From: Bacteroidia bacterium
Lineage (GTDB): Bacteria > Bacteroidota > Bacteroidia > NS11-12g > UBA9320
Length of the DNA: 64,000 nt
Assembly (NCBI GenBank): GCA_018402155.1
Contig: JAGYJG010000001.1
Location: forward strand, 506,198-570,197
Direction: 5' to 3'
Shown: positions 1-64,000 of the stretch, one piece after another
How the letters are laid out: every line of letters starts with the position of its first letter
Position numbering within the stretch: the stretch's first letter is position 1
Position numbers and translations under genes: made by a program
Notes under the pieces: generated by a model
Databases searched by the model: none
The model's input: only the letters and a program-made list of their open reading frames with translations
What the model was told of the DNA's origin: nothing

Positions 1-1
1 A

Positions 2-163
2 GCAGATTTGTACCCCCGCTTTGCTCCTACTATGGAATGGGATACTGCTGCCGCTCACGCCATATTAAATAGTTTGGGATACAAAATTTTTCAAAAACAG
101 ACCAAATCTGAGTTAATCTACAACAAAGAGAACTTACTAAATCCAAATTTTATTTGTTTTTGA
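2..163 (+). CDS. cysQ: 3'(2'),5'-bisphosphate nucleotidase CysQ, C-terminal fragment; the gene begins upstream of the window
   Basis: Frame 2 reads ...ADLYPRFAPTMEWDTAAAHAILNSLGYKIF...ICF*. The LYPRF(G/A)PT-x-WDTAAG/AHA motif is the conserved C-terminus of the CysQ/inositol-monophosphatase family. Stop at 161-163. Confidence 0.65.
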   Translation, partial: ADLYPRFAPTMEWDTAAAHAILNSLGYKIFQKQTKSELIYNKENLLNPNFICF

Positions 164-570
164 GTAGTGAAGATGCCTTCGGACTAAATATATATTCTAA
201 TGGTGGCTTGGTTGCTTTTAAGAAAAATACAGTATAAATCCATAGAATAGAAATTAGCACGATTAGGAGTTTTTAATATCCCATTATTCATGGTAGTATA
301 CCTAAATGTTGTGCCAACTAGTCTTAAATGATTTCTCATTCTTAAACTTTTTCTTTTTTTGAATAAAATATATGGAATAGAAGACCAACCGGAGTATTAA
401 GTGTAACTTCGCCAATCTAATTTTTTAGAAATCTTACCCTATTAATGAATATTATCATAACAAAGAATCAGTCAATTAGTCTTACTACACATTCTGCGGT
501 TAAAAGTAACAATTGAGGTGAAAACTTCTTTTTCATTAAGGAGATTATTTAGACCAATACTCGTATAACT

Positions 571-1779
571 TTGAAGATTATATATATATCAAAATACGCT
601 TCATATGCCCCCTTTGGCATAGAAACAAGACACTTTTATTTGTCTAAGGAGTTTGCGCGGCTCGGATATGAGTCAGAAGTATATCTTTCGACGTCAAATC
701 ATAGTTTATCTCGGCTACCTGACCTTTTAGAAGATAATTTAAATGGCGTAGCTATTCATTGGATTCCAACATTACAGTACGCCAATGCGTATGGGTTGAG
801 AAGAATAATAAGCTGGTTTCATTTTGAGTATAGGCTAAGAAATCGGCTAAAAAACGTAAAACTTACATCTGATGATGTGGTTATTTGCTCTTCGTTGTCA
901 TTGCTAACCATTTTGACAGGGATAAAACTAAAGAAAAAATGGAAATGCAAATTGGTTTTTGAGGTAAGAGATATATGGCCTTTGGTGCTCACACGGCTTA
1001 TCAATATATCAAAGAAAAATCCTATGTACCTTATGCTTAGATATATAGAGATGAAAGGTTACCGAAATTCCGATATACTTATAGGTACTATGCCAAATTT
1101 GGATGAACACGTAAGGTGTAGCTTGGGCTATACCAAAAAAACCTTATGGATTCCTCATCTTATAAATACGACGATATCTTACAAAACTACTCACCGATAT
1201 CAAAATGAGTTGTCAGAAATTAAAAAAAATGGAGGAAAAATTATTGGATATACTGGCAGTATAAATAGGTCTAGTGCATTGACTTATTTTTTGGATGCAG
1301 CTAAAGAATTATCAAATATTAAGGACAATATTCACGTTGTACTGCTGGGTGCAGGTCCTTCGCTTGTTGAGTTTAAGGAAAAGTATAAAGAAATAAGAAG
1401 TATTCATTTTTTTACTAAAATACCGCAAGATGAGGTGTTGGCATTTTGTCAAGATTGTGATGTATTGTATGACGGTTATTTGAAAAGCGAACTCTATAAA
1501 TATGGTAATAGCCGCAATAAATACGTAGAATACTGTTTGGCAAAACGACCAATACTACTAGCTTACGAGGGATTTAAGCATTTTGTAGAGGAGTATAAAT
1601 GTGGTTTAGTAGTGGCTCCAGAGTCTCACCTGGCTATTGTTGAAGGAATACGGACAGTCTTGAATAAAGAACCTAACATACTGGCTAAAATGGGAGAAAA
1701 CGCTCTTATTTTTGCACAACAAACCTTAAGTACAAATTGGCACGTAGATCGTTTAATTAAAGAAATAAATAGTGTATAA
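571..1779 (+). CDS. glycosyltransferase family 4 (GT-B, group 1)
   Basis: 402 aa. N-terminal GT4-type Rossmann start, C-terminal 'GYTGS...EG' GT1 region. TTG start at 571 with no in-frame ATG until far downstream. Stop overlaps the next gene. Confidence 0.7.
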
Positions 1780-2374
1780 GGACATAAAGCGTATCGTTGA
1801 TATTATGATTTCTCTTGTCGTTATTGTGCTGGCATCGCCATTATTTTTACTAACGGTATTACTTTTAAGCTGGGTTAATGGGGGTAGTCCTTTTTTTACT
1901 CAAATGCGACCAGGAAGATTTGACATACCCTTTAAGCTTCTAAAGTTTAAAACAATGAACGATAAGTGCAATGATAGTGGTGAGCTTCTAGATGATGCGC
2001 AGCGACTAACTGCAATAGGTAGAATAGTACGAAAACTGTCATTGGACGAGCTTCCTCAGCTTTTTAATGTTTTGAAAGGTGATATGTCACTTATTGGCCC
2101 TAGACCCCTATTAATGGATTATCTACCACTTTACAATGAGCAGCAGAAAAGACGTCACGAGATAAAACCCGGTATCACTGGCTGGGCGCAGGTAAATGGA
2201 AGAAATGCTAATAGCTGGAAGAAAAAGTTTGAACTAGACGTTTGGTACGTTGACAATTGCTCGTTTACTTTGGATTGTAAAATTTTGCTACTGACAGTTA
2301 TAAAGGTTTTGCAAAGTGACGGAATAAATTCCAAAACTGCTTCTACAATGGAAAAATTTAAAGGAACAACATGA
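1772..2374 (+). CDS. pglC: undecaprenyl-phosphate sugar-1-phosphate transferase, PglC-type small bacterial sugar transferase
   Basis: 200 aa. Near-colinear with Campylobacter PglC as I recall it (MY..I.KRI.D...aLvv.vL.SP...TALLL; FTQ.RPG; [30 protein letters not shown]; [14 protein letters not shown]; [10 protein letters not shown]). GTG start at 1772, 8-nt overlap with the upstream GT. Confidence 0.85.
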
Positions 2375-2958
2375 TTTTATTTGGAACGAATGGACATGGG
2401 AAGGTAGTATACGATGCTTTGAAACGTCAGGCGCCCTTATTTTTTGACGATAATGAGTCAATTTTAGTTTTTCTAGATAAAAAAGTAGTAAGATACCACA
2501 GAGATATTCTGCCAGAAGAAAAGGTGTTAATTACCATAGGAAACAATAAAATACGTTTTTCTGTGGCTAAAAAACTAAAACATTCTGTAGGTCTTTTAAT
2601 TGCCGATACTGCGTGTGTAAGTTCGATGTCAGAAATATTGGAGGGTAGTCAAATATTGCAAGGTACTGTTATACAAGCGGGTGTTAAAATCGGAAAACAC
2701 GTCATAGTAAATACTGGAGCAAGCGTAGACCATGATTGTGAGATAGACGATTTTTGTCATATAGCACCGCAAGCAACCTTGTGCGGCAATGTAAGGGTAG
2801 GAGAAGGAACAATGATAGGAGCAGGCACTACTATCATTCCGGGTATTTCCATTGGCAAATGGTGTACAATAGGTGCCGGTTCTGTGGTTATCAATGATAT
2901 ACCTGATCACGCTACCGTTGTAGGAAATCCGGCAAGAATCATAAAGATAAATGAATAA
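2371..2958 (+). CDS. sugar N/O-acetyltransferase, NeuD/PglD/WbpD family (left-handed beta-helix hexapeptide)
   Basis: 195 aa. N-terminal Rossmann-like 'FGTNGHG' then hexapeptide repeats ([25 protein letters not shown]...[25 protein letters not shown]). Architecture matches PglD. 4-nt overlap with pglC. Confidence 0.75.
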
Positions 2959-3102
2959 ATTAAGGACAAACGTACAACCTCTAAACTTGCAAGTAAAAGT
3001 ACTAGTTGCCACTAAAGAAGTGCCTATTTGTTTAGTTGACCGTGTAATCTTGCTGCTTTGCGATCTACGCCCTCACTACCATTGTGCTTTAATCAAAATA
3101 TT

Positions 3103-4278
3103 TTGAAAGTTTTATATTTTTTAACGAATTATCCGTCTTATTCAGAAACGTTTATTGCTGAAGAGATAAACCAACTTCGTGCACTTGGCCACACACCCAT
3201 TATATGTAATTTTACGTTTAAAACAGATGCACAACTAGACTCTGATTTTAAAATCCGAAACAACTCCAAAAATGTCTTCACTCTTTTCAAAGCTATTTAT
3301 GAGAATTCATTAGATGGGGACTCTCTTTTTTTTAATATATCTTTTTTACGTGCCATTATTTCTAGTATTCTACAAAAACCGAAATACTTTCTGAAATATG
3401 TATTTATGCTATTAAGTTCAGACTATATGCTGCAGCAAGCCAAGAAGGAGAATGCAGAGATGGCGGTTAATCATTTTTTATTTAAATCTACGCTGGCAGG
3501 GAGTTTTATTTGTGAAAAACTCAGTTTGCCCTATCATCTTAGATTACATACAAAAAATTACTTTTATGATGACAAACAATTGGCTCGGATACTTTTTAAT
3601 GCGCAAAGAGTGACAGCAATAGCGATGGATGTTAAATCATTTTATGAGGCAAAACTTGGTACTCTAGTTATCGATGTGGTGCGTCAAAGTGTAGACATTT
3701 CTTTTTTGACAGGATTGAATTCAGCCCCGAAAAATTCATCTATTTGTAAAATTATTTGTATTGGCCGTCTAGTCAAAAAGAAAGGCTTCAATTATCTAAT
3801 AGGTGCATTGGGAGAGATAAAAAAAAATAATGTGACAAATTGGAAATTAGATATTTATGGTGATGGTGCAGAATATTCTTACTTAGATAGTTTAATAGTT
3901 GCGCATGGGCTATCAGAAAATGTAAAGCTCTGGGGTCAAAAAAAACATGCTGAACTAATGATACTACTCGCTCAATCAGATTTATTAGTAGTGCCTAGTG
4001 TAGAAATGAAAAATGATATCGATGGGATTCCAACGGTACTTATAGAAGCCATGCTCATGAGGATACCAGTCTTGGCTTATAATACAGCTGGCATTCCCGA
4101 AATAGTTGTATCAGATAAAACTGGCTTTTTGGTAGAAGCAAAAAATATAAAGGAATTGAGCGATAAGCTGATTTATCTCATAGAAAATCCAACGATACGG
4201 CAAAGTGTGGTAGAGCAGGCATATAGCCATGTGCTCAAAGAATATAAAAGGAATTTGGCCAATGAATTTTTCCTCTAA
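3103..4278 (+). CDS. glycosyltransferase family 4
   Basis: ORF 3058-4278. The only plausible starts are TTG codons at 3058 or 3103 (giving MKVLYFLTNYPSYSETFI, a typical GT4 N-terminus). C-terminal 'EAMLMRIPVLAYNTAGIPEIV' GT1 signature. Confidence 0.65.
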   Translation: MKVLYFLTNYPSYSETFIAEEINQLRALGHTPIICNFTFKTDAQLDSDFKIRNNSKNVFTLFKAIYENSLDGDSLFFNISFLRAIISSILQKPKYFLKYVFMLLSSDYMLQQAKKENAEMAVNHFLFKSTLAGSFICEKLSLPYHLRLHTKNYFYDDKQLARILFNAQRVTAIAMDVKSFYEAKLGTLVIDVVRQSVDISFLTGLNSAPKNSSICKIICIGRLVKKKGFNYLIGALGEIKKNNVTNWKLDIYGDGAEYSYLDSLIVAHGLSENVKLWGQKKHAELMILLAQSDLLVVPSVEMKNDIDGIPTVLIEAMLMRIPVLAYNTAGIPEIVVSDKTGFLVEAKNIKELSDKLIYLIENPTIRQSVVEQAYSHVLKEYKRNLANEFFL

Positions 4279-5428
4279 CAAAGAAAAAAGAACTATAGCA
4301 TTTCTTTTTAGTGGCGATTTTCCTGAGGGAAATACCAAAAATGCACGCTTAAAAGTCTTAATCGATGGATTGAAAAAACACCATTGGGAACCTACTGTTT
4401 TTTCTGTATATCCATCTAAGTTTTCAGCCACTATACCTACTGCTCAACCAAAACATTGGAATAATACAGCAATTTCGTACTTTAGTATTTCACGAAGATA
4501 TTGGAGACATAAACCTTTTCGTCTTGTCCAAGTTCTTTTTTCACATGTTCATCTGCTTTGTTGGTCACTACTATTTGCGCATAAATATGATGTTTTTTAC
4601 TACTATAACCCCCGTTTTACGGACACGCTTCCGTCCTTACTTTTACAACGTATCCTTGGTAGAAAAGTAGTTGTAGACCAAACAGAGCTTTTTAGCTCAG
4701 GAAAAAATAAAACCATTCATTTATTAGAAGAAAAGCTCATAGCCCGACATTCATCTGTCCTACTTGTAATTTCAGATAAATTAATGAAATACTATCTAGA
4801 ATTTAGACAAAGAAATATATATAAGTTTCCAATTATTGTAGATTTTAAGAGGTTTGATGTTGTTGCAAATGAGCAAGAGCATCTAATAGGATATATTGGC
4901 TCTTTTGCCACAAAAGATGGAATAAATGTTCTTTTGGATGGAGTAAAAAAAGCCAGAAGTAAGTTACCTCAACTCAGGTTGAGACTTATAGGATACAATC
5001 CAAATATGAGAGCTTTACAGGAGTTATGTGCATTTAAAGGAATGTCAGAAAGCGTAGAAATAACTGGAACAGTGGCCTATGCCGAAATACCTTACTTGCT
5101 AAATGAGTGCGATACCTTTCTGATGAACAGGAGTAAGGATGCTTTTTCGACTTATGGTTATCCTATAAAACTAGGCGAATATTTTGCTTGCAGAAAACCA
5201 ATTTTGATGAGTGATGGCGTGGGGTTTTCGCAGGAGTTTGTGCACGGTGTGGAGGTTTATAAATTTGAAGAGGAAAATGCTGAATCACTAGCTACTGCAT
5301 TACTTAATAGGTATAAAAATAGGGAGGTAAGTGATGAAATTGCTAGACGTGGATTTACATTCTCTAGGCAGCATTTTGACGGAGAAAAAATGGTAAAATT
5401 TTTAAACCAAATTTTAATGAAATTATGA
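4262..5428 (+). CDS. glycosyltransferase family 4
   Basis: ORF 4229-5428. The internal ATG at 4262 (MNFSSNKEKRTIAFLFSGDFPEG) is more plausible and reduces overlap with the upstream gene. C-terminal 'GYPIKLGEYFACRKPILMSD' GT1 motif. Confidence 0.65.
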   Translation: MNFSSNKEKRTIAFLFSGDFPEGNTKNARLKVLIDGLKKHHWEPTVFSVYPSKFSATIPTAQPKHWNNTAISYFSISRRYWRHKPFRLVQVLFSHVHLLCWSLLFAHKYDVFYYYNPRFTDTLPSLLLQRILGRKVVVDQTELFSSGKNKTIHLLEEKLIARHSSVLLVISDKLMKYYLEFRQRNIYKFPIIVDFKRFDVVANEQEHLIGYIGSFATKDGINVLLDGVKKARSKLPQLRLRLIGYNPNMRALQELCAFKGMSESVEITGTVAYAEIPYLLNECDTFLMNRSKDAFSTYGYPIKLGEYFACRKPILMSDGVGFSQEFVHGVEVYKFEEENAESLATALLNRYKNREVSDEIARRGFTFSRQHFDGEKMVKFLNQILMKL

Positions 5429-6375
5429 AAAAAATAGCTGTGCTAGGAGGTGGTGGATTTATAGGTAACCATCTCATCAAAAGATTGAAACAAAATATTG
5501 TACACATAGTTGCTGTAGATCTGAAATACCCGGAGTTTGATAAAACAATGGCTGATGAATTTATAATTGGGGATCTCAGAAATCAAGAATTTGTCAAAAA
5601 AATACTCGCAATTCATTTTGATGAAGTGTATCAACTAGCGGCAGATATGGGAGGAGCAGGTTATATTTTTGTAGGTGAAAACGATGCAGATATTATGCAT
5701 AATTCAGCTCAAATAAATATCAATGTAGCAGAATGTTTGAAAAATACTAAAACTAGGGTTTTTTATTCATCTTCGGCATGTATTTATCCTGAAGAAAATC
5801 AAATGGATGCTCAAAATCCAAATTGTGCAGAGGCTTCCGCTTTTCCGGCAAATCCAGATAGTGAGTATGGTTGGGAAAAATTATTTAGTGAAAGGCTTTA
5901 TCTGAGTTATTATAGAAATTATGGATTAGATGTTAGAATAGCGCGTTTTCATAATATTTTTGGTCCATTGGCTGCTTATGAGGGAGGTAGAGAAAAAGCT
6001 CCCGCAGCTATTGTACGCAAGGTTGCCTTGGCGAAAGATGGAGATGAGATAGAGGTTTGGGGCTCTGGCTATCAAACTCGTTCTTTTCTTTATATCGATG
6101 AATGTTTAGAAGGTATACTAAGACTAATGGAATCTGATATAATAATGCCCATAAATATAGGTTCAGCAGAGATGGTTACTATCAATGAACTTACGGCTAT
6201 GGTAATAGGCATAAGCGGAAAAACACTGACTATCAAAAATATTGATGGACCAGTTGGGGTAAATGGCAGATGCTCAGACAATAAACTTATTGCTAATAAA
6301 CTGCAATGGCAACCTAATTTCCCACTCCATAAAGGGATGGAAATTCTATATAATTGGGTTCATTCTAAACTTTAA
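5425..6375 (+). CDS. GDP-mannose 3,5-epimerase (GME) family NAD-dependent epimerase
   Basis: 316 aa. GxxGxxG (GGGGFIG), LAADMGG, SSSACIYPE, YGWEKL, RIARFHNIFGP, GGREKAPAAIVRK, WGSGYQTRSFLYIDECLEGILRL, PINIGSAEMVTINELTAMV and GPVGVNGRCSDNKL all align with plant GDP-mannose 3,5-epimerase as I recall its sequence. 4-nt overlap with the upstream GT. Confidence 0.8.
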   Translation: MKKIAVLGGGGFIGNHLIKRLKQNIVHIVAVDLKYPEFDKTMADEFIIGDLRNQEFVKKILAIHFDEVYQLAADMGGAGYIFVGENDADIMHNSAQININVAECLKNTKTRVFYSSSACIYPEENQMDAQNPNCAEASAFPANPDSEYGWEKLFSERLYLSYYRNYGLDVRIARFHNIFGPLAAYEGGREKAPAAIVRKVALAKDGDEIEVWGSGYQTRSFLYIDECLEGILRLMESDIIMPINIGSAEMVTINELTAMVIGISGKTLTIKNIDGPVGVNGRCSDNKLIANKLQWQPNFPLHKGMEILYNWVHSKL

Positions 6376-6422
6376 TTTTAACGTTACAAATAAATAATGG
6401 AAGTACATTTGTTGTAAAATAT

Positions 6423-7604
6423 ATGAACTTATCTTTTGATAATACAGAGGTAGCTTTTGCTCATAAAACGAATGCAGATTTAAAAAAGGCATACCGACTT
6501 TTTCAAACGTTTGGTTCTCCATTTTTAGTAAAATATGGTCCTAAACTCACCAATTTAGCACTGAATTTTGGTCTTCCCATAAAAGGTATTATCAAGAAAA
6601 CACTTTTTGCCCAATTTTGCGGTGGAGAGACTATAGCCGAGAGTTTTCCTTCTGCTAAACAACTTTATGAAAATGGTATCGGTGCAATTCTGGATTACAG
6701 TGTAGAGGGGGAGGGTACAGGAGAAAACTTCGCAAAAGCTTTTGGAGAGCTTCAAAAGGTGATTATAGAGGCTACCGATAAGCCAGAGTATCCGTTTGCT
6801 GTTTTTAAATGTACTGGTATTGGTAATTTTCAAATGCTAGCCAACGTTACCAGCGCTCTACGTAATGGTGCTGAAACGACATATAGAGACGAACTAGACT
6901 ATCAGCATTTTCGCTCGCGATTTGAAGCGCTCTGCAAATTGGCATACGAAAATGGCACTAAGCTTTTTGTGGATGCTGAAGAAACATGGATTCAAGACGC
7001 CATTGACGAAATAACATATCAGAATATGGCTAATTATAATATTGACAATACTATTTTGTACAATACTATTCAGCTTTATCGTAAAGAGCGTATACCTGAA
7101 ATGAAGTATAGAATAGAAGAAGCACGTATAGGTGGATATAAGATTGGATTTAAATTAGTGCGAGGAGCGTATATGGAAAAAGAAGCTGCTAGAGCAGCAG
7201 AATTAGGCTATCAAAATCCTATACATCGAAGTAAAAAAGAAACGGATGACGACTACAATGCAGCCTTAAAGCTTTGTTTCGAAAATAGAGACGTAGTAAG
7301 TATTTGTGCAGGTACCCACAACGAGGAAAGCTCGCTGATTTTGGCACATCTTTTAGAGAGTGGAGAAATAGATAGAAATGATGACCGATTTTGGTTTGCT
7401 CAGTTGTATGGAATGAGCGATCACATCAGCTATAATCTAGCTGCTTCTGGATACAACGTAGCTAAATATTTGCCTTACGGACCTATAAAAGAAGTGCTTC
7501 CTTACCTTAGCCGTAGAGCACAAGAAAACAGCAGTGTTAAAGGACAAGCTGGCAGGGAACTTACTTTAATAAGTGCGGAACTAAAACGTCGTCGATTGGT
7601 TTAA
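6423..7604 (+). CDS. proline dehydrogenase (monofunctional PutA-like)
   Basis: 393 aa. C-terminal 'AQLYGMSDHISYNLAASGYNVAKYLPYGPIKEVLPYLSRRAQENSS' is the Pro_dh family signature. Confidence 0.8.
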   Translation: MNLSFDNTEVAFAHKTNADLKKAYRLFQTFGSPFLVKYGPKLTNLALNFGLPIKGIIKKTLFAQFCGGETIAESFPSAKQLYENGIGAILDYSVEGEGTGENFAKAFGELQKVIIEATDKPEYPFAVFKCTGIGNFQMLANVTSALRNGAETTYRDELDYQHFRSRFEALCKLAYENGTKLFVDAEETWIQDAIDEITYQNMANYNIDNTILYNTIQLYRKERIPEMKYRIEEARIGGYKIGFKLVRGAYMEKEAARAAELGYQNPIHRSKKETDDDYNAALKLCFENRDVVSICAGTHNEESSLILAHLLESGEIDRNDDRFWFAQLYGMSDHISYNLAASGYNVAKYLPYGPIKEVLPYLSRRAQENSSVKGQAGRELTLISAELKRRRLV

Positions 7605-7902
7605 AGGACTATCGTCCAAACAGTAGCGTAATATCTTTGCCTTTTTGCTTTTTACTCGTTATGTGTGATCTATTTTTTGTGTTTTGGAAATAACTACTCA
7701 AGGCCATATTGCTGAAATCCATTTTGGTTGCACGTGCTGTTGACAAATCCAGGATAGCCTTCGAAACTTTATATATTGGCTAGTAAAATCAATCTGAAAA
7801 GCCATAAATATATACTTTATAGAATAGTCCAATGCAAGTAGAATTAACTTTCTTCTACTTATATTTATCTATTACTCGACCGCCAAATTAAGACGGATTG
7901 TT

Positions 7903-8388
7903 TCATAAAAGAGTATTTCCATGGTCTTTGTTTTTAATATATCCGTGGTCTACAGATAGGCTTTTCCCTTCAGCTGCTTTTTTGGCTAGCGTGTCACATA
8001 CTTCGTTTTCTGGTACGCCACTATGGCCTTTTACCCATACAAAATGTATACTGTACCTAGGGTATATGTCAAGAAACCGTCTCCATAAGTCATCGTTGGC
8101 TTTATTCTTAAATCCTTTTTTTACCCAGTTAAAAACCCACTTTTTTTCTACAGCGTCAATTACATATTTAGAGTCAGAGTAAATCACTATTTGTTTATCT
8201 TTAGCAAAATCATTGAGCATATGGAGTGCTTCTACTACGGCCAACAGCTCCATTCTGTTATTGGTTGTCTTTTTAAAACCTTGGCTTGCTGTTTTGCGTA
8301 TTTCACGCCATTTTAGCACTATTCCGTATCCTCCGGGTCCGGGATTTCCTAAGGCACTTCCATCGGTGTATATTTCTATTTTTTCCAC
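7903..8388 (-). CDS. rnhA: ribonuclease HI
   Basis: 161 aa. 'IYTDGSALGNPGPGGYG' and 'VKGHSGVPENEVCD' RNase H motifs. Confidence 0.9.
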   Translation of the reverse strand: MEKIEIYTDGSALGNPGPGGYGIVLKWREIRKTASQGFKKTTNNRMELLAVVEALHMLNDFAKDKQIVIYSDSKYVIDAVEKKWVFNWVKKGFKNKANDDLWRRFLDIYPRYSIHFVWVKGHSGVPENEVCDTLAKKAAEGKSLSVDHGYIKNKDHGNTLL

Positions 8389-9629
8389 CCTTTGCTTGTC
8401 AAAACTGTTTTATTTTCTGCAATTAATTGTAAAATATCTGCAACTACAAAATTACTTCCCCCTATAAATAATATTTCATCTTTTTGCATATCTGCCAAAC
8501 TGTTTTTTAGCGCTTCTGACATACTTGGGTATGCTTCTCCATGTATATTATACTCAGAAAATTTTTGCTTTGTAGTTTCTTGATGCATTCCACGTATAAC
8601 ATTAGGTTTTACAAAATGATACGATTGGCCTTTGGGCAATAAAGGGATTATATTTTCTAATTTCTTGTCACTAACAAAACCCAATAGATAATGAATCGGC
8701 TTGTTTAGTGCTAGGAGCTGACTCGATATCAGTTCAAAACCTTCTTCATTGTGTCCTACATCGCAAATAATAAGTGGCTTTTCACTGAGAGTCTGCCACC
8801 TTCCTACGAAATTGGTAATCCGCCCTACCTGCTGAAGTGCTTCACTATTTTTGGTGGCAGTTGTGGGTAAACTGTGCTGGGTCAATTCTACACATCTCAA
8901 AGCACAACCGATGTTCCATTGCTGGTGCTCTCCTTGTAGGTCAGTTTTGAATGTATGATTCAAATACATATGATATGAAGCGTTTTTTGCGATAGCATTT
9001 TCATGTAATACATGCAATGGATCTGCACCTATGTGACCAAATACTACAGGTACATTTTGTTTGATTATTCCAGCTTTTTCTGCGGCTATAAGTTCAAGTG
9101 TATCGCCTAGCATATCCATGTGGTCATAGCCTATGGATGTGATTATACTGACCAATGGAGATATGACATTAGTACTATCTAGTCTACCCCCTAAACCTGT
9201 TTCTATAATGGCTATATCTACTTTTTTCTCTGCAAAATAGGCGAAGGCCATTGCCACGGTTATCTCAAAAAAAGACGGTTGTATGCGTTCTATTTCGGGT
9301 GTTATACGCTTTGTAAAATCTACAATAAATTTTTTTGTACATAATTGTCCGTTAAGTTTGATTCGCTCACGAAAATCAACCAAATGGGGTGAAGTGTATA
9401 ACCCAACGTCGTATCCATTGTGCTGATAAATTGCCGCAAGTATGTGGCTTGTAGAGCCTTTGCCATTAGTTCCTGCTACGTGAATACTTTTAAATGATTT
9501 GTGTGGATTGTCTAATGCCGCACATAACTCAATGATGTTTGTTAGATCTTTTTTGAAAGCAGCGGTACCAATGCGCTGGTACATAGGCAACTTGGTATAC
9601 AAGTAATCAAGCGTTTGCTCGTAGGTCAC
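8376..9629 (-). CDS. folC: bifunctional folylpolyglutamate synthase / dihydrofolate synthase
   Basis: 417 aa. 'HVAGTNGKGSTSH' Mur-ligase P-loop. Overlaps rnhA by 13 nt (operon). Confidence 0.85.
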   Translation of the reverse strand: MTYEQTLDYLYTKLPMYQRIGTAAFKKDLTNIIELCAALDNPHKSFKSIHVAGTNGKGSTSHILAAIYQHNGYDVGLYTSPHLVDFRERIKLNGQLCTKKFIVDFTKRITPEIERIQPSFFEITVAMAFAYFAEKKVDIAIIETGLGGRLDSTNVISPLVSIITSIGYDHMDMLGDTLELIAAEKAGIIKQNVPVVFGHIGADPLHVLHENAIAKNASYHMYLNHTFKTDLQGEHQQWNIGCALRCVELTQHSLPTTATKNSEALQQVGRITNFVGRWQTLSEKPLIICDVGHNEEGFELISSQLLALNKPIHYLLGFVSDKKLENIIPLLPKGQSYHFVKPNVIRGMHQETTKQKFSEYNIHGEAYPSMSEALKNSLADMQKDEILFIGGSNFVVADILQLIAENKTVLTSKGWKK

Positions 9630-9645
9630 TTGAGGTTTGATCTAA

Positions 9646-10488
9646 TTAGTTTACTTTGAAGGTGAAATTTACGTAACCACAGCCACTTTGTGCGTTGGTC
9701 ACATTGGTGAATTTAAATTTGCGTAATGCTGCTGTGGCCCTCTGTACCAACTCTGGGTCGTTAGTCATGTTGATGTTTCTAAACTTAGCATTTTTGGTTA
9801 CAGATGTTACATTACCATTATTGTCGACACACACTTTTAAGCTTACAATCCCGTTTTTTTGTACGCCTCCTTCTGGTTTTACATAGTTTTTTATCTGAAA
9901 ACCGCCTATTCCTCCGTCTATTCCGGGGCCTATAGCAGGACCACTTCCTGTGCCGTCACCCATATTTCCGCTTCCTCCGGTACCCTCTGGATTACCATTT
10001 GGCTTTCCGTCTTTAGTGCCCGTATACCCAACTTTTTCACTATCTTTTCCACTTCCGCCACCTGCTTTGTCCTTGCCAAAAAGGCTTCTCTCATTTGGCT
10101 TACGTTCTAAGGGTTTCGTATTCTCCGGTTGCTTCTGTTCCGACGGTTTATCAACAGGTTTTGTGGGTTGCTTCGTTGGCTTGGGGCTAGGTTTATTTTG
10201 TTTTACCTCTGGCGCCTCGTCTATATTGCTGGTCAGTTGATTTTCTGGGGTGTATTCTTCCTCTAGAGGTGGGGTATATTTTTCTTGTTGTTGGGCTGCA
10301 CTGTTATCAGGTCCTCCCTGGTCTGGTTGTCCTAAGCTTACTGTAACTCCACCACTAGGTTCTATGTCTGCCTGGGATGTGTTCCAAGCAAATATTGATA
10401 GTAGTACCAATAAAAGAAGTAGCAACGAAAAGAACGTTACTGTTCCTATCAATGCTTTTTTGTCTTCTTCTCGGTGTATGTCTATCAT
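9646..10488 (-). CDS. tonB: energy transducer TonB
   Basis: 280 aa. N-terminal TM, Pro/Lys-rich and Gly-rich spacer, C-terminal TonB domain. Immediately downstream of exbB-exbD. Confidence 0.75.
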   Translation of the reverse strand: MIDIHREEDKKALIGTVTFFSLLLLLLVLLSIFAWNTSQADIEPSGGVTVSLGQPDQGGPDNSAAQQQEKYTPPLEEEYTPENQLTSNIDEAPEVKQNKPSPKPTKQPTKPVDKPSEQKQPENTKPLERKPNERSLFGKDKAGGGSGKDSEKVGYTGTKDGKPNGNPEGTGGSGNMGDGTGSGPAIGPGIDGGIGGFQIKNYVKPEGGVQKNGIVSLKVCVDNNGNVTSVTKNAKFRNINMTNDPELVQRATAALRKFKFTNVTNAQSGCGYVNFTFKVN

Positions 10489-10502
10489 CTTATTGTACTT
10501 CT

Positions 10503-10901
10503 TTATTTAGATCCGTCGAGAGCCAAAACTACCTTAGCTCCAAGCTTATCTGCAATCATGACAACATTCATGACATCTTCATAACGTATATTTTTGTCTC
10601 CTCGCACACTTACTGTTGCTTGTGGTGCGTCCTTTAGTACCAATTGAAGGTCAGATGGTAAACGCTCTTGGGTGGTTTTTTTATCGTCTATTGCAAAATT
10701 GAGGTTTTTATCTACCGATACGATGATAACTTTATTTACAGGATTTACATTGTTTACACCCTTAGGTAATACAAGCTTTAATGCGGGATCTTTTACTACA
10801 GAGCTAATTATGATAAAGAAAATAAGCAACAGAAATACAATATCCGTCATGCTTGAGGCATTGAATTCTGTGTTTATCTTGCTATTTTTTCGGAGGTTCA
10901 T
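10503..10901 (-). CDS. exbD: biopolymer transporter ExbD/TolR
   Basis: 132 aa. Single N-terminal TM (DIVFLLLIFFII), ExbD fold. Confidence 0.8.
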   Translation of the reverse strand: MNLRKNSKINTEFNASSMTDIVFLLLIFFIIISSVVKDPALKLVLPKGVNNVNPVNKVIIVSVDKNLNFAIDDKKTTQERLPSDLQLVLKDAPQATVSVRGDKNIRYEDVMNVVMIADKLGAKVVLALDGSK

Positions 10902-10902
10902 A

Positions 10903-11595
10903 TTATGCTGGTTCGTGTAGTATATCCAAAAACTCTACTGATGTAGCCTCCATTTTGTAAACTACTTTATTTATCATACTGCTTAACAGATTGTAAGCGA
11001 TATAGGCAAAAATACCAACTACAAGTCCTGCTACTGTAGTCATCATCGCTTCTCCTATACCGCCGCTGAGTAAATCAGCGGTAATCTGCTGTCCGCTATC
11101 CTGCATTTGGTTGAATGTACGTATCATGCCTGTTACAGTTCCCAAGAAGCCAAGCATAGGCGCAGCTCCTGAAATGGTAGCTAACATAACCATTCCTTTT
11201 TCTAGTTTGTATACCTCTAGTTTACCTACATTTTCTACAGCCACACTAATGTCCTTAAGCGGTTTGCCTATACGAGAGAGTCCTTTTTCTACCATAAGCC
11301 CTATAGGGGTACCTTTTTCGTGGCATAGTCGCTGCGCAGATTTTATATCTCCATCTAGAACCATTCCTTTTATTCCACCCATAAACTGTGAGTCTAAAAT
11401 ACCCGCTTTTTTAATAGTAAAATAGCGTTCAAAGGTTAGATAGACCGCTATCACAAATAAAATTGCTATAGGTATCATTACAATACCTCCTTTGTACAAA
11501 AGACTTAGTGCGTCTAATGCTCCACCACCAATGGGTGCTGTTGCTGTATCTGATACGGCGCTTCCGCCCTCTACAAATTGAAGTAGTATGCTCAT
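10903..11595 (-). CDS. exbB: MotA/TolQ/ExbB proton channel
   Basis: 230 aa, three TMs, 'AAPMLGFLGTVTGMIRTF' conserved TolQ/ExbB motif. Confidence 0.85.
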   Translation of the reverse strand: MSILLQFVEGGSAVSDTATAPIGGGALDALSLLYKGGIVMIPIAILFVIAVYLTFERYFTIKKAGILDSQFMGGIKGMVLDGDIKSAQRLCHEKGTPIGLMVEKGLSRIGKPLKDISVAVENVGKLEVYKLEKGMVMLATISGAAPMLGFLGTVTGMIRTFNQMQDSGQQITADLLSGGIGEAMMTTVAGLVVGIFAYIAYNLLSSMINKVVYKMEATSVEFLDILHEPA

Positions 11596-11596
11596 A

Positions 11597-12643
11597 TTAT
11601 TTCTGTCTTATAACTAATTTTTGCTCCATTATATTTTGTAGGAGATTTTTATATTCTTGGGCCAGCTCTTGGCTGCTAAAAGATATTACGAAAACGCTAG
11701 TGTTTTTTTCTGATTCGGTATCTATAGTAGCATTCTCATACTTATGTCTCAATAGGTTAACGAGTTGTATCGCCTCCTCACCATTTCTAGTTTCTGCAAA
11801 AATACCAAAACTTGTTTCGCTGGCTTGCTCTAGTGTGGTTGCAGTTATTGGATTTTCTAATAGTAGTGAAGCTATTTCTTGATCTACATAAAGTTGGCTA
11901 GTTTGGTTTTTTTCAAATTGAAATAAGGCGAATGTCATTCCTAGTAGAAAGAATATTCCCAAAGTATTTACAATGGCTAGTACAGATATTTTGGATTTTT
12001 TATTTCCTTTTTTTTCGTGTTTTACTCGTTTATTTTCTTGCAGTTGTTCGGTGCGTTTTTTTGTTTTTGCAGCGGCCAAGGTTATGTCAACTTCTTTGAT
12101 TTTTGTTAAAGTCTGTTCAGCTCCGGTATTCGTTTTTTTGCTATTGTCTGCTGGCGCATATAATGTCTGATTACGCGTGCCTCCTTCTTCATGAGGCTCT
12201 AAAATTACAGCGGTTTCAGTTTTAGGTACTAAGGGTTTGATTTTAAGTTTGGGTAGGCCGTACGTAGATATATCAAAATTGACTGAAAGATGGGGTACAA
12301 ATACCAATTTGTTTTCTTGGGTATAGTAGAAGGTACCAATTTCTACTATTTCTACATTTCGTTTTATTTTTAGTGTGTCCCAAAGAGATTGTGTGAAGGC
12401 ATTTATTTTTTCGATACCTTGCTCGTAAGTGCATTTATGAACTGTACTAATATAGTTGGCTACTAATCCATCGTTGTTTATTATTTGTCTGTTAAAGGTA
12501 ACGGTGCGTTTTTTGGGCAATACATACTTTGCTATTTCATTATGCTCTGCAGGTTTTTCGTGCAATAAAAAGGCACCGAAACCAGGTAGTATAACGCAGT
12601 TGTGTTTATACAGTAAGAATGATATTTCTTTTGCCAAATTCAT
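11597..12643 (-). CDS. HU-like (HU-CCDC81) N-terminal domain / SPOR C-terminal domain protein
   Basis: 348 aa. N-terminal 'LPGFGAF' HU-CCDC81-type fold, central K/E-rich linker and TM, C-terminal SPOR-like peptidoglycan-binding domain. Confidence 0.5.
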   Translation of the reverse strand: MNLAKEISFLLYKHNCVILPGFGAFLLHEKPAEHNEIAKYVLPKKRTVTFNRQIINNDGLVANYISTVHKCTYEQGIEKINAFTQSLWDTLKIKRNVEIVEIGTFYYTQENKLVFVPHLSVNFDISTYGLPKLKIKPLVPKTETAVILEPHEEGGTRNQTLYAPADNSKKTNTGAEQTLTKIKEVDITLAAAKTKKRTEQLQENKRVKHEKKGNKKSKISVLAIVNTLGIFFLLGMTFALFQFEKNQTSQLYVDQEIASLLLENPITATTLEQASETSFGIFAETRNGEEAIQLVNLLRHKYENATIDTESEKNTSVFVISFSSQELAQEYKNLLQNIMEQKLVIRQK

Positions 12644-12691
12644 TTGTCTGCAATATTACTAAAATAAGCACTTAATACATCGCAATTTCCA

Positions 12692-14335
12692 TTAAAGTGA
12701 AAAGGTAATCCCTGCTAATACATTTAGTCCCTGTGCCCGGTAGTTGTTCCATATTTCGTAGCGTTGGTTTAGTATGTTATTTATTTTTATAAATCCGCTT
12801 ATATTCTCTTTATAGCGATATTCTGCACCAATGTTTATATCATTGATAGCTGCTAGTGTACTCACATTATTTGCCAAATCTCTTGCTTTTCTTGTACTTG
12901 TGGCGAAGTATCCACCGTTTAAGTAGATTTTTTCTGCTAGGCGAATGTTCGCGAACAGCGCGGCGTCATAGGTAGGCATATGCCAAGCTTCTAGCTCCGT
13001 ATCCAAACTGTAGGTATAAAAATTTCCTCTAAATCCAATGTCAAGATTTTGACTTACTTTAAACTTTAGTTCACTAGAAAACGTAAATTTATTCATGTCA
13101 TCCTCTACGGTTGTGAAATTTCTCAGAGAGTTTGTATCATTTACAAAAAAGTATTGATTTTGAATGATTTCCGGCTGAATCTTTATACCGTATTCCAAAA
13201 ATTGTTTGAAACGTCCATTCATACCAAAAAATAATTGCCAAACATACGGATTAGAATACTCCAGATTGTTACCCAAAAATAGATTTTCGTAACTGATGCT
13301 TCGTAACGTATTTTTTTGCAGGTTACCAAGCACACCTGCATATGCCCTAAGTTTGTCTGGCACTAGGTAGGTTTCAACTTTGATATATGGTGCTGGCAGG
13401 AGTTCAGTTCTGCTAGAGTCTATTTCTGCTATATAGTTGATATTTATACCTAGATCAAAGCTGTATTTTTTATGTTCAAACTGGTAGTGAGGAAGTATGT
13501 CAATAAATAGGCGTGTGTAGTCGGCAGTTTCAGTGAGTTGGGTAAAGGTAGCCCCAAGGTCTAGAAGTGCGTGTCCCTTATTTACTTTTAGCTTAGTGGT
13601 GTTGAGCATTTGTATAGTGGTTTCGTTTTCACCCAATTTGTCAAAAAGATTAAATCCAAGATCGAAATCATTATTTAGTCGTCTTTTATTGACAGACCAA
13701 AGTGCTTTTGCGTTTACGTCATTATAGATTTGATTGATATCAACAAGCTCTTTTGGGCTTTCTAGTTCGTCTGAGTAGCCGTAATAGTGTACTACATTTC
13801 TAGCATAATCTATTTCGCCATAGAAATCATTTCCTTTTTCTCTAAGTCCATATGCTTTTACCCTATTTTGGCTAAACAGACCTTGGTTTGGATTATTAGA
13901 AGCACTAGCAGCGTGATGTTTCACCTGTAATCCGTAGGTATAATATTTGTCTTGAGTATTGTGAATGCTGGCATCTAGGTAGGAGGTAAGGTAGTTTCCA
14001 CCACCTATTTCTAGGTAGTTATCAAAAAGATCTACAGCGGGTTCTGGTTTAATGAAAACAGGGTCAATAGGAGAAAAAACTGACTTTGGCTTATAAGCTA
14101 CAAGTGGAAAAATATAGGTATAAATAGGTGCTTTTACTTTGGGTTCATCTAAGGTGGGTTGGATATCTATTTTTTTTGATTCAGCCACATCAGGTTGATA
14201 TTTCGTATTTATAGTAACATCGGCAAGAGTAGAATCTTGTCCATTGTTTTGAGCTACAGCTACAATAGCCACGAGCAATGCGAGCAAAGTATATAGATAT
14301 TTCAATGTAATATTTTTAGTATGTAAATTAGACAA
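12692..14335 (-). CDS. putative outer-membrane beta-barrel (porin-like) protein
   Basis: 547 aa. Cleavable signal peptide (...AIVAVAQ). Long alternating aromatic/polar stretches rich in Y/N/G, ending ...GITFSL, consistent with an OM beta-barrel. No specific family recognised. Confidence 0.4.
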   Translation of the reverse strand: MSNLHTKNITLKYLYTLLALLVAIVAVAQNNGQDSTLADVTINTKYQPDVAESKKIDIQPTLDEPKVKAPIYTYIFPLVAYKPKSVFSPIDPVFIKPEPAVDLFDNYLEIGGGNYLTSYLDASIHNTQDKYYTYGLQVKHHAASASNNPNQGLFSQNRVKAYGLREKGNDFYGEIDYARNVVHYYGYSDELESPKELVDINQIYNDVNAKALWSVNKRRLNNDFDLGFNLFDKLGENETTIQMLNTTKLKVNKGHALLDLGATFTQLTETADYTRLFIDILPHYQFEHKKYSFDLGININYIAEIDSSRTELLPAPYIKVETYLVPDKLRAYAGVLGNLQKNTLRSISYENLFLGNNLEYSNPYVWQLFFGMNGRFKQFLEYGIKIQPEIIQNQYFFVNDTNSLRNFTTVEDDMNKFTFSSELKFKVSQNLDIGFRGNFYTYSLDTELEAWHMPTYDAALFANIRLAEKIYLNGGYFATSTRKARDLANNVSTLAAINDINIGAEYRYKENISGFIKINNILNQRYEIWNNYRAQGLNVLAGITFSL

Positions 14336-14404
14336 CGAATTTACACGTAGTGTAGTACATCAAAACAGGGTATTTACTTTTTATATCAACACCTTTTCCA
14401 ATAG

Positions 14405-14435
14405 TTGTCAAGTAAATAGGTTTAGGCTATATTTG
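14405..14435 (+). promoter_or_regulatory. Bacteroidetes sigma-A type promoter for recA (-33 TTG, about 20-nt spacer, -7 TATATTTG)
   Basis: TTG at ~14405-14407 and TATATTTG at ~14428-14435, about 25 nt upstream of the recA ATG. Matches the Bacteroidetes TTG-N19/20-TAnnTTTG consensus. Confidence 0.4.
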
Positions 14436-14459
14436 GCAAAAATAGTTTAGATAAAAATA

Positions 14460-15491
14460 ATGTCAAAGAACGAAAACGCGGATAAGTTGAAAGCCCTAAA
14501 AATGACCATCGATAAGCTCGAGAAGTCTTACGGTAAAGGGGTAGTAATGAGAATGGACGATGAAAGCATTGTGAAGGTTGATGCTATTTCTACTGGCTCT
14601 CTTGGTCTAGATATAGGTCTAGGAGTAGGCGGTTTTCCAAAAGGTAGAGTCATAGAAATTTATGGTCCAGAGTCTTCTGGTAAAACCACATTGGCCATGC
14701 ACTGTATAGCAGAGGCCCAAAAAAAAGGAGGTATTTGCGCGTTTATAGACGCTGAGCACGCTTTTGATAAATTTTATGGAGAAAAAATAGGTATAGATAC
14801 TAATGAGCTACTCATTTCTCAGCCCGATGACGGTGAGCAAGCTCTAGAAATAGCGGATAATTTAATACGCTCGGGAGCCATTGATGTAATAGTTATAGAC
14901 TCTGTAGCAGCTCTTGTGCCACGGGCAGAGCTAGAAGGCGATATGGGTGATTCTAAAATGGGGCTTCACGCTAGATTAATGTCGCAAGCGCTGAGAAAAC
15001 TCACCGGTACTATTAATAAAACAGGCTGTATCTGCATATTCATAAACCAACTTAGAGAAAAAATTGGAGTGATGTTTGGAAATCCTGAAACAACCACTGG
15101 TGGTAATGCACTTAAATTTTATGCCTCGGTAAGATTAGATATACGTAGAATAGGTAGTATAAAAGATGGGGTAGACATAGTAGGGAATAGGGTGAAAGTG
15201 AAAGTAGCCAAAAATAAAGTAGCACCACCGTTTAGGGTAGTTGAGTTTGATATTATGTACGGACAAGGAATTTCCAAGGTAGGTGAGGTCATAGATCTAG
15301 GCGTAGAAAATAATGTAATACAAAAAAGTGGAAGTTGGTTTAGCTATGGGGAGACCCGCCTTGGACAGGGCCGAGACGCTGTAAAACAGATATTGCTAGA
15401 TAACCCAGAAATGATGGACGAAATGGAGGCCAAAATATTTGAAATCATCAATGGAGTTGAACTAGCTTCAGAAAATACCATATTAGAGTAA
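14460..15491 (+). CDS. recA: recombinase RecA
   Basis: 343 aa. 'GPESSGKTT' Walker A, '[14 protein letters not shown]'. Full-length match to RecA. Confidence 0.95.
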
Positions 15492-15520
15492 GTTTCTGAT
15501 TAGGTTTCTTTTTACTTACC

Positions 15521-15568
15521 AAAACAAAAACAGGCTCTTTGCTTGCACAATAGGGCTGTTTTTGTTTG
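15521..15568 (+). terminator. intrinsic terminator downstream of recA
   Basis: Inverted repeat AACAAAAACAG ... CTGTTTTTGTT flanking a GC-containing core, followed by T-rich sequence, 30 nt after the recA stop. Confidence 0.45.
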
Positions 15569-15996
15569 AATTTGGAGAAAGTCACTATTTCGTATTCTTT
15601 TGGTAGGGGATCGTCCGTTAGCGAAACTAAACCAAAACTAAGCTGCAGTTAATCTAGAAATAACCATCCAAAATGCTCTAGTGGTGCAAAACTCAGCAAG
15701 TTAGAAACATCCATTGCTTCTGCATATAAACTAAACTAGTTAGTGTTGCTTACATCTGCAAACACAATTTAATACAATTACCTTATTTTTGAATTGGATA
15801 GCACTAAAAACACGGCAGTAGATTGAGGCTTACACCCAAGATTTTGACTGTATATGATTTATTAGCGGATCGGAGCGTTGCAAGTTGTATAAAATATTCG
15901 GTAGTTAAAGGCAACCCGACGCACCAAAAACATTGTATTGTGGTCATTAATACAGTATTGAGAAATTATTTACTTCTGTGATTGAGAGTCAATTTG

Positions 15997-16380
15997 TCAT
16001 CGTTTCCCCTTGTAGTCTCCTTTGTACTTGCGGTAGGGTGCCGCTATATACATCATAAGTAACCGGCTCATTCTGAAACTAATAGGTGAGGTAAACAAGG
16101 TGAAAGAGATAACAGCTCCTATGTACCATCCTAGGCTATAATCTACAAAATATGAGAAATAGAAAAAACCGATGATAATAAATGAGGCTACACTATATGC
16201 GTAGCTAAAATACATAGCTCCCCAAAAAAAACCAGGTTCACTCTCAAATTTCACTTCACATGATGGGCATTTTCCGTGCATATCCCTAAAATGCTTGAGA
16301 TTGGTTACTGAGTGAGTAAACACTTTACCATCTCTGCACTGTGGGCATTTTCCTCGAAAAAAAGCGGTAAGACTTGACAA
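15997..16380 (-). CDS. DUF983-like membrane protein (N-terminal CxxC...CxxC zinc-ribbon plus two TM helices)
   Basis: 127 aa. 'CPQCRDGKVF...CPSCEVKF' followed by two hydrophobic helices. Last gene of the cox-associated operon. Confidence 0.5.
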   Translation of the reverse strand: MSSLTAFFRGKCPQCRDGKVFTHSVTNLKHFRDMHGKCPSCEVKFESEPGFFWGAMYFSYAYSVASFIIIGFFYFSYFVDYSLGWYIGAVISFTLFTSPISFRMSRLLMMYIAAPYRKYKGDYKGKR

Positions 16381-16388
16381 ATCAGTAG

Positions 16389-16619
16389 TTAGCTGTTATT
16401 TTTTTTCTTGTAGTACCATGCGCCTCCGATAGCTGCAATAGCTAAATATGGTGTAGCGAGCAAGTATAGTATACCGTCATTTAGTCCTTTTCCTTTGGTG
16501 TGTCCTTTTTCCATGCCACTTTCTACAGCAGTTTTACACATAGGACATTGTGCCATAGTCGATATACTGAAAAGATTTATACCAGCTATTAAGAAAAAAA
16601 TAATTAATCCCTTTTTCAT
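16389..16619 (-). CDS. small exported membrane-anchored peptide with a CPMC / Met / His motif
   Basis: 76 aa. Signal peptide (MKKGLIIFFLIAGINLFSISTMA), a ~25-aa exposed segment QCPMCKTAVESGMEKGHTKG, and a C-terminal TM with basic tail. 8-nt gap to DUF983, 16-nt gap to the FkbM gene. Confidence 0.45.
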   Translation of the reverse strand: MKKGLIIFFLIAGINLFSISTMAQCPMCKTAVESGMEKGHTKGKGLNDGILYLLATPYLAIAAIGGAWYYKKKNNS

Positions 16620-16635
16620 ACTTGCAAAGATATAC

Positions 16636-17361
16636 TTAACTAGGTATAAAGAAGAAGTTTTGAATGTGACTGGGGTTACTTTGTATTGCTTCTAACTTGC
16701 CTTTTTGCAAAACCATAGGGATGTACTTTAATGATTGCAAGTAATCAAAGCAATCAAGTCTATTTTGGTTGTTCCAAAGCTCACAATAGATAATTGGTTT
16801 GCATCTTTTCAGTAGTTGTTCTGCGCCTTTAAATACCTCATATTCAAAATTTTCTACATCTATTTTTATTGCATCTATTTGTTTACCTTTTAGTTCTTCT
16901 TGGTCATCCAGTTTTTTGCACTGCGAGGTATATAGGCTTCCATCATTGTATTCGGTCATTTTGTGATCTACTACATGAGATAATCCTTGTTTTTTTACGC
17001 CGTTTACTATAGGTAATATCAGTTGAATTTCCTTGTTTTCATTGCCTAATGCGTTTGTTATTAGGGTTAGATTATCTAAATGGTAGCGTTTTTTTACTTT
17101 GCGTATCACCTCATAGTTGTTAGGCATAGGCTCAAAAGCAATAGTTTCCTTGCTTTGTTTGGCCAAGTAGTAACTCATCAGGCCCAGGTTTGCTCCTATG
17201 TCTAGTGTGGTAGCATTCTCTTTAATCAAACTCAAAAAATGGAAAAAATCATTTTCATTGGTATCGCCACGCAGTGTCTTAAGTTTGTACAATGTAAAGT
17301 ACCACAAATACCTGTCATATCCTAAAAGTTGTTGTAATATACGCTGAATTGCAGCCTTCAC
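16636..17361 (-). CDS. FkbM-family SAM-dependent methyltransferase
   Basis: 241 aa. 'LDIGANLGLMSYYLAK' SAM-binding motif I, typical of the FkbM family. Confidence 0.7.
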   Translation of the reverse strand: MKAAIQRILQQLLGYDRYLWYFTLYKLKTLRGDTNENDFFHFLSLIKENATTLDIGANLGLMSYYLAKQSKETIAFEPMPNNYEVIRKVKKRYHLDNLTLITNALGNENKEIQLILPIVNGVKKQGLSHVVDHKMTEYNDGSLYTSQCKKLDDQEELKGKQIDAIKIDVENFEYEVFKGAEQLLKRCKPIIYCELWNNQNRLDCFDYLQSLKYIPMVLQKGKLEAIQSNPSHIQNFFFIPS

Positions 17362-17371
17362 TCTCTAACAA

Positions 17372-17914
17372 TTAAAACGAGTAATATGGCGAAATCATGA
17401 CATAGACCAATACCCCTGTAACTGCTACATAAAGCCAAATAGGAAAGGTAAATCGTACAATTTTTCGATGCTTGGCTATTTTTTGGTTTAATGCGTACCA
17501 AAAAGACAACAGAATCATGGGGAGTACAATGGCAGCAAGCACAATGTGAGTTATGAGTATGATATAGTACGCATAGCGCATTATGCCTGTCCCACCATAG
17601 GTTGTTTCGGGTACAAAAAAGTGGTATACGACATAACTGATAAGAAATAGTGCCGATAGACCAAAGGCTGTAAGGTTGAGTGCTTTGTGTGTATCTATTT
17701 TTTTAGCTTTTATAGCGCGCAAGGACAGCACCAAAAGTATAGCGCACGTACCGTTGATAATAGCGTGTAGCAGAGGTAGTTTGTATATAAAATCAGGAAA
17801 ATCTGAAGGAGGGTTTAGAACGCGCTTGTTGAGCAATACGACCAATAGAAATACAACAATGCCAACGATCATAGCTATTCTAAAAAATGCTTTATCACTT
17901 ATTTTATTCATCAT
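17372..17914 (-). CDS. DUF420 family membrane protein (cytochrome oxidase-associated)
   Basis: 180 aa, four TMs. DUF420-like size, topology and position directly after the SCO gene. Confidence 0.55.
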   Translation of the reverse strand: MMNKISDKAFFRIAMIVGIVVFLLVVLLNKRVLNPPSDFPDFIYKLPLLHAIINGTCAILLVLSLRAIKAKKIDTHKALNLTAFGLSALFLISYVVYHFFVPETTYGGTGIMRYAYYIILITHIVLAAIVLPMILLSFWYALNQKIAKHRKIVRFTFPIWLYVAVTGVLVYVMISPYYSF

Positions 17915-18575
17915 CTTTTGCTTCTAAATCTTTATAGGTTTTCAGAAGGAAACGAGCATCTTGTATCATTTCCATTATTTCTGTAATATTGAGTCCATCG
18001 TATATACCACGCACTCTAAAGTCTTTGTCTACCAGCATTACTTTCTCACTATGTATAAAATCATTTGTATCTGGCACTTCTTGTATTACTGCTTTATAGC
18101 TATCTCTGGCAAGATGATAGATTGTACTTTTTTTTCCGGTCAGAAATTTCCATTGTTTATCATTTATTTCAAACTTGTCTGCGTATGCTCTAAGCACATC
18201 TATGCTGTCGTTGTATGGATCTACTGTATGAGACAGAAAAAGTATATCAGTACTGTTTTCTAATTTTTGACTTGCTATTTTAAGGTGTCCATTGATGGTA
18301 GGACAGATATCTGGACATGAAGCGAAGAAGAAATTTGCAATAAAAACGCGGTCACCAATGCTGTCTCGTGTAAAATTAATTCCATTTTGATCGATCAAAG
18401 AAAACGAATCGATGGTATACGGAACCTCCTTACCCATTTCGTTAGTGGTATAGATGGGCAAATCGTTATATCCAAATTCTGACTTTTTGAGCAGTATACC
18501 AAACAATACTGGAAGGCCAAGAATGGCCAATATGACGGAGACTACGAGTATACGTCTGCCTGTAGATTGTTTCAT
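17904..18575 (-). CDS. SCO1/SenC family copper chaperone (thioredoxin fold)
   Basis: 223 aa. N-terminal TM, 'FFFASCPDICP' CxxxC copper-binding motif, conserved downstream His region. Confidence 0.85.
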   Translation of the reverse strand: MKQSTGRRILVVSVILAILGLPVLFGILLKKSEFGYNDLPIYTTNEMGKEVPYTIDSFSLIDQNGINFTRDSIGDRVFIANFFFASCPDICPTINGHLKIASQKLENSTDILFLSHTVDPYNDSIDVLRAYADKFEINDKQWKFLTGKKSTIYHLARDSYKAVIQEVPDTNDFIHSEKVMLVDKDFRVRGIYDGLNITEIMEMIQDARFLLKTYKDLEAKDDE

Positions 18576-18596
18576 ATATAAAAGAGGATAAAGTCT

Positions 18597-18953
18597 TTAA
18601 AAAGATCCCCAAAAATTACCCTCGTACATCATCCACACGAGAAAAAAAATAATAAAAAACATAGGCAATACAATCATAGAAGCTAAGCCAAGTTTTTCGT
18701 GTTTCATGTGCATAAATGTTCCGGTGATATAAATTGCCTTTACTACTCCAAGTGCAATAAAAATGATATTTCTTGCCATGGAGGGTTCCATTACGAAATA
18801 AAAGACAACGTCTATAATGGTAAGAACCAAAAGTATCCAGAATTTTTTCCAAATATCGGAGGTTCCGTGACTATGAACTTTAGGTACCCATACAGTTGGG
18901 TCATAATTTACTTCGTCGTGTATATCAACTTTTTGGTTTGAATGTGATGCCAT
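18597..18953 (-). CDS. cytochrome c oxidase subunit IV (caa3-type, bacterial CtaF/CoxD-like)
   Basis: 118 aa, three TMs. Position directly after the cox3 genes. Confidence 0.55.
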   Translation of the reverse strand: MASHSNQKVDIHDEVNYDPTVWVPKVHSHGTSDIWKKFWILLVLTIIDVVFYFVMEPSMARNIIFIALGVVKAIYITGTFMHMKHEKLGLASMIVLPMFFIIFFLVWMMYEGNFWGSF

Positions 18954-19016
18954 ATTTTACGTAATGATTAAATAATAAATAGTGTATTATGGTTAGAATA
19001 TTAGAAATTATCAAAG

Positions 19017-19814
19017 TTAGATAAGATAAAAGAATGTGAATACAAAAACCCAAACTAAATCAACAAAGTGCCAGTATAGGCCAACTTTTTCTACCATTTC
19101 ATAGTGTCCTCGTTTGGCATATGTACCTTTCAAGTTATTTATATAGACTATAATATTGAGCACTACTCCTGAGAAAACGTGAAATCCATGAAATCCTGTA
19201 ACCAAGAAAAATAAAGCTGCAAAAGAGGGTGGACCATAAGGATTAGCCCAAGGAGTAGCTCCAGCCGTAATAAAATTGGTCCATTCCCACGCTTGACAAC
19301 CCAAGAACATAAAACCACCTATAATAGTGTATAGCATCCATTTTGATACTGCTTTTTCATCACCTCGCTGTCCAGCTTCTACGCCTAACACCATTGTAAC
19401 ACTGCTCAATATGAGTATAAGTGTCATTAAACTTACGAATATGAGGGGTAGGTGCAGTCCATGTGCAAACGGAAAATGATTGAAAACTAAATCCGGTGAA
19501 GGCCATTGGTGCTCACTAAAAACAGTAAGTTCTCTAAGGGCTGGTATAAAGTGCTCGCCGTGGTGAGCATCAACACCTGGCGCAGCAAACTTCTCTTGTA
19601 TATTTTCACCAAATCCTAAGTCTAAGCTTTCTATTTGTTCAATTGGTGTAGACGGATTACTGTAGCGAATGGCTCCATATCCTATGAGCAAGGAGGAGAA
19701 CGTAAATGCATCTGATAATAGGAATACCCACATCATGAGTTTTCCATAACTTACATTGAAAGGCGAGTTTCCTCCGCCCCAAGTGCGAGATTTTGGTATT
19801 GTTTGTGTTGACAT
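19017..19814 (-). CDS. cytochrome c oxidase subunit III (long form)
   Basis: 265 aa polytopic protein. Conserved C-terminal 'HFVDLVWVFVFTFFYL' cox3 motif. Confidence 0.8.
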   Translation of the reverse strand: MSTQTIPKSRTWGGGNSPFNVSYGKLMMWVFLLSDAFTFSSLLIGYGAIRYSNPSTPIEQIESLDLGFGENIQEKFAAPGVDAHHGEHFIPALRELTVFSEHQWPSPDLVFNHFPFAHGLHLPLIFVSLMTLILILSSVTMVLGVEAGQRGDEKAVSKWMLYTIIGGFMFLGCQAWEWTNFITAGATPWANPYGPPSFAALFFLVTGFHGFHVFSGVVLNIIVYINNLKGTYAKRGHYEMVEKVGLYWHFVDLVWVFVFTFFYLI

Positions 19815-19817
19815 TAG

Positions 19818-20402
19818 TTAAAAATCGGGTGCAAAATATAAAAACAAATATAAATAAACCCATAAGAAGCCTACAAAGTGCCAATAAGTATTGCACATAC
19901 TGATTTGCAGAGTGTTTTTCTTATGAACTTGGAGTTTCATCGTTTTACCTAATATCACAGACAAATAGATGAGACCTCCGAAAATGTGTACTAAATGAAT
20001 GGCAGCTATAGCTATTAGAAAAGATGCAGAAACGCGATCTCCGTATTTTGGATTTACAAAGTGAAGCCCATTTTCCGATAATTGTACCCAGCCCATGTAC
20101 TGCGTAAAACCAAAAGCAATACCAAGAAGAATAGTCAAACTGAGTCCTATTTTTATACCAGTAATTTCATCCTTTTTCGCACTTCTGTAGGCATAAAGCA
20201 TAGTAATAGAACTTAGGAGAACAACGATGGTAGAATATAAAAATACCGAAGGTAGCTCAAAGTTATACCAATTTCCGTCGCCTTTTCGTACGATATAGGC
20301 ACTGGTAAGTCCAGAAAATAGCATCAAAATACCGAGTAACAGCAACCATAAACTAAATTTTTTAGGATGAACTCGGCCAGTGTATGTCAATTCTTCAGTC
20401 AT
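19818..20402 (-). CDS. cytochrome c oxidase subunit III (short form)
   Basis: 194 aa. 'YWHFVGFLWVYLYLFLY' cox3 C-terminal motif. A second cox3 paralogue is usual in Bacteroidetes caa3 operons. Confidence 0.8.
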   Translation of the reverse strand: MTEELTYTGRVHPKKFSLWLLLLGILMLFSGLTSAYIVRKGDGNWYNFELPSVFLYSTIVVLLSSITMLYAYRSAKKDEITGIKIGLSLTILLGIAFGFTQYMGWVQLSENGLHFVNPKYGDRVSASFLIAIAAIHLVHIFGGLIYLSVILGKTMKLQVHKKNTLQISMCNTYWHFVGFLWVYLYLFLYFAPDF

Positions 20403-20406
20403 AAGA

Positions 20407-21300
20407 TTATATTTTGTCTATGAGTAACACTATTAGCGCTAAAGGGTTGTAGACTATAGATGCAAACATTAGTTTTTTTGCTGCATCTATGGAGAGTGTC
20501 TTATACAGCTGATGTGCAAAGTAAACAAGTATTAAAGAGCCTATAGTAAGTAAGAAAATACTCAAAACACCGCTCATATTTATCGCATAAGGCAATGCAC
20601 TAATGGGCACTAGTAGGGTGGTTACCATTAGAATAAGAAGAGCAGTCGTTTTAGTTTTGCCTTTCTTTAAGGGTAAAAGCCGGTATCCTGCTTTTTTATA
20701 ATCGTCATCTAAAATCCAAGCTATAGCCCAAAAATGTGGAAATTGCCAAACGAACTGAATTAGGAAAAGTATGCCTGCAGCGGCAGAAAATCTACCCGTA
20801 GCTGCTACCCAGCCTAATAATGGGGGAATAGCACCAGGCACTGCACCTATATAAACTGCAACACTGGATACGCGCTTTAGCGGAGTATACAAAAATGCAT
20901 AACTTATCAATGATCCAATACCTAAAATTGCAGCATGTTGATTTAGGTAATAGCCCAATAAAAAAACTCCAAGTGCTCCAGTTAGGGTACAAAATATGGC
21001 CGCTTCCAAAACACTCATTCTGTTTTGTGCAAGTGGTCTGTTTTCCGTACGAGTCATAAGTATGTCATAGTTTTTTTCAATAATTTGGTTTAGTCCATTA
21101 GAAGATGCTACCACCAAAAAACCACCTAGTATAAGTGCAGTAAGTTCTACCCAATTTAGCGCACCCGAGAAACCAATTAAATAACCGAATACGGATGATA
21201 ATACGATTGTAAAGGTCAATCTGAATTTTATCAGTTGACTATAATCTGTTAACTTGGCTCTTATGCCCATATATTCAGTATGTATACTAGCTGATTTCAA
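20407..21300 (-). CDS. ctaB: protoheme IX farnesyltransferase (heme O synthase)
   Basis: 297 aa, UbiA-family polyprenyltransferase. Overlaps ctaA by 4 nt. Confidence 0.85.
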   Translation of the reverse strand: MKSASIHTEYMGIRAKLTDYSQLIKFRLTFTIVLSSVFGYLIGFSGALNWVELTALILGGFLVVASSNGLNQIIEKNYDILMTRTENRPLAQNRMSVLEAAIFCTLTGALGVFLLGYYLNQHAAILGIGSLISYAFLYTPLKRVSSVAVYIGAVPGAIPPLLGWVAATGRFSAAAGILFLIQFVWQFPHFWAIAWILDDDYKKAGYRLLPLKKGKTKTTALLILMVTTLLVPISALPYAINMSGVLSIFLLTIGSLILVYFAHQLYKTLSIDAAKKLMFASIVYNPLALIVLLIDKI

Positions 21301-22316
21301 TTGCTATTTGTAATTTTATTTACGGTTAAAAACGAAGTGCAAATATAAAATTGTATGACGAATATCGCTGCACCCATACTTATATGGAACAGTTTTGAAA
21401 TAGACGCCGTGGTGGGGTGTAAGGCTAGTGGTCCCCATACTAATTGAGCTATGCACAAAAACAGTATCCATTGGTACAATTTCTTTTTGTTGTTCTGTTT
21501 TTTTGCTACTATAAACTGGTAAATAGACATAACCAAAACGATAGAGCCAAGTACGGCGTGCCATTGGAAGGTGGGATACATTAGTTCAATTTTAGCTGCC
21601 ATGTCACCGATAGTAGGGAGTAAATCATACAATTCGCGTACTTCTGCTCCCAGTATTACCTGTATAGCTGTAAGTATGAGTAAAGCTGTTCCTATTTGTT
21701 TAGTTTTACTATCGTATTCTTCGACAATCTGAGAAATGGAATAGTGCCTGGCGAGTATAAAAAAACCAATACTAGCAAAAGCTGCAATAAAATGCAGTGT
21801 AACAATGCTGCCAATCAAGTTACTGTGAACTACCACTGCTCCCAATAGTGCATTGACCATTACAAAAATAAATCCAGCTAATGTATACCAAAATACGGGT
21901 TTATTTTTTCTAAAATACCTTAAACTCCATACAAAACATAGCAAAACTACCACACCTGTGAGTGCACCCCACAACCGATTTATATATTCTACATAGGCTT
22001 TAATTGCATTGAATTTGTGAGATTCTTCGACCTGTGTATTATTTCTGAGGGCATCAGCTTTTTTATTCCAGCCTATATGCTCTAGCAGTGATACAAATCT
22101 TTCATTTTTGGTAATCCGTTGCTCTTTAAAATAATTTTCGTAATCTGCTGGGAGTTCCTTTTCTGATAATGGTGGGATATACTCACCGAAACATTTAGGC
22201 CAATCTGGACAACCCATGCCACTGCCTGTACTACGCACCAATCCGCCAATCACAAATAACATAAAAATCAGTAATATGGATGTTCCGTTGAGTTGCTGAT
22301 ATGTTACTTTTTTCAT
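21297..22316 (-). CDS. ctaA: heme A synthase (COX15/CtaA family)
   Basis: ORF 21297-22337 begins with TTG. The in-frame ATG at ~22316 (MKKVTYQQLNG...) is the more likely start. Polytopic, conserved His residues in TM helices. Confidence 0.7.
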   Translation of the reverse strand: MKKVTYQQLNGTSILLIFMLFVIGGLVRSTGSGMGCPDWPKCFGEYIPPLSEKELPADYENYFKEQRITKNERFVSLLEHIGWNKKADALRNNTQVEESHKFNAIKAYVEYINRLWGALTGVVVLLCFVWSLRYFRKNKPVFWYTLAGFIFVMVNALLGAVVVHSNLIGSIVTLHFIAAFASIGFFILARHYSISQIVEEYDSKTKQIGTALLILTAIQVILGAEVRELYDLLPTIGDMAAKIELMYPTFQWHAVLGSIVLVMSIYQFIVAKKQNNKKKLYQWILFLCIAQLVWGPLALHPTTASISKLFHISMGAAIFVIQFYICTSFLTVNKITNSN

Positions 22317-22342
22317 TGTATTTAGGGTTTTGGGCAAAAAAA

Positions 22343-22375
22343 AGCCGTCTTCTGCAAAAAGACGGCTTTTTTGTC
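22343..22375 (-). terminator. intrinsic (bidirectional-type) terminator between coxI and ctaA
   Basis: 9-bp GC-rich stem AGCCGTCTT / AAGACGGCT with a 7-nt loop, followed on the minus strand by eight U residues. It sits in the ~69-nt gap between the coxI stop and the ctaA start. Confidence 0.55.
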
Positions 22376-22385
22376 TCTTGTTGTC

Positions 22386-24278
22386 TTATGCAGTTCTGGG
22401 TTTAAACCAGTTGCGGATTAAGTCGAAGAAGTTAGTGTTTTCTACCACTGATTCATCGTTGGTAGAGAGCACACTTTGTTTTTTAGTTTCAAATAGTTCT
22501 ACATCTTGTCCTTCGTCAGGTACATTTTGCATTTTAAAATCTTCTTCGTATGCAGGATTGCTGTAGTCATAAGCCCAACGGTATACTGTTGGTATTTCTC
22601 CTGGCCAGTTTCCGTGTATTCTTTCTACAGGTGTAGTCCATTCTAGGGTATTTGCCTGCCAAGGGTTCTGCGATGCTTTTTTACCAATGAATATGCTTGA
22701 AAAGAAATTGTAGATAAAAAGCAATTGTGCAATACCACCTAAAATAGCAGCAAGTGTCATTAGTACGTTAACATCTGCCCATACACCATACTCTGGAAGA
22801 AGCGTAAAAGCATAATATCTCCTAGGCACACCAGCTAAACCAATAAAGTGCATCGGGAAGAATACCAAATAAGCGGATATGAAAGTCAACCAGAAGTGAA
22901 GATAACCAAGAGGTTTATTCATCATTCTACCAAACATTTTTGGGAACCAGTGATAAATACCAGCTAGCATACCAAAAATGGCAGCACAACCCATAACTAT
23001 ATGGAAATGACCAACTACAAAATACGTATCGTGTAACTGAATGTCTAGCGTGGCATTTCCTAAAAATATACCTGTAAGACCACCAGAGATGAAGAAAGAT
23101 ACAAGACCAATAGCAAACATCATAGCATTTGTAAATCTGATGTTACCTCTCCAAAGTGTTGCTAGATAATTAAATGTTTTTACCGCAGAAGGTACAGCAA
23201 TTATGAGCGTAGTTACCAAAAATACTGCACCAAGAAGTGGATTCATTCCTGTGATAAACATATGGTGCCCCCAAACTATAAATGATAAGAATGCGATACC
23301 CAAAAGAGAGATGACCATTGCGGTATATCCAAAAATAGGTTTACGTGAATTTATGGCGATTACCTCTGAGGTAATACCCAAAGCAGGCATTATTATAATA
23401 TACACCTCTGGATGACCCAAGAACCAAAATAGATGTTGGAAGAGAACAGGACTTCCCCCGGTATGCTCTAAGGCACCTGCAGAACCTAGATAAATATCAG
23501 ACAAGTAGAAACTTGTTCCAAAGCCTCGATCAAACAAAAGAAGTAAACCACCTCCTAGTAAAACTGGGAAAGATAGCAGACCCAATACAGCAGTTAGAAA
23601 TAATGCCCAAACAGTGAGAGGTAAACGTGTCATTGACATCCCTTTTGTACGCATGTTTAACACTGTACTGATATAATTTATACCACCTAAAAGAGATGAT
23701 GCTATGAAGAGTATAATTGCTACTAGCCAGAGGGTCATCCCCATACCTGATCCTGGCATAGCTTTGGGTAGTGCACTTAGCGGAGGATAAATTGTCCAAC
23801 CTCCTGATGCAGGTCCTGTTTCTACAAATAATGACGAAAGTAACACTATGCTGCTAAGAAAAAAGAACCAATATGAAAGCATATTCATGAAGGGAGAAGC
23901 CATATCTCGGGCTCCAATTTGAAGTGGCAGAAGTAAATTGGCAAACGTGCCACTCAGACCTGCAGTGAGTACATAAAATACCATTATGGTCCCATGCATA
24001 GTCACTAATGCCATATAATATCCTGCATCCAATTTTCCATCTGGCGCCCATTTGCTTCCAAATAGCCACTCTAAAATAGGAAATGAAGTGTCTGGATAAG
24101 CTAATTGTAGTCGAAATGCAATAGACATTCCCATGCCAATTAGTCCCATTATAATTCCAGTTATCAAAAATTGTTTAGAGATCATCTTATGATCCATGCT
24201 AAAGACATACTTCGAGATGAAGGACTCTTTGTGGTGGTGATGTTCCTCTGTGTTTGCGTGTGCTACTGCTGTACTCAT
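22386..24278 (-). CDS. ctaD: cytochrome c oxidase subunit I
   Basis: 630 aa, 12+ TMs, conserved heme a/a3 and CuB His ligands (WFFGHPEVY, HHMF...). Confidence 0.95.
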   Translation of the reverse strand: MSTAVAHANTEEHHHHKESFISKYVFSMDHKMISKQFLITGIIMGLIGMGMSIAFRLQLAYPDTSFPILEWLFGSKWAPDGKLDAGYYMALVTMHGTIMVFYVLTAGLSGTFANLLLPLQIGARDMASPFMNMLSYWFFFLSSIVLLSSLFVETGPASGGWTIYPPLSALPKAMPGSGMGMTLWLVAIILFIASSLLGGINYISTVLNMRTKGMSMTRLPLTVWALFLTAVLGLLSFPVLLGGGLLLLFDRGFGTSFYLSDIYLGSAGALEHTGGSPVLFQHLFWFLGHPEVYIIIMPALGITSEVIAINSRKPIFGYTAMVISLLGIAFLSFIVWGHHMFITGMNPLLGAVFLVTTLIIAVPSAVKTFNYLATLWRGNIRFTNAMMFAIGLVSFFISGGLTGIFLGNATLDIQLHDTYFVVGHFHIVMGCAAIFGMLAGIYHWFPKMFGRMMNKPLGYLHFWLTFISAYLVFFPMHFIGLAGVPRRYYAFTLLPEYGVWADVNVLMTLAAILGGIAQLLFIYNFFSSIFIGKKASQNPWQANTLEWTTPVERIHGNWPGEIPTVYRWAYDYSNPAYEEDFKMQNVPDEGQDVELFETKKQSVLSTNDESVVENTNFFDLIRNWFKPRTA

Positions 24279-24301
24279 TATTTTAAATTTTACTTTATAA
24301 A

Positions 24302-26125
24302 TTAATTTGAAGCTACTGTTTCAGTTCCCTTTTCGGTTGTACTTTCTGTTTCCGCATTTTCAGTTTCTGTATTCTCTATTTTATTAACAAACAAACCTGC
24401 TTGTTCGTTCATCCATTTATCACGAGATTTTTGATCTTCTACTACTACTTTCATTTTCATATTAAAATGTGCGTTTCCACAAATCTTATTACATACTAAG
24501 TAATAGTCAAACTCTGGATCATTTTTTATGATTCGCATTTCCTCCGTGGAAATAATAGGTTTAAAGGTAAACTCAGTAGGTAATCCAGGTACCACGTTCA
24601 TCTGTGTCCTAAAATATGGCAGATAGGCAGAATGTATTACGTCTCTTGCTCTAAAATTTAGTGTGACTGGTACATCTTTTACGAGGTGAATTTCACCTAC
24701 CACTTGGTCGTCATCTCCCTCACTACTAAACATAGAACCTTCTTTTACAGCTAAAGCTCCTTTCAAACGCTCTATTTGAGTATTACGCGCTCTTATTGTA
24801 AGTCTTAGCTCATTTTCTTTATCCCCACTTGTATACGAATGGATATTTTTTAGATGAGATTCTCTTTCTTTATCTAATAAGCCACCCAATGTAGCCCGCA
24901 GTTTAGCCTCTTCTTGCGGCAAGCGTGAGATTGCTTCTTCCAGCGAAACTATTTCTTCTTGTAGTTCGGTAATTAAAGCAGTAGCATGTTCTCTATTTGC
25001 TACGCCTAGCGGATTCGTACCATTTATTAGGTTATAATTTGCCTTGCCTAATTTTCCGTCTGGACCAGGATAACGAGCATTCCACCCAAATTGATAGGCA
25101 AATACTTCTATTTGTTCTGCATTTTTACTTGAATCACTTCGTAGTATTTCATTCCACATTTTAAACCCACCAGACACCAATACAGCTAAAACTACCGCGG
25201 GGATTAAGGTCCAAACATATTCTAAATTATTGTTGTGCGACAAGAAATAAGCTTTTCTTCCGGGCTTTTGTCGGTATTTAAATGAAAAATAAAACAATAA
25301 AAACTGTGTAATAAAAAATACTGGTAAAGTCGCTGCAAAGGTCCATTGCATCATTTTATCCATATCTACACCATGCTCTGATGCACTTTGTGGTAGTAAA
25401 AATTGTTTGTGAATACTATATTCATAAAGCACTAATCCAAAAAAACCAATTAAAAAGATTAACATCATATATGCATTGATGTTATTCCAATTGATGATTT
25501 CTCGACCAGTGACATTTGATACCAATTCCAATATCCCGAATATGAGTAAGATAATGACAAAAACTAGTATTGACATTACCACAACTGCCCAGTTTACATT
25601 ATTGAAAAGGGAATCATTTATTGGAGCAGTGGGGACTGGCTCACCGCCCTCTACTGCAGCTGGAGCATCACCATCCCCTTTGTTGTCTATCCACATTAAT
25701 ATTGAGGTGATTTGGTCATCACTCAGATTCTCAAAAATGTTCATGGCTGCACCGTTATATTCATTGTAAATGGCCAATGCACGTTCGTCTCCAGCTTTTA
25801 CTAATTTTTGATTGTTCTTTATCCAAGCATTCAACCATTCATAATCCTCATCGTATTTATCTATAAGACCGGCTAGAGCTGGGCCTACTACTTTACCATT
25901 TAGAGCGTGGCAAGAAGCACAATTCGCAGAGAATAACTCGCTACCTTCTTTTATACGTTCATCTGTACCCTCTTGGCCCGCTATAGGACGGGTCAAATTA
26001 TTTTTGTATGCAAAAGAGTGATGTACGAAAAATATTCCGATGATCAGGAATAGCCATTTAAAATTTTGTTTGAAATTGTTTGACATTAATACCCTATTTT
26101 TTATGTTCAAAATTAAGTGAGGCAA
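24302..26125 (-). CDS. cytochrome c oxidase subunit II fused to an N-terminal cytochrome c domain
   Basis: 607 aa. N-terminal 'CASCH' heme c motif. C-terminal CuA centre 'H...CNKICGNAHFNM' (C-x3-C-G-x2-H-x2-M). The true start may be the internal ATG at ~26086. Confidence 0.85.
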   Translation of the reverse strand: MPHLILNIKNRVLMSNNFKQNFKWLFLIIGIFFVHHSFAYKNNLTRPIAGQEGTDERIKEGSELFSANCASCHALNGKVVGPALAGLIDKYDEDYEWLNAWIKNNQKLVKAGDERALAIYNEYNGAAMNIFENLSDDQITSILMWIDNKGDGDAPAAVEGGEPVPTAPINDSLFNNVNWAVVVMSILVFVIILLIFGILELVSNVTGREIINWNNINAYMMLIFLIGFFGLVLYEYSIHKQFLLPQSASEHGVDMDKMMQWTFAATLPVFFITQFLLFYFSFKYRQKPGRKAYFLSHNNNLEYVWTLIPAVVLAVLVSGGFKMWNEILRSDSSKNAEQIEVFAYQFGWNARYPGPDGKLGKANYNLINGTNPLGVANREHATALITELQEEIVSLEEAISRLPQEEAKLRATLGGLLDKERESHLKNIHSYTSGDKENELRLTIRARNTQIERLKGALAVKEGSMFSSEGDDDQVVGEIHLVKDVPVTLNFRARDVIHSAYLPYFRTQMNVVPGLPTEFTFKPIISTEEMRIIKNDPEFDYYLVCNKICGNAHFNMKMKVVVEDQKSRDKWMNEQAGLFVNKIENTETENAETESTTEKGTETVASN

Positions 26126-26176
26126 AAGTACCTTTTATCCCACATAAATGTAACAAGGAAATAACAATAATTATAC

Positions 26177-26197
26177 AATCTAAAAACTTTTTAGATT
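26177..26197. promoter_or_regulatory. perfect 10-bp palindrome (AATCTAAAAA-C-TTTTTAGATT) in the cox operon upstream region
   Basis: Read directly from the sequence, ~52-72 nt upstream of the coxII start codon. A candidate operator or structured leader element. Confidence 0.3.
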
Positions 26198-26572
26198 GGG
26201 TATAAATAGAGAATAGATAACCGCATTTCTCCGCATTAATTTGCTAATCAACACACTAAGTAAAAAGAATACTGTAACGCACAGTTTTAAAAATTGTAAT
26301 CACTTGTTTTTGAGCGGAATAATGTGTGCATTTAGAAACATTATTGTGTATGAAAGTTTTATTTTATTATGTTTTTTTGAGTAGTAAGTGATAAGAAAAT
26401 TACCCATCTCTCAAGATTTATTTTAGTAAGAATATGACTGTTTTATGTCTTAAAATTTAATTGCGTGCGTACTCCGATTATTTTACTGATAATCATTGTT
26501 TTGTTAGCGACCAAATGTGATGCGTTTGTTGTGTAACCATGAAGCACTCATAAAATTTATTGGACATAAAAA

Positions 26573-26597
26573 AGAGGGGATTTTCCCCTCTTTTTAA
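26573..26597. terminator. bidirectional intrinsic terminator (AGAGGGG-ATTTT-CCCCTCT with A-run and T-run flanks)
   Basis: Perfect 7-bp G/C stem flanked by AAAAAA and TTTTT. ~120 nt downstream of the minus-strand GT4 gene, and it separates that gene from the cox promoter region. Confidence 0.6.
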
Positions 26598-26717
26598 ACC
26601 AAAAACTAAAACTGAAATATCTATCGCGTGTAGTTTAGCGATAGTCAAATTCAAAGGTAAGAATTGTTACTTTTACATTTTGTCACACAGTAGTCATAAC
26701 CAAAAACTTAGACATTG

Positions 26718-27782
26718 TTATGACGCAATAAGTTCTGAGTATATATCTTCATATCTTTTTAGTAGGGAATTAGATTCGAAATTTTGTAATTGTGCAGGAA
26801 TGTTTTGCTCTAGTTGTTTTCTTAGCTCGGAATTGAGCATAAAATTTATGGCTTGAGCTATACTTTCTGTATTCTCGGGTTCAAAATAAATCGCAGCATT
26901 GCCACCCACTTCTGGCATACTACTACTGCTAGATGTTGCAACGGTTTTTCCGAAAGAAAAGGCCTCTAATATGGGAATACCAAACCCCTCAAATACCGAT
27001 GGGTAGATGCAGAATAAAGCATTCTTATATAGCGTGTTAAGTTCTGATTGGTTGGCACCTGTTTTTAGAATGATATTATTATTATGTGATGCTAAAGACT
27101 TGACTGATTTTAGGGTATCTCCAGCATGACCAGCTAAAACTAGTTTTATTGGTATATTTTGTAGAGAATTGAAGGCTTCAACCAATCGAAGAATATTTTT
27201 CCTTTTGCTAAAGCTACTAACACAAAGAATGTACTCACCTAGATTAGAATCTGTGTGCACTTCTATTTCATGAGGTGTAAGACTTAGTGGAATAACTTCA
27301 ATTTTGTCTGGAGAGGTACCGTAGAATTTAATAATGTCTTGTTTTGTTTGTATACTAGGTGTTATAATTTTTACTGCGTGTTTTTGAGCGTAGTGTAATT
27401 TTTTGTTGTAAATAATACGGTCTATTGTTTTATAATTTTCGGGATACCGCTTATTTATGAGATCGTGTATGGTAACTACTGCTTTTATTGCTGTTTTGTG
27501 TATACCAAATGGTATTTCGTTGCTCAGTCCGTGGAATATACGGATTTTATCGTTTTCTAATCGAGAGCAGACAAATTTAGAACGCCACAAACTTGGTGTA
27601 GCTTTTCCTATACCTGTAGGAAAGTGTGTAGGTAATTCTACCTTTTGAGATACTTCTTTGGGCTGATATAGGTGATAGTCAAACTTTTTTCGCTCGGCTA
27701 GTCCGTCTACTAGCCAACGAGCGTAGTTCCCCAAACCGCTATTGTTGTAAAAGTATCTTTTGGCGTCAAATCCAATTTTCAT
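26718..27782 (-). CDS. glycosyltransferase family 4
   Basis: 354 aa. 'EGFGIPILEAFSFGKTVATS' GT1 EX7E-type motif. Confidence 0.7.
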   Translation of the reverse strand: MKIGFDAKRYFYNNSGLGNYARWLVDGLAERKKFDYHLYQPKEVSQKVELPTHFPTGIGKATPSLWRSKFVCSRLENDKIRIFHGLSNEIPFGIHKTAIKAVVTIHDLINKRYPENYKTIDRIIYNKKLHYAQKHAVKIITPSIQTKQDIIKFYGTSPDKIEVIPLSLTPHEIEVHTDSNLGEYILCVSSFSKRKNILRLVEAFNSLQNIPIKLVLAGHAGDTLKSVKSLASHNNNIILKTGANQSELNTLYKNALFCIYPSVFEGFGIPILEAFSFGKTVATSSSSSMPEVGGNAAIYFEPENTESIAQAINFMLNSELRKQLEQNIPAQLQNFESNSLLKRYEDIYSELIAS

Positions 27783-28618
27783 TAAACTGCTACTTGAAAG
27801 TCTCTGAGAACATCGTTTAACGATGTTTTTTTATCGGTAGATGCCTTTCTAGTGCCAATAATAAGGGCACAATTTACGCCATAACTACCTGCTCCAAACT
27901 CTTTTTGTATGCTGCCAGGTATTACAACGCTGCGTGCAGGCACTCTTCCTTTGTATTCTATGGGTTCAATTCCAGAAACGTCTATAATTTTTGTACTCAT
28001 AGTTAATGTGACACCTGCGCCTATTACCGCTTCACTTTCTATGTGTACACCCTCTACAATAATACATCGGCTACCTATAAAACAGTTATCTTCTATGATC
28101 ACCGGTGCTGCTTGTACTGGCTCTAGTACACCTCCTATGCCTACACCGCCACTGAGATGTACGTTTTTGCCAATTTGTGCACAACTGCCAACTGTAGCCC
28201 ATGTATCTACCATCGTACCACTATCCACATACGCCCCTATGTTAATGTAACTTGGCATCATTACTACACCGCTTGCTATGTAGGCACCATAACGAGCTAT
28301 TGCGTGGGGTACTACGCGTATACCTTGCTCAGCATAGTTGCTTTTTAACAACATTTTATCGTGAAATTCAAAGGGGCCTATTTCAATGGTCTGCATCTTT
28401 TGTATAGGAAAGTATAAAATTACCGCTTTTTTTACCCAATCATTTACTTGCCAGCCGTTTTTACTTGGTTCCGCACACCGTAAAATACCTTTATCTAAAT
28501 CTTCTATAACCGCTCGTATTGCTTTTTGCGTTTCATCTTCTTGAAGTTTTGTTCGATCTTCCCATGCCTCCAAAATAATCTCTTTGTATTTGCTCATTAT
28601 CGTGTGGCGAATGTACAT
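27782..28618 (-). CDS. dapD: 2,3,4,5-tetrahydropyridine-2,6-dicarboxylate N-succinyltransferase
   Basis: 278 aa. Hexapeptide-repeat beta-helix with a DapD-type N-terminal domain. Confidence 0.75.
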   Translation of the reverse strand: MYIRHTIMSKYKEIILEAWEDRTKLQEDETQKAIRAVIEDLDKGILRCAEPSKNGWQVNDWVKKAVILYFPIQKMQTIEIGPFEFHDKMLLKSNYAEQGIRVVPHAIARYGAYIASGVVMMPSYINIGAYVDSGTMVDTWATVGSCAQIGKNVHLSGGVGIGGVLEPVQAAPVIIEDNCFIGSRCIIVEGVHIESEAVIGAGVTLTMSTKIIDVSGIEPIEYKGRVPARSVVIPGSIQKEFGAGSYGVNCALIIGTRKASTDKKTSLNDVLRDFQVAV

Positions 28619-28847
28619 ATTTTATTTACCATAAAAAATCTGTTGAGTATCTCAAAATAGCATAATTCAACTAGATTATCTACTGTTTTTGGTGCATTTA
28701 CACCAGAGGGATATCAATTTTACTTTTAAAGTTTAGTGCCACTTATGCACTCTTTACCATTGTAATGAGTTACCTTTCATTGTAAGGAAGTCTCATAAAA
28801 AAAGTCATTTTATAAATAGGTTTGAATAGAAAAAAATGTAAAGATGC

Positions 28848-29345
28848 TCAAGATAAGTTGATGCTCATCTTACCCTCGTGCTCTTCGTAGGAAATATGTT
28901 CTTTCACTGTAGTGGCTAAAGAAATTCCTACAAAATTTGCCTGTATAGGAAATTTGTGATGATCTCTATTTGCTAGTACAGCGGTTTTAATACTTTTTGG
29001 TTGGTATTTTAGTGTTTCTTTGAGTGCTATGGCCATTGTGATTCCCGAGTTTAGCACATCATCAACTAAAACTACAGCTTTATCTGTTATCCTTTCACTG
29101 TTTTCTAAAGTTATCTTTGAAGAAAATGCATTTTCTTTGTCCAGAACGATGGTTAGTAGTTCTATTTGTATTGAGCTGTATTTTTCTAAACGTTGTTTTA
29201 TTTTGAGTGCTACATCCGTACCTCTGTCTACCAAACCAATGAGAACTATATGTTTCTCATTAAAAAGTTCTTCTATTATCTGCCACGCCATACGATCTAG
29301 CTTCAATGATATTTGTGCGTGATTTAAAATTAGTGATTTTTCCAT
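28848..29345 (-). CDS. type I phosphoribosyltransferase, PyrR-like
   Basis: 165 aa. 'VVLVDDVLNSGITM' PRPP-binding motif. Overall colinear with the PyrR/UPRTase family. Confidence 0.5.
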   Translation of the reverse strand: MEKSLILNHAQISLKLDRMAWQIIEELFNEKHIVLIGLVDRGTDVALKIKQRLEKYSSIQIELLTIVLDKENAFSSKITLENSERITDKAVVLVDDVLNSGITMAIALKETLKYQPKSIKTAVLANRDHHKFPIQANFVGISLATTVKEHISYEEHEGKMSINLS

Positions 29346-29349
29346 AATT

Positions 29350-29973
29350 TTAAGATTTGAATGCTACGGTGCCTTTTTCTCTGAGGTTCAGTATAGTTTG
29401 GTGTATCTCGAGCGCTTGATTTATTAGTGAATGTTGTCCGTCATTAAATATTACCCAATCAGCTTTGCTCATGCGATCTCGGTCTGTCATTTGGTTTTGT
29501 ATTCGCTTAAGAATATCTTCTTTTTTTACGTGATCCCGCTTCATTATTCGTTCTATACGCGTTTCTATTGGGCAGGTTACTACAATTACCTTATGTAGTA
29601 TTTTGTAGGTTTTACTCTCAAATAATAAAGCCGCTTCTTTTAGCGAATAGGGGTCATCTTTGTGCTCAGCTACCCACAATTCGTAGTCTTTTTTTACCGC
29701 TGGGTGTACTATACTATTTAGTAATGCGAGTTTTTCTTCGTTATTGAAAACAACTTTTGCAAGATACTCTCTGTTGAGTTCTTCTTTACGCGTATAACTA
29801 TCCCACCCAAAACCTTCGGAAATGATTTTCTTAAGATCTACATCATTATTCATCAGCCATTTAGCTCTGGCGTCTGCATCATAAATTGCTATGCCTAGTT
29901 GTCCAAAAACTTTACAAATGGTAGATTTTCCAGCACCCATTCCTCCAGTAATCCCTATTCTTAGATGCTGCAT
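29350..29973 (-). CDS. coaE: dephospho-CoA kinase
   Basis: 207 aa. 'IGITGGMGAGKST' P-loop at the N-terminus, CoaE-like layout. Confidence 0.8.
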   Translation of the reverse strand: MQHLRIGITGGMGAGKSTICKVFGQLGIAIYDADARAKWLMNNDVDLKKIISEGFGWDSYTRKEELNREYLAKVVFNNEEKLALLNSIVHPAVKKDYELWVAEHKDDPYSLKEAALLFESKTYKILHKVIVVTCPIETRIERIMKRDHVKKEDILKRIQNQMTDRDRMSKADWVIFNDGQHSLINQALEIHQTILNLREKGTVAFKS

Positions 29974-29985
29974 TAATTCTCTTTT

Positions 29986-30273
29986 TTAGTTTTCTTTGGT
30001 AGTGGTATCTGCTAATGTGGTAGCTTCCAAGCTTAGGGCAGCTCTGTTTATTTTTAGTTTATTGCCCTCCCCCGTATCTATAACGCAGGTTAGGTCTTTT
30101 AGTTCTACAATTTTACCATGTATACCTCCTGTCGTAACTACTTTATCTCCTTTTTTTAGTTCTGTAATAAATTTCTTTTGCTTTTTCTGCTTTCGTATTT
30201 GAGGTAAAAAAAAGAAAGTGTACATCACTATGATTAGCAGTATTGGAAATAATAATCCTCCGTTATCAAACAT
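29986..30273 (-). CDS. yajC: preprotein translocase subunit YajC
   Basis: 95 aa. N-terminal TM followed by 'KKGDKVVTTGGIHGKIVEL'. Confidence 0.8.
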   Translation of the reverse strand: MFDNGGLLFPILLIIVMYTFFFLPQIRKQKKQKKFITELKKGDKVVTTGGIHGKIVELKDLTCVIDTGEGNKLKINRAALSLEATTLADTTTKEN

Positions 30274-30275
30274 AA

Positions 30276-30716
30276 TTATTGGTCTTTTTTAGTTATAAAA
30301 ACATTGATTTGAAGAATTGATTTGACAGGATTTGTATTGGCCAAAATAGTAATATCCTTGGTGACCATATCGCTTTTTCCTGTGCTGTTAAATTCTACTT
30401 TTATCTCACCTTTCTCTCCTGGAGCGATTGGTTCTTTTGGCCACTCAGGTATGGTACACCCGCAGCTTGCAGTAGCACTACTTATCACTAAGTCACTATT
30501 GCCGTCATTTACAAATTTAAATGTATGTTCTACTCTCTCTCCTTCAGTTATAGTTCCAAAGTCCCAAGAGGTGGAGGAAAAAGTCATTTTTGGCTCTGTA
30601 GTGCTGTTGTCGTTTGTTTCAATTACAGCTGTATCCATCTTGTTTTTCTTTTTGGAGGCATTGTTGCAAGCTGTTGTTAAGGCTGCTACCATCACTATTA
30701 AAATTACTTTTCTCAT
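30276..30716 (-). CDS. DUF1573 domain lipoprotein
   Basis: ORF to 30767. The probable start is the ATG at ~30716 (MRKVILIVMVAALTTAC, a lipobox). Conserved nusB-DUF1573-yajC-coaE synteny of Flavobacteriia. Confidence 0.55.
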   Translation of the reverse strand: MRKVILIVMVAALTTACNNASKKKNKMDTAVIETNDNSTTEPKMTFSSTSWDFGTITEGERVEHTFKFVNDGNSDLVISSATASCGCTIPEWPKEPIAPGEKGEIKVEFNSTGKSDMVTKDITILANTNPVKSILQINVFITKKDQ

Positions 30717-30783
30717 ATGGTTTGTTTGTTTAAAAATTAATTGTTTTTCTAATTTTGGACTCGACAAATTTAATAATAAGTTC

Positions 30784-31722
30784 CTATTCGATTAATCCTC
30801 TACCTATTTTCTTTATAATGTTTTGTGTTTTCCAGTCTTGAAGTATTTTATCTAGAGTCCCATTCAAGAATTTACTGCTTTTTGGAGTACTGTACATTTT
30901 TGCTATTTCGATGTATTCGTTTAGAGTTACTTTAACTGGTATCATTGGCATATATTTAAATTCTAGTAGCGCCATAGTCATAAGGGTATAGTCTACTTTT
31001 GTTATTCGGTCGCTGTCCCAACCGGGGGTATAATTACTAATTATTTCGAATATTTCTGCTTTGTGAGCAAAATATATTTCCACCAACTCGTCAGCCATTT
31101 GTAAGTCCTCTTTTTCGTTTTTAAATAATTCAGGTATTTCTATGACTCCATTTGTTTCATAGGTTTCCATGATTTTATCAATACTTTTTAGAATTGGGAT
31201 TTTCTCGTCATACCAATATATATTTTTATCTTCAATGAGTTGTTCAAATGCTACAGAATCTAACAGTAAATACTTATAAAGAGATTTCGAAAATTCGGTA
31301 AAATTCAAATCAGAAAGGGGCATAGCCAAAGCTAATTTATAAAAATCAGTTTCTTTAATGTCCTTATATATTGCAAATATGGAATCTTTTTCTGCGTGCC
31401 AGTCTATAGTGGGACGTTTTGAATAAGCATCCATCTTTTCGCTTTGAAGCAAGTTGTCTATGAAAGTATTTTTAGTGATAAGATCAAAATTTTTCAAGTC
31501 CGCTTCTGAGGTATTAAATTTATAGTCTGTAGGGTTGTGCTCTGTAGCTATATAATGACTAAAAACAGGAAGAAAATTTAACACAGCCAACAAATTTGAA
31601 CCCATACCATGCATCGATTTTTTTACATTCTTGGCCACTAGTGAAGGGTTGCTTTTTTCTTGCCCGTGTTCACTAAACAAAGCTTGAAATGTCTTAATGC
31701 GTATTAATCTTCTGTTTAACAT
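30784..31722 (-). CDS. nusB: transcription antitermination factor NusB (long Bacteroidetes form)
   Basis: 312 aa. Syntenic position, NusB-like helical domain. Confidence 0.6.
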   Translation of the reverse strand: MLNRRLIRIKTFQALFSEHGQEKSNPSLVAKNVKKSMHGMGSNLLAVLNFLPVFSHYIATEHNPTDYKFNTSEADLKNFDLITKNTFIDNLLQSEKMDAYSKRPTIDWHAEKDSIFAIYKDIKETDFYKLALAMPLSDLNFTEFSKSLYKYLLLDSVAFEQLIEDKNIYWYDEKIPILKSIDKIMETYETNGVIEIPELFKNEKEDLQMADELVEIYFAHKAEIFEIISNYTPGWDSDRITKVDYTLMTMALLEFKYMPMIPVKVTLNEYIEIAKMYSTPKSSKFLNGTLDKILQDWKTQNIIKKIGRGLIE

Positions 31723-31796
31723 TTAGTATTTATTTTTCAAAGAAATGAGGGGCAAACCTACATCATTTTTCACTCTTTCCGTTTACTTTTATTGCA

Positions 31797-33284
31797 CTAT
31801 TTTATCTTTTTAAATACGTGTATTTCAAACTCTTTGTCATTTAAAGTCTTAATGGGCTGCTTTGGTATTATGCTATGTATTTTTTGCCAAGTAGAGTCGT
31901 GCTCCAACACGTGCAACGGGGTACCACTCTCGTGTGGACCAAAATGACCGTCCCAAATCAAAATATCGTCTTTCTTGCTAAATTGTAGGCTGCTATTCCA
32001 AAAATCAAGATGCTCTAACTCGTTGTATGGATTTATATCTGCCAATAATGAGAAGTATGGATACAAGTATATTTTTCTGTGGGCTTCAAGGTTTTGGGAT
32101 TTGTACCATTCGGCTAATTTATGATATTCGGATTGTTCTGCAGAAATCTGCAAAGGATACTTGTACGCATAGTATCTATATGGTGTATAAATAGCATTTG
32201 ATACAAGAAGTGCGAGTATCAACATAAATACAAATGGAAGAAGTTTGGCTGCATACTGCTTGAGGTTACGATAAAAAGTATTTACTGCAAATACCATCAG
32301 AATAGCTGCTAGTGGAGCTATTACTACCATTACTCTGACATACCCGCAACTACCCATTTTCCCAAGCCACCATATTGCCGTATGACTCAAAAAGTAGAGT
32401 ATAAAAGTTAAAAATATAAGACCTAAAGTATTATTGGCAGGTTTGCTCTTATGCAATAAAGATAGTAGATAATATAACCCACCTAGCGTCATGAGAACTG
32501 AACCTACAAGACCAAAGGTATAATGGCCGGCATAGACGTAATGAAATAGTCCTCCGTTTCCACATACGTTTCGTCCCGAAAGTTCGAAATTGATATACGG
32601 ATTTGATGTGATAATCCAAAAAGGCTCACCTTCAATAATCCAACCCAGTACATTAAATAGTAAGCTTCCCAGTATAGTATATCCTAAAATTTTATATTTT
32701 TTATCTACAAAAAGGAGAAATACAGCAATGGCAAAAAGTACAATGAAACCCTCTGAACGCACAAAAGGCAAAAAGCCCGCCAAAATAGCTGCTGCCGTAA
32801 AATGTTTACTGCTGTAAAAATAAATTGTAAGTGTAACTAGTAGTGCACAAAGAGGTTCCGTAAGTACCGATAGAGTATTATCTAAAAAAATAGGAGAGGT
32901 TAAGGTGAAGATATAGCCGAGCCAAGCAAATCGTAGACCTATTTTACGGATAATATGATAGGTTAATATTGAGGACCCCAAAAGCGAAAAAGTATTGAGC
33001 ACGTATGCACCTGCCACGCCAAATTGCACAAAAGGAGAAGCTATAATATTGTACAAAGGCTTACCCCATTGATCTAAAAAGAGGCTAGGGTAAGACCAGG
33101 AATACCGTGCAATAAGGTAGTGATTGTAAGAATCCATCCCACCTTCTAATCCAGGAGAAAGATAGGCTAAAATAGCGATTACAGAAAAAACTGCAAAGGT
33201 GAATATAACGAGTAATGGTATTTCCCAATTACGTATTATTCTAAGCACAATGCTCTTTTTATCGTTAGTAGGTAGATTGGACAC
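31797..33284 (-). CDS. polytopic membrane protein, possibly a GT-C-fold glycosyltransferase (GT39/ArnT-like)
   Basis: 495 aa with ~11 TMs in the N-terminal 380 aa and a soluble C-terminal domain. The architecture resembles GT-C transferases. No catalytic motif verified. Confidence 0.3.
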   Translation of the reverse strand: MSNLPTNDKKSIVLRIIRNWEIPLLVIFTFAVFSVIAILAYLSPGLEGGMDSYNHYLIARYSWSYPSLFLDQWGKPLYNIIASPFVQFGVAGAYVLNTFSLLGSSILTYHIIRKIGLRFAWLGYIFTLTSPIFLDNTLSVLTEPLCALLVTLTIYFYSSKHFTAAAILAGFLPFVRSEGFIVLFAIAVFLLFVDKKYKILGYTILGSLLFNVLGWIIEGEPFWIITSNPYINFELSGRNVCGNGGLFHYVYAGHYTFGLVGSVLMTLGGLYYLLSLLHKSKPANNTLGLIFLTFILYFLSHTAIWWLGKMGSCGYVRVMVVIAPLAAILMVFAVNTFYRNLKQYAAKLLPFVFMLILALLVSNAIYTPYRYYAYKYPLQISAEQSEYHKLAEWYKSQNLEAHRKIYLYPYFSLLADINPYNELEHLDFWNSSLQFSKKDDILIWDGHFGPHESGTPLHVLEHDSTWQKIHSIIPKQPIKTLNDKEFEIHVFKKIK

Positions 33285-34365
33285 CTAAAATGGCATCTAT
33301 GCGTTGTTCAGCAATTACTGTAGCCGCTTTTTGAGTATGGATATTTCTATCTGCAGCTAGTGCATAAATCGATAAAGTTGTGTCGTATATTTTTTCGGTA
33401 TCGCGCAATGCATTTTCTCTATTGTAACCAATATATTCGGAATACACATTGATTAGTCCACCTGCATTTATCAAAAAATCGGGTGCATATAAAATACCTC
33501 TATTATGTATCAAAGTACCGTGCTCATCCTCTGAGGCTAATTGATTATTAGCCGCGCCTGCAATTATATCACATTTTAGAGCATTTATAGTCTCTGTATT
33601 GAGTATGGCTCCCAAGGCACACGGTGCAAAAATATCCACGTCCAATCCATATATTTCGTCTCCTTCAACCACAGTAGCTCCGTACTCATGAGCTGCGTGT
33701 TTCAAGCTTGCTTCGTTTATATCAGAGACATAGACTATACCTCCATCTTTTTTTATTAATTCTACAAGGTGCATTCCTACCTTTCCTATACCCTGAATAG
33801 CTACTTTTTTTCCTTTCAAGCTATCGCTTCCATATGCCTTCTGTGCACTTGCTTTCATTCCCATATAGGTTCCATAGGCCGTAACTGGACTGGGGTCTCC
33901 GCCTCCTCCCATGCTTTCTGGTAATCCCACTACACTGTCTGTGCTCATATTTACGTACTCCATATCTTTGGTTGTAGTACCTACGTCTTCAGCCGTTATA
34001 TATTTACCATTTAAGTTTTCTACAAATCTTCCAAATTTTCGCATCAATGCTTCAGACTTGTGCTTATTGGCATCGCCAATTATGACCGCTTTTGCGCCTC
34101 CTAGATTAAGTCCAGAAATAGCTGCTTTGTAGGTCATACCTCTAGATAAACGAAGTACATCAGTAAGTGCCTCAGCTTCTGTGGCGTAATTCCACATACG
34201 TGTACCTCCAAGACCTGGTCCAAGTACTGTATTGTGTATGGCAATAATAGCTTTAAGGCCAGTTGCATTATCATTGCAAAAGACAACCTGCTCGTGATTT
34301 GTAGCATGAACCTGAGCAAATAGTCCGTCTTTTGTTTGATGCGATTCGATTGATGTTGTACTCAT
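33265..34365 (-). CDS. Leu/Phe/Val (leucine-type) amino-acid dehydrogenase
   Basis: 366 aa. 'GGAK' catalytic region and Rossmann 'GIGKVG'. Glu/Leu/Phe/Val dehydrogenase family. Confidence 0.8.
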   Translation of the reverse strand: MSTTSIESHQTKDGLFAQVHATNHEQVVFCNDNATGLKAIIAIHNTVLGPGLGGTRMWNYATEAEALTDVLRLSRGMTYKAAISGLNLGGAKAVIIGDANKHKSEALMRKFGRFVENLNGKYITAEDVGTTTKDMEYVNMSTDSVVGLPESMGGGGDPSPVTAYGTYMGMKASAQKAYGSDSLKGKKVAIQGIGKVGMHLVELIKKDGGIVYVSDINEASLKHAAHEYGATVVEGDEIYGLDVDIFAPCALGAILNTETINALKCDIIAGAANNQLASEDEHGTLIHNRGILYAPDFLINAGGLINVYSEYIGYNRENALRDTEKIYDTTLSIYALAADRNIHTQKAATVIAEQRIDAILGVQSTY

Positions 34366-34436
34366 TATGTTTCGATTTTATTAATGCTAAATTTGCGGCA
34401 AAAGTAAAATTAATTTAACTTGTATATCTCATTAAT

Positions 34437-36221
34437 TTGAAGTCACTCAAAACCTTAAGAAAATACGTAGCTCGGCACAAAAAATATCTGGTCATCGGCT
34501 TAGTATTTATAGTACTTTCAAATGTTTTTGCGGTGATGATACCGCCTATCGTTCGTGAAAGTATAGATGGTGTGAAACTTTTGCTCGAAAAAAATGAGTT
34601 GCCCAATTATGCTAAAAAGCTACCTAGCTACTTTCAAACAACTACTGGCATCGCTTTACTCGCTGGTTTGTTGTTACTTGGCTTTGCCCTTCTCAAAGGG
34701 GTGTCTATGTATATTATGCGAATGACCATTATCATAATGTCTCGGCACATAGAGTATGAACAAAAAAATGACATCTTCCGGCATTATCAGAAATTGGGCC
34801 AAAGTTTTTATGGTAAAAACTATACGGGCGACCTTATGAACAGAATAAGCGATGATGTGAGCAAAGTTCGTCTGTTTACAGGTCCAGCTATCATGTATGC
34901 GCTCAATCTTTCGTGTATGATTATATTGGTAGTAGGTCTTATGCTATATACCAACGCGGAAATCACTCTTTACGTACTTATACCTCTTCCTATTTTAGCA
35001 GTGACTATTTATTTGGTAAGTGACGCCATGAATAAAAAAAGCGATAAGATACAGCAAAAATTATCAAACATTACATCTTTTGTTCAAGAGACTTTTGCCG
35101 GTGTTCATGTGTTAAAATCTTACGCAGCAGAGGATTATTTTGCAAGCGATTTTGAGAAAATAAATGAAGAGTATAAAAATGATAATATAGACCTAGTCAA
35201 AATAAACGGTGTTTTTATGCCTGTAGTCTTAGGTTTAGTCGGACTAAGTATTTTAATAACTATTTATGTTGGAGGAAATGCAGTAGTAGATGGCTCATTT
35301 TCTTTGGGTAATATAGTGGAATTTATAATCTACGTGAATATGTTGACTTGGCCGGTGGCTAGCTTAGGGTATGTAACATCGCTAGTGCAGCGGGGTGCTG
35401 CATCTCAAAAAAGGATAGACGAGTTTATGAATGTCAAACCAGATCTAGATGAAGGAGAATTAGTGATTACTTCACTGCAAAATTCTATTGAATTTGTGAA
35501 TGTGTTTTTTCAGTATCCTGAGACTGACTCGTGGGTGCTTAGAGATATATCCTTTAAGATTAAGACAAATACAAAATTTGGTATCATAGGTACGACGGGT
35601 AGTGGTAAAAGTACTATAGCTAAGTTGCTAGTTGGAGTTTATAGACCCACCAAAGGTCAGATTTTGGTAGACGGAAAGCCAATAGAAGACTATAACAGAT
35701 CTAAGTTAAATGAACTTTTCGGCTACGTTGCTCAAGATATATTTTTGTTTTCGGAAACACTGCGTGATAATATACTTTTTGGAAGTGCCAATTCCTCAGT
35801 AGAGAAGAATCTCTCGTATGCAATACGAGCTGCAGCGCTAGATGTAGAAATTGCCAATTTCCCAAACGGATTAGAAACTATGCTAGGGGAGCGTGGTATA
35901 ACTCTAAGCGGCGGGCAAAAACAACGCACAGCAATCGCAAGGGCATTAGTAAAAAAACCAAAGATACTTCTCATTGATGATGGACTTTCAGCCGTAGATA
36001 CGAAAACAGAGGTAGCTATAAAAAATAGCCTGAGTATACATTCAAATGAACAAACATTTATTAACATCAGTCATAGAATTTCCTCTGTGCAAGACTGCGA
36101 GCACATTATTTTTTTAGATGAAGGAGTCATCATAGAGGAAGGAAATCATCAAAATTTGCTGTATAAAAAAGGTATTTATGCTGAACTTTTTGATAAACAA
36201 ATGATGGTTGCAGAAGACTAA
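34437..36221 (+). CDS. ABC exporter, fused permease and ATPase (MsbA/lipid A export-like)
   Basis: 594 aa. Six TMs, then Walker A 'GTTGSGKST', signature 'LSGGQKQR' and Walker B 'ILLIDDGLSAVD'. TTG start. Confidence 0.85.
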   Translation: MKSLKTLRKYVARHKKYLVIGLVFIVLSNVFAVMIPPIVRESIDGVKLLLEKNELPNYAKKLPSYFQTTTGIALLAGLLLLGFALLKGVSMYIMRMTIIIMSRHIEYEQKNDIFRHYQKLGQSFYGKNYTGDLMNRISDDVSKVRLFTGPAIMYALNLSCMIILVVGLMLYTNAEITLYVLIPLPILAVTIYLVSDAMNKKSDKIQQKLSNITSFVQETFAGVHVLKSYAAEDYFASDFEKINEEYKNDNIDLVKINGVFMPVVLGLVGLSILITIYVGGNAVVDGSFSLGNIVEFIIYVNMLTWPVASLGYVTSLVQRGAASQKRIDEFMNVKPDLDEGELVITSLQNSIEFVNVFFQYPETDSWVLRDISFKIKTNTKFGIIGTTGSGKSTIAKLLVGVYRPTKGQILVDGKPIEDYNRSKLNELFGYVAQDIFLFSETLRDNILFGSANSSVEKNLSYAIRAAALDVEIANFPNGLETMLGERGITLSGGQKQRTAIARALVKKPKILLIDDGLSAVDTKTEVAIKNSLSIHSNEQTFINISHRISSVQDCEHIIFLDEGVIIEEGNHQNLLYKKGIYAELFDKQMMVAED

Positions 36222-36407
36222 ATTAAAGTCACAGGCTGTAATAGGGACCTACAAAAAAACGATATGATAGTAAACTAAAATGTACGTGAGTCCGTGTGTA
36301 CTTTTTTGAGTAAAAAAAAGCACAAAGAAGTGTTTGGCTCAGATATGAAAGTCTTGTTTTTTTTGCGTTCTTTGTTCCCGAAATCATATAACACTAAATT
36401 TACAAAG

Positions 36408-36713
36408 ATGGGAGAGTCGAGATTTGACAGAGAGGAGCATTTTACAAAGAAAGTACGAGCGGGAAAGCGTACCTATTATTTTGATGTAAAAACAACAACG
36501 AAGGACGATTACTTTATCACTATTACAGAGAGTAAAAAGCTCTACGACGATGGGGGATTCGTGAAGCATAAGATATTTTTATATAAAGAGGATTTCAATA
36601 AATTTTCGGAAGCATTTGCCGAAACGGTAAATTTCGTGAAAAGCAAACAGATGCCAGCGTATGATTTTGAGGAATATTCCCACCCGAGTTCTGATACTGC
36701 AGAGGGTCACTAA
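36408..36713 (+). CDS. DUF3276 (PUR-alpha-like) family protein
   Basis: ORF from 36294. The likely start is the ATG at 36408 (MGESRFDREEHFTKKVRAGKRTYYFDVK...). Typical ~100-aa Bacteroidetes DUF3276. Confidence 0.55.
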   Translation: MGESRFDREEHFTKKVRAGKRTYYFDVKTTTKDDYFITITESKKLYDDGGFVKHKIFLYKEDFNKFSEAFAETVNFVKSKQMPAYDFEEYSHPSSDTAEGH

Positions 36714-36738
36714 AACGTATATAGCTAAATAAAATTAT

Positions 36739-37263
36739 ATGCAAAAATCAATTTGGATTTTTGGGACAATTTCCGGATTAATCTGTGCTGCCCTCGAGTT
36801 TGTATTTTTTGGTGGGGAAGGCGGAAGTGCCAATGTCATGTTTGTATCAAAAATAGCAGTGCTTCTGGTTGGAATATCATCGGGACTAATTCTTATAAAA
36901 AAGTTGCTAGGAGGAGTAATAAGTATAGCGCGTACTGTAGTAAGTGGAGTGCTCATTGCACTCGTACGCTCAATAGCTATGGTGATAGTATTTGGGTTTT
37001 TGTACTATCCTGATGGGGCCTTTTATCAGACAAGAACTCAAGAGGCTTGGGAGCAAGCAGAAAAAAAAATAGCCGCAGATGAAAAAATAAAACCCGCAGA
37101 CAAACCTATGGAACTAGAGATTGTTAAAGATCAAATTTCAGGGTTATATCAGCCAAAAGGCTATACTATGATTACCATCGGAGGTAGCCTAATCACCGGC
37201 CTTATAGTCTCTATTCTTATGGCTGCCTTTATTGGAACAAATACTATGTACAATGAATCTTAG
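36739..37263 (+). CDS. DUF4199-like small membrane protein
   Basis: 174 aa, four predicted TMs, Bacteroidetes-restricted pattern. Confidence 0.45.
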   Translation: MQKSIWIFGTISGLICAALEFVFFGGEGGSANVMFVSKIAVLLVGISSGLILIKKLLGGVISIARTVVSGVLIALVRSIAMVIVFGFLYYPDGAFYQTRTQEAWEQAEKKIAADEKIKPADKPMELEIVKDQISGLYQPKGYTMITIGGSLITGLIVSILMAAFIGTNTMYNES

Positions 37264-37274
37264 AAATACTAAAA

Positions 37275-37676
37275 ATGATAAAAATAGAAAGTAAAAAATC
37301 CGTCATACACCTAAAAGCACAGAAGCTATTTGACTACCTTGCTGTGCCGCAAAACTATGAAGTATTAATGCCCAATAAGGTACGTAGCTTTGAAGCAACA
37401 GAAAACGCAGCAACCTTAGATATAGAGGGAATAGGAAAGGTAGAGCTCGCAATTACAGAGCGAGTAGCTCCGTTTAAAATTGTAATGACACCGCAGAACA
37501 AAGTTCCTTTCAAATTTTTCATACAGTGGGATATAGTAGCACAGGGAGATTTTGCGGAAACTCAAGCTGTTATTCACGCTGATTTAAATTTTATGATGAA
37601 AATGATGGCGGAATCTTTGTTGCAAAATTTTGTTAATGTGCAAGTAGAAAAACTAACACAGCATCTTAACCATTGA
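37275..37676 (+). CDS. SRPBCC (START/Bet v1-like) family protein
   Basis: 133 aa. Size and secondary-structure periodicity consistent with SRPBCC. Low-specificity call. Confidence 0.35.
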   Translation: MIKIESKKSVIHLKAQKLFDYLAVPQNYEVLMPNKVRSFEATENAATLDIEGIGKVELAITERVAPFKIVMTPQNKVPFKFFIQWDIVAQGDFAETQAVIHADLNFMMKMMAESLLQNFVNVQVEKLTQHLNH

Positions 37677-38413
37677 TACTTACAGCACTCAAAAAACTTT
37701 GGTCCATCTATTTTTTTGTATGGTTTATTGTAATATTTCTAATGCTATATCCCTTATTTAAGGTATTACTTTCTAAAAAAAAGTGGTATACAAAGGCTCA
37801 TTCTCTTAGGCGTTTTTGGGGTAAGACTCTTATGTGGCTTACTGGATTGAGAGGAGAAACGACATACGAAGAACCCTTAGATAGAAATAAGACGTATGTA
37901 TTCACACCTAACCATTTTTCGTATTTTGATATTGTGAGTGTAAATACCCAAATGGCTCACTTTTTTAGTTTTATGGCAAAAAAAGAGTTAGCGAATATTC
38001 CATTGTTTCGGATTTTTTTTAAAACATTGGATTTGCCTGTAGACAGAAAAAGCAAAGATGGAGCTAAAAAAGCGTATTATGACGCATACAGAAAATTGAG
38101 TCAAGGCACAAGCCTACTAAATTTTCCAGAAGGAGGAATAGGGCCTCAAGTTCCCAATATGCGCAAATTTAAATTAGGACCATTTAAACTTGCAGTGGAG
38201 CTAGGATTAGATATCGTTCCTATTACCTTGCCAGATAATTGGAAACGCTTGCCGTGTGGCGAATTTGTGCCAGCGGGAAGCCCTGGTCTGATGCGAATGT
38301 ATGTTCATCGACCGATACCAACTAAAAATCTAAAACAGGGAGATGAATTAGCCTTAAGTGACAAAGTTTATGCTATTATTGAAAAAAAATTTAACGAATT
38401 AAACGGTTTATGA
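37673..38413 (+). CDS. plsC: 1-acyl-sn-glycerol-3-phosphate acyltransferase
   Basis: 246 aa. 'NHFSYFD' (HX4D) and 'FPEGG' acyltransferase motifs, N-terminal TM. Confidence 0.8.
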   Translation: MILTALKKLWSIYFFVWFIVIFLMLYPLFKVLLSKKKWYTKAHSLRRFWGKTLMWLTGLRGETTYEEPLDRNKTYVFTPNHFSYFDIVSVNTQMAHFFSFMAKKELANIPLFRIFFKTLDLPVDRKSKDGAKKAYYDAYRKLSQGTSLLNFPEGGIGPQVPNMRKFKLGPFKLAVELGLDIVPITLPDNWKRLPCGEFVPAGSPGLMRMYVHRPIPTKNLKQGDELALSDKVYAIIEKKFNELNGL

Positions 38414-38700
38414 GTATATCAGAATTGAAAGTGGATGAGCTAGCCCACTTGGCTAGATTAGAGTTTACTAATAGAGAAAAGCAGGCTATAAAAGATGATT
38501 TGAGACGAATAATTTCATTTTGTAATAAGTTAAAAGAGGTAAATACTGATGGGGTAGATCCATTAATCTACTTGAGTCAAGAACAAAACATTTTGCGCAA
38601 AGATGTAGTAGGAGAAATGCTGTCAAAGAAACAAGCGCTTTACAATGCACCTTCTGCAGATTCAGATTATTTTAAAGTGCCAAAGGTAATTACCAAGTAA
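38410..38700 (+). CDS. gatC: Asp-tRNA(Asn)/Glu-tRNA(Gln) amidotransferase subunit C
   Basis: 96 aa, typical GatC. Confidence 0.75.
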
Positions 38701-39383
38701 TGGCATTAATAGACCTTCAAAATATTTTTAAAACCTATGTCATGGGATCTACGCAAATAAATGCGTTAGATGGATTGAACTGTACCATAGATAAGGGGGA
38801 ATATGTAGCTCTAATGGGCCCTTCAGGATCTGGAAAGTCCACATTGATGAACGTGATTGGCTGTTTAGACTCACCTACATCTGGAATCTATTTGCTAAAT
38901 GGTAAAGACGTTAGCGGTATGTCTGACGATGCACTTGCTAGCGTTCGAAATGTGGAAATTGGGTTTGTTTTTCAGTCGTTTAATCTATTGCCAAGAACAA
39001 GTGCGCTAGAAAATGTGGCTCTACCGCTTGTATACGCAGGTATCGGTAAAAAAGAGCGTATGGAAAGAGCACAGATAGTACTACAAAAAGTGGGTTTAGG
39101 AGACCGTGGAAATCATAAGCCAAACGAGCTAAGTGGAGGGCAACGCCAGCGTGTGGCCATAGCCCGTGCACTTATCAATAATCCGAGTATAGTGTTGGCT
39201 GACGAACCTACAGGAAATTTAGATAGTAAAAGTAGCTATGAAATTATTCAGCTTTTCAAAGAAATACACGAAGAAGGAAATACAGTAGTGATGGTAACTC
39301 ACGAAGAAGACATAGCTACACACGCAAAAAGAACTATAAGGATAATTGATGGCAAACTTGCTACGCAGTTGTCTGTTACATAA
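38700..39383 (+). CDS. ABC transporter ATP-binding protein (LolD/MacB-type)
   Basis: 227 aa. Walker A 'GPSGSGKST', signature '[15 protein letters not shown]', Walker B '[12 protein letters not shown]'. Confidence 0.85.
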
Positions 39384-39406
39384 TTTGTAAAACCATTAAA
39401 CTAAGA

Positions 39407-39937
39407 ATGAAAATTTATACCAAAACAGGAGATAAAGGACAAACCTCATTAGTAGGAGGCACCAGAGTAAGTAAAACAAACGCTAAAATAGAGGCATATG
39501 GCACGGTAGACGAGTTAAACTCCTCGCTAGGGATAATCGCGGCACTTAGCCAAGAGTATGCTGCATTCATTCACGGAATACAACACAAATTATTCAATAT
39601 TGGTAGTGCTTTGGCTGCGGAAAAAGATTTAAAATTTGAATTGCCAAGTATAGAAATAGAACACATAGAGATGCTTGAAAACGAAATAGATAGAATTATC
39701 CACCTGCTTCCAGTTCTTAAAAATTTTATTCTCCCAGGAGGTTCTATAATTAGTGCTCATGCACATGTGTCCAGATGTATTTGCAGAAGAGCTGAAAGGA
39801 GAGTCGTCGACCTTGAAGACAAAGATTATGCAATACACATACAATATCTCAATAGACTCAGTGATTATCTCTTTGTGCTGAGTAGAGAATTTTTGAGATT
39901 GGAAGGTAAAGAGGAAGTGATTTGGCAGAAAGACTAA
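39407..39937 (+). CDS. ATP:cob(I)alamin adenosyltransferase, PduO-type
   Basis: 176 aa. 'MKIYTKTGDKGQTSL' N-terminus diagnostic of PduO-type ACA. Confidence 0.8.
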   Translation: MKIYTKTGDKGQTSLVGGTRVSKTNAKIEAYGTVDELNSSLGIIAALSQEYAAFIHGIQHKLFNIGSALAAEKDLKFELPSIEIEHIEMLENEIDRIIHLLPVLKNFILPGGSIISAHAHVSRCICRRAERRVVDLEDKDYAIHIQYLNRLSDYLFVLSREFLRLEGKEEVIWQKD

Positions 39938-39946
39938 TAAGTCTTT

Positions 39947-40660
39947 TTACCTGCCTCCGTACATCATCTTTTCTAACTCCATGAGGACGTATCGTGGCAT
40001 TTCAAATTGTTCATATTCTTGTATGCTCTCCTTTAGGTACTTTACGGCCGTATTTACATCTTGATTTCGCTCCAAAGCGTTGTTGCCTATCAAAAATAGT
40101 GTGGCAGCTTTGATAGGGACTAATTGCTGTCTTCCTGATACAGGTCCCGGCATTGGAACTACAGTAGACGCAATCAAACTATCTGAATTCGCTTGATTTA
40201 GTATGTCAGTACTCAAACTATCAAATATTATTTGGTTTCCATTCTCATATTGTATTACCAATTTTTGGTATAAATATTTGTAATCTTTGGTTTCTTGCAA
40301 AAGGCTTTCAATAAAGTTTTGTGCTTTTTCTGTTTCCCCAGTTTGCTGGTATGCTATTGCCATATTCTCTCTCAGCTTGGTGCTAGCTTTACCAGCGTTA
40401 TACACTGCTTCAGCGTATCGTATCCCCGCATCAAAATTCCCATTTCGCATATAGATTCGCGACAGAGAATCCATATAATCTGTATTTGTAGTGTCTAGCA
40501 ATAAAATTTGATTTAAGGCCAATTGACTAGTAGTTGCATCTTTATTTTGTAAAGCTTGCTTATAAAGCGAAACAGCGTCATTTAATCGTTTATCATTTGA
40601 TGTACAAGCCCCTAAAAAGAGTATTAAAATGAGAGCAGTTAATTTATTAAATATTTTCAT
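39947..40660 (-). CDS. tetratricopeptide-repeat lipoprotein
   Basis: ORF to 40696. The likely start is the ATG at ~40660 (MKIFNKLTALILILFLGAC, a lipobox). TPR-like helical repeats. Confidence 0.5.
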   Translation of the reverse strand: MKIFNKLTALILILFLGACTSNDKRLNDAVSLYKQALQNKDATTSQLALNQILLLDTTNTDYMDSLSRIYMRNGNFDAGIRYAEAVYNAGKASTKLRENMAIAYQQTGETEKAQNFIESLLQETKDYKYLYQKLVIQYENGNQIIFDSLSTDILNQANSDSLIASTVVPMPGPVSGRQQLVPIKAATLFLIGNNALERNQDVNTAVKYLKESIQEYEQFEMPRYVLMELEKMMYGGR

Positions 40661-41299
40661 TATGATGTGATAATTTTTCTCAAAAAGTATTTGCAAAGAA
40701 AACTAAAATTGTCACTTGCGGCAAATGAACCTTTGCCAAATGTAGTAAAGTCATACTTTATCTTGTATAATTTAAACTCATTATCGCAAAGCAATGGAAT
40801 AATTTGGAGGTAGTTGCCGATTAGAATCAGTTCTGTTTGCTAAGTAGTCTAAAGTTTCAAGTCATGATTTCTTTGCTGGTCCAAACACAATATATGTGAT
40901 ATATAATTGTTTTGTTTTTGGACAAATAAACGGAATAAATTCTTCATTATGTCAGTAACATTGTAAGTGTAACACCCCACCAAAGGGTAGTAATTTTGTT
41001 TTTCAGGAAACTAAAATATTGAAGTTTTTTGCTTCCTGACTTGTGAATATTTATCTTATCTCACTCAATTCATTATCAAATAGCGTAACACCTCAAAATA
41101 TAATGCAGAATTGTATTAAAAATACTGTAAAGTAATAATTGGAATAAAAGATTAATCTTTACTTACAGCATTCTTTCTTGCTTCTAAAAATTTGTTATTC
41201 GGTAGTTTATGTATCTTTTTGCGTAGTAAAGCCAAAACCTCATCAAATGACTTTGGCGGCTTTATAATTATGGTAAATTTGCGCTAGAAAAATAGAATT

Positions 41300-42622
41300 A
41301 TGTTCGAGAATTTATCAGGTAGATTAGACAAAGCGTTTCAAACCTTAAAAGGACACAGTAAACTTACTGAGCTAAATATTGCAGAAACCGTAAAGGAGAT
41401 ACGAAGAGCACTAGTAGATGCAGACGTAAGTTATATAATAGCAAAGGATTTCACCAATACTGTAAAAGATAAGGCAATTGGTCAAAATGTATTAACTAGC
41501 GTTTCGCCGGGCCAATTGATGACTAAAATAGTTAACGATGAGCTTAAGGAGCTATTAGGTGGAGAAACAAAACCACTAAATTTGACAGGTAATCCTACTA
41601 TTATTCTAATAGCTGGTCTGCAAGGCTCAGGAAAAACGACATTCTCTGGCAAAATTGCTGCACATTTAAAGTCTAAGGGAAGAAGTCCGCTTTTGGTAGC
41701 TTGTGATGTTTATCGTCCTGCGGCTATAAATCAGATAAAAGTGCTTGGTGAGCAAGTAGGCGTTTCTGTTTTTGCTAATGAAGAGGATAAAAATCCGGTA
41801 AGTATTGCTCAAGATGCCATAAAGTACGCTAAAATTAATCAACACAATGTGGTCATCATTGATACTGCTGGAAGACTAAGTGTAGATGAAAAAATGATGG
41901 ACGAGATAGGAAATTTAAAGCGGGAACTCCAACCCCAAGAAATCCTTTTCGTAGTTGATTCAATGACCGGTCAAGATGCCGTGAATACAGCTAAGGCTTT
42001 TAATGATAGACTTAATTTTGATGGGGTAGTGCTAACTAAACTTGATGGAGATACCCGCGGTGGAGCGGCAATTTCCATAAAAAAGGTTGTAAACAAACCA
42101 ATCAAATTTGTCAGTACTGGAGAAAAAATGGATGCTTTAGACGTATTTCATCCAGATAGAATGGCAAATCGTATCTTGGGAATGGGTGATATCGTTTCTT
42201 TTGTGGAAAAAGCACAACAAAGCTTTGATGAAGATGAAGCGGCTGCTTTACAAAAGAAAATGCGAAAAAATCAATTTGATTTTGATGACTTTTTGAAGCA
42301 ACTCAACCAAATAAAAAAGATGGGTAATATCAAAGACCTGATGGGCATGATACCTGGTGTGGGTAAAGCTATAAAGGATGTTGATATCGACGATAACAGT
42401 TTTAAAAGTATTGAAGCTATAATTACTAGTATGACTGCTTATGAACGGCAAAACCCACAAGTGCTGGATGGGAGTCGTAAAAAACGAATTGCTGCTGGTA
42501 GTGGTACGTCTACATCTGAAGTCAATAAACTGGTAAAACAATTTGATGAAATGCGCAAAATGATGAAAAGTATGAATAACAATAAAGGGGTACGCGCTAC
42601 AAAAAACTTGTTCAAAAGGTAA
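41300..42622 (+). CDS. ffh: signal recognition particle protein
   Basis: 440 aa. NG domain GTPase motifs (GLQGSGKTT, DTAGR, TKLDG) and Met-rich M domain. Confidence 0.95.
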   Translation: MFENLSGRLDKAFQTLKGHSKLTELNIAETVKEIRRALVDADVSYIIAKDFTNTVKDKAIGQNVLTSVSPGQLMTKIVNDELKELLGGETKPLNLTGNPTIILIAGLQGSGKTTFSGKIAAHLKSKGRSPLLVACDVYRPAAINQIKVLGEQVGVSVFANEEDKNPVSIAQDAIKYAKINQHNVVIIDTAGRLSVDEKMMDEIGNLKRELQPQEILFVVDSMTGQDAVNTAKAFNDRLNFDGVVLTKLDGDTRGGAAISIKKVVNKPIKFVSTGEKMDALDVFHPDRMANRILGMGDIVSFVEKAQQSFDEDEAAALQKKMRKNQFDFDDFLKQLNQIKKMGNIKDLMGMIPGVGKAIKDVDIDDNSFKSIEAIITSMTAYERQNPQVLDGSRKKRIAAGSGTSTSEVNKLVKQFDEMRKMMKSMNNNKGVRATKNLFKR

Positions 42623-42626
42623 TGCT

Positions 42627-43259
42627 ATGAAAGATTTACGAAAGCATTATACGAGAGGTGAATTACTAGAAGAAAATGTTCCTAAATGCCCTTTTGAGCT
42701 GTTTACTATTTGGTTTGAAGAAGCTATTTCTTGCCCAGAGATAATAGAGCCCAATGCAATGGTGCTGACCACTGTAAATAATATGTCTGCCCCAGATGCG
42801 CGAATAGTTCTACTCAAAGATCTACGAGATGAGGAATTTGTTTTTTATACCAACTATCAGAGTCATAAGGGGCAGCAACTGGAGAAAAACCCCAACTGTA
42901 CTGCTTTATTGCCTTGGATAAATTTGGAGCGCCAAATTATCATTCGTGGGTCTGCTAGTAAAGTATCAGAAAATGAGTCTGAGGCGTACTTCGATTCTAG
43001 ACCTCGAAGCAGCAAAATAGGAGCGTGGGCCAGCACGCAAAGTAGGAATATAAGTAGTAGGCAGGAGCTAGAAAAACAACTCAAAGAATTTGAAATAAAG
43101 TTTGCAAATATCGAACCTTCCAAACCACCGCATTGGGGAGGTATGGCTATAGCACCACTAGAATTTGAATTTTGGCAAGGAAGACCAAATAGAATGCACG
43201 ATAGATTACTATACGAAAAATCATCTGAGGGCTGGATTTTGAGCAGGCTACAGCCTTAA
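42627..43259 (+). CDS. pdxH: pyridoxamine 5'-phosphate oxidase
   Basis: 210 aa. 'RIVLLKDLRDEEFVFYTNYQSHKG' and C-terminal 'HWGGMAIAP...EFWQGRP' PdxH motifs. Confidence 0.85.
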   Translation: MKDLRKHYTRGELLEENVPKCPFELFTIWFEEAISCPEIIEPNAMVLTTVNNMSAPDARIVLLKDLRDEEFVFYTNYQSHKGQQLEKNPNCTALLPWINLERQIIIRGSASKVSENESEAYFDSRPRSSKIGAWASTQSRNISSRQELEKQLKEFEIKFANIEPSKPPHWGGMAIAPLEFEFWQGRPNRMHDRLLYEKSSEGWILSRLQP

Positions 43260-43343
43260 TCTGTCTCATTTTTTTGTCATAGCAATGGAGTGCTGTTTGT
43301 TTCATCGTGCACAGTACTACATTTGTTATTATATTAAATCTTT

Positions 43344-44582
43344 GTGGGTTCGAAACAAGATAGCTTAAATGAAAAACTGACGTCCAAATCACCTTTGGTC
43401 TCATGGTTGTTAACACCTGCTATTTTGGGAGGTATTGCTCTTCTTGGGTTCCAAACATATAGCATTGTAACAGGTAAATCATTTGCCGATTTTGATTTTG
43501 GTATAGGCAAGCTTTGGATGAACGAAGAAGTAAGTTCTCACAAAGAAATAGACAATATTAAACCTTTCAAAGCCGCGACAGGAGAACGACAATCTTTAGC
43601 TACTAGTAATATGCAAGGTGATAATGTGGCTCTCACCGTCATCGTGCCGCGCAGTAAAAATAATAAATCTTTAGTCAAAGAAAACAACACATCAAGCACT
43701 CGATCTCCGCAAAAAATAGCTAAAATAGTATCTTTGGATATCATAGAAGCGACGAGTTTGTCTGCTAATTTTGGGACTAAACAATTACAAAAATACACCA
43801 AAAGATTGCAGCAAGAATATTTGATAAATCCGAAACTTGTTCCTGACGTTGGGCGTTGGTTTGTAGGATTTAGCTTTTCGCCAAGCGTATGTTACAGAGC
43901 CTTTAGTTACAACACTAGTGATCTGCCAGGAGTGGCTGTTGAAGGAAATACACGGTATACTTTTAGTATGCCAGAAGAGGAAAGAAATCGCACAGATAAA
44001 GCAATTACCTCTTACGCTATTGGTTTGGATTTTGGCATTCGAATATCAAAAAAAGTATCCATATTTTCGGGTGTGCATTATGCTAAGTATGGGGAGCAGA
44101 TACAGGTGAAGCAAACAGATGAGCTAAATCCCAACTACCACCTAGCGTACTTCATGGACAAAAAACCACAATACGAAAGAACTGAAAACAGCCAAGAGGC
44201 TAGCTTACCCTATACAAATAGGTATTCGTTTATAGAAGTGCCTATTGGTTTGAGTTATACACTAAAAGAGTATACAAAATCAAAAATAGCATTGCAAACT
44301 GCAATAATCCTTCAAAAACTAGACCACGTGAATGCCTTGGTTTACGACTTTGATACTGATTACTACTATTGGATGAACAGTAAAAATGAAGTATTTAGAT
44401 CACATGGTTTTGGCGGAAGTTTGGGCGTATCCTTTTCCCAATTTGTTGGAGAAAGACTAGAACTGTATGCGGCACCGCAATTTAAATATAATGTGAAGTC
44501 TACTTTTAAAGCAACTTATCCGATCAATCAAAACCAATATACAGCTGGTCTGCAGGTAGGATTTAGGCAACAACTCCTATAA
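43344..44582 (+). CDS. putative outer-membrane beta-barrel protein (OmpA-like porin family). The start codon is uncertain.
   Basis: 412 aa as called (GTG start). C-terminal ~250 aa has alternating-hydrophobic beta-strand periodicity ending ...GLQVGFRQQLL. A signal-like segment follows a possible TTG start at ~43395, and the alternative ATG is at ~43518. Confidence 0.4.
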   Translation: MGSKQDSLNEKLTSKSPLVSWLLTPAILGGIALLGFQTYSIVTGKSFADFDFGIGKLWMNEEVSSHKEIDNIKPFKAATGERQSLATSNMQGDNVALTVIVPRSKNNKSLVKENNTSSTRSPQKIAKIVSLDIIEATSLSANFGTKQLQKYTKRLQQEYLINPKLVPDVGRWFVGFSFSPSVCYRAFSYNTSDLPGVAVEGNTRYTFSMPEEERNRTDKAITSYAIGLDFGIRISKKVSIFSGVHYAKYGEQIQVKQTDELNPNYHLAYFMDKKPQYERTENSQEASLPYTNRYSFIEVPIGLSYTLKEYTKSKIALQTAIILQKLDHVNALVYDFDTDYYYWMNSKNEVFRSHGFGGSLGVSFSQFVGERLELYAAPQFKYNVKSTFKATYPINQNQYTAGLQVGFRQQLL

Positions 44583-44608
44583 TACATTTTCCCAATATTC
44601 GGTTATTT

Positions 44609-45796
44609 TTGTCCCTGATGAAACGAGTATATATAATAGCAGCAGTACGCACCCCTATGGGAAGTTTTAATGGTAAATTAAGTAGTATATCTGCGCCAAA
44701 ATTGGGCGCAGTAGCTATAAAAGGCGCATTAGAGAAAGCAAACATAAAACCTACAGATGTAGATGAGGTTTACTTCGGAAATGTTTTGCAGGCTGGCGTT
44801 GGTCAAGCTCCGGCTCGGCAAGCAGCTATTTTTGCGGGTTTACCAGATACAGTGCCTTGCACTACCATAAATAAAGTATGCGCAAGTGGAATGAAATCTG
44901 TAGCGCTAGGTGCTACCTCCATTATGCTCGGGCATAATGGTATTGTGGTTACTGGAGGAATGGAAAATATGAGCCAAGTTCCACATTATTTACCAGGTAG
45001 TCGTGAAGGACACAAATATGGAAATTTTACTGCTATTGATGGGCTAGCCCATGATGGACTCCGAGATGTATATAATGAGTATATGATGGGTAGTGCTGCA
45101 GATTTTACCGCCAAAGAACACAGCATTACCAGAGAAGAGCAAGATAGTTTTGCCATAAATTCGTATAAAACTGCTGCAGCCTCTTGGGAAGCGGGTAAAT
45201 TTAAAGAAGAAATAATACCAGTAGAAATACCCCAGCGTAAAGGAGATCCTATTATAATGGACGAAGACGAAGAGTATAAAAATGTGCGTTTTGACAAAAT
45301 ACCAGAGTTGCGGCCTGTTTTTGAAAAGGACGGCACTGTAACTGCTGCCAATGCAAGTACTATCAACGATGGTGCAGCGTGCATTATATTAGCTAGTGAA
45401 GAAAAAGTGAAAGAGCTGGGGCTTACACCAATAGCAGAAGTAGTTTCTTTTGCAGATGCTGCTCATCAGCCAGATCGATTTACTACGGCTCCTGCAAAAG
45501 CAGTTCCGATAGCTTTAGAAAGAGCTGGGTGTACCCTGGCAGATGTAGATGCTTTTGAACTAAATGAAGCTTTTTCTGTAGTTGGTATTGTAAACACACG
45601 TCTGCTAAATATTGATGCAGAAAAGGTCAATATGAATGGAGGTGCAGTTGCTTTAGGTCATCCTCTAGGAGCTTCCGGTGCTAGAATTTTAGTTACTCTT
45701 ATCCATGTTCTAAAGCAAAATGGAGGTAAAATTGGAGCTGCTGGCATATGCAACGGTGGAGGAGGGGCAAGTGCTATGGTCATAAAAAATATTTGA
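44609..45796 (+). CDS. acetyl-CoA C-acetyltransferase (thiolase II)
   Basis: 395 aa. '[12 protein letters not shown]' active-site Cys region, C-terminal '[18 protein letters not shown]' and '[14 protein letters not shown]' thiolase signatures. Confidence 0.9.
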
Positions 45797-45857
45797 TGAA
45801 TACATAGCATAAACACAAAGTTATATACGAAAATGAGAATAGGTGAGTTGTACTAAG

Positions 45858-46736
45858 ATGAGATACTTATCAGCGTTAGCATTTTCTTTTTTATTCCTTG
45901 TATCTTTAGGACAAAGAGTTGATGTAAAAACGGGTGATTCTACTTACATAGATTCTATACGAAACTATGAGTATCAATTGGAGGGCTTAAGTCATAATAT
46001 CATAAACGCTCAAGACCAAGTAGAACGCATCACCAGTTGCTACTACTTCATTCAAACCCTAAAAACTGCGCTTAGTATTCCAAACTCTTTTGATTATGAT
46101 TTTACTACCATCAAAACCGTATCAGTTATCCGGTCAGATGATGATAGGTTTAGATTATTTACCTGGAATTTATTGCTAGATAGTGGCGTGTATATGTATT
46201 TTGGTGCAATTCAAATGAATAATTTTGATAGTTTAGAGCTATATGGATTATACGATAGCTCAGAATACAATAAAGATTTGTACTACGGCCAATTCGATAA
46301 TCGTCATTGGATGGGTGCGTTAGTCTATCAAATGCACCACTATAAGTTCAAGAAAAAAAATTATTACCTTACTTTTGGATGGGATGGACAAGATGCTAAA
46401 ACCAATCGAAAAATTTTAGATGTACTTTGGTTTGATGAAGAAGGAAAGCCCCAGTTTGGAGAAGAAATATTCGACTTTGACGGTGATCTGCAGTCGCGAA
46501 TTATTTTTGATTTTAATGATAACGCTGCTATGCTATTGCGGTATGATAAAAACGAAGAAGCTATCGTATTTGCAAATTTGGTTCCTATCAACCCACTCAT
46601 GGTTGGTATGCACGAAAACTATGTACCCGACGGTACATACGACTATCTTAAGTTTGAAAAGGGAATTTGGAGACGCTATAAAATGATGTTTGAGAGCCGT
46701 GGTAAAAAGCATGGTGGCGATCTCAGAAAGTTTTAG
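45858..46736 (+). CDS. hypothetical secreted protein
   Basis: ORF from 45843. The signal peptide (MRYLSALAFSFLFLVSLGQ) starts at the ATG at ~45858. No recognisable domain. Confidence 0.4.
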   Translation: MRYLSALAFSFLFLVSLGQRVDVKTGDSTYIDSIRNYEYQLEGLSHNIINAQDQVERITSCYYFIQTLKTALSIPNSFDYDFTTIKTVSVIRSDDDRFRLFTWNLLLDSGVYMYFGAIQMNNFDSLELYGLYDSSEYNKDLYYGQFDNRHWMGALVYQMHHYKFKKKNYYLTFGWDGQDAKTNRKILDVLWFDEEGKPQFGEEIFDFDGDLQSRIIFDFNDNAAMLLRYDKNEEAIVFANLVPINPLMVGMHENYVPDGTYDYLKFEKGIWRRYKMMFESRGKKHGGDLRKF

Positions 46737-46748
46737 CAAAAAGTAAAT

Positions 46749-47678
46749 TTAGAAATGGAAAAAGTGAGCTTTCAGACCTTTGCCGGTATCATACTCAATA
46801 GTGGGCAGGGGTATTTTGATACAATTGGCTACAATCAGTAGTGCGCGTAAGCCTTTTCGCTTGGTTTTGACTCGAGTAAGATCTATGTCTGGTGAGAGGT
46901 AAAACTGTCGTGTTCGGTCAAATATTTGTGTGTAATCGTATTCTATACCGTCTTTTATAAAGGTGTTGTCTCTGCCACCGACCATACCGTCTGCCCCATA
47001 ACCTACTGCCAAATTCAACCAGGTTGGCCATTTGCTCTCTGGTCTTAGCCATGCACTTATACTGGTACTTAGCCAGTAGGTTTGTCCATTATAGTCCTTG
47101 AGCATACGCTCTGTCAAACTTTCACCTAGTATACTGGGTCGTACCTGAGCATACGGTGAGGCAGAGTAGGAGTATTTTAGCCAAAATCGCTGCTCGTCCC
47201 ACGCTAAACTCTGAGCTATGACTAAAGCACTACCAAAACTATTGGCTGCTACATCGCCCAAGCTAGCTCCCCATCCTGCTGAAAAACCATCAAAGATTTC
47301 TACGCCTGTCTGTATTAAAAAGCCATATGATCCACCAATAAGCGAATACTGTTTTTTGGAATAACCAGCCCATTTCATCATTTCTATACCTGCTACACCC
47401 TCGTAATAGCAGGTATATGCATGGCCTACTTTGTCCATTTGCTGCCAGTGATAATTATCATTAAAAAAATGAAATTTTTGCCAAGGATAGTCCTTGTACC
47501 ACAAGTGATAAAGTCCAATCATAGTACCTGTGTACGCTAACGTATTACTACTTACGACTATCTGTTTTCGTAGTTTGTAGTTTACGCTCAAAGTATCTTG
47601 TGCACGACTCTGCCAAAATAGGCAAACGAGACATGCAGCTGCAAGGTATTTATGCCAGTATAGTGGCCTTGGTAGCAT
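46749..47678 (-). CDS. hypothetical exported protein (DUF2279-like; Trp/Tyr/Gly-rich)
   Basis: 309 aa. N-terminal signal anchor. Overlaps the upstream phosphohexomutase gene by 29 nt. Confidence 0.4.
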   Translation of the reverse strand: MLPRPLYWHKYLAAACLVCLFWQSRAQDTLSVNYKLRKQIVVSSNTLAYTGTMIGLYHLWYKDYPWQKFHFFNDNYHWQQMDKVGHAYTCYYEGVAGIEMMKWAGYSKKQYSLIGGSYGFLIQTGVEIFDGFSAGWGASLGDVAANSFGSALVIAQSLAWDEQRFWLKYSYSASPYAQVRPSILGESLTERMLKDYNGQTYWLSTSISAWLRPESKWPTWLNLAVGYGADGMVGGRDNTFIKDGIEYDYTQIFDRTRQFYLSPDIDLTRVKTKRKGLRALLIVANCIKIPLPTIEYDTGKGLKAHFFHF

Positions 47679-49047
47679 CTAGTATGGCAATAGTGTCTGC
47701 TGCAGTAGCTGCTTGAGCATATACGCGCAGTAGAGGTTCTGTCCCACTTGGGCGTATCATTACCCAGCTGTCGTCACTTAATATAAATTTGTAGCCGTCT
47801 ATAGTTTCGGTTCCGTTTACAAGGTGGCTTCCAAAATTGTAATAATCAGCATTTTTGCATTTTTCAATAATTGCAAGTTTTTGCTCTTCTGGCACATGTA
47901 AATCATATCTGTCCATTGCAAAAGAACCAATCAAATCGTATATTTCCTGTATAAGTTCGTCTAGGCTTTTGCCAGTTTTTGCCATATACTCCCATATAAT
48001 TAATCCCATCCAAATTCCGTCTCTCTCGGGTATATGTGTGCTCACCGCTATTCCTCCGCTTTCTTCACCACCTAGCAGGCTTTCATTCTCTATCATCTCT
48101 TTGCAGATGTATTTAAAACCTATTTTTGTTACGTGATTTTTTATTCCGTAGTAGTCGCACAGGTCTTTTATTTTAGAAGTACAGCTAAAACTGTTGTATA
48201 CATTTCCTTTTTCTCCTTTAAACTCTACAAGGTACCTTATGAGTAAAAGAATAATGTGATGGGAGTCTACAAATTCTCCTTTTGCGTTAAAAAGTCCAAT
48301 TCTATCAGCATCCCCATCGGTAGCTAGTCCGCAAGCAATATCACTATTTTTTATAAGCTCTGCAAATGGTACTAAATTTCTAGCTATGGGTTCTGGAGCT
48401 TGTCCCATAAAACTTGGATTGTCTTCTGCATGGAGTAATATAGCGTCAGGAAAAAGTCTTCTCACTACATTTTGACCTGCACCATACATAGCATCGTAGC
48501 CAAGTTTTATGCCACTGTTAATTATACCGTCGATATCAAAATTTTCTCGCACATGATCTATATACTCTTGCTCCATGTCTATGTAATTTACCATATCATG
48601 CTCAGCACACTGCTCAGCCGTAAGTAGGGTGTAATCGTGGTTTTCGGGTATAAGTGCCTCTACAGCATCAATCTCATCTTGTATAGCAGGCCCCCCGTAG
48701 TGGGCTTTAATTTTGAAGCCGTTATAGCTAGGTGGGTTATGACTAGCAGTTATCACTATACCGGCATAAGCTTTATGTATTAAAGTAGATAGCGATACCA
48801 TTGGGGTAGATACAAAACCTTTTGAAGTAAGCACTTCTATCCCTTCATTTACAAAAACAGAGATACTCACACGATTAAATAGTTCTCCACCAAAGCGGCA
48901 ATCATGGCCTATTACTACCTTATGATTTTTGGTATTCTCTTTAATCCATTGTGCCGTGGCATACGCTACTCGTGCTACATTGTCAGTAGTATAATCTTGT
49001 GCTATGATGGCTCTCCACCCGTCGGTTCCAAATTTTATTTTCTTCAT
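47650..49047 (-). CDS. alpha-D-phosphohexomutase (phosphoglucomutase/phosphomannomutase)
   Basis: 465 aa. 'TASHNPPSYNGFK' phosphoserine loop, 'GDGDADR' metal-binding loop, 'GGEESGG' sugar-binding loop. Confidence 0.85.
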   Translation of the reverse strand: MKKIKFGTDGWRAIIAQDYTTDNVARVAYATAQWIKENTKNHKVVIGHDCRFGGELFNRVSISVFVNEGIEVLTSKGFVSTPMVSLSTLIHKAYAGIVITASHNPPSYNGFKIKAHYGGPAIQDEIDAVEALIPENHDYTLLTAEQCAEHDMVNYIDMEQEYIDHVRENFDIDGIINSGIKLGYDAMYGAGQNVVRRLFPDAILLHAEDNPSFMGQAPEPIARNLVPFAELIKNSDIACGLATDGDADRIGLFNAKGEFVDSHHIILLLIRYLVEFKGEKGNVYNSFSCTSKIKDLCDYYGIKNHVTKIGFKYICKEMIENESLLGGEESGGIAVSTHIPERDGIWMGLIIWEYMAKTGKSLDELIQEIYDLIGSFAMDRYDLHVPEEQKLAIIEKCKNADYYNFGSHLVNGTETIDGYKFILSDDSWVMIRPSGTEPLLRVYAQAATAADTIAILDATKATILA

Positions 49048-49052
49048 TATTA

Positions 49053-50153
49053 TTAATACGTTATTTTATTCCATGGACTGTTTATCAAGGCGTTATATAG
49101 TTTTTCTGATTTGTGTGCTGGTACTTCCTGATTATTGATAGTTTCTACTAAAAAATCGAAACGTTTTTCACTTAGGTATTCTTCTAATCCTTGCAAATTT
49201 ATTTGCACATTCATTTCGCGCAATTGGTTTATAGATAAGTGAATGGAATGTTTATCTATAAATAAATCAATACCCTCAATAGTTTGAGTAGGAATATTTT
49301 TGAATTTACCCCAGTTTTCGTACACTGTAATGTTTACCACCTGCAAAGGTTTGTTTGATATATGGGAGAAATATGCATCACCGCCTGCATTCAATATAGT
49401 CTGTTTATTGTCGTTGATGTATTGTTCTATGATTTTATAAAAGCCCTTATTTTCTTTATTAGAATTGATGTCAGGATGAAGAACTCTGTAGGTTATTCTT
49501 TTAGTATTGTCGAGAGTATAAAATTCTCTAAAAATTTTTTTATCAGATATGGCTTGATACTTTAAAGCAGCCGATAAGCGAGGGTTTCTTATAAAGTCAT
49601 TAGCACCAAATTGTACTAAATTAAAATTGAAAGTGTTGCTATGCAGAGCGTCCCAAAAGGTCAGGTTTGCCGGTCCATTAGCATTGGTAGGTATTTTTTC
49701 TGATTGTAATAGAAGTATTAGGTCGGGGCAGTGTACATAACCATAATTTATTTTTTTGCCATTTTTGTCTTGCCCAATGAAAGAAAATCCTTCTACAGAA
49801 AAGTCAAAATTTCTTTTGAATAATTGCCAGTACTCGTGCAAAAACATATCTGAAACATTCACAAAAGGTACTTTTGCATTTTTTTCTGAGATAATCAGGA
49901 GTTGAGGATCCAAAATTATACGTCTTTTACTATCTTCCCAAAGTGGTATATCACCAGTAAGTATTCTGGGGTAAATTAATTCTGCTATACCAGTTGTCAA
50001 ATTAAATCCAACACTGTCTGCCTGTGAAAGAGCATCAACATGAAGCAGTGCAGGGGTCACTTCATAATTTTTTGGTGTACCGTTTGTATTGTTAGGTGCA
50101 CAAGATGTAAGCCAAATTGCCGCTATGCTCCAAGTGTATTTAAACAAACGCAT
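49053..50153 (-). CDS. hypothetical lipoprotein
   Basis: 366 aa. Lipobox 'WLTSC'. No recognisable domain. Embedded between the glutaryl-CoA DH-like and phosphohexomutase genes with overlapping ends. Confidence 0.4.
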   Translation of the reverse strand: MRLFKYTWSIAAIWLTSCAPNNTNGTPKNYEVTPALLHVDALSQADSVGFNLTTGIAELIYPRILTGDIPLWEDSKRRIILDPQLLIISEKNAKVPFVNVSDMFLHEYWQLFKRNFDFSVEGFSFIGQDKNGKKINYGYVHCPDLILLLQSEKIPTNANGPANLTFWDALHSNTFNFNLVQFGANDFIRNPRLSAALKYQAISDKKIFREFYTLDNTKRITYRVLHPDINSNKENKGFYKIIEQYINDNKQTILNAGGDAYFSHISNKPLQVVNITVYENWGKFKNIPTQTIEGIDLFIDKHSIHLSINQLREMNVQINLQGLEEYLSEKRFDFLVETINNQEVPAHKSEKLYNALINSPWNKITY

Positions 50154-51357
50154 TTTCGCCTGTTATTTCCATACCAAGTATGAGGAGGTGTACGTCATGC
50201 GTTCCTTCATAAGTAACTACACTTTCTAAATTCATCAAATGACGCATCATTGGATAATCACCTGTAATGCCCATGCCACCGTGCATTTGTCTTGCGTGGC
50301 GAGCTACATTTATGGCTATTTCTACATTATTACGTTTGGCGAGTGAAATTTGAGCAGGAGTTGCTCTACCCTCATTCATGAGCATGCCAAGGCGCCAGCA
50401 TATTAATTGAGCTTTGGTTATTTCGGTCAACATTTCTGCAAGTTTTTTTTGTTGCAATTGGAATCCACCTATTGGTCTACCAAATTGATGACGCTCTGCT
50501 GCATATTTTTTTGCGGCTTCATAGCAGTCCATAGCTGCACCCAGTGCGCCCCAGCTTATTCCGTAGCGTGCAGAGTTTAGGCAGGTCAAGGGACCTTTCA
50601 GACCTTTTACACCGGGCAAAATATTTGTTTTAGGTATGCGAACATTGTCAAATACAAGCTCGCCAGTTATACTCGCTCTTAAACTCCATTTTCCATGGGT
50701 TTCTGGTGTCGTAAATCCCGGCATACCTCGCTCTACGAGTATGCCGCGTACTATACCATTGGGGTCTTTTGCCCAAACTACTGCTACGTCTGCTTGTGGA
50801 GAGTTGCTTATCCATAGCTTGGCACCGTTCAAAATAATATAATCTCCGTCCTCTGTAAAACTCGTGGTCATCCCTTCGGGATTACTTCCGTGGTCTGGCT
50901 CTGTTAGGCCAAAACAACCAAGCATATCTCCATTACCTAATTTTGGTAAGAATTTTATTTTTTGCTCTTCACTGCCAAATTTGTGTATAGGATACATCAC
51001 TAGAGAGCCTTGCACACTAGCGGTTGACCTTATGCCACTATCGCAGCGTTCCAGCTCTTGCATGGCAAGACCATAGCTTATATAATCTAGCCCGCCACCA
51101 CCATACTCTGAGGGTATTTGTGGGCCAAAACAGCCTACCTCCCCAAGTTGTTTGACAATATGACTAGGAAAATAATTATTTTGAGCGCATTCTTCAATTA
51201 TAGGAGATAACTCACGTTTCACATATGAACGTACGCTATCCCGTACCATTTTGTGTTCATCGGAAAGTAAATCATCTAAGCTGTAAAAATCAGGATGATC
51301 AAAGGTATCTCTTCCTTTATTTATTTCCTTTAATTCGTTTATTTCTTCTATGGTCAT
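50140..51357 (-). CDS. acyl-CoA dehydrogenase, glutaryl-CoA dehydrogenase-like
   Basis: 405 aa. 'LGCFGLTEPDHGSNP' matches the glutaryl-CoA DH active-site region. C-terminal 'YEGTHDVHLLILG' ACAD motif. Confidence 0.8.
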   Translation of the reverse strand: MTIEEINELKEINKGRDTFDHPDFYSLDDLLSDEHKMVRDSVRSYVKRELSPIIEECAQNNYFPSHIVKQLGEVGCFGPQIPSEYGGGGLDYISYGLAMQELERCDSGIRSTASVQGSLVMYPIHKFGSEEQKIKFLPKLGNGDMLGCFGLTEPDHGSNPEGMTTSFTEDGDYIILNGAKLWISNSPQADVAVVWAKDPNGIVRGILVERGMPGFTTPETHGKWSLRASITGELVFDNVRIPKTNILPGVKGLKGPLTCLNSARYGISWGALGAAMDCYEAAKKYAAERHQFGRPIGGFQLQQKKLAEMLTEITKAQLICWRLGMLMNEGRATPAQISLAKRNNVEIAINVARHARQMHGGMGITGDYPMMRHLMNLESVVTYEGTHDVHLLILGMEITGENAFV

Positions 51358-51412
51358 CTATTATCTGTGCTAACTTTGCAAATGTAAAATTATTACCCAA
51401 CAAAGTATACAA

Positions 51413-51772
51413 ATGCAAGAGAGTTTAGAAACAATACTAAGTGTAAATAAGGTCAGAGTAAAGGCAAATCACGGTTGGTATGCAAGTGAGCGAAAAATTG
51501 GAGGGATGTACACCGTCAGTGTACGCATCTTTTCCTCAATTCAAAGAATTGAGAATTTTGGAGATATTGGAGATACTATAAACTACGAGATAATTTATGA
51601 GATTATAATTCGCCATATGAAAAAGGAATATAAATTAATAGAAACCTGCTGCAAAGCAATGTGGAATGAACTTAAGCCGCTAGCAGAAAATAATGTTTGG
51701 GAGGTTGTTGTGGAAAAAGAGGACGTTCCAATAAAATTTATTGGAAACACAAGTTTTACTGTAAAAGGATAG
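51413..51772 (+). CDS. folB: dihydroneopterin aldolase
   Basis: 119 aa, FolB-like size and pattern (VRVKANHGWYASERKIGGMYTVSV). Confidence 0.6.
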   Translation: MQESLETILSVNKVRVKANHGWYASERKIGGMYTVSVRIFSSIQRIENFGDIGDTINYEIIYEIIIRHMKKEYKLIETCCKAMWNELKPLAENNVWEVVVEKEDVPIKFIGNTSFTVKG

Positions 51773-51900
51773 CATCATCTTTGCTATTCAACGTAGAAAT
51801 AAAATACTTTATCCATTAGCATGGTAAGGCATGTATCATTAGCTTATAAAAAGCTACTTTCGCGCTCAATTTTTACATTTTAAAATAACTAGTACAAATA

Positions 51901-53241
51901 ATGGGAACATTAATAATGGCAGGTCAGCTAATTCTGGCTTTAGCAATATTGGTATCGCTGCACGAGTGGGGTCACTATGCAGCAGCGCGTAGTTTTGGTA
52001 TTCGCGTAGAGAAATTTTTCATATTTTTCGACGCTTGGGGAACGAAGATTTTCAGTAAAAAAATAGGAGATACCGAATGGGGTATAGGCTGGCTACCTCT
52101 TGGTGGCTATGTAAAAATAAGTGGTATGATAGACGAAAGTCTAGACCAAGATCAATTGGGTTCTGACCCTGAAGATCACGAATTTAGAAGCAAACCCGCT
52201 TGGCAACGACTCATTGTAATGATTGGCGGTGTTACTGTAAATTTTGTCCTAGGAATTATAATTTTTTCCATGGCTTTGTGGTATTATGGCGATACTTGGC
52301 TTCCAGCCAAAGCAGTGAATGATGCACACGGTATTGTGGTTACAGATTTTGGAAAGCAAGCAGGTTTTGCGTCTGGGGATAAACTACTCACTGTAAATGG
52401 GGAAAAACGTGACAAATTTCGAGATTACGCAAATCCCGCTATTGTATTAAAAAGCGACTCTTTGGTTTTTGAAGTAGATCGAAATGGTGAAACGATAACA
52501 ATTGATATATCTCCTGAACTTAGTAAAGAGCTATTGGAAAGTAAAGGCCAACGCTTATTTAACTACAGAACGGTAGCCATTGTAGATACTGTGGTGTCCG
52601 AATCTGCCAAGGATGGAGGTTTTATAAAAGGGGATATTCCTATAACTGTGGAGGGTAATCCAGCATATTTTTATGACCAATTGCAAGATGCACTTGCTTC
52701 GCACAAAGGTGAAACCGTAAATATAAGTGTTTTGCGAGGAGCAGATACAATATCACTAAATACAAAATTAGACACCTCAGGAAGTATAGGTATAGGACTT
52801 GCCGCCCCTAAAGAGCTACTAGCTCAGGTACAAAAAACAAACTATGGATTTTTTGAGTCTTTCCCGGCTGGAACTAAAAAAGGTCTGTCTGCTCTTGCTG
52901 ATAATATCAATGCTTTTGGCTTGATGTTTAAAGGAAAACTTAATCCAGTAAAATCAGTGAGTGGACCGCTTGGTATCGCTAAAATTTTTGGAGCACAATG
53001 GAACTGGCAACGTTTTTGGGAAATAACAGGAATGCTTTCCTTCATACTTGCTTTTATGAATTTACTTCCCATACCAGCTCTAGACGGTGGCCACGTGTTA
53101 TTTCTGTTGATTGAGATGGTACGACGTAAACCCCTACCAGAGAAAGTGATGTACTATTTCCAAGTAGCGGGTATGGTCATCCTTTTTGCCCTAATGGGTT
53201 TCATTATTTTGATTGATTTTTTTAACGCAATGTTCAGCTAA
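51901..53241 (+). CDS. rseP: RIP metalloprotease RseP (site-2 protease)
   Basis: 446 aa. 'HEWGHY' HExxH in the first TM, PDZ domain, and C-terminal 'LLPIPALDGGHV' LDG motif. Confidence 0.9.
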   Translation: MGTLIMAGQLILALAILVSLHEWGHYAAARSFGIRVEKFFIFFDAWGTKIFSKKIGDTEWGIGWLPLGGYVKISGMIDESLDQDQLGSDPEDHEFRSKPAWQRLIVMIGGVTVNFVLGIIIFSMALWYYGDTWLPAKAVNDAHGIVVTDFGKQAGFASGDKLLTVNGEKRDKFRDYANPAIVLKSDSLVFEVDRNGETITIDISPELSKELLESKGQRLFNYRTVAIVDTVVSESAKDGGFIKGDIPITVEGNPAYFYDQLQDALASHKGETVNISVLRGADTISLNTKLDTSGSIGIGLAAPKELLAQVQKTNYGFFESFPAGTKKGLSALADNINAFGLMFKGKLNPVKSVSGPLGIAKIFGAQWNWQRFWEITGMLSFILAFMNLLPIPALDGGHVLFLLIEMVRRKPLPEKVMYYFQVAGMVILFALMGFIILIDFFNAMFS

Positions 53242-53252
53242 GGAAAAGTCTT

Positions 53253-53783
53253 GTGAAAAATTATTTTGAATTTTATGGAATAAAGCAGCAATTTTTTATC
53301 GATGAGTATCAACTAAAGCAAGACTATCTTAGAATTAGTAAAGAAAACCATCCGGACTTTTTTATAGCAGATGAACAACGCTATGAGAAAGCATTAGATA
53401 TCACTAGTACCAATAATACAGCTTATAAAACCTTGAAGAACTTCTACACTCGGGTGCCGTATGTTTTGAAGCAGCATAATTTATTAGTGGAGCAAGAAAA
53501 TACATTATCTCCAGTATTTTTGATGGAAATGATGGAAATCAACGAAGAGATAATGGACTTGAAGATAAATCTTGATGCAAAAAGACTAGAACTTGTAAAG
53601 ACTAAAGTAATCGCACTAGAGAATGAATGTAGTGAAGAGCTTAAAAATGCAGCAACCCTCGCGGATAGAACCACTGATATGGAAGATAATTTAGTAATAG
53701 TTCAAAAAGTAAAAGAATTTTACTTAAAACAAAAGTATGTGTTGCGATTGAAAGAAAGTCTGAATACTTTTGCACCGCTTTAA
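53253..53783 (+). CDS. HscB-like J-domain co-chaperone
   Basis: 176 aa. N-terminal J-domain with an 'HPD' tripeptide (ENHPDF), helical C-terminal domain of HscB-like size. Confidence 0.45.
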   Translation: MKNYFEFYGIKQQFFIDEYQLKQDYLRISKENHPDFFIADEQRYEKALDITSTNNTAYKTLKNFYTRVPYVLKQHNLLVEQENTLSPVFLMEMMEINEEIMDLKINLDAKRLELVKTKVIALENECSEELKNAATLADRTTDMEDNLVIVQKVKEFYLKQKYVLRLKESLNTFAPL

Positions 53784-53827
53784 GGAAATTTAAAAGCAAA
53801 CACATATAAATATAATACCTAAGACTA

Positions 53828-53909
53828 GCCCGGATGGCGGAATTGGTAGACGCGTCGGTCTCAAACACCGATGCCGCAAGGCGTGCCGGTTCGACCCCGG
53901 CTCCGGGTA
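53828..53909 (+). tRNA. tRNA-Leu (anticodon CAA), type II with a long variable arm; 3' CCA not encoded
   Basis: Folded by hand. Acceptor GCCCGGA/TCCGGGT, 3-bp D-stem with GG in the D-loop, anticodon stem TCGGT/ACCGA with loop CTCAAAC, 13-nt variable arm, T-arm GCCGG-TTCGACC-CCGGC, discriminator A. Confidence 0.8.
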
Positions 53910-53914
53910 CTTCA

Positions 53915-53955
53915 AACGAAACCCTCTCAAAAATGAGAGGGTTTCGTTGTTTTCT
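53915..53955 (+). terminator. strong intrinsic terminator after tRNA-Leu
   Basis: Perfect 15-bp stem AACGAAACCCTCTCA / TGAGAGGGTTTCGTT, 4-nt loop, followed by GTTTTCT. Confidence 0.75.
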
Positions 53956-54242
53956 AATAGAGTATATTTTACTGAAAATAGCCGTTTGTTTTACTATTTT
54001 TGAGTAGCTAGGCAGTTTATTTCCGCTCAGTTATTAGATTATTAAATACATCGCATATGAAGCAGAATAGATCAGTAGCAATGGTCAATAAACAATTGAA
54101 ACCTCCATCTTATAAAAGTTTTGAATTGCTATTGCTATTGATAAAAATGATGCATTTGCTTTTTTTGTGCTGTTGCACTTTTAGCAGTTAATGACTAATA
54201 GATCAAGGCTATTTTATAGGTGAATGTAAAACAATAGTTGTG

Positions 54243-54863
54243 TTATCTAATGTAAGGCATTCTTTTACTTGCTTGTCTCATAACCTGGTCAATGAGTCTT
54301 GCAGGGCTGCTGCCTAGTCCACCCGAAAATCTATTATCGTAATTCCATATCAGTTTTTTATTGTCACAATCAGTGATATTTAACGATGCACTGAGTTCAT
54401 TTGTAGCTCCATAGGTACCAGCTAGTAGTGCGAGTGCTACTGCAGCTCCATCTGACATTGGTTTAGATAAAGCATAATTAGAGCCTAAAACGCCATCAAC
54501 GCCCAAAATTTCACACATTTCACTCGGCGTTAAAGGAGTTTCAGGATAGCCAGCTTTTTTTAGCTTGGCATTGGTAGTTTCTATATCCAGAATCTCTTGA
54601 GTTATTATGCTTTGCATTTTTCGTCTCAACATCCAAGAATACATTTCCTTTTGAAAGTTTAATGATTCTGTTCGCTGCTGTTCCTTTATAGCTTCTGCGT
54701 CAGTATTTCTCTTTGCTGATATAGAAACAGACGGTGGTAGTATTGCAATAGAGGAATGACTGGTGGCTAGCATAGTAGCATCAGGGCTATAAAATATGCG
54801 TGCACATGATGATGATAATAGGGCGAAAACGCACAAGACGAGAATAATTCTATTTTCTTTCAT
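54243..54863 (-). CDS. hypothetical lipoprotein
   Basis: 206 aa. Lipobox 'LLSSSC'. No recognisable domain. Confidence 0.4.
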   Translation of the reverse strand: MKENRIILVLCVFALLSSSCARIFYSPDATMLATSHSSIAILPPSVSISAKRNTDAEAIKEQQRTESLNFQKEMYSWMLRRKMQSIITQEILDIETTNAKLKKAGYPETPLTPSEMCEILGVDGVLGSNYALSKPMSDGAAVALALLAGTYGATNELSASLNITDCDNKKLIWNYDNRFSGGLGSSPARLIDQVMRQASKRMPYIR

Positions 54864-55180
54864 AGACTCAAATATAATGGAAATCGGTGATTTTTTATTG
54901 TTTTTTTGACTGAAAAATACGAGTTTAAAGACTTTTTATAAAAATAAAATTGAAGGTAAGTTTTAAAATTTCGTTTAATCTTCTGTCATTTACTATGACA
55001 CGCTAGCTATCACAGAGTGATATTTTGTTTGCTACTTATTTTTTTTTCGACAAATATCGGGGCATTCTTTTTTTAAAACAGTGAAATTGAATGGACTTTA
55101 TGGTTGATATGCATCTATCAAGATATTGGTGCACACCTATAATACAGTTGAAATAGATAATTTAATATCTGCCCATAAAC

Positions 55181-56119
55181 CTATCTAGCAGCAGCACGGT
55201 TTAGTCTGTCTGCAATAGCGCGACCTATACCTTTTTGTTGAATTTTTTCAATTATTATTACATCTCCATCTGTTTGGTCAGCTTTTCTCATTCCAGCGAA
55301 AAGTGAAGCTGCAATTTCAGAAAGCACATAGCTTTTAGATAGAAGAACATTAGCAATTTTTAGGTTCTTTTCCTCGTAAAGTAAAGCAATGGGTTTTTTA
55401 TGGGGGTTTTCATTTATCCACTGCTCTAAATTGTCTACAATCAATAAAGGCTTTTTCGTAGCGTAGTGCTTTTTTAGTTGGCCTGGGGTTTGTATAGTAT
55501 GCTGTTTAATTTCAATTACATCTAGACCCATCTCCATAATTTGTTCTTGTGTCACTCCTCCTTCCCTCAAAATAGCTATTTGGTCATTTTCGAAAGATAC
55601 AATGGTACTTTCTACGCCTACAAAACAAGTTCCTCCGTCTAGTACATAGCCTATTTGATGACCAATGGTACTATCTACGTGCAGAGCACTAGTAGGACTT
55701 ACGGTATTAGATATATTGGCACTGGGAGCAGCTAGTGGAAAATCTAGTTTAGCAAGTAAGTCTAAGGTTAGAGGATGATTAGGAATTCGTATGACTACAT
55801 TTTGAGATCCCGCTGTGATAAGGTCTGGCACTAAGCTACTTTTTGGTAGTAAGAAACTTATACTACCTGGCCAAAATGTTTGGGCTAGTAGTTCTGCATT
55901 TTTTGGCCATTTACGGGTATATTTTTTTGCCTCCTCTATGGAGGCACAGTGCAGAATAAGGGGATTGAATTGTGGCCTATTTTTTACGGTATATAATTGG
56001 GAAACTGCTTCGTGGTTTAAAGCATTAGCAGCTAGCCCATAAACAGTTTCTGTAGGTATAGCTACTAGCTTACCAGCTATAAGAAGAGATGCCGCTTTTA
56101 CAACATCTGTACCTATCAT
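55181..56119 (-). CDS. tsaC: L-threonylcarbamoyladenylate synthase (Sua5/YrdC family, with Sua5 C-terminal domain)
   Basis: 312 aa. 'IPTETVYGLAANA' YrdC signature. Confidence 0.85.
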   Translation of the reverse strand: MIGTDVVKAASLLIAGKLVAIPTETVYGLAANALNHEAVSQLYTVKNRPQFNPLILHCASIEEAKKYTRKWPKNAELLAQTFWPGSISFLLPKSSLVPDLITAGSQNVVIRIPNHPLTLDLLAKLDFPLAAPSANISNTVSPTSALHVDSTIGHQIGYVLDGGTCFVGVESTIVSFENDQIAILREGGVTQEQIMEMGLDVIEIKQHTIQTPGQLKKHYATKKPLLIVDNLEQWINENPHKKPIALLYEEKNLKIANVLLSKSYVLSEIAASLFAGMRKADQTDGDVIIIEKIQQKGIGRAIADRLNRAAAR

Positions 56120-57477
56120 TTTCGATCCCTTTTTAGGTCAAATTTCTCGATTTTATTGTACAAATGACTTCGCTGTATGTCTATTTCAGTAGCGGTTTTT
56201 GCTACGTTCCAATTGTTCTTTTTAAGTTTGGCATCAATAAACATTTTTTCTGCGTGGTCTTTAAAATCTTGAAAACGACTAAAATCAGTTATTGCATCAA
56301 TTGTTCCTGGTTTTTTCTTTCCATTATTAGCATACAACTGCACATCGTCCTCCGTTATTTTTTGATCGCAAAGTATGATTAAACGTTCAATAACATTGCG
56401 AAGCTCACGGATGTTACCACTCCAGTATATATTTTTTAGTGCCTCTAAAGCACCGGCAGTTATTTGTTTTTTATTTATGCCGTTATCTTGACATATTTCT
56501 TCCATAAAACGCTCTGCTAATGTAGGAATATCACTACTACGCTCATTGAGTGTAGGAACGTGTATTACTATGACCGAAATACGGTGATACAAATCCTCCC
56601 TAAAATTACCATTAGCGATTTCCTGCATCAAATCTTTGTTTGTCGCTGCTATTACGCGTACATCAATATTGATATCTTTTTCCCCTCCAACACGTATTAT
56701 TTTATTTTCTTGTAAAGCACGTAAAACTTTAGCTTGTGCAGATAAGGACATATCGCCAATTTCGTCTAAAAAGAGTGTTCCTCCGTTAGCTTTTTCAAAC
56801 TTGCCTAGTTTCTGTTTGTGCGCAGATGTAAACGAACCTTTTTCGTGTCCAAAAAGCTCACTTTCTATTAGTTCTCCGGGAATAGCGGCGCAATTTACTT
56901 CTACAAGCGGCTTGTCTGCTCTGTTACTTCTTTCGTGTATCCATCTGGCTACTAGCTCTTTTCCTGTTCCGTTTTCACCTGTTATTAGTACACGTGCATC
57001 GGTAGGGGCTACTTTTTCAATGGTCTTTTTTATTTTTTTTATGCTTGGAGCCTCACCTACTATTTCTCGGGTTTTGGAGATTTGACGCTTTAGAACCTTG
57101 GTCTCTATTACTAGGCTATTTTTGTCGGCCGCATTCCGCACAGTTATCAAAAGTTTGTTGAGGTCTGGAGGTTTATTTATGAAATCAAATGCTCCTTTTT
57201 TGGTTGCCTCTACAGCAGTCTCCACTGTGCCGTGGCCGCTAATCATAATAAATGGGAGCTCTGGAGCTAATTCTTTCGCTTTTTCTAATAGTTCCAAACC
57301 GTCAATTTTAGGCATTTTAATGTCTGCCAAAACTACATCATAGTTATATTTTTTTATCAGATTAAGAGCATTTTCTCCATCTTCTGCCTCCTCTATTTCG
57401 TATCCTTCATACTCCAATATTTCTCTCAGAGTTTCTCTAATGCTCTGCTCGTCGTCTACTATTAAAATTCTCGCCAT
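56116..57477 (-). CDS. sigma-54-dependent response regulator (NtrC family: receiver, AAA+, Fis HTH)
   Basis: 453 aa. Receiver domain Asp (VVLADIKMP), Walker A 'GENGTGKE', 'ESELFGHEKGSFTSA' (a GAFTGA variant), C-terminal HTH. Overlaps tsaC by 4 nt. Confidence 0.85.
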   Translation of the reverse strand: MARILIVDDEQSIRETLREILEYEGYEIEEAEDGENALNLIKKYNYDVVLADIKMPKIDGLELLEKAKELAPELPFIMISGHGTVETAVEATKKGAFDFINKPPDLNKLLITVRNAADKNSLVIETKVLKRQISKTREIVGEAPSIKKIKKTIEKVAPTDARVLITGENGTGKELVARWIHERSNRADKPLVEVNCAAIPGELIESELFGHEKGSFTSAHKQKLGKFEKANGGTLFLDEIGDMSLSAQAKVLRALQENKIIRVGGEKDINIDVRVIAATNKDLMQEIANGNFREDLYHRISVIVIHVPTLNERSSDIPTLAERFMEEICQDNGINKKQITAGALEALKNIYWSGNIRELRNVIERLIILCDQKITEDDVQLYANNGKKKPGTIDAITDFSRFQDFKDHAEKMFIDAKLKKNNWNVAKTATEIDIQRSHLYNKIEKFDLKRDRK

Positions 57478-57520
57478 TACTTGGTTTTTTTCTTTTCTGT
57501 TATTCGTATTCTAAAAAAAA

Positions 57521-57883
57521 ATGCAAAACTATAAGCCGGGTTCTGTACTCGCCGAAGCAAGTGCTTACCATTTATCTATGCTACCTACCCTCTATAGTTT
57601 CTCAATTATATTGAAAATCGGACGAGCTGCCCTCTACCTATAGTTTACTTGGTATTACAACGTGCAAGGTTTGTACCAAATGAATGTTGCCACTCAAGCG
57701 CGTGAGCTCTTACCTCACATTTTCACCCTTACTCACGATTTCTCGGAGCGGTTATTTTCTGCTACCCTTTCTGTTACCAAGGTATTCCTACCTCAGCACC
57801 CTTTATTTCTAAAGGTACACTGCTCTGTGTTGCCCGGACTTTCCTCCCTCCGCCGAAGCGAACAGCGATAAGCCGTTTTGCAG
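57521..57883 (-). ncRNA. rnpB: RNase P RNA, bacterial type A
   Basis: Minus-strand reading gives 5'-CUGCAAAACGGCUUAUCGCUGUUCGCUUCGGCGGAGGGAGGAAAGUCCGGGCAACACAGAGCAG...GGUAAGAGCUCAC...GGUAACA...GUAAGGGUGAAA...ACAGAACCCGGCUUAUAGUUUUGCA-3'. It contains the universally conserved P4 region (GGAAAGUCCGGGC), GUAAGGGUGAAA, GGUAAGAGC and the ACAGAACCCGGCUUAU 3' strand, with 5'/3' ends pairing as P1 (UGCAAAAC/GUUUUGCA). A -7 box TACATTTG lies immediately upstream, and a U-tract follows the 3' end. Confidence 0.85.
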
Positions 57884-58510
57884 TACAAATGTATAGTTTT
57901 TTGAACGTTATTTTATACTCTCGTTTATTCACGTGTTAGCCACAATTCTTGCTCAATCTGTGTTATTTTAAAATAAGTGTAACCATGATATCATTTTGTG
58001 ACTTTCTGAGAATTGTCTCAATTTTTCGATACAGAAAGTATTTTAATGTTAGATTCAAATCGCTAATCCAATTTTTTTTGGGTACAAAAGATTTTCTTGA
58101 GTTAAATTTAATAAGAGATATTTGCTTTTTTCAACTATTTGACTTGAGTTTTTTCTTGTTTCTAGAGTTATGAAACCATAAGCTAAGACATCAATAAGTC
58201 ATTAATGGATTTCTTTAGCAGCCTCATAGCATTTAGTAATCATCTTGTAACGTGTCAAATAGATTTGGGCTACGTCATAGTGTAAGCTATAAAAATAGCG
58301 TTGGCCGCAATCAAAGTTTGGGAGTTGCAATACTGAAATGGTTTAGTGGTAAGTAGTGCGAATACTACTGATTTTAAGAATATCAAATTAAGGCTTAGAT
58401 AAGAAAGTGTATTCAAAATAAAGTATTCCACAACGCCTATGCGTATATGTTATTTAGTTTTCGTAGTAATTTACTAAAAAAGACCCGTTTTTTGTAGGCT
58501 TGAATTTAAA

Positions 58511-59890
58511 ATGACTTTAATAAAATCAATATCAGGAATACGGGGTACCATAGGGGGTAAAGAAGACGAATCCCTTACTCCGCTAGACATAGTGAAATTT
58601 ACAACAGCGTTTGCAGATGTTATAGCTAGGGAAAACAATAAAACAATAGTTGTAGGCAGAGATGCTCGCATATCTGGGTTTATGGTAAATCAATTGGTTT
58701 GTGCAACCCTCATCAGCAAGGGAATGAAAGTAATAGATCTAGGATTAAGCACTACACCTACAGTAGAAATGGCTGTGGTAAATGAAAATGCAGTTGGTGG
58801 AATAATTCTAACGGCTAGTCATAACCCCAAACAATGGAATGCACTAAAATTGCTAAATGATAAAGGTGAATTTATATCAGAAGCATTAGGGGCAGATATT
58901 ATAGAACGCGTAAAAAAGTCAGATTTTTTTTATGATGAAATAGATAAGTTAGGAGATTACACTGAAAAGACTGGATATATCGATTGGCATATAGACCAAA
59001 TTTTACAATTGGATATGGTAGATGTACAAGCCATAAAAAAGCGGAATTTTACAATTGCAATAGATGCGGTAAATTCTACCGGAGGAATAGCACTACCCGC
59101 TTTATTAAAAAAATTGGGTGTGCAAAATGTCATAGAACTCTACTGCGAGCCAACTGGAATTTTTCCGCACAATCCTGAGCCACTTCCCGAACACCTAAAA
59201 GATTTAAGCGATGCTGTATTAAAAAATAATGCGGACCTCGGCATTACTGTAGACCCCGACGTAGACAGACTTGCTTTTGTAAGTGAAAATGGAGATATGT
59301 TCGGAGAAGAATATACATTAGTAGCAGTAGCTGATTATGTATTAAGTCAGAAAAAAGGTAGTACTGTTTCAAATTTGAGTAGTACTCGCGCGCTACGAGA
59401 TGTCACAGAGAAACACGGAGAACACTACAGTGCTAGTGCAGTGGGAGAGGTGAATGTGGTTGCGATGATGAAAGAAACAAATGCAATCATAGGAGGAGAA
59501 GGAAATGGTGGAATTATACTGCCAGAGTTACACTACGGTAGAGATGCCCTAGTAGGTATCGCTCTTTTTCTGACGCATTTAGCAAAGAGTAATAAACCTA
59601 TGAGTCATCTCAGAGCATCATATCCCAGCTATATGATAAGTAAAAATAAAATAGAACTGACTCCAGATATAGATGTAGATTTCATTTTAGAAAAACTTAT
59701 TGAGAAATACAAAAACCATCCAATGAATACCGTAGATGGGGTGAAAATAGAGTTTGATACAGAATGGGTACACCTCAGAAAATCGAATACCGAACCTATT
59801 ATCCGAATATATGCTGAGGGAAGCACAATGCGTGTGGCCGAAAGTTTAACTAATAAAATAAAATCTGATATAAAAGAACTCTTAGCGTAA
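58511..59890 (+). CDS. glmM: phosphoglucosamine mutase
   Basis: 459 aa. 'SGIRG' N-terminus, 'TASHNPKQWNALK' active-site loop, 'DPDVDR' metal loop. Bacteroidetes GlmM-like. Confidence 0.8.
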   Translation: MTLIKSISGIRGTIGGKEDESLTPLDIVKFTTAFADVIARENNKTIVVGRDARISGFMVNQLVCATLISKGMKVIDLGLSTTPTVEMAVVNENAVGGIILTASHNPKQWNALKLLNDKGEFISEALGADIIERVKKSDFFYDEIDKLGDYTEKTGYIDWHIDQILQLDMVDVQAIKKRNFTIAIDAVNSTGGIALPALLKKLGVQNVIELYCEPTGIFPHNPEPLPEHLKDLSDAVLKNNADLGITVDPDVDRLAFVSENGDMFGEEYTLVAVADYVLSQKKGSTVSNLSSTRALRDVTEKHGEHYSASAVGEVNVVAMMKETNAIIGGEGNGGIILPELHYGRDALVGIALFLTHLAKSNKPMSHLRASYPSYMISKNKIELTPDIDVDFILEKLIEKYKNHPMNTVDGVKIEFDTEWVHLRKSNTEPIIRIYAEGSTMRVAESLTNKIKSDIKELLA

Positions 59891-59913
59891 GAAGTAAAAT
59901 TATATATAGGCCG

Positions 59914-60762
59914 TCAGCTATATTTTTTTAATGTTTCGAGTAATCGGGGCCCATACCACGAGTAGAGTTTGCCATCTACCAAACTTATTTTGCATTTAGG
60001 AAGCAGTTTCTGGAGCTCTGAGATATGATTCTCGCCAAAAGGAAAAGGCTCAGATGAAAGAAGAATGTTGTCCGGATTTAGATGTTTAATCTGTTCTATG
60101 CTGAGTTCTGGGTATCTAGTATTTTTTTGTTTGAGTGCATTTTGGAAACCAATTTTTTTTAGAACACTATGTATAAATGTATGGCAGCCAGAGGCCATAT
60201 AGGGATTATACCAGATAAGATAAAGTACAGTTCCAAGAGATACTGAGTTTAATTTTGAAAAACCATTGGAGATTTTATTTGCCAATAGATTTGCCTTTTT
60301 TTCTTTGTTTATAAGGTTACCTATACTCTTTATCATTTCTACGGCGTCTTCTATAGTGTATATATCACTAAGCCAAACTGGGAACTCGCTCCTAAGTTGC
60401 TGAATTTGTTTCTGGTCGTTTTCTTCTTTGTTACCAATGATGAGGTCGGGTTGCAAATCTCGTATCTTTTGAAGTCTAAGTTTTTTAGTGCCACCTATTT
60501 TAGTAGACCCATTGAATTTAGAGGATGGATGTAAACAAAAAATGGTTTGTCCTATGGGTACGATATCCAAATAGTAAAGTAGCTCCGTTTGCGATGGTAC
60601 TATTGAAATAATACGTATCGGAGGTCTAGTAAGGGTAATCTTGTATCCCGTTTGATCAATATAGTTCATAGTACTATAAGTAATGGTATATTTGCCAAAA
60701 ATAAAGAATTTGAACGGCACAAAGACCAACTTATTTTTCTGTTTGTCACTTATTTTTACCAC
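59914..60762 (-). CDS. BtuF/FhuD-like periplasmic binding protein fold (class III 'ABC transporter substrate-binding' family), orphan
   Basis: 282 aa as called (GTG start). An alternative ATG at ~60669 would remove the 80-nt overlap with the divergent lectin gene. No permease or ATPase partner adjacent. Confidence 0.5.
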   Translation of the reverse strand: MVKISDKQKNKLVFVPFKFFIFGKYTITYSTMNYIDQTGYKITLTRPPIRIISIVPSQTELLYYLDIVPIGQTIFCLHPSSKFNGSTKIGGTKKLRLQKIRDLQPDLIIGNKEENDQKQIQQLRSEFPVWLSDIYTIEDAVEMIKSIGNLINKEKKANLLANKISNGFSKLNSVSLGTVLYLIWYNPYMASGCHTFIHSVLKKIGFQNALKQKNTRYPELSIEQIKHLNPDNILLSSEPFPFGENHISELQKLLPKCKISLVDGKLYSWYGPRLLETLKKYS

Positions 60763-62752
60763 TTCGGTATTTGGCCAAAGCTATTTTACCAATGGAGATG
60801 CAAGAGCGTTAGCGGGATCTTGCTATGAACTAACTGCAGCTAGAAACTGGCAACTAGGCTCGGTGTGGTATGCAGACAAATTAAATCTATCTAAAGATTT
60901 TGACCTCGAGTTTGAGCTAAATTTTGGCAACAATGATGGAGGTGCGGATGGTATTTTATTTGTAATGCAAACCGTAGGAGTTAGAGCTATTGGCCAGTCT
61001 GGAGGAGGTATTGGATTTGAAGGTTTTTCTCCAAGTTTGGGTATAGAATTCGATACGTGGAGAAACATCGATATGGGAGATATAGTTGCAGACCATATTG
61101 CCATATTGCGCAATGGAAGCGTAAATCATACGAGCACAAATTCTCTTGCAGCTCCAATAGCAGCATTACCCAACGGTGGAAATATAGAGGATGGTTTAAA
61201 TCACTTGGTACGTATCACTTGGCAGGCTGCTACCAATAGCCTGGAAGTATGGTTTGACTGTAGCAAGCGGCATAGTATTACTCTAGACATAAGTAATTCT
61301 ATTTTTGGAGGAGAAAGAGAAGTATTCTGGGGTTTTACATCTGCCACTGGCGGCGCCAATAATAGGCACGTAGCTTGCCTTAGAGACGATATTTTGGTAC
61401 AAGATACTTTTACACTTTGCAAAGGTGATACTATACTATTGAATGCTAAAGAGAGTTTTGATAATAGTTATCTGTGGACACCCTCAGACTTCCTGAACGA
61501 CCCAACTAGTAGAACCCCTGAATGCTTTAGCTTAGAGCCGTTTACCTACTACGTGGAGTATAAAGATCAATGTAATACTATTTTTAGAGATACCGTAGAG
61601 ATACGTATTGATCAACCATTTACTATGGATGAAGGAAAAGATACTTTACTATGTAATGGTAGTTTATATTCTTTTGATCTCAGAAATGAGTATGACAGTA
61701 TCCGCTGGAACGACGGCTCAGTAAACCCGCTAAAATCTTGGCGCGATCCTGGTCTGTATACTCTTCGTGCTTGGAAAGGAGTGTGTTTTGATAATGACAC
61801 ATTTTCTATACGTACAGATGTTTCTCCATCCGTTTCTATCTCTGGGGATTCTATATTTTGCGAAGATAAACAAACAGAAATACGGGCAGATTTGAACCCA
61901 ACTTCTGTATCATTTCAGTGGCAAGACGGCTTGGCTCAAAATCCTCGTATTTTTGATGAAAGCAATATCATCAGTGCTACTGTTCAAAATGAATGTGGTA
62001 TGGCGGAAGATTCGTATCGTATTAGAGAAATTTTACTTCCGAAGCTCTTTTTGGGAAGAGACTCTGCTTTTTGTGAGGGAGATACTATACTACTGGAAGC
62101 GCCCGGGCAATCTAATTTAGTGTATCAGTGGAATACAGGTCAGAATACTCGTTCTATTAAAATTACTGAGCCAGGAGACTATTCACTTGTTATGAGTGAA
62201 GCTGATTTATGTTTTGAGTATGATACGATAACGTTTGCTGGAATACCCTTGCCAGTAATTGGCCTTGTAGAAGACGTATTGCTGTGCAAAAACGAAGAAA
62301 TACTCTTGACTGTAAGCAATGACTTTGGAAGTGTATTCTGGAATAATACCACACAGGGCGATAGTTTTTTACTGAAGAACATCGCAGGCCTAATCTCTGT
62401 AAAATCTGTAAATGAATGTGGAACTGATAGTACTAATCTTTTTGTCAATTTGATAGACTGCTATTGTAGAATTTGGCTGCCAACTGCGATTACCACTAAT
62501 AATGACAACCTCAACGAAACCTTACGCCCTACATTAGATTGCCCAAAGCTGATGGAGTATAACTTAACGGTCTACAATAGGTGGGGCGAAAAACTTTGGC
62601 AGAGCAGTGATACTAATGAGTATTGGGACGCGACATACAATAACCAAGAAGTACAAAGTGGTGTTTATTTTTGGATAGCAAATTGGAGTGGAATTCAAAA
62701 TGGTTTATTAGAGCGGTTTGCTGATAAAGGCATTTTTCACGTTATACACTAA
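60683..62752 (+). CDS. secreted multidomain protein: L-type (legume-like) lectin domain, five tandem ~70-aa Cys-containing modules, T9SS type-B C-terminal sorting domain
   Basis: 689 aa. Signal peptide (LFFCLSLIFTTSVFGQ). Residues ~33-235 match the concanavalin-like L-type lectin pattern (GGGIGF, EFDTW, HIAI...NG). Residues ~241-592 form five repeats that each begin [LF]C.[GDN][DSK]..L and contain ...W..G. The C-terminus 'PTAITTNNDNLNETL...YNRWGEKLW...WDATYNNQEVQSGVYFW' matches the gliding-motility-associated (type-B) T9SS CTD pattern. Confidence 0.7.
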   Translation: MVYLPKIKNLNGTKTNLFFCLSLIFTTSVFGQSYFTNGDARALAGSCYELTAARNWQLGSVWYADKLNLSKDFDLEFELNFGNNDGGADGILFVMQTVGVRAIGQSGGGIGFEGFSPSLGIEFDTWRNIDMGDIVADHIAILRNGSVNHTSTNSLAAPIAALPNGGNIEDGLNHLVRITWQAATNSLEVWFDCSKRHSITLDISNSIFGGEREVFWGFTSATGGANNRHVACLRDDILVQDTFTLCKGDTILLNAKESFDNSYLWTPSDFLNDPTSRTPECFSLEPFTYYVEYKDQCNTIFRDTVEIRIDQPFTMDEGKDTLLCNGSLYSFDLRNEYDSIRWNDGSVNPLKSWRDPGLYTLRAWKGVCFDNDTFSIRTDVSPSVSISGDSIFCEDKQTEIRADLNPTSVSFQWQDGLAQNPRIFDESNIISATVQNECGMAEDSYRIREILLPKLFLGRDSAFCEGDTILLEAPGQSNLVYQWNTGQNTRSIKITEPGDYSLVMSEADLCFEYDTITFAGIPLPVIGLVEDVLLCKNEEILLTVSNDFGSVFWNNTTQGDSFLLKNIAGLISVKSVNECGTDSTNLFVNLIDCYCRIWLPTAITTNNDNLNETLRPTLDCPKLMEYNLTVYNRWGEKLWQSSDTNEYWDATYNNQEVQSGVYFWIANWSGIQNGLLERFADKGIFHVIH

Positions 62753-62919
62753 AACGACAGCGACAGTTTTGCGCTGAGGAATATATTTTATGCATTTATT
62801 CTAGTGAAATCTGCTGCTATTATTTCTCATTTCGTTTTGTTCTACCTCTTAGTTTTATGATTTTCAATCAGTGTATTTTTTTCTAAAGCAGACAAGAATA
62901 GTGAGGTATTTAAAAAAAT

Positions 62920-62950
62920 AGAGGCCTCTCTGAATCTCAGAAAGGCCTCT
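62920..62950. terminator. bidirectional intrinsic terminator (AGAGGCCTCTCTGA-ATC-TCAGAAAGGCCTCT)
   Basis: Extended imperfect inverted repeat with A-runs and T-runs on both sides. It lies between the convergent lectin gene (+) and the small basic ORF (-). Confidence 0.55.
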
Positions 62951-62977
62951 AAAGCATTAATCTATTTATAGTGTTTT

Positions 62978-63208
62978 TTACTCTTGCTCTTCAGTAGGAT
63001 TTTTTTCGGTCTTAGCGGGTTTTGCTTTTGCACTGATAATATCAGTAACATCACCTACAATAACTCCAGATTCAGCTTTGAATGGAGACTCTACGGTTAC
63101 CTTAGTCTTCATTCTTTTGATAGTAGCTACTCTTACTTTAGCTACTGTTTTATTTTTTCGTCCTTTTCTTTCTAATCTTGTTACTCCCATTGCTACAATT
63201 TTTGGCAA
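62978..63208 (-). CDS. small highly basic protein (Lys/Arg/Ala/Thr-rich, histone H1-like tail)
   Basis: 76 aa. KRxK-rich with an 'AKAKPAKTEK' tail. Only 30 nt separate its start from the divergent downstream gene. A real gene is plausible but unverified. Confidence 0.35.
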   Translation of the reverse strand: MPKIVAMGVTRLERKGRKNKTVAKVRVATIKRMKTKVTVESPFKAESGVIVGDVTDIISAKAKPAKTEKNPTEEQE

Positions 63209-63238
63209 AAGTAATACTTTTACAGTTCTTTAAGTCAA

Positions 63239-63823
63239 ATGATAACAAAATTTTTCGACAATGGTATTCCTTCGCTGTTTTTCAATTATGATACAGGCGC
63301 TCCTTTTTCTTCGTGTACCTTCTGCGAAAAAAAATTGACCTCAGAAACTAAGTATGCAGTAGAGAAAATGATAAATCAAAATACTGTAATACAGAGTAGG
63401 GAAATTGTGTATGAATATGCTATGTGCTGGGATTGTGCTTTAACACTAGGTAGCGATATAAGCCAGGAGAGTAAAGCTGCTATACAGCAACTTTACATTG
63501 CGCATGGAGATATACTGATGAGAAAGCTTGATTACTTGCATCGTACAGAGAAGTACAATATCGATAGCTGGCTAGAGCGCTGTTCACTTACAGGTAAAGA
63601 GATAAGAAATTGCGGAGAGTTTTCTGTAAGTGGGATAATTGAGAGCGGAAATTTGGTCTATGAGCAGACACCTATGGTGGTATCTGGAGAGTTTATGCAA
63701 AAACTACACGACGTATTGAGCGAAGAAACAAAAAAAGGGTTTGAGGGGCTAAGGGATAAGATAACAGATGGATCGCCATCAGTAGAAGATTTGGTATATG
63801 GTCCGGTGCCAGGATTATTTTGA
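63239..63823 (+). CDS. hypothetical protein with an N-terminal CxxC...CxxC (zinc-ribbon-like) motif
   Basis: 194 aa. C26-x2-C29 and C63-x2-C66 pairs, acidic C-terminal half. No family recognised. Confidence 0.4.
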   Translation: MITKFFDNGIPSLFFNYDTGAPFSSCTFCEKKLTSETKYAVEKMINQNTVIQSREIVYEYAMCWDCALTLGSDISQESKAAIQQLYIAHGDILMRKLDYLHRTEKYNIDSWLERCSLTGKEIRNCGEFSVSGIIESGNLVYEQTPMVVSGEFMQKLHDVLSEETKKGFEGLRDKITDGSPSVEDLVYGPVPGLF

Positions 63824-63901
63824 TAAGTAAATTCTTATTTGAAAAAGGCTAAGCTTGGTTTACATTAACCTAGACAAATGCTGACATTATAGACAAAAAA
63901 A

Positions 63902-63933
63902 GCCTTGAATCATTAAGATTCAAGGCTTTTTTT
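63902..63933. terminator. bidirectional intrinsic terminator (GCCTTGAATC-ATTAA-GATTCAAGGC)
   Basis: Perfect 10-bp stem preceded by AAAAAAA and followed by TTTTTTT, 78 nt after the stop of the 63239-63823 gene. Confidence 0.65.
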
Positions 63934-64000
63934 GTAGTGAGTTCCTATTATTAATCTACTATTGATATTTTCTTAGAAGCTGATGCATTTCCAGCTTTTA

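Follow-up and report, generated by a model that had tools for sequence, protein, structure and literature searches.

A predicted GDP-mannose 3,5-epimerase at the end of a glycan gene cluster in a bacterium of the Bacteroidota

A six-gene glycan locus and its last gene

We analyzed a 64-kb stretch of DNA (64,000 nt, here called the window) from a Bacteroidia bacterium. Close to its 5' end lie six tightly packed glycan genes:

571..1779, + strand: GT4 glycosyltransferase, 402 aa; first gene of the reduced locus
1772..2374, + strand: small PglC-like polyprenyl-phosphate sugar-phosphate transferase (Bac_transf), 200 aa
2371..2958, + strand: PglD/NeuD/VioB-family sugar N-acetyltransferase with hexapeptide repeat and PglD_N (TIGR03570, 203 bits versus a cutoff of 161)
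3103..4278, + strand: GT4 glycosyltransferase, 391 aa by gene call; longest ORF starts at 3058
4262..5428, + strand: GT4 glycosyltransferase, 388 aa by gene call; longest ORF starts at 4229
5425..6375, + strand: extended SDR of the GDP-mannose 3,5-epimerase (GM35E/GME) family, ATG start, 316 aa

The upstream GT4 gene ends 4 nt inside the GME gene, its stop overlapping the GME ATG (aaattATGAaaa, ATGA), and is in turn overlapped by 17 nt by the glycosyltransferase (GT) gene at 3103..4278. An unrelated proline dehydrogenase (ProDH) gene starts 47 nt 3' of the GME gene; 5' of the first GT4 gene there is ~400 nt of non-coding DNA and then the 3' end of an upstream gene. The original prediction described the GME gene as the last of a glycan locus, with a start overlapping the preceding GT. 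Both features are real, and both are kept in relatives at 72-82% identity, which come from metagenome assemblies and retain the order GT-GT-GME-ProDH together with the 4-nt overlap.

Within the locus, GME is the most conserved protein (82%, versus 49-65% for the GTs, the PGT and the AcT and 71% for ProDH), which indicates strong purifying selection. The syntenic relatives also have genes for a DegT aminotransferase, Wzy and extra GTs. Because these are absent from the window locus, some steps of the pathway may be missing, or may be encoded elsewhere in the genome. The PglC-like transferase at 1772..2374 is the priming enzyme of the glycan.

Horizontal transfer of the locus is unsupported, given a GC content of 35.3% compared to 37.0% in the rest of the window and conserved synteny with relatives. 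Scans of positions 1-8000 for sigma-70 promoters (35 found versus 31.5 expected) and for intrinsic terminators (4 found versus 4.6 expected) were at chance, both methods being uninformative for a Bacteroidota genome. The TAnnTTTG motif is enriched in the window, and the window also encodes a CHU_C type IX secretion domain; both, like the names of the nearest homologues, point to Bacteroidota.

Family membership of the 316-residue product

The proposal of a GME had been based on a block-for-block match to six motifs, and all six are located in the 316-aa product of 5425..6375: LAADMGG (residues 71-77), SSACIYPE (116-123), RIARFHNIFGP (171-181), GGREKAPAA (187-195), WGSGYQTRSFLYIDECLEGILRL (212-234) and GPVGVNGRCSDN (275-286). 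In an alignment to Arabidopsis GME (AtGME), the NAD+ motif GxxGxxG falls at G8, G11 and G14; this is the canonical form, whereas AtGME has GxxGxxA (PMC6678494). Other features are less specific. The Pfam domains of the product, PF01370 and PF16363, are common to the extended SDRs GalE, Fcl and UXS, the databases mostly give GME homologues the generic name 'NAD-dependent epimerase/dehydratase', and the best NCBIfam match by E-value is Fcl. All of these would also fit a mis-recognized SDR of another family, such as a GDP-L-fucose synthase (GMER/Fcl), GalE or UXS.

The scores argue against each of these families. As a GDP-L-fucose synthase the product reaches 105 bits versus a cutoff of 500 (NCBIfam NF047922), and as GalE 73 bits versus 262 (TIGR01179). 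The match to Arabidopsis GME, however, is far above chance: a phmmer search of the PDB returned 2c59 with E=3.4e-86, 293 bits and 47.6% identity over 307 aa. The next solved SDR family, UDP-xylose synthase (UXS; 4lk3), followed at E=1e-26 and 97 bits, leaving an E-value gap of ~60 orders of magnitude; a true UXS-like protein scores 380 bits to 4lk3. UXS is the nearest non-GME family both by sequence and by pattern scan, and forms a tier at 26-31% identity among the matches listed. Thus, the earlier view that this is a GME homologue and not a generic GalE or fucose synthase is borne out by the HMM comparisons.

The catalytic residues agree. Using the eight GM35E-defining residues listed in PMC8787198 (S/C/Y/K/N/K/R/R), we found all eight in the product. 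The catalytic triad for C4 oxidation and reduction is S117, Y148 and K152 (S143, Y174 and K178 in AtGME). The acid/base pair for the C3 and C5 epimerizations, Cys145/Lys217 in AtGME, is conserved as C119/K191, in keeping with the original prediction. The Cys-acidifying Arg is R282 (AtGME R306), the diphosphate-binding Arg is R219 (AtGME R243), and the conserved Asn is N177 (AtGME N203). This eight-residue signature is common to 47 of the 48 aligned loci at ≥40% identity.

GMER/Fcl/WcaG is an extended SDR like GME and likewise carries out 3,5-epimerization of a GDP-4-keto sugar by means of a catalytic Cys. It differs in using a His base and a Lys that acidifies the Cys, where GME uses a Lys base and an Arg; it also requires the Gmd product and NADPH, and reduces C4 (PMC8787198). 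Lys rather than His as the base is what sets GME apart from GMER (PMC8787198). The window protein has Lys191 at the His position, whereas the Fcl-like sequence L068 has C/H at the acid/base positions of the alignment. UXS-like loci have Thr/Glu in place of S117/C119 and no counterpart of Lys191, and relative to GalE the Cys/Lys pair is extra.

The product is predicted to fold as an extended-SDR Rossmann enzyme like the crystallized GMEs. Its AlphaFold model (pLDDT 93, pTM 0.91) superposes on 2c54/2c59 with a TM score of 0.94 and an rmsd of 1.6 Å, a likeness in fold that takes in the AtGM35E/GME structures (Q93VR3; 2C54, 2C59, 2C5A, 2C5E) and Myrciaria dubia GME (8SG0). The best 14 PDB structure matches are all GMEs, and below them identity falls to ≤26%.

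Place in the GME family and spread among bacteria

Phylogeny was assessed with a neighbor-joining (NJ) tree of 74 sequences and 200 bootstraps, a distance method only, with MfGM35E and BlmG left out. The query fell in a clade with AtGME, apart from UXS-like and Fcl-like sequences in 200/200 bootstraps; the outgroup was identified as UXS. Because the equivalog cutoffs, the catalytic residues and the tree all agree, the product of 5425..6375, judged by its sequence, genuinely belongs to the GME family.

Within the GME clade the query belongs to a bacterial subgroup (198/200 bootstraps) whose members share no more than 43-53% identity with AtGME. In the NJ tree the plant enzyme forms a single branch surrounded by prokaryotic ones, so the label 'plant-type' given to the gene at first is misleading. 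Nor are bacterial homologues uncommon, as had been stated: a threshold of E≤1e-30 is passed by ~800 clusters at 50% identity, from many phyla. The matches listed include GME-clade genes from Bacteroidota, Pseudomonadota, Acidobacteriota, Planctomycetota, Verrucomicrobiota, Chloroflexota, Actinomycetota, Cyanobacteria, Saccharibacteria and others. A word-index search yielded at least 8000 candidates, of which the best 120 were all at least 64% identical to the query. A literature search on the evolution of prokaryotic GMEs gave nothing relevant.

The window protein and AtGME are identical in the catalytic set and in the substrate-domain motifs, but the window protein is without the N-terminal (~28 aa) and C-terminal (~37 aa) extensions of the plant GME, and it is encoded in a bacterial glycan operon, where AtGME belongs to ascorbate or cell-wall metabolism. 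The only biochemically characterized bacterial GME is MfGM35E (I0K0X9) of Methylacidiphilum fumariolicum SolV (Gevaert et al. 2019, PMC6678494). Like the window protein, MfGM35E is of the short bacterial form, with conserved Ser/Tyr/Lys, Cys/Lys and Arg, although it comes from another phylum, being the enzyme of a thermoacidophile of the Verrucomicrobiota. Its gene also adjoins a glycosyltransferase, and a role in LPS or glycan synthesis has been proposed (PMC6678494). BlmG-type epimerases (BlmG, Q9FB21; L-gulose of bleomycin), found in Streptomyces natural-product clusters, belong to the GME clade as the query does, but are ~43% identical to it, lie in another subclade and serve the glycosylation of secondary metabolites, not surface glycans (PMC6678494). 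A Streptomyces homologue, L048, has the full S-C-Y-K-N-K-R-R signature and lies inside the GME clade of the NJ tree; we equate it with BlmG by inference.

Across the family, GT4, Bac_transf and WecG genes predominate in GME-clade neighborhoods, and glycosyltransferases are the commonest neighbors; about half of the neighborhoods are not obviously glycan loci. GDP-L-fucose, the product of GMER, is the 6-deoxy analogue of GDP-L-galactose. Some relatives tie GME to GDP-sugars. In a Cytophagales relative (L008), gmd (579 bits versus a cutoff of 415), fcl (504 versus 500) and GME stand in a row, which lends indirect support to the predicted conversion of GDP-mannose, and Flavobacterium endophyticum (L013) has a gene for a WcaI-family GT (289 bits versus 276) immediately upstream of GME. 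A relative with 59% identity to the query carries a NodZ-like (GDP-fucose-type) transferase domain in fusion with GME. The ~430-aa fusion partner in P0124, P0125 and P0128 gave no PDB or Pfam match.

Predicted function and what it means

We consider it quite probable that 5425..6375 encodes a functional NAD+-dependent GME (EC 5.1.3.18) whose product is used by a GT of the locus, leading to L-galactose (L-Gal) or L-gulose (L-Gul) in a surface glycan. If the mechanism follows that of its Arabidopsis homologue, Tyr148, Lys152 and Ser117, together with a tightly bound NAD+, would oxidize C4 of GDP-alpha-D-mannose. In the resulting 4-keto intermediate, the acid/base pair Cys119 and Lys191 would then invert C5 and C3, helped by Arg282, which lowers the pKa of Cys119, and the hydride would go back to C4 after epimerization. 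The expected outcome is an equilibrium mixture of GDP-mannose, GDP-beta-L-galactose and GDP-beta-L-gulose; the canonical mixture from GDP-mannose is roughly 80:15:5.

Because GME appears to be translationally coupled to the preceding GT4 and to close a PglC-primed glycan operon, a glycosyltransferase of the locus most likely draws off the product to give an L-galactose or L-gulose residue. The GT4 at 4262..5428 is the best candidate user because of the 4-nt overlap between its stop and the GME start. The recipient would be an undecaprenyl-linked surface glycan, either of the O-antigen/capsule type or a protein O-glycan. A profile search gave no equivalog-level assignment for the GTs beside GME, and it is therefore operon structure by itself that ties the product to a glycan. 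What the analysis shows is membership of the GME family, a complete set of catalytic residues, the fold, the place in the operon and the conserved synteny; we infer the true substrate and products, the L-sugar that is used, the GT concerned and the recipient glycan. That L-Gal or L-Gul is incorporated is a reasonable proposal. A literature search on L-galactose in Bacteroidota glycans gave nothing relevant.

As for the supply of GDP-mannose, Pfam annotation of 49 ORFs found none of manC, manA, gmd and fcl, and no NTP_transferase, within the 64-kb window. The window has two PGM/PMM-family mutases, one of which passes the GlmM cutoff; the other (47650-49047), which is unassigned, is the only one within the window that could supply mannose-1-P. 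A regular expression for nucleotidyltransferases (G-x-G-T-R-L-x-P) had 0 matches in 623 neighbor ORFs, but was too strict, as Pfam found two NTP_transferase domains.

An enzyme of the GME clade could have a shifted specificity, acting on another GDP-sugar (GDP-glucose, GDP-heptose or GDP-6-deoxyhexose) or giving essentially one product, for example GDP-L-gulose (suggested as the product of BlmG in the bleomycin pathway) by C5-only epimerization, or GDP-altrose by C3-only epimerization. The well-supported subgroup of the query and its distance from AtGME would allow for this, GDP-altrose is a known minor product, and a review considers that some homologues may be 3-epimerases or 5-epimerases only (PMC8787198). 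We nevertheless think it unlikely. The catalytic and diphosphate-binding residues and the motifs GGREKAPAA, QTRSF and GPxGVxGRxSDN are identical to those of the plant enzyme, a subgroup member adjoins gmd and fcl, which encode enzymes of GDP-mannose metabolism, and the plant and Methylacidiphilum enzymes, ~50% identical, agree in activity and product ratio.

It is less likely still that a functional GME supplies some other pathway encoded elsewhere, for a different glycan, a glycolipid or a small molecule, its operon position being mere genomic association. The reduced state of the window locus and the many neighborhoods that are not obviously glycan loci are compatible with this, as is the occurrence of L-gulose in archaeal lipids and of L-Gal/L-Gul in antibiotics (PMC6678494). 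However, the 4-nt overlap and the GT-GT-GME order are kept although the GTs have diverged to 49-57% identity, and GTs are the commonest neighbors family-wide. That the product is a GDP-L-fucose synthase, GalE or UXS is refuted by the scores, residues and clade separation given above, and by L008, which encodes a genuine Fcl beside its GME orthologue, so that the two functions are distinct; we assign it a negligible probability.

A functional GME serving the glycan of its own locus thus remains the preferred reading. A broader one, to which we give rather less than even credence, is that the gene marks a lineage-conserved L-Gal/L-Gul surface glycan of uncultured Bacteroidota. More generally, GDP-L-Gal/L-Gul-derived L-hexoses would be widespread, and largely overlooked, in bacterial and archaeal glycans, because the prokaryotic GME family is so large, and the fucosyltransferase-like GTs (the WcaI-family enzymes and NodZ-like fusions) would be L-galactosyltransferases.

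Conceptually nothing here is new, since the family, the way it works and its occurrence in bacteria were established before; because GMEs are common in bacteria, the annotation is sound but ordinary. GMEs are sought as biocatalysts for rare L-sugars (PMC8787198), and cultured carriers of the query subgroup, among the matches listed Flavobacterium endophyticum DSM 29537, Agrobacterium leguminum MOPV5 and Phenylobacterium sp. LjRoot225, offer easy test systems. For this genome, a generic 'NAD-dependent epimerase/dehydratase' call is upgraded to a specific and testable function, with the prediction that an L-hexose, L-Gal or L-Gul, is present in a surface glycan.

Identity of the 316-residue protein

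The open reading frame at window positions 5425-6375 (+) has 316 codons and an ATG start. From six motif strings, its product had been identified as a GDP-mannose 3,5-epimerase (abbreviated GM35E or GME) distinct from UDP-glucose 4-epimerase (GalE) and GDP-L-fucose synthase (Fcl, or GMER). All six strings are present, at residues 71-77, 116-123, 171-181, 187-195, 212-234 and 275-286, and a search of all PDB sequences agreed with the identification. The best matches were Arabidopsis GME (AtGME; 2c59, 2c54, 2c5a and 2c5e; E=3.4e-86, 293 bits, residues 3-314 of 316), with Myrciaria dubia GME 8sg0 at E=4e-83; the next family was human UDP-xylose synthase (UXS; E=1e-26, 97 bits), and GDP-fucose synthases gave E values of 1e-17 to 1e-20. 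The best NCBIfam matches fell far under the curated cutoffs (Fcl, 105 bits vs 500; GalE, 73 vs 262). NCBIfam has no GM35E model, and the protein and its relatives reach only the Fcl, GalE and RmlB models, all below threshold. Because of this gap, homologues across public genomes carry generic names such as 'NAD-dependent epimerase/dehydratase' and 'nucleoside-diphosphate-sugar epimerase', and occasionally 'GDP-D-mannose 3',5'-epimerase'.

A 2022 review lists the residues that define GM35E relative to GMER and GalE: the triad S143, Y174 and K178, the acid/base pair C145 and K217, R306, which acidifies the Cys, R243 for the diphosphate, and N203 (AtGME numbering; PMC8787198). In a HMMER alignment all eight are conserved, as S117, Y148, K152, C119, K191, R282, R219 and N177, and the acid/base pair is thus kept as C119/K191. 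Over 307 aligned positions the protein is 47.6% identical to AtGME; its NAD motif reads G8xxG11xxG14. An AlphaFold2 model from a 21-sequence alignment had a mean pLDDT of 93.1 and a pTM of 0.91. Searching the PDB with this model in Foldseek gave GME chains as all of the first 14 matches (TM 0.94, rmsd 1.6 A, 45-46% identity), whereas GalE, UXS and WbpP-type enzymes dropped to TM <=0.87 and <=26% identity.

Phylogeny and abundance of the family

Scanning GTDB species representatives with a sequence pattern gave at least 80 loci among the matches listed. By identity to the window protein they fell into three tiers (54-64%, 40-49% and 26-31%), and 74 of the extracted proteins were aligned with the AtGME segment. 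At eight diagnostic columns, S-C-Y-K-N-K-R-R was shared by 47 of the 48 sequences with >=40% identity, and the lowest tier read T-E-Y-K-N-(gap)-R-R. One low-tier representative matched human UXS at E=1.5e-113; the archaeal protein L068 carried C…H, the GMER signature, and scored best to Fcl. Neighbour-joining on 324 columns (Kimura distances, 200 bootstraps) recovered the clade holding the window protein and AtGME, and likewise the UXS-like clade, in 200/200 replicates, and the protein's own subgroup of 18 sequences in 198/200. This subgroup spans Chitinophagaceae, Cytophagales, Crocinitomicaceae, Flavobacterium and Bacteroidia, as well as Rhizobiaceae, Phenylobacterium, Desulfobaccales, Phycisphaerales, Acidobacteriaceae, Saccharibacteria and Cephaloticoccus. 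Because the protein lies outside the UDP-sugar 4-epimerases and GDP-fucose synthases and keeps its catalytic residues, neither observation that would speak against the original prediction was made.

The exception among those 48, a Gemmatimonadota MAG protein (L027:2856-3800), lies firmly within the GME clade at 44% identity to the window protein, but its catalytic positions are degenerate (C145 to S, Y174 to H, N203 to G, K217 to R); it is most likely a paralogue that is inactive or has been neofunctionalised.

AtGME was nested among prokaryotic sequences, and the label 'plant-type' is thus historical, not phylogenetic. A word-indexed search yielded at least 8000 scored candidates, all at E<=1e-10; the best 120 of these all align across their whole length at 64-100% identity and belong to Bacteroidota, Bacillota (Thermodesulfitimonas), Omnitrophota and Asgard archaea. 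When 1.84 billion 50%-identity representatives were searched exhaustively, about 800 clusters reached E<=1e-30, a threshold out of reach for matches at the level of UXS or Fcl (about 100 bits). Bacterial homologues had been described as uncommon and poorly characterised. The first term does not hold, given about 800 clusters; the second does, with one enzyme assayed. The Methylacidiphilum fumariolicum GME has been characterised biochemically, and descriptions also exist of BlmG, from the bleomycin cluster, and of a step of A201A biosynthesis that uses a GME (PMC6678494).

The glycan locus and its neighbourhood

Glycan locus genes, with boundaries from gene calls on the identical metagenomic contig L001 (GT4, glycosyltransferase)
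571-1779 (+), GT4
1772-2374 (+), small PglC-like Bac_transf phosphoglycosyltransferase
2371-2958 (+), PglD/NeuD-family acetyltransferase
3103-4278 (+), GT4
4262-5428 (+), GT4
5425-6375 (+), GME

These genes are joined by overlaps of 8, 4, 17 and 4 nt, with a single 144-nt gap; 5' of 571 lie ~400 nt of non-coding DNA and then the 3' end of another gene. The GME start codon and the upstream GT4 stop share 4 nt (…aaattATGAaaa…), and an unrelated proline dehydrogenase (ProDH) gene begins 47 nt after GME, in agreement with its predicted place as last gene of the locus. The Bacteroidota -7 promoter motif, TAnnTTTG, occurs 130 times in the window, compared with 90.6 +/- 10.1 expected (0/100 shuffles reach 130), and copies sit just 5' of the RNase P RNA gene and several start codons:

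6404-6411 (+), 12 nt 5' of the ProDH ATG
14428-14435, 41274-41281 and 43318-43325 (+), motif matches
57886-57893 (-), motif match

The position of the first copy suggests that ProDH is transcribed from a promoter of its own and that GME is the final gene of the glycan operon. We regard the protein's family membership, its intact active site, its fold and its operon position as virtually certain.

Three contig sets (including L082, L084 and L086) encode proteins 72-82% identical to the window GME, in the order GT4-GT4-Bac_transf-PglD-like-DegT aminotransferase-GT-GT-GME-ProDH-RNase H-FolC-(TonB-like)-ExbD-ExbB. GME, at 82%, is the most conserved locus protein (flanking ProDH, 71%). All three keep this gene order and the 4-nt GT/GME overlap, although GT identity has fallen to 49-57%; the link between GME and the glycan operon is thus stable across the lineage. 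The window locus is a reduced version of that in the relatives. In the relatives a DegT/PglE-type aminotransferase gene separates the PglD-like acetyltransferase from the following GT. In the window these two genes are only 144 nt apart (2959-3102), and tblastn found no DegT homologue anywhere in the 64 kb; the acetyltransferase would thus have to obtain its amino-sugar substrate from another source, unless the pathway is a changed one. The relatives' extra upstream GT4 genes and Wzy_C polymerase are also missing, with ~400 nt of non-coding DNA (171-570) in their place.

Among 49 window ORFs annotated with Pfam, none was manC, manA, gmd or fcl. Other genes of the window include:

17372-26125 (-), cytochrome c oxidase cluster (COX1, COX2, COX3, CtaA, CtaB, SCO1)
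47650-49047 (-), PGM/PMM-family mutase, under every NCBIfam cutoff
53828-53910 (+), tRNA-Leu(CAA)
57516-57884 (-), bacterial RNase P RNA class A
58511-59890 (+), PGM/PMM-family mutase, passing the TIGR03990 GlmM cutoff (archaeal-type equivalog; 517 vs 439)
60683-62752 (+), legume-lectin-domain protein with CHU_C type IX secretion signal

The mutase at 47650-49047 could be a phosphomannomutase feeding GDP-mannose synthesis, the only such candidate in the window. The two RNA genes, the lectin-domain protein and the oxidase cluster are consistent with an aerobic Bacteroidota genome.

Family-wide, the neighbourhood scan covered 121 ORFs at 17 subgroup loci and 115 at 31 further loci of the GME clade. 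Glycos_transf_1/GT4 was among the commonest neighbours (8 and 10, respectively), with Bac_transf/WcaJ-type proteins (3 and 3), WecG (2 and 6), nucleotide-sugar dehydrogenases, methyltransferases and carbamoyltransferases. A Cytophagales MAG (L008) has gmd (579 bits vs cutoff 415), fcl (504 vs 500) and GME in a row, by sequence assignment grouping GME with two other GDP-mannose-consuming enzymes; since both are encoded there, neither GME nor Fcl is redundant with the other. Flavobacterium endophyticum DSM 29537 (L013) has a WcaI-family GT (289 bits vs 276) directly upstream of GME. WcaI is regarded as a fucosyltransferase in colanic acid synthesis, and its relative here would fit an L-galactosyltransferase role because GDP-L-Gal is 6-hydroxy-GDP-L-Fuc. 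The 665-aa protein P0123 joins a GME domain (59% identical) to a C-terminal domain whose single PDB match is the NodZ alpha-1,6-fucosyltransferase (E=2e-4), with a weak precomputed Pfam NodZ match, a further hint of a fucosyltransferase-like partner.

P0123 is one of a set of multidomain relatives (P0123-P0128 and P0132, loci L087 and L088; GME domains 53-59% identical). P0127 carries a UDP-Glc/GDP-Man 6-dehydrogenase-family domain (E=4e-34), and P0124, P0125 and P0128 share a ~430-aa domain with no PDB or Pfam match.

Proposed role

The best-supported reading of the sequence is a functional GM35E. Y148, K152 and S117 would carry out NAD+-dependent oxidation at C4, C119 and K191, assisted by R282, would then epimerise C5 and C3, and re-reduction would close the cycle. 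A locus GT would pull the equilibrium by moving the L-hexose onto the PglC-primed, undecaprenyl-linked glycan, the translationally coupled GT4 at 4262-5428 being the most plausible user.

Homology spanning plants to Verrucomicrobiota makes the canonical substrate and products very likely; a substrate or product spectrum shifted within the GME clade is an unlikely alternative to them. Conserved gene order makes it probable, with less assurance, that the locus's own GTs use the product, and its use elsewhere seems more doubtful still than a shifted spectrum. Misassignment of an Fcl, GalE or UXS, the first two of which do draw sub-threshold NCBIfam matches, is effectively refuted.

The GM35E assignment is a correct and specific annotation within a known enzyme family that is abundant in prokaryotes and has a bacterial member already characterised. 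It exposes a systematic annotation gap, NCBIfam being without a GM35E model, points out cultured carriers of GME and predicts an L-hexose in a Bacteroidota surface glycan.

Follow-up and report, generated by a model that had tools for sequence, protein, structure and literature searches.

A conserved small membrane protein in the tail of Bacteroidota caa3 oxidase operons: probably a new oxidase helper, perhaps handling copper

The caa3 oxidase operon analysed here ends with genes for an FkbM-family methyltransferase, a 76-aa membrane protein (hereafter pep76) and a DUF983 protein. Our interpretation, a serious but still tentative one, is that this tail consists of three elements with separate histories, of which pep76 would be a Cu(I)-binding, oxidase-dedicated membrane protein. 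The invariant QC(P/A)MC tip of pep76 and its operon position are kept across many Bacteroidota, which makes it a probable new oxidase helper, and perhaps a copper-handling one. The copper routes to the CuA and CuB sites of heme-copper oxidases vary among phyla, and the role of CtaM/DUF420, encoded in the same operon, is an actively studied question. In this context pep76 is a concrete and cheaply testable candidate, being widespread, without a Pfam or NCBIfam model, and having a mature peptide of 53 residues.

Operon layout and conservation of gene order

The window (the whole stretch of 64,000 nucleotides that was analysed) contains the following features of the operon, given in ascending coordinates:

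15997..16380, minus strand: DUF983 gene (127 aa, TTG start; PF06170 in orthologues)
16389..16619, minus strand: pep76, gene of the 76-aa small membrane protein, member of an unannotated Bacteroidota family
16410..16475, minus strand: C-terminal transmembrane (TM) helix G49-Y70 of pep76 (from conservation and AlphaFold2)
16536..16550, minus strand: Q-C-P-M-C, pep76 residues 24-28, predicted mature N-terminus on the periplasmic side
16551..16619, minus strand: predicted cleaved signal peptide, pep76 residues 1-23, ending in T-M-A
16625..16632, minus strand: candidate Bacteroidota -7 box TATCTTTG, 5 nt upstream of the pep76 ATG
16636..17361, minus strand: FkbM-family SAM methyltransferase gene (241 aa, GTG start; PF05050, TIGR01444)
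17372..17914, minus strand: DUF420/CtaM homologue (PF04238, E=4.5e-43)
17904..18575, minus strand: SCO1/SenC copper chaperone (PF02630, E=5.8e-25)
18597..26125, minus strand: coxII, coxI, ctaA, ctaB, cox3, cox3 and cox4, the upstream part of the operon
22338..22372, minus strand: intrinsic-terminator-like hairpin followed by T8, between coxI and ctaA

The three ORFs of the tail lie on the minus strand with the rest of the operon, just where the initial annotation had placed them, and the internal terminator it had proposed for the coxI-ctaA gap is present as a hairpin followed by eight T. Its range of gaps between genes (-11 to +21 nt) is inexact, as cox3b and cox4 are 63 nt apart and coxII and coxI 23 nt. 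The SCO and DUF420 genes overlap by 11 nt, and the spacings for DUF420-FkbM, FkbM-pep76 and pep76-DUF983 are 10, 16 and 8 nt, respectively. Profile searches upheld the COX4, two COX3, UbiA and CtaA assignments in the window, and the SCO motif, as read from the translation, is CPDIC. Beyond DUF983 lies a 505-nt spacer which is not conserved among relatives; an Rfam search of this spacer and of the whole window returned nothing relevant.

The pep76 ORF is a real gene, with 130 word-indexed homologues, 1,488 cluster representatives at 50% identity and a family found in at least 550 species genomes. Profile searches gave no match to either Pfam (E<=0.01) or NCBIfam, and a literature search on the CPMC motif found no earlier description. 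Possible fusion proteins were looked for among 150 cluster representatives and rejected, the longer ones merely having mis-called N-termini. Synteny was compared in the 80 best-scoring loci out of at least 550, a sample which is therefore biased towards relatives of the window. In 77 of the 80, pep76 is located within a caa3 operon, co-oriented with the A-type oxidase genes across distant lineages and directly preceded by DUF420 (47 loci), FkbM (27 loci) or SCO (3 loci). According to the record titles, these loci span Sphingobacteriales, Chitinophagales, Saprospiraceae and Flavobacteriales, and the same gene order is found in Pontibacter (Cytophagales). Most of the 80 also share the coxII to cox4 order of the window, and the gaps in the operon tail are mostly below 40 nt. 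Where DUF420 has been relocated (loci L045, L056 and L076), pep76 still follows SCO. Across several Bacteroidota orders, pep76 is probably an oxidase-dedicated small membrane protein. Three of the 80 loci carry stand-alone copies, apart from any cox gene, an observation that goes against this reading.

The proposal of an accessory module had been made dependent on a gene order conserved outside the source genome. The order is kept well beyond this genome for pep76 and DUF983, so that the proposal withstands this test for these two genes. The grouping of FkbM with them into one module is not sustained, FkbM being present in the operon of one clade only.

A putative promoter next to the pep76 start codon

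The pattern TAnnTTTG is found 4-5 nt before the pep76 ATG in 31 of 80 loci, including two of the three stand-alone copies. At the starts of the other tail genes it is seen in 0 of 62 (DUF983), 0 of 70 (DUF420), 2 of 62 (SCO) and 0 of 24 cases (FkbM), and at equal placement in 0.6% of random windows. Such a conserved -7 box at the ATG suggests an internal promoter. The single transcription unit proposed earlier has to be amended in that respect, as the box falls between the FkbM and pep76 genes: in this clade, a separate promoter immediately adjoining the ATG probably serves pep76 and DUF983 as well, with an activity predicted from the conserved pattern. If it is real, the small-protein mRNA that it yields would be leaderless or nearly so. 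The idea that the box occurs wherever the gap upstream of pep76 is large was tested and not upheld. No strict two-box Bacteroidota promoter pattern was found in the region, and a sigma-70 scan was uninformative, with 46 sites for 45 expected.

Motif and topology of pep76

The topology signals agree with the initial description of pep76 as a signal peptide, a short exposed stretch and a C-terminal TM helix. AlphaFold2 places helices at residues 3-22 (the signal peptide), 26-37 (a short one) and 44-75. Among 247 family members, the residue at position -1 of the predicted cleavage site is A, S, G or T in 100% of cases and the one at -3 is small or aliphatic, while the N-terminal region is otherwise unconserved. 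The protein is predicted from these residues to be exported and cleaved after A-x-A by signal peptidase I. A lipoprotein was considered and rejected, since the lipobox [LVI][ASTVI][GAS]C is not matched and an invariant Q precedes the first Cys; the A-x-A one residue further upstream fits signal peptidase I rather than a lipobox. The predicted mature soluble segment is QCPMCKTAVESGMEKGHTKGKGLND, and the exposed part, between signal peptide and TM helix, comprises about 21-24 residues. It is too short for a folded chaperone domain, which speaks against a copper-handling role.

The Q and both Cys of the mature N-terminus are present in all 247 sequences and the Met between the Cys in 240, and the x position of Q-C-x-M-C is mostly taken by P (181 sequences), A (50) or S (11). 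The second Cys is followed by K (169 sequences), R (60) or, in the remainder, T or S. It is never followed by H, and a c-type heme site (CXXCH) was rejected for this reason. Glu33 is found in 230 of the 247. The earlier description of the exposed loop as "Cys-x2-Cys plus Met and His" stands for the CxxC near SCO, which is invariant, and fails for the other two residues, as His40 occurs in only 44 and Met36 in 85 of the 247 sequences. That His and the second Met, which would make for a richer site, are not conserved counts against a copper site, and the CxxC might just as well be a disulfide, either structural or redox-active.

The TM helix shows unusual conservation: it is preceded by an invariant G-L-N-x-G-I, and little or no variation is seen at G45, L46, N47, G49, I50, P57, Y58 and W68; the Lys-rich tail that follows has on average 3.5 K/R for 1.0 D/E. 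This conservation (G-L-N-x-G-I, P-Y, W) argues for a specific membrane partner. It fits a permanent subunit as well as it does an assembly factor.

Two possible roles: copper handling or a permanent subunit

In a review of bacterial oxidase assembly factors (PMC9145763), CtaM/DUF420 is described as needed for aa3 and caa3 activity and not for heme insertion; a search of this review found no mention of Bacteroidota. A 2026 study proposes CtaM as a copper exporter, with Sco then binding the copper (PMC13344008). A copper-handling role of pep76 alongside Sco and CtaM is a plausible hypothesis. In the mechanism we consider most likely, Cu(I) would be bound during caa3 maturation by a thiolate/thioether site at the mature N-terminus, Q-C-[P/A/S]-M-C. 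Through its conserved helix, pep76 would be attached to a partner in the membrane (CtaM/DUF420, CoxII or CoxI, for example), and it would keep copper, or relay it, on the way from the putative export by CtaM to Sco/CuA (or CuB). That pep76 is the missing copper component of Bacteroidota A-type oxidase biogenesis, docked by its helix to CtaM/DUF420 and bringing Cu(I) from CtaM to Sco/CuA or CuB, is possible, though we hold it to be rather doubtful in this specific form. If true, the CtaM step would gain a defined periplasmic acceptor.

Heme-copper oxidases commonly contain small subunits with a single helix, and pep76 (perhaps with DUF983) could instead belong permanently, as such a subunit, to the caa3 oxidase of Bacteroidota or to its supercomplex with alternative complex III (ACIII-caa3), the helix of pep76 packing on CoxI/CoxII and its Cys pair being a structural disulfide or a metal site. 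This is consistent with a TM helix as conserved as the motif, with the persistence of pep76 next to the structural and SCO genes where DUF420 has been relocated, and with its own promoter box, which could lift its expression over that of the assembly genes. The position of the gene fits less well, as it lies behind SCO and DUF420, among the assembly factors that close the operon, and not beside cox4; DUF983 is absent in 16 of the 80 loci, and no solved oxidase chain matches either pep76 or DUF983. We regard such a subunit as possible, if somewhat unlikely.

The DUF983 protein

The window protein scores 20.9 bits against PF06170, the Pfam cut-off being 22.6. The same family is matched by all 14 aligned orthologues (E<=0.01, best E=2.4e-9) and is the precomputed assignment of most orthologues in the databases. 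The description of DUF983 as a cytoplasmic four-Cys zinc ribbon followed by two TM helices is confirmed, with invariant C12, C15, C38 and C41 (CPxC...CxxC) and AlphaFold2 helices at residues 49-77 and 83-113 (pLDDT 82). No significant match was found when its profile was searched against PDB sequences, nor any at E<=0.001 when its model was compared with the PDB using Foldseek.

The presence of DUF983 in oxidase operons is already known from the literature, in which alphaproteobacterial COX operons contain a gene of the same Pfam family under the name "COX4-like" (PMC4013037, PMC10411912). This label is not supported for the protein of the window, for which no similarity to COX4_pro was found: hhalign against the COX4_pro of the window gave 0.6% probability over 5 aligned columns, and a COX4-like identity was rejected. 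Paralogues of DUF983 in Bacteroidota also occur outside of cox contexts. When proteobacterial contexts were sought by homology, only Bacteroidota were found among the top 120 matches listed, as was the case for a plasmid search; the link with an A-type oxidase operon of another phylum therefore rests on the literature. DUF983 follows pep76 in 62 of the 80 loci, co-oriented there with the A-type oxidase genes, and is probably an assembly or adaptor factor, as well as a frequent downstream partner of pep76.

The FkbM methyltransferase

The assignment of this protein to the FkbM family is clear, with matches to PF05050 (E=1.3e-18, 68.1 bits for a cut-off of 22.7) and TIGR01444 (E=1e-23, 84.4 bits for a cut-off of 37.7). 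The SAM-binding motif D54-I-G-A-N-L-G60 can be read directly from the sequence, and there is no hydrophobic or TM segment; a cytoplasmic, SAM-dependent methyltransferase is predicted. A search against PDB sequences gave no solved homologue at E<=0.01.

The gene lies between DUF420 and pep76 in 27 of the 80 loci, all from one clade, within which it has been lost from the operon at least four times; in close relatives without it, the DUF420 stop codon is 6-13 nt from the pep76 ATG. Orthologues with 49-53% identity have pyrG on one side, yidC or a histidine kinase on the other, and kdsB upstream; these pyrG-side copies form a nested subclade, to which the relocation of FkbM next to pyrG belongs. 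FkbM is a clade-specific insertion, a passenger of the operon without demonstrable oxidase role.

It is unlikely that FkbM genuinely serves caa3 as an accessory enzyme, for instance by methylating heme, a quinone, a lipid or one of the oxidase subunits, and that the three genes form a real module within this clade. The junction is kept while FkbM diverges down to about 48-50% identity, the gaps in loci with an unambiguous start codon mostly measure about 1-20 nt, and the SAM-binding motif is intact. Against this stand the absence of the operon copy from most Bacteroidota lineages, the repeated losses and the relocated orthologues, as well as a weak RfbT-like Pfam signal in some members, which points to glycan methylation. 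A literature search for FkbM and oxidases found no link between the two, and no methyltransferase is mentioned in the assembly-factor passages of PMC9145763. Recognising FkbM as a passenger of one clade should prevent its over-annotation as an oxidase factor.

Comparison with known copper and thiol systems

PCuAC, PcuC and PccA are periplasmic Cu(I) chaperones which work with Sco for CuA assembly. Like pep76, these proteins (PF04314) are extracytoplasmic, are encoded with Sco and A-type oxidase genes, and have sulfur atoms as candidate Cu(I) ligands. They differ from it in being folded beta-sandwiches longer than 100 residues, whose motif is H(M)X10MX21HXM, while pep76 has about 22 exposed residues, a C-x-M-C without conserved His, a conserved helix as membrane anchor and no sequence similarity to them. 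The PCuAC-like role suggested at first is accordingly not borne out: pep76 has neither PCuAC homology (Pfam, E<=0.01) nor its motif or folded domain, and His40 and Met36 are unconserved.

The CtaK (YtkA) protein of Bacillus subtilis resembles pep76 in being membrane-tethered, extracytoplasmic and lineage-specific; passages of PMC9145763 and PMC13344008 implicate it in CuA assembly, where it acts with Sco. It carries a folded YtkA domain and is lipid-modified as a lipoprotein, without detected homology to pep76, which has instead a signal-peptidase I site, a C-terminal helix and, in front of the Cys, a Q in place of G/A/S. The MxCxxC motif of CopZ/Atx1 is similar to that of pep76 in its Cys-x2-Cys with a Met close by, where a helix begins. 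Cytoplasmic HMA domains adopt a ferredoxin-like fold some 70 residues long, which pep76 does not have; an HMA/CopZ-type domain was rejected, as there is no Pfam HMA match and the CopZ alignment of the PDB sequence search (E=0.79) covers the CxxC only and is not significant. The search of the pep76 profile against PDB sequences as a whole gave no significant match, the best having E=0.5. A thiol-disulfide relay, TlpA- or Coa6-like, in which the CxxC of a membrane-anchored peptide would keep the CxxxC of Sco and the CuA cysteines of CoxII reduced, agrees with a CxxC that opens a predicted short helix (26-37), as in thioredoxin-type motifs, and with the vicinity of SCO, and is nevertheless improbable given the lack of a thioredoxin fold in some 22 soluble residues, the near-invariant Met between the Cys (more usual in Cu(I) sites than in redox motifs) and the absence of an encoded reductant partner near pep76.

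[quoted passage not shown] The two are encoded in the same operon, the CtaM gene usually being directly upstream. DUF420 was found paired with a small Cys-motif protein in Bacteroidota, the genomes compared here.

Organization of the oxidase operon

ORF calling and profile searches gave the features listed below. The ORFs at the operon tail are as first described, and every family assignment is backed by Pfam and NCBIfam.

Features of the window (position, strand, identity; ORF call with Pfam/NCBIfam support unless stated)
24302-26125, minus, coxII
22386-24278, minus, coxI
21297-22337, minus, ctaA
20407-21300, minus, ctaB
19818-20402, minus, first cox3
19017-19814, minus, second cox3
18597-18953, minus, cox4
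17904-18575, minus, SCO (SCO1/SenC copper chaperone)
17372-17914, minus, DUF420 (CtaM homologue)
16636-17361, minus, FkbM methyltransferase
16389-16619, minus, 76-aa ORF (pep76), ORF call without Pfam or NCBIfam match
15997-16380, minus, 127-aa ORF (DUF983), ORF call with a PF06170 score just below the gathering score
57516-57884, minus, RNase P RNA, class A (Rfam, 177 bits)
53828-53910, plus, tRNA-Leu(CAA) (Rfam/ARAGORN)

The intergenic range of -11 to +21 nt given in the initial annotation is slightly off, as 63 nt separate the second cox3 from cox4 (18954-19016) and 23 nt separate coxII from coxI. The terminator-like hairpin placed after coxI is real: the gap between coxI and ctaA holds a strong stem-loop (GCCGTCTT...AAGACGGC) and then T8 (22338-22372). 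No TAnnTTTG box, the Bacteroidota -7 consensus, is found downstream of this hairpin, which suggests that transcription of the assembly genes requires read-through. Two such boxes (26130-26123 and 26115-26108) overlap the called TTG start of coxII; the gene may in fact begin at the ATG at 26086 (MSNNFKQ...), which would put the operon promoter immediately upstream. Past the 127-aa ORF the next gene is recA, on the plus strand, and a non-coding spacer of 505 nt (15492-15996) separates the two convergent genes, in an apparently compact genome of ~2.4 Mb. Rfam returned no significant match for the spacer (three at chance level, E 0.37-0.99), and neither nucleotide nor translated conservation was found across 80 related loci; the RNase P RNA and tRNA-Leu(CAA) are the only Rfam/ARAGORN features of the window.

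An unannotated family of small membrane proteins

The 76-aa product belongs to a real and widespread family that has escaped annotation. The 130 word-indexed homologues are called "hypothetical protein" wherever the source gives a name. A cluster search at E<=1e-3 gave 1,488 representatives, 642 of them at 1e-10, and at least 550 species genomes carry a relative. The best 150 representatives by score are all small proteins; among the few longer ones that were read no fusions were found, their upstream starts being mis-called.

In 247 sequences the motif Q-C-x-M-C is invariant or near-invariant (P at position x in 181, A in 50, S in 11; M in 240), as is G-L-N-x-G-I at the membrane interface. 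A Glu follows ten residues past the Gln in 230 of them, and a P-Y within the helix and a Trp are likewise invariant or nearly so. His40 and Met36, which had been put forward as ligands, are not conserved (44 and 85 of the 247, respectively). The signal-peptidase I rule is satisfied ahead of the Gln across the family, with A, S, G or T at -1 in all, a small or aliphatic residue at -3 and a variable one at -2; the mature N-terminus is therefore most likely QC(P/A)MC. In the AlphaFold2 model (pLDDT 71) the signal helix is followed by a short one beginning at the CxxC (26-37) and by a transmembrane helix (44-75). The C-terminal tail is K/R-rich. These signals make pep76 a micro-protein that is exported and anchored in the membrane, whose helix is conserved and whose Cys-x-Met-Cys tip is invariant. 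A heme c site was rejected because the residue past the second Cys, usually K or R, is never H; a lipobox was rejected because Q directly precedes the Cys.

Gene neighbourhood and proposed role

Neighbours were identified by tblastn with the window proteins against the 80 best genome loci (L001-L080), which are the top-scoring of at least 550, so that the sample is biased toward relatives of the window. Gene order is kept outside the window genome, pep76 following DUF420 (47 of 80), FkbM (27) or SCO (3) in 77 loci, with no cox gene upstream in 3, and DUF983 coming next in 62 of the 80. The order from coxII to DUF420 is mostly intact, with gaps chiefly below 40 nt. Record titles are Sphingobacteriales, Chitinophagales, Saprospiraceae, Flavobacteriales and unclassified Bacteroidia; several loci titled Proteobacteria look like mislabelled bins. 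In Pontibacter (Cytophagales), DUF420 is followed by a 98-aa SQCAMC homologue and DUF983. Where DUF420 has been relocated (L045, L056, L076), the pep76 homologue remains after SCO; stand-alone copies occur in 3 loci. This synteny links pep76 genetically to SCO, DUF420 and the genes of the caa3 oxidase.

In L079, the slot of SCO between cox4 and DUF420 holds a Cys-less, membrane-anchored protein of 163 aa (6827-7318), with no Pfam match and no BLASTP similarity to the window SCO. L055, L077, L078 and L080, Saprospiraceae-like as L079, have a similarly placed gap without SCO match; all of these loci retain DUF420 and the pep76 homologue, and QCPMC was read in L079.

Passages of a review describe CtaM/DUF420 as required for oxidase activity, past heme insertion (PMC9145763), and CtaM is now proposed to be a copper exporter, Sco then binding that copper (PMC13344008). 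The Cys-x-Met-Cys tip of pep76 could bind Cu(I), and its helix would dock on a membrane partner within this CtaM-Sco copper pathway. Alternatively, its sequence could be that of a permanent small oxidase subunit or of a thiol-redox relay. pep76 falls outside the PCuAC, CtaK and HMA families, and any likeness to them is functional analogy only. The pep76 family is a new candidate oxidase accessory factor that can be tested. What the initial annotation observed holds; its suggestion that FkbM, pep76 and DUF983 could form one copper- or heme-handling module for caa3 oxidase holds in spirit for pep76 and less specifically for DUF983, but not for FkbM or for the set of ligands.

A candidate promoter before pep76

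The gaps between DUF420, FkbM, pep76 and DUF983 are 10, 16 and 8 nt. The single transcription unit first proposed is qualified by a candidate internal promoter. The 16-nt gap between FkbM and pep76 holds TATCTTTG (16625-16632, minus), which matches TAnnTTTG and lies 5 nt before the ATG. A box at 4-5 nt from the ATG is found in 31 of 80 loci, namely 23 of the 27 with FkbM (L003 and L006-L015 are among the loci with a box placed as in the window), in-operon loci L016, L018, L026, L042, L053 and L054, and 2 of the 3 stand-alone copies (L064, L071). When a box anywhere within 16 nt of the start is accepted, a looser test, the counts, which are not independent events as the loci are related, are 33/80 for pep76, 0/62 for DUF983, 0/70 for DUF420, 2/62 for SCO and 0/24 for FkbM, against 0.6% of random windows. 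Box and spacing are constant, while variable positions and flanks differ among loci. The box is not universal (12 of 26 loci whose gap upstream of pep76 is at least 14 nt). The pep76 transcript is predicted to begin at or beside the ATG, and would be leaderless or nearly so.

FkbM and DUF983

Placing FkbM in the same module was wrong, as the operon copy is restricted to one clade, which includes the window (neighbour-joining tree, SCO plus DUF420), and is missing at 4 or more separate points inside it (L017; L001/2/4/5; L016/18; L068). The distance between the DUF420 stop and the pep76 ATG is 6-13 nt in L001/2/4/5. Orthologues with 49-53% identity have pyrG on one side and yidC or a histidine kinase gene on the other, with kdsB upstream; these copies, in L082, L086 and L088 (about 4001-6735 in each), directly follow pyrG. 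These surroundings are cell-envelope-flavoured. The pyrG-linked copies form a subclade nested among cox-linked ones, the deep branches being cox-linked. One insertion, several losses and one relocation would be the most parsimonious history. The SAM motif is kept, and the protein has no hydrophobic segment and is therefore cytoplasmic. No link between its substrate and the oxidase was found, a literature search on FkbM with oxidase biogenesis gave no linking paper, and assembly-factor passages of a review name no methyltransferase (PMC9145763). In this operon FkbM counts as a passenger or accessory specific to one clade.

The window DUF983 scores 20.9 bits against PF06170, slightly below the gathering score of 22.6, and 14 of 14 aligned orthologues match that family (best E=2.4e-9). 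It has a zinc ribbon with four invariant Cys followed by two long helices, and Glu46, Glu48, Arg103 and Arg106 are also invariant. Its association with the oxidase is already in the literature, genome surveys placing it in alphaproteobacterial COX operons as COX4-like (PMC4013037, PMC10411912). The COX4 similarity was not reproduced (hhalign 0.6%), and Foldseek gave no match in the PDB. Distant Bacteroidota paralogues lie on plasmids outside cox contexts, and the family is for this reason not oxidase-specific. On Runella slithyformis plasmid pRUNSL04 (L091, 2817-4387), DUF983 directly follows YeeE/YedE and DUF6691 sulfur-transporter-like genes, and on Persicobacter plasmid pPP3 (L090, 5992-6360) a paralogue lies outside an oxidase operon.

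Follow-up and report, generated by a model that had tools for sequence, protein, structure and literature searches.

The gene at positions 60683..62752 (plus strand; 689 aa plus stop) of the 64,000-nucleotide stretch of Bacteroidia DNA analysed here (the window) encodes a protein that, with a probability of about 0.7, is a T9SS-exported surface lectin adhesin, whose carrier is unlinked and whose orphan state is derived. The ORF is 100% identical to the public gene call P0001, and its matches in Pfam and NCBIfam together with a structure model (AlphaFold, pLDDT 88.4, all-beta) reveal, in this order, a signal peptide, an L-type lectin domain, five Ig-like modules and a type-B T9SS C-terminal domain (CTD). 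Thus, the reading frame and the architecture proposed for it in an earlier note on this DNA are genuine. Database searches revealed hundreds of homologues, about 67 of which have the same length (33–81% identity), and the gene is a typical representative of a family of sugar-binding surface proteins that is widespread in Bacteroidota. The dN/dS of the whole gene is 0.12, calculated against the 81% identical orthologue L092, which was used instead of the 64–68% identical orthologues because comparisons of the window with the latter were saturated.

Domain architecture

The N-terminus (aa 1–31, 60683..60775, plus strand) is predicted to be a Sec signal peptide ending in SVFG and followed by Q32. 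It contains the hydrophobic stretch LFFCLSLIFTTSVFG, residues 11–27 are helical in the model, and Q32 is the first residue that is invariant among 63 homologues of the family, which suggests that the signal peptide is cleaved immediately before it. The following domain (aa 32–233, 60776..61381, plus strand) was confidently identified as an L-type (legume-type) lectin by the profile HMM analysis, with the PF18483 score far above the threshold (155.4 bits vs. a cutoff of 78.3, E=2.5e-45, aa 28–233); orthologues also pass the threshold of PF00139. Fold prediction bears out the concanavalin-like pattern noticed earlier at the N-terminus: the region is a legume-lectin jelly-roll, for which the best solved counterpart is 7ELV (E=1e-39, 37% identity, TM 0.89, rmsd 2.0 Å over 208 columns), and pea lectin superimposes on the modelled domain with TM 0.66–0.69. 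In the alignment to peanut lectin, the putative metal site (E122/D124/N128/D133/H138) and sugar-binding triad (D89/G109/N128) correspond one-to-one to E121/D123/N127/D132/H137 and D83/G104/N127, respectively, residues with established roles in peanut lectin. Across the 63 homologues, each of these positions either is invariant or shows at least 90% conservation. Judging from the sequence, the lectin head may be metal-dependent and specific for sugars, and the function of a surface carbohydrate-binding adhesin, suggested in the earlier note, is the best-supported prediction.

The stalk comprises five consecutive modules, all on the plus strand, each built around a C...W...C skeleton: module 1 (aa 238–315, 61394..61627, C246...W265...C297), module 2 (aa 316–384, 61628..61834, C324...W342...C368), module 3 (aa 385–455, 61835..62047, C393...W413...C438), module 4 (aa 456–526, 62048..62260, C464...W483...C510) and module 5 (aa 527–596, 62261..62470, C535...W553...C579). 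The first is delineated by a Pfam Ig_7 match and the β-strands of the model, the remaining four by conservation, the model and Foldseek. All five Cys motifs reported in the earlier note were located (aa 245–255, 323–331, 392–400, 463–473 and 534–542), its estimate of about 70 residues per module agrees with the actual lengths of 78, 69, 71, 71 and 70 residues, and the second Cys, expected about 45 residues further on, follows at a spacing of 44–51 residues. Pairwise identity among the modules is merely 16–27%; the C...W...C pattern is nonetheless not due to chance, because it is invariant in 63 homologues (33–81% identity), and the two cysteines of each module probably form a disulfide. In the window protein Ig_7 (PF19081) matches module 1 alone and below the threshold (E=0.02, 15.6 bits vs. 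a cutoff of 27.3), with the alignment spanning profile positions 9–82 of 84; in the homologous region the orthologues P0004, P0017 and P0062 pass the cutoff, with 28.8–31.3 bits. Most of the modelled modules contain six to seven strands (five are listed for module 1), and the top Foldseek matches of the stalk are chains of tandem Ig domains (probability 1.00), including GhpA. The β-sandwich model, these structural matches and the orthologues above the Ig_7 threshold all agree with the Ig-like folds suggested in the earlier note.

The last domain (aa 597–689, 62471..62749, plus strand; ...YNRWGEKLW...WDATY...GVYFWIA...KGIFHVIH) is a type-B T9SS CTD, as previously proposed. It scores 50.2 bits with PF13585 (CHU_C; cutoff 27; aa 599–668 of 689) and comes just below the threshold of TIGR04131 (33.8 bits vs. 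a cutoff of 35, E=2.7e-8). The type-A alternative was discarded, as searches of the Pfam and NCBIfam libraries gave no match to TIGR04183 or PF18962 at E<=1. A neighbouring 440-aa protein with a type-A CTD, encoded 3.5 kb downstream of the lectin gene, served as the positive control of this search and was matched by TIGR04183 (43.7 bits vs. a cutoff of 23). The presence of this type-A protein suggests that the genome uses a T9SS. Purifying selection on the type-B CTD is strong (dN/dS 0.076, window vs. L092). No core T9SS or gliding genes were found within the 64-kb window, nor any core T9SS component in the rest of the available sequence.

Gene neighborhood and the missing carrier

Upstream, the lectin gene is separated by a 13-bp junction (60670..60682) from a divergently oriented Peripla_BP_2 gene (59914–60669, minus strand). 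Downstream lie a convergent 76-aa ORF (62978..63208, minus strand) and an ORF of 194 aa, neither of which matched any family. A terminator had been claimed to follow the gene directly and to act bidirectionally. A strong hairpin with a 15-bp stem is indeed present (62919..62951), but it begins 167 nt past the stop codon, and since its T-run occurs on the minus strand only, it primarily terminates the convergent 76-aa gene; it may also stop the lectin transcripts.

As stated in the earlier note, there is no neighboring PorP/SprF gene: none occurs in the 64-kb window, nor in the 10 kb beyond. PF11751 matched none of the 45 other ORFs of the window, and a purpose-built PorP/SprF HMM, constructed from 43 confirmed PF11751 proteins, matched none of the window's ORFs of at least 100 aa; L001 gave no match to either profile, and the gene calls of the 10 kb that follow the window downstream likewise contained no PorP/SprF. 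The HMM was substituted for a regular expression of the PorP/SprF N-terminal motif, which retrieved nothing in the window and a single gene in 1.35 Mb of loci. With two of the lineage's own PorP/SprF proteins as seeds (P0129 and the PorP-like protein of L016), no protein of the window's own genome (a 2,408,626-bp contig) appeared among the close-relative matches listed. Nine ORFs of about 300–380 aa located directly downstream of homologues were also considered as carriers and rejected: they belong to kinase-like, beta-lactamase, metallophosphatase or exonuclease families of Pfam, or to no family, and the positive control of this test scored E=3e-41.

The protein is thus an 'orphan' type-B substrate in the sense of PMC12618676, because no carrier is encoded next to its gene. 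That this absence is real does not make it the oddity implied in the earlier note: a PorP/SprF gene lies directly downstream of none of the 74 stalk-bearing homologues with sufficient flanking sequence (vs. 3 of the 3 stalk-less ones), and orphans have been published. In F. johnsoniae, 3 of the 12 type-B substrates are orphans sharing the unlinked shuttle Fjoh_1677, and crosstalk between shuttles occurs (PMC12618676). The lack of a linked carrier is therefore the norm in the stalk-bearing lectin family, and an already described situation.

The history of the locus can be followed in a sister clade, in which the slot corresponding to the 13-bp junction is occupied by a divergent cassette comprising a lectin that has a type-B CTD but no stalk and, following it, a fusion of PorP/SprF with OmpA. 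The cassette is intact in L087, L090 and L091, decayed in L016, and absent from the closest relatives and from the window's clade. The tree topology favours an ancestral cassette that was lost repeatedly. The orphan state of the five-module lectin appears to be derived, with the cassette deleted in the window's clade.

Alternative explanations

In the sister clade a distance of about 1 kb separates the carrier gene from the five-module lectin gene, from which it is divergent, and L016 demonstrates that the locus can decay. The five-module lectin might accordingly be a relic that once shared the adjoining PorP/SprF-OmpA carrier, lost it, and is now decaying with its export impaired. However, at least 12 genomes without the cassette (52–81% identity) have an undamaged five-module ORF, constraint persists without the cassette (dN/dS 0.10–0.17 in other cassette-less pairs; 0.076 for the CTD of the window protein), and the key residues are all invariant; because of this constraint the interpretation of the gene as a relic or pseudogene was rejected. 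It is also doubtful that the carrier was ever shared: within one genome the CTDs of the five-module and the short lectin are only 28% identical, below the level of about 50% at which crosstalk was demonstrated (PMC12618676), and the short lectin, directly upstream of the carrier, occupies the canonical cognate position. Taken together, we regard a decaying relic as extremely improbable. The same observations, namely that all 74 stalk-bearing homologues are orphans and that the CTD stayed constrained after deletion of the sole nearby carrier gene, make it conceivable that the type-B signals of the stalk-bearing family form a subclass lacking a dedicated carrier, whose members are served by one generalist PorP or exported without any carrier of the PorP/SprF family. 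PG1035 and PorP of P. gingivalis provide a precedent for the generalist (PMC9143113), but on balance such a subclass seems quite unlikely.

Or perhaps the protein, once exported by the T9SS, leaves the cell as a soluble lectin, or is anchored without PorP/SprF, e.g. by an uncharacterised type-B mode? The orphan status of the whole stalk-bearing family and the lack of a same-genome carrier among the close-relative matches listed are in line with this possibility, as is the case of C. hutchinsonii, where the anchoring of the 27 type-B proteins was stated to be unresolved and independent of WaaL (PMC12860637). Against it, all type-B substrates experimentally tested so far, including the three orphans, need a PorP/SprF-like carrier (PMC12618676), PG1035 requires PorP (PMC9143113), and the negative searches for a carrier covered the window, the 10 kb beyond it and the close-relative matches listed. 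Release or carrier-free anchoring seems unlikely. As regards the N-terminal domain, its ConA-like fold could serve another purpose than sugar binding, e.g. protein-protein adhesion or enzymatic activity. The closest solved structure, 7ELV, was deposited as an apo form. Some proteins use L-type lectin folds for non-sugar ligands. A non-lectin role is nevertheless improbable, given the complete and conserved set of Ca/Mn ligands and the Asp-Gly-Asn triad, the dN/dS of the domain (0.046, window vs. L092), which is the lowest within the protein, and the fact that the top matches, by HMM as well as by fold, are without exception genuine lectins.

The preferred prediction remains that of a T9SS-exported lectin adhesin with an unlinked carrier. 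The protein would be exported by Sec, with cleavage before Q32, and its C-terminal type-B domain would then be recognised by the SprA/Sov translocon. An outer-membrane carrier of the PorP/SprF family would pick it up and hold it at the surface, a step that we adopt from what has been published for F. johnsoniae and P. gingivalis; type-B proteins are anchored on the surface by PorP-like proteins (PMC9143113), and a surface location is likewise probable here. Its most likely carrier is a PorP/SprF protein whose gene lies at another site of the 2.4-Mb genome. The five Ig-like modules, presumably stapled by disulfides, would place the lectin head about 15–20 nm off the membrane.

Comparison with known systems

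In terms of the CTD and gene context, the closest parallels are the F. johnsoniae orphans Fjoh_1123 and Fjoh_1720 as well as Fjoh_4934 (PMC12618676), predicted adhesins which likewise end in a type-B CTD and have no adjoining porP/sprF-like gene. They depend on the carrier Fjoh_1677 encoded elsewhere (PMC12618676), whereas the carrier of the window protein is presumed, and its host, unlike F. johnsoniae, is an uncultured marine member of Bacteroidia with a small genome. With SprB/SprF of F. johnsoniae, the canonical pair of a type-B cargo and its linked carrier, the protein shares the type-B CTD, a repetitive Ig-like passenger and, according to our proposal, surface anchoring by a member of the PorP/SprF family. 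SprB is, however, about ten times larger, lacks a lectin head and is directly followed by sprF, while the window lectin is unlinked; a C-terminal CxC motif couples SprF to the gliding track (PMC12635249). Proteins with the Pfam architecture PF18483 + PF19081 + PF13585 are identical to the window protein in their arrangement, with no essential difference, and are labelled in the databases as 'gliding motility-associated C-terminal domain-containing protein' or 'lectin-like domain-containing protein'.

Other relatives share one or two of these features. The legume-lectin domain of Methanocaldococcus jannaschii (7ELV/7EXO), the closest solved structure, has the same metal-site and ADG motifs, but it is archaeal and possesses neither an Ig stalk nor a T9SS tail; a literature search for PDB 7ELV or the M. 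jannaschii legume lectin found nothing. The Gram-positive adhesins SraP of S. aureus (4M00/4M01) and YwfG of Lactococcus (7YL4-6), both among the Foldseek matches with low sequence similarity (E about 1e-5 to 5e-3), also present an L-type lectin head on a β-sandwich stalk tethered to the envelope, but they are anchored by LPXTG/sortase instead of a T9SS CTD, and their stalk modules are of another type. The top structural matches of the stalk include the Ig-like chains of GhpA from Aureispira (9FLP and related entries), at only 10–16% identity. GhpA is secreted via the T9SS of a member of Bacteroidota; unlike the window lectin, it is a giant multimeric predation device. RemA of F. johnsoniae, a mobile lectin of the cell surface, resembles the proposed role of the window protein in that it is a surface adhesin of Bacteroidota secreted by the T9SS, although its lectin domain belongs to another fold family than the L-type. 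It also differs in the sorting signal, a type-A CTD handled by PorV (PMC12618676).

Implications

The weight of this finding is modest: a well-defined and widespread family, most of whose members come from uncultured Bacteroidia, marine lineages among them, joins the recently recognised 'orphan' type-B T9SS substrates, and the survey indicates that genes of this lectin/Ig_7/type-B family as a rule have no linked carrier. The sister-clade protein, in which a PorP/SprF barrel is joined to an OmpA peptidoglycan-binding domain, is a natural fusion that supports the model of PorP-PorE anchoring in the literature. Should the stalk-bearing family indeed prove to have no dedicated carrier, the series of intact, decayed and cleanly deleted cassettes would amount to a natural experiment in carrier loss. 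For the organism itself, the lectin head, whose sugar-site and metal-site residues are fully conserved, could plausibly mediate attachment to particle or algal glycans.

Domain architecture and predicted structure

The lectin gene (60683..62752, plus strand) encodes a 689-aa protein identical to one already called in public data (P0001, on an NCBI contig of 2,408,626 bp). The Pfam profile analysis identified an L-type lectin domain in residues 28-233 (PF18483, 155 bits vs a cutoff of 78, E=2.5e-45) and the CHU_C type-B T9SS sorting domain in residues 599-668 (CTD, 50.2 bits vs a cutoff of 27), as had been proposed in the earlier note, while the NCBIfam type-B model TIGR04131 scored marginally under its cutoff (33.8 vs 35 bits). 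No type-A tail model from Pfam or NCBIfam matched the protein, and its identity as a type-A cargo was therefore rejected. All five Cys motifs described previously are present between the lectin domain and the CTD (first Cys at residues 246, 324, 393, 464 and 535; second Cys at 297, 368, 438, 510 and 579); the spacing of 44-51 residues in all five modules and the module lengths of 78, 69, 71, 71 and 70 residues agree with the anticipated values of ~45 and ~70. Despite an identity of merely 16-27% among the modules, the Cys...Trp...Cys skeleton of each is invariant in an alignment of 63 homologs (33-81% identity), hence the repeat is real and conserved rather than a product of chance. The modules are predicted to belong to the Ig_7 family of Pfam ('Ig-like domain CHU_C associated'): module 1 covers nearly the full profile (E=0.02), and homologous regions of three orthologs pass the gathering threshold.

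The AlphaFold2 model, built with the 63-sequence alignment as input, is confident (mean pLDDT 88.4) and comprises an N-terminal signal helix followed by an all-beta structure. In Foldseek searches of the PDB, the head superposed on 7ELV, a legume-lectin domain from Methanocaldococcus jannaschii (TM 0.89, rmsd 2.0 Å, 37% identity), as well as on pea lectin (TM about 0.68), and the stalk of five modules matched chains of Ig domains at probability 1.0, so that both the jelly-roll head and the suggested Ig-like stalk were borne out. The best stalk matches are fragments of GhpA from Aureispira, another member of Bacteroidota; SraP and YwfG, Gram-positive L-lectin adhesins, are among the further matches. 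A type-A tail or a head without the jelly-roll fold had been named as grounds against the proposed architecture, and neither was found. In the HMMER alignment, E122, D124, N128, D133 and H138 correspond to E121, D123, N127, D132 and H137 of peanut lectin, the classical Ca2+/Mn2+ ligands, and D89, G109 and N128 to D83, G104 and N127, its sugar-binding triad. Across the family (63-homolog alignment), each of these predicted metal and sugar positions is either invariant or reaches at least 90% conservation. The profiles, the fold and the conserved predicted ligand residues support the architecture and its interpretation as a surface carbohydrate-binding adhesin. It is a typical representative of a database family whose proteins are annotated as 'gliding motility-associated C-terminal domain-containing' or as 'lectin-like domain-containing'.

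The PorP/SprF partner

The lack of a neighboring PorP/SprF gene had been pointed out as an oddity; the absence stands, but it is ordinary in this family. Pfam detected no PorP/SprF gene among the 45 other ORFs of the window, there is none among the called genes in the 10 kb past it, and a purpose-built HMM, trained on 43 PF11751-confirmed proteins and run on every ORF of at least 100 aa, gave no match in the window. Searches seeded with the PorP/SprF proteins of the lineage, whose reach is limited to close relatives, returned no protein from the window genome. We surveyed 85 complete lectin...type-B genes from 80-odd non-redundant loci in public genomes and metagenomes, 77 of them in loci that extend at least 1.2 kb downstream of the gene. 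PorP/SprF lies directly downstream of three of the 77, all stalk-less (about 337 aa), and of none of the 74 stalk-bearing genes. Nine downstream ORFs suspected as carriers turned out to be unrelated by Pfam (positive control E=3e-41). Thus, the unlinked state is the rule in the family. In F. johnsoniae a sprF-like gene adjoins 9/12 type-B substrate genes, the orphans (Fjoh_1123, Fjoh_1720, Fjoh_4934) have one unlinked shuttle, Fjoh_1677, in common, and crosstalk between similar type-B CTDs occurs (PMC12618676). Having no adjoining PorP/SprF gene, the window lectin falls outside the canonical linked SprB/SprF type and matches the orphan type-B substrates already described (PMC12618676).

Genomic neighborhood

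Upstream, a periplasmic-binding-protein gene (59914-60669, minus strand) diverges from the lectin gene, with merely 13 bp between the start codons, and is followed by a PGM/PMM-family phosphohexomutase gene, probably glmM. Compared with the ortholog of 81% identity, lectin codons 1-31 (60683-60775) exhibit a dS of merely 0.05 (about 0.9 for the whole gene), and the 40-bp junction (60655-60695) differs at a single base. The motif TAnnTTTG, the Bacteroidota -7 promoter consensus, occurs at 60687-60694, barely inside the annotated CDS, and translation might instead begin at an in-frame TTG (60710). This combination suggests overlapping promoter signals of the divergent genes.

Downstream lie a convergent 76-aa ORF with a basic product (62978-63208, minus strand) and a 194-aa ORF with two CxxC pairs and no signal peptide (63239-63823, plus strand), neither matched by Pfam or NCBIfam and both syntenic with the lectin gene throughout the lineage. 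Of the bidirectional terminator claimed directly after the lectin gene, the strong hairpin was confirmed (62919-62951), but it begins 167 nt past the stop codon, has a T-run on the minus strand only and chiefly serves to terminate the 76-aa gene. Just outside the window, some 3.5 kb past the stop codon of the lectin gene, lies the gene for a 440-aa protein bearing a T9SS tail of type A (L001:6249-7571 of the public locus extending past the window, minus strand; TIGR04183, 43.7 bits), which suggests that the organism uses T9SS; the gene is tandemly duplicated in the sister clade (L087:333-3044). Core genes of T9SS or gliding are absent from the 64-kb window. The ORF-poor gap upstream of glmM is largely taken up by a gene for bacterial class A RNase P RNA (57516-57884, minus strand; Rfam RF00010, 177 bits), and tRNA-Leu(CAA) lies at 53828-53910 (plus strand). 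Six sizeable ORFs (206-547 aa) at 12692-14335 (-), 31797-33284 (-), 43344-44582 (+), 45843-46736 (+), 49053-50153 (-) and 54243-54863 (-) are matched neither by Pfam (E<=0.01) nor convincingly by NCBIfam (31797-33284 gives one weak match below threshold), nor by the PorP/SprF HMM. The remainder is housekeeping (e.g. 571-6375 (+) and 17372-26125 (-)), including a glycosyltransferase/sugar-transferase/epimerase cluster, a cytochrome c oxidase cluster (COX1/2/3, CtaA/CtaB, SCO1), recA, ffh, a cluster with ExbB and a gene for a sigma-54 response regulator.

A sister-clade cassette and its probable loss

The gene order glmM, binding protein, lectin, small ORF, 194-aa ORF, type-A protein, SDR, MlaE, ABC, S46 peptidase is kept down to about 50% identity. 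In three independent sister-clade genomes, the slot between the binding-protein and five-module genes holds a divergent two-gene cassette (L087:7034-9659, plus strand; L090:4983-7611; L091:4983-7608). Its first gene encodes an L-type lectin of 337 aa that lacks the stalk but has a type-B tail of its own, and the gene immediately after it a protein of 535-552 aa comprising a PorP/SprF barrel (residues about 30-315) and an OmpA peptidoglycan-binding domain (about 430-525); the family of such fusions is small (six members identified). Neither the window nor its nearest relatives (81%, 68% and 64% identity) have the cassette, and their junction measures 13-15 bp. A decayed copy with stop codons and frameshifts occurs in a fourth relative, a single-cell genome (L016:7459-9870, minus strand): the signal-peptide ORF ends after about 25 codons, and the lectin and truncated CTD run into the PorP/SprF-OmpA frame, which stops split in three. 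Either pseudogenization or an assembly error accounts for this copy. In the neighbor-joining tree of five-module orthologs, the cassette-bearing clade is sister to all others and the decayed copy nests among cassette-less genomes, which favors an ancestral, repeatedly lost cassette, as far as a midpoint-rooted distance tree, which is not proof, can indicate. A third lectin paralog (about 470-490 aa) with fewer modules, a type-B CTD and likewise no linked PorP/SprF lies upstream of glmM in some relatives (L009:2648-4117, L011:6083-7558, L016:5940-7370); the window lacks this paralog, and the number of lectin genes at the locus thus varies from one to three with the lineage.

Might the fusion serve the five-module protein? 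In the sister clade the five-module and short-lectin CTDs are merely 28% identical and the fusion directly follows the short lectin, as is canonical for a cognate carrier; the carrier is thus most likely the short lectin's own. The dN/dS between the window gene and its 81% ortholog is 0.12 overall (lectin 0.046, stalk 0.148, CTD 0.076), and 0.10-0.17 for other cassette-less pairs. Such strong selection on the CTD in cassette-less genomes argues that it remains in use as a secretion and anchoring signal. That the orphan lectins share a single generalist PorP, or employ no PorP/SprF carrier at all, appears to us improbable.

To the domain identities, fold, conserved ligand residues, orphan gene context and purifying selection observed here, a likely route to the surface can be added from published studies of F. 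johnsoniae and P. gingivalis. The protein would be exported by Sec, with signal-peptide cleavage before the invariant Q32, and its type-B CTD would be recognized at the translocon; a PorP/SprF-family carrier encoded elsewhere would then collect it and anchor it on the surface, where a stalk of five Ig-like modules, probably with one disulfide apiece, would present the Ca/Mn-dependent lectin head. Were the protein mobile, its carrier would have to possess a CxC tail attached to the gliding track (PMC12635249); were it static, the carrier would have to be tied to peptidoglycan via a PorE/OmpA domain (PMC9143113). The PorP/SprF-OmpA protein of the sister clade is a natural fusion of a carrier with a PorE-like anchoring module, in agreement with the published model of the PorP-PorE complex.
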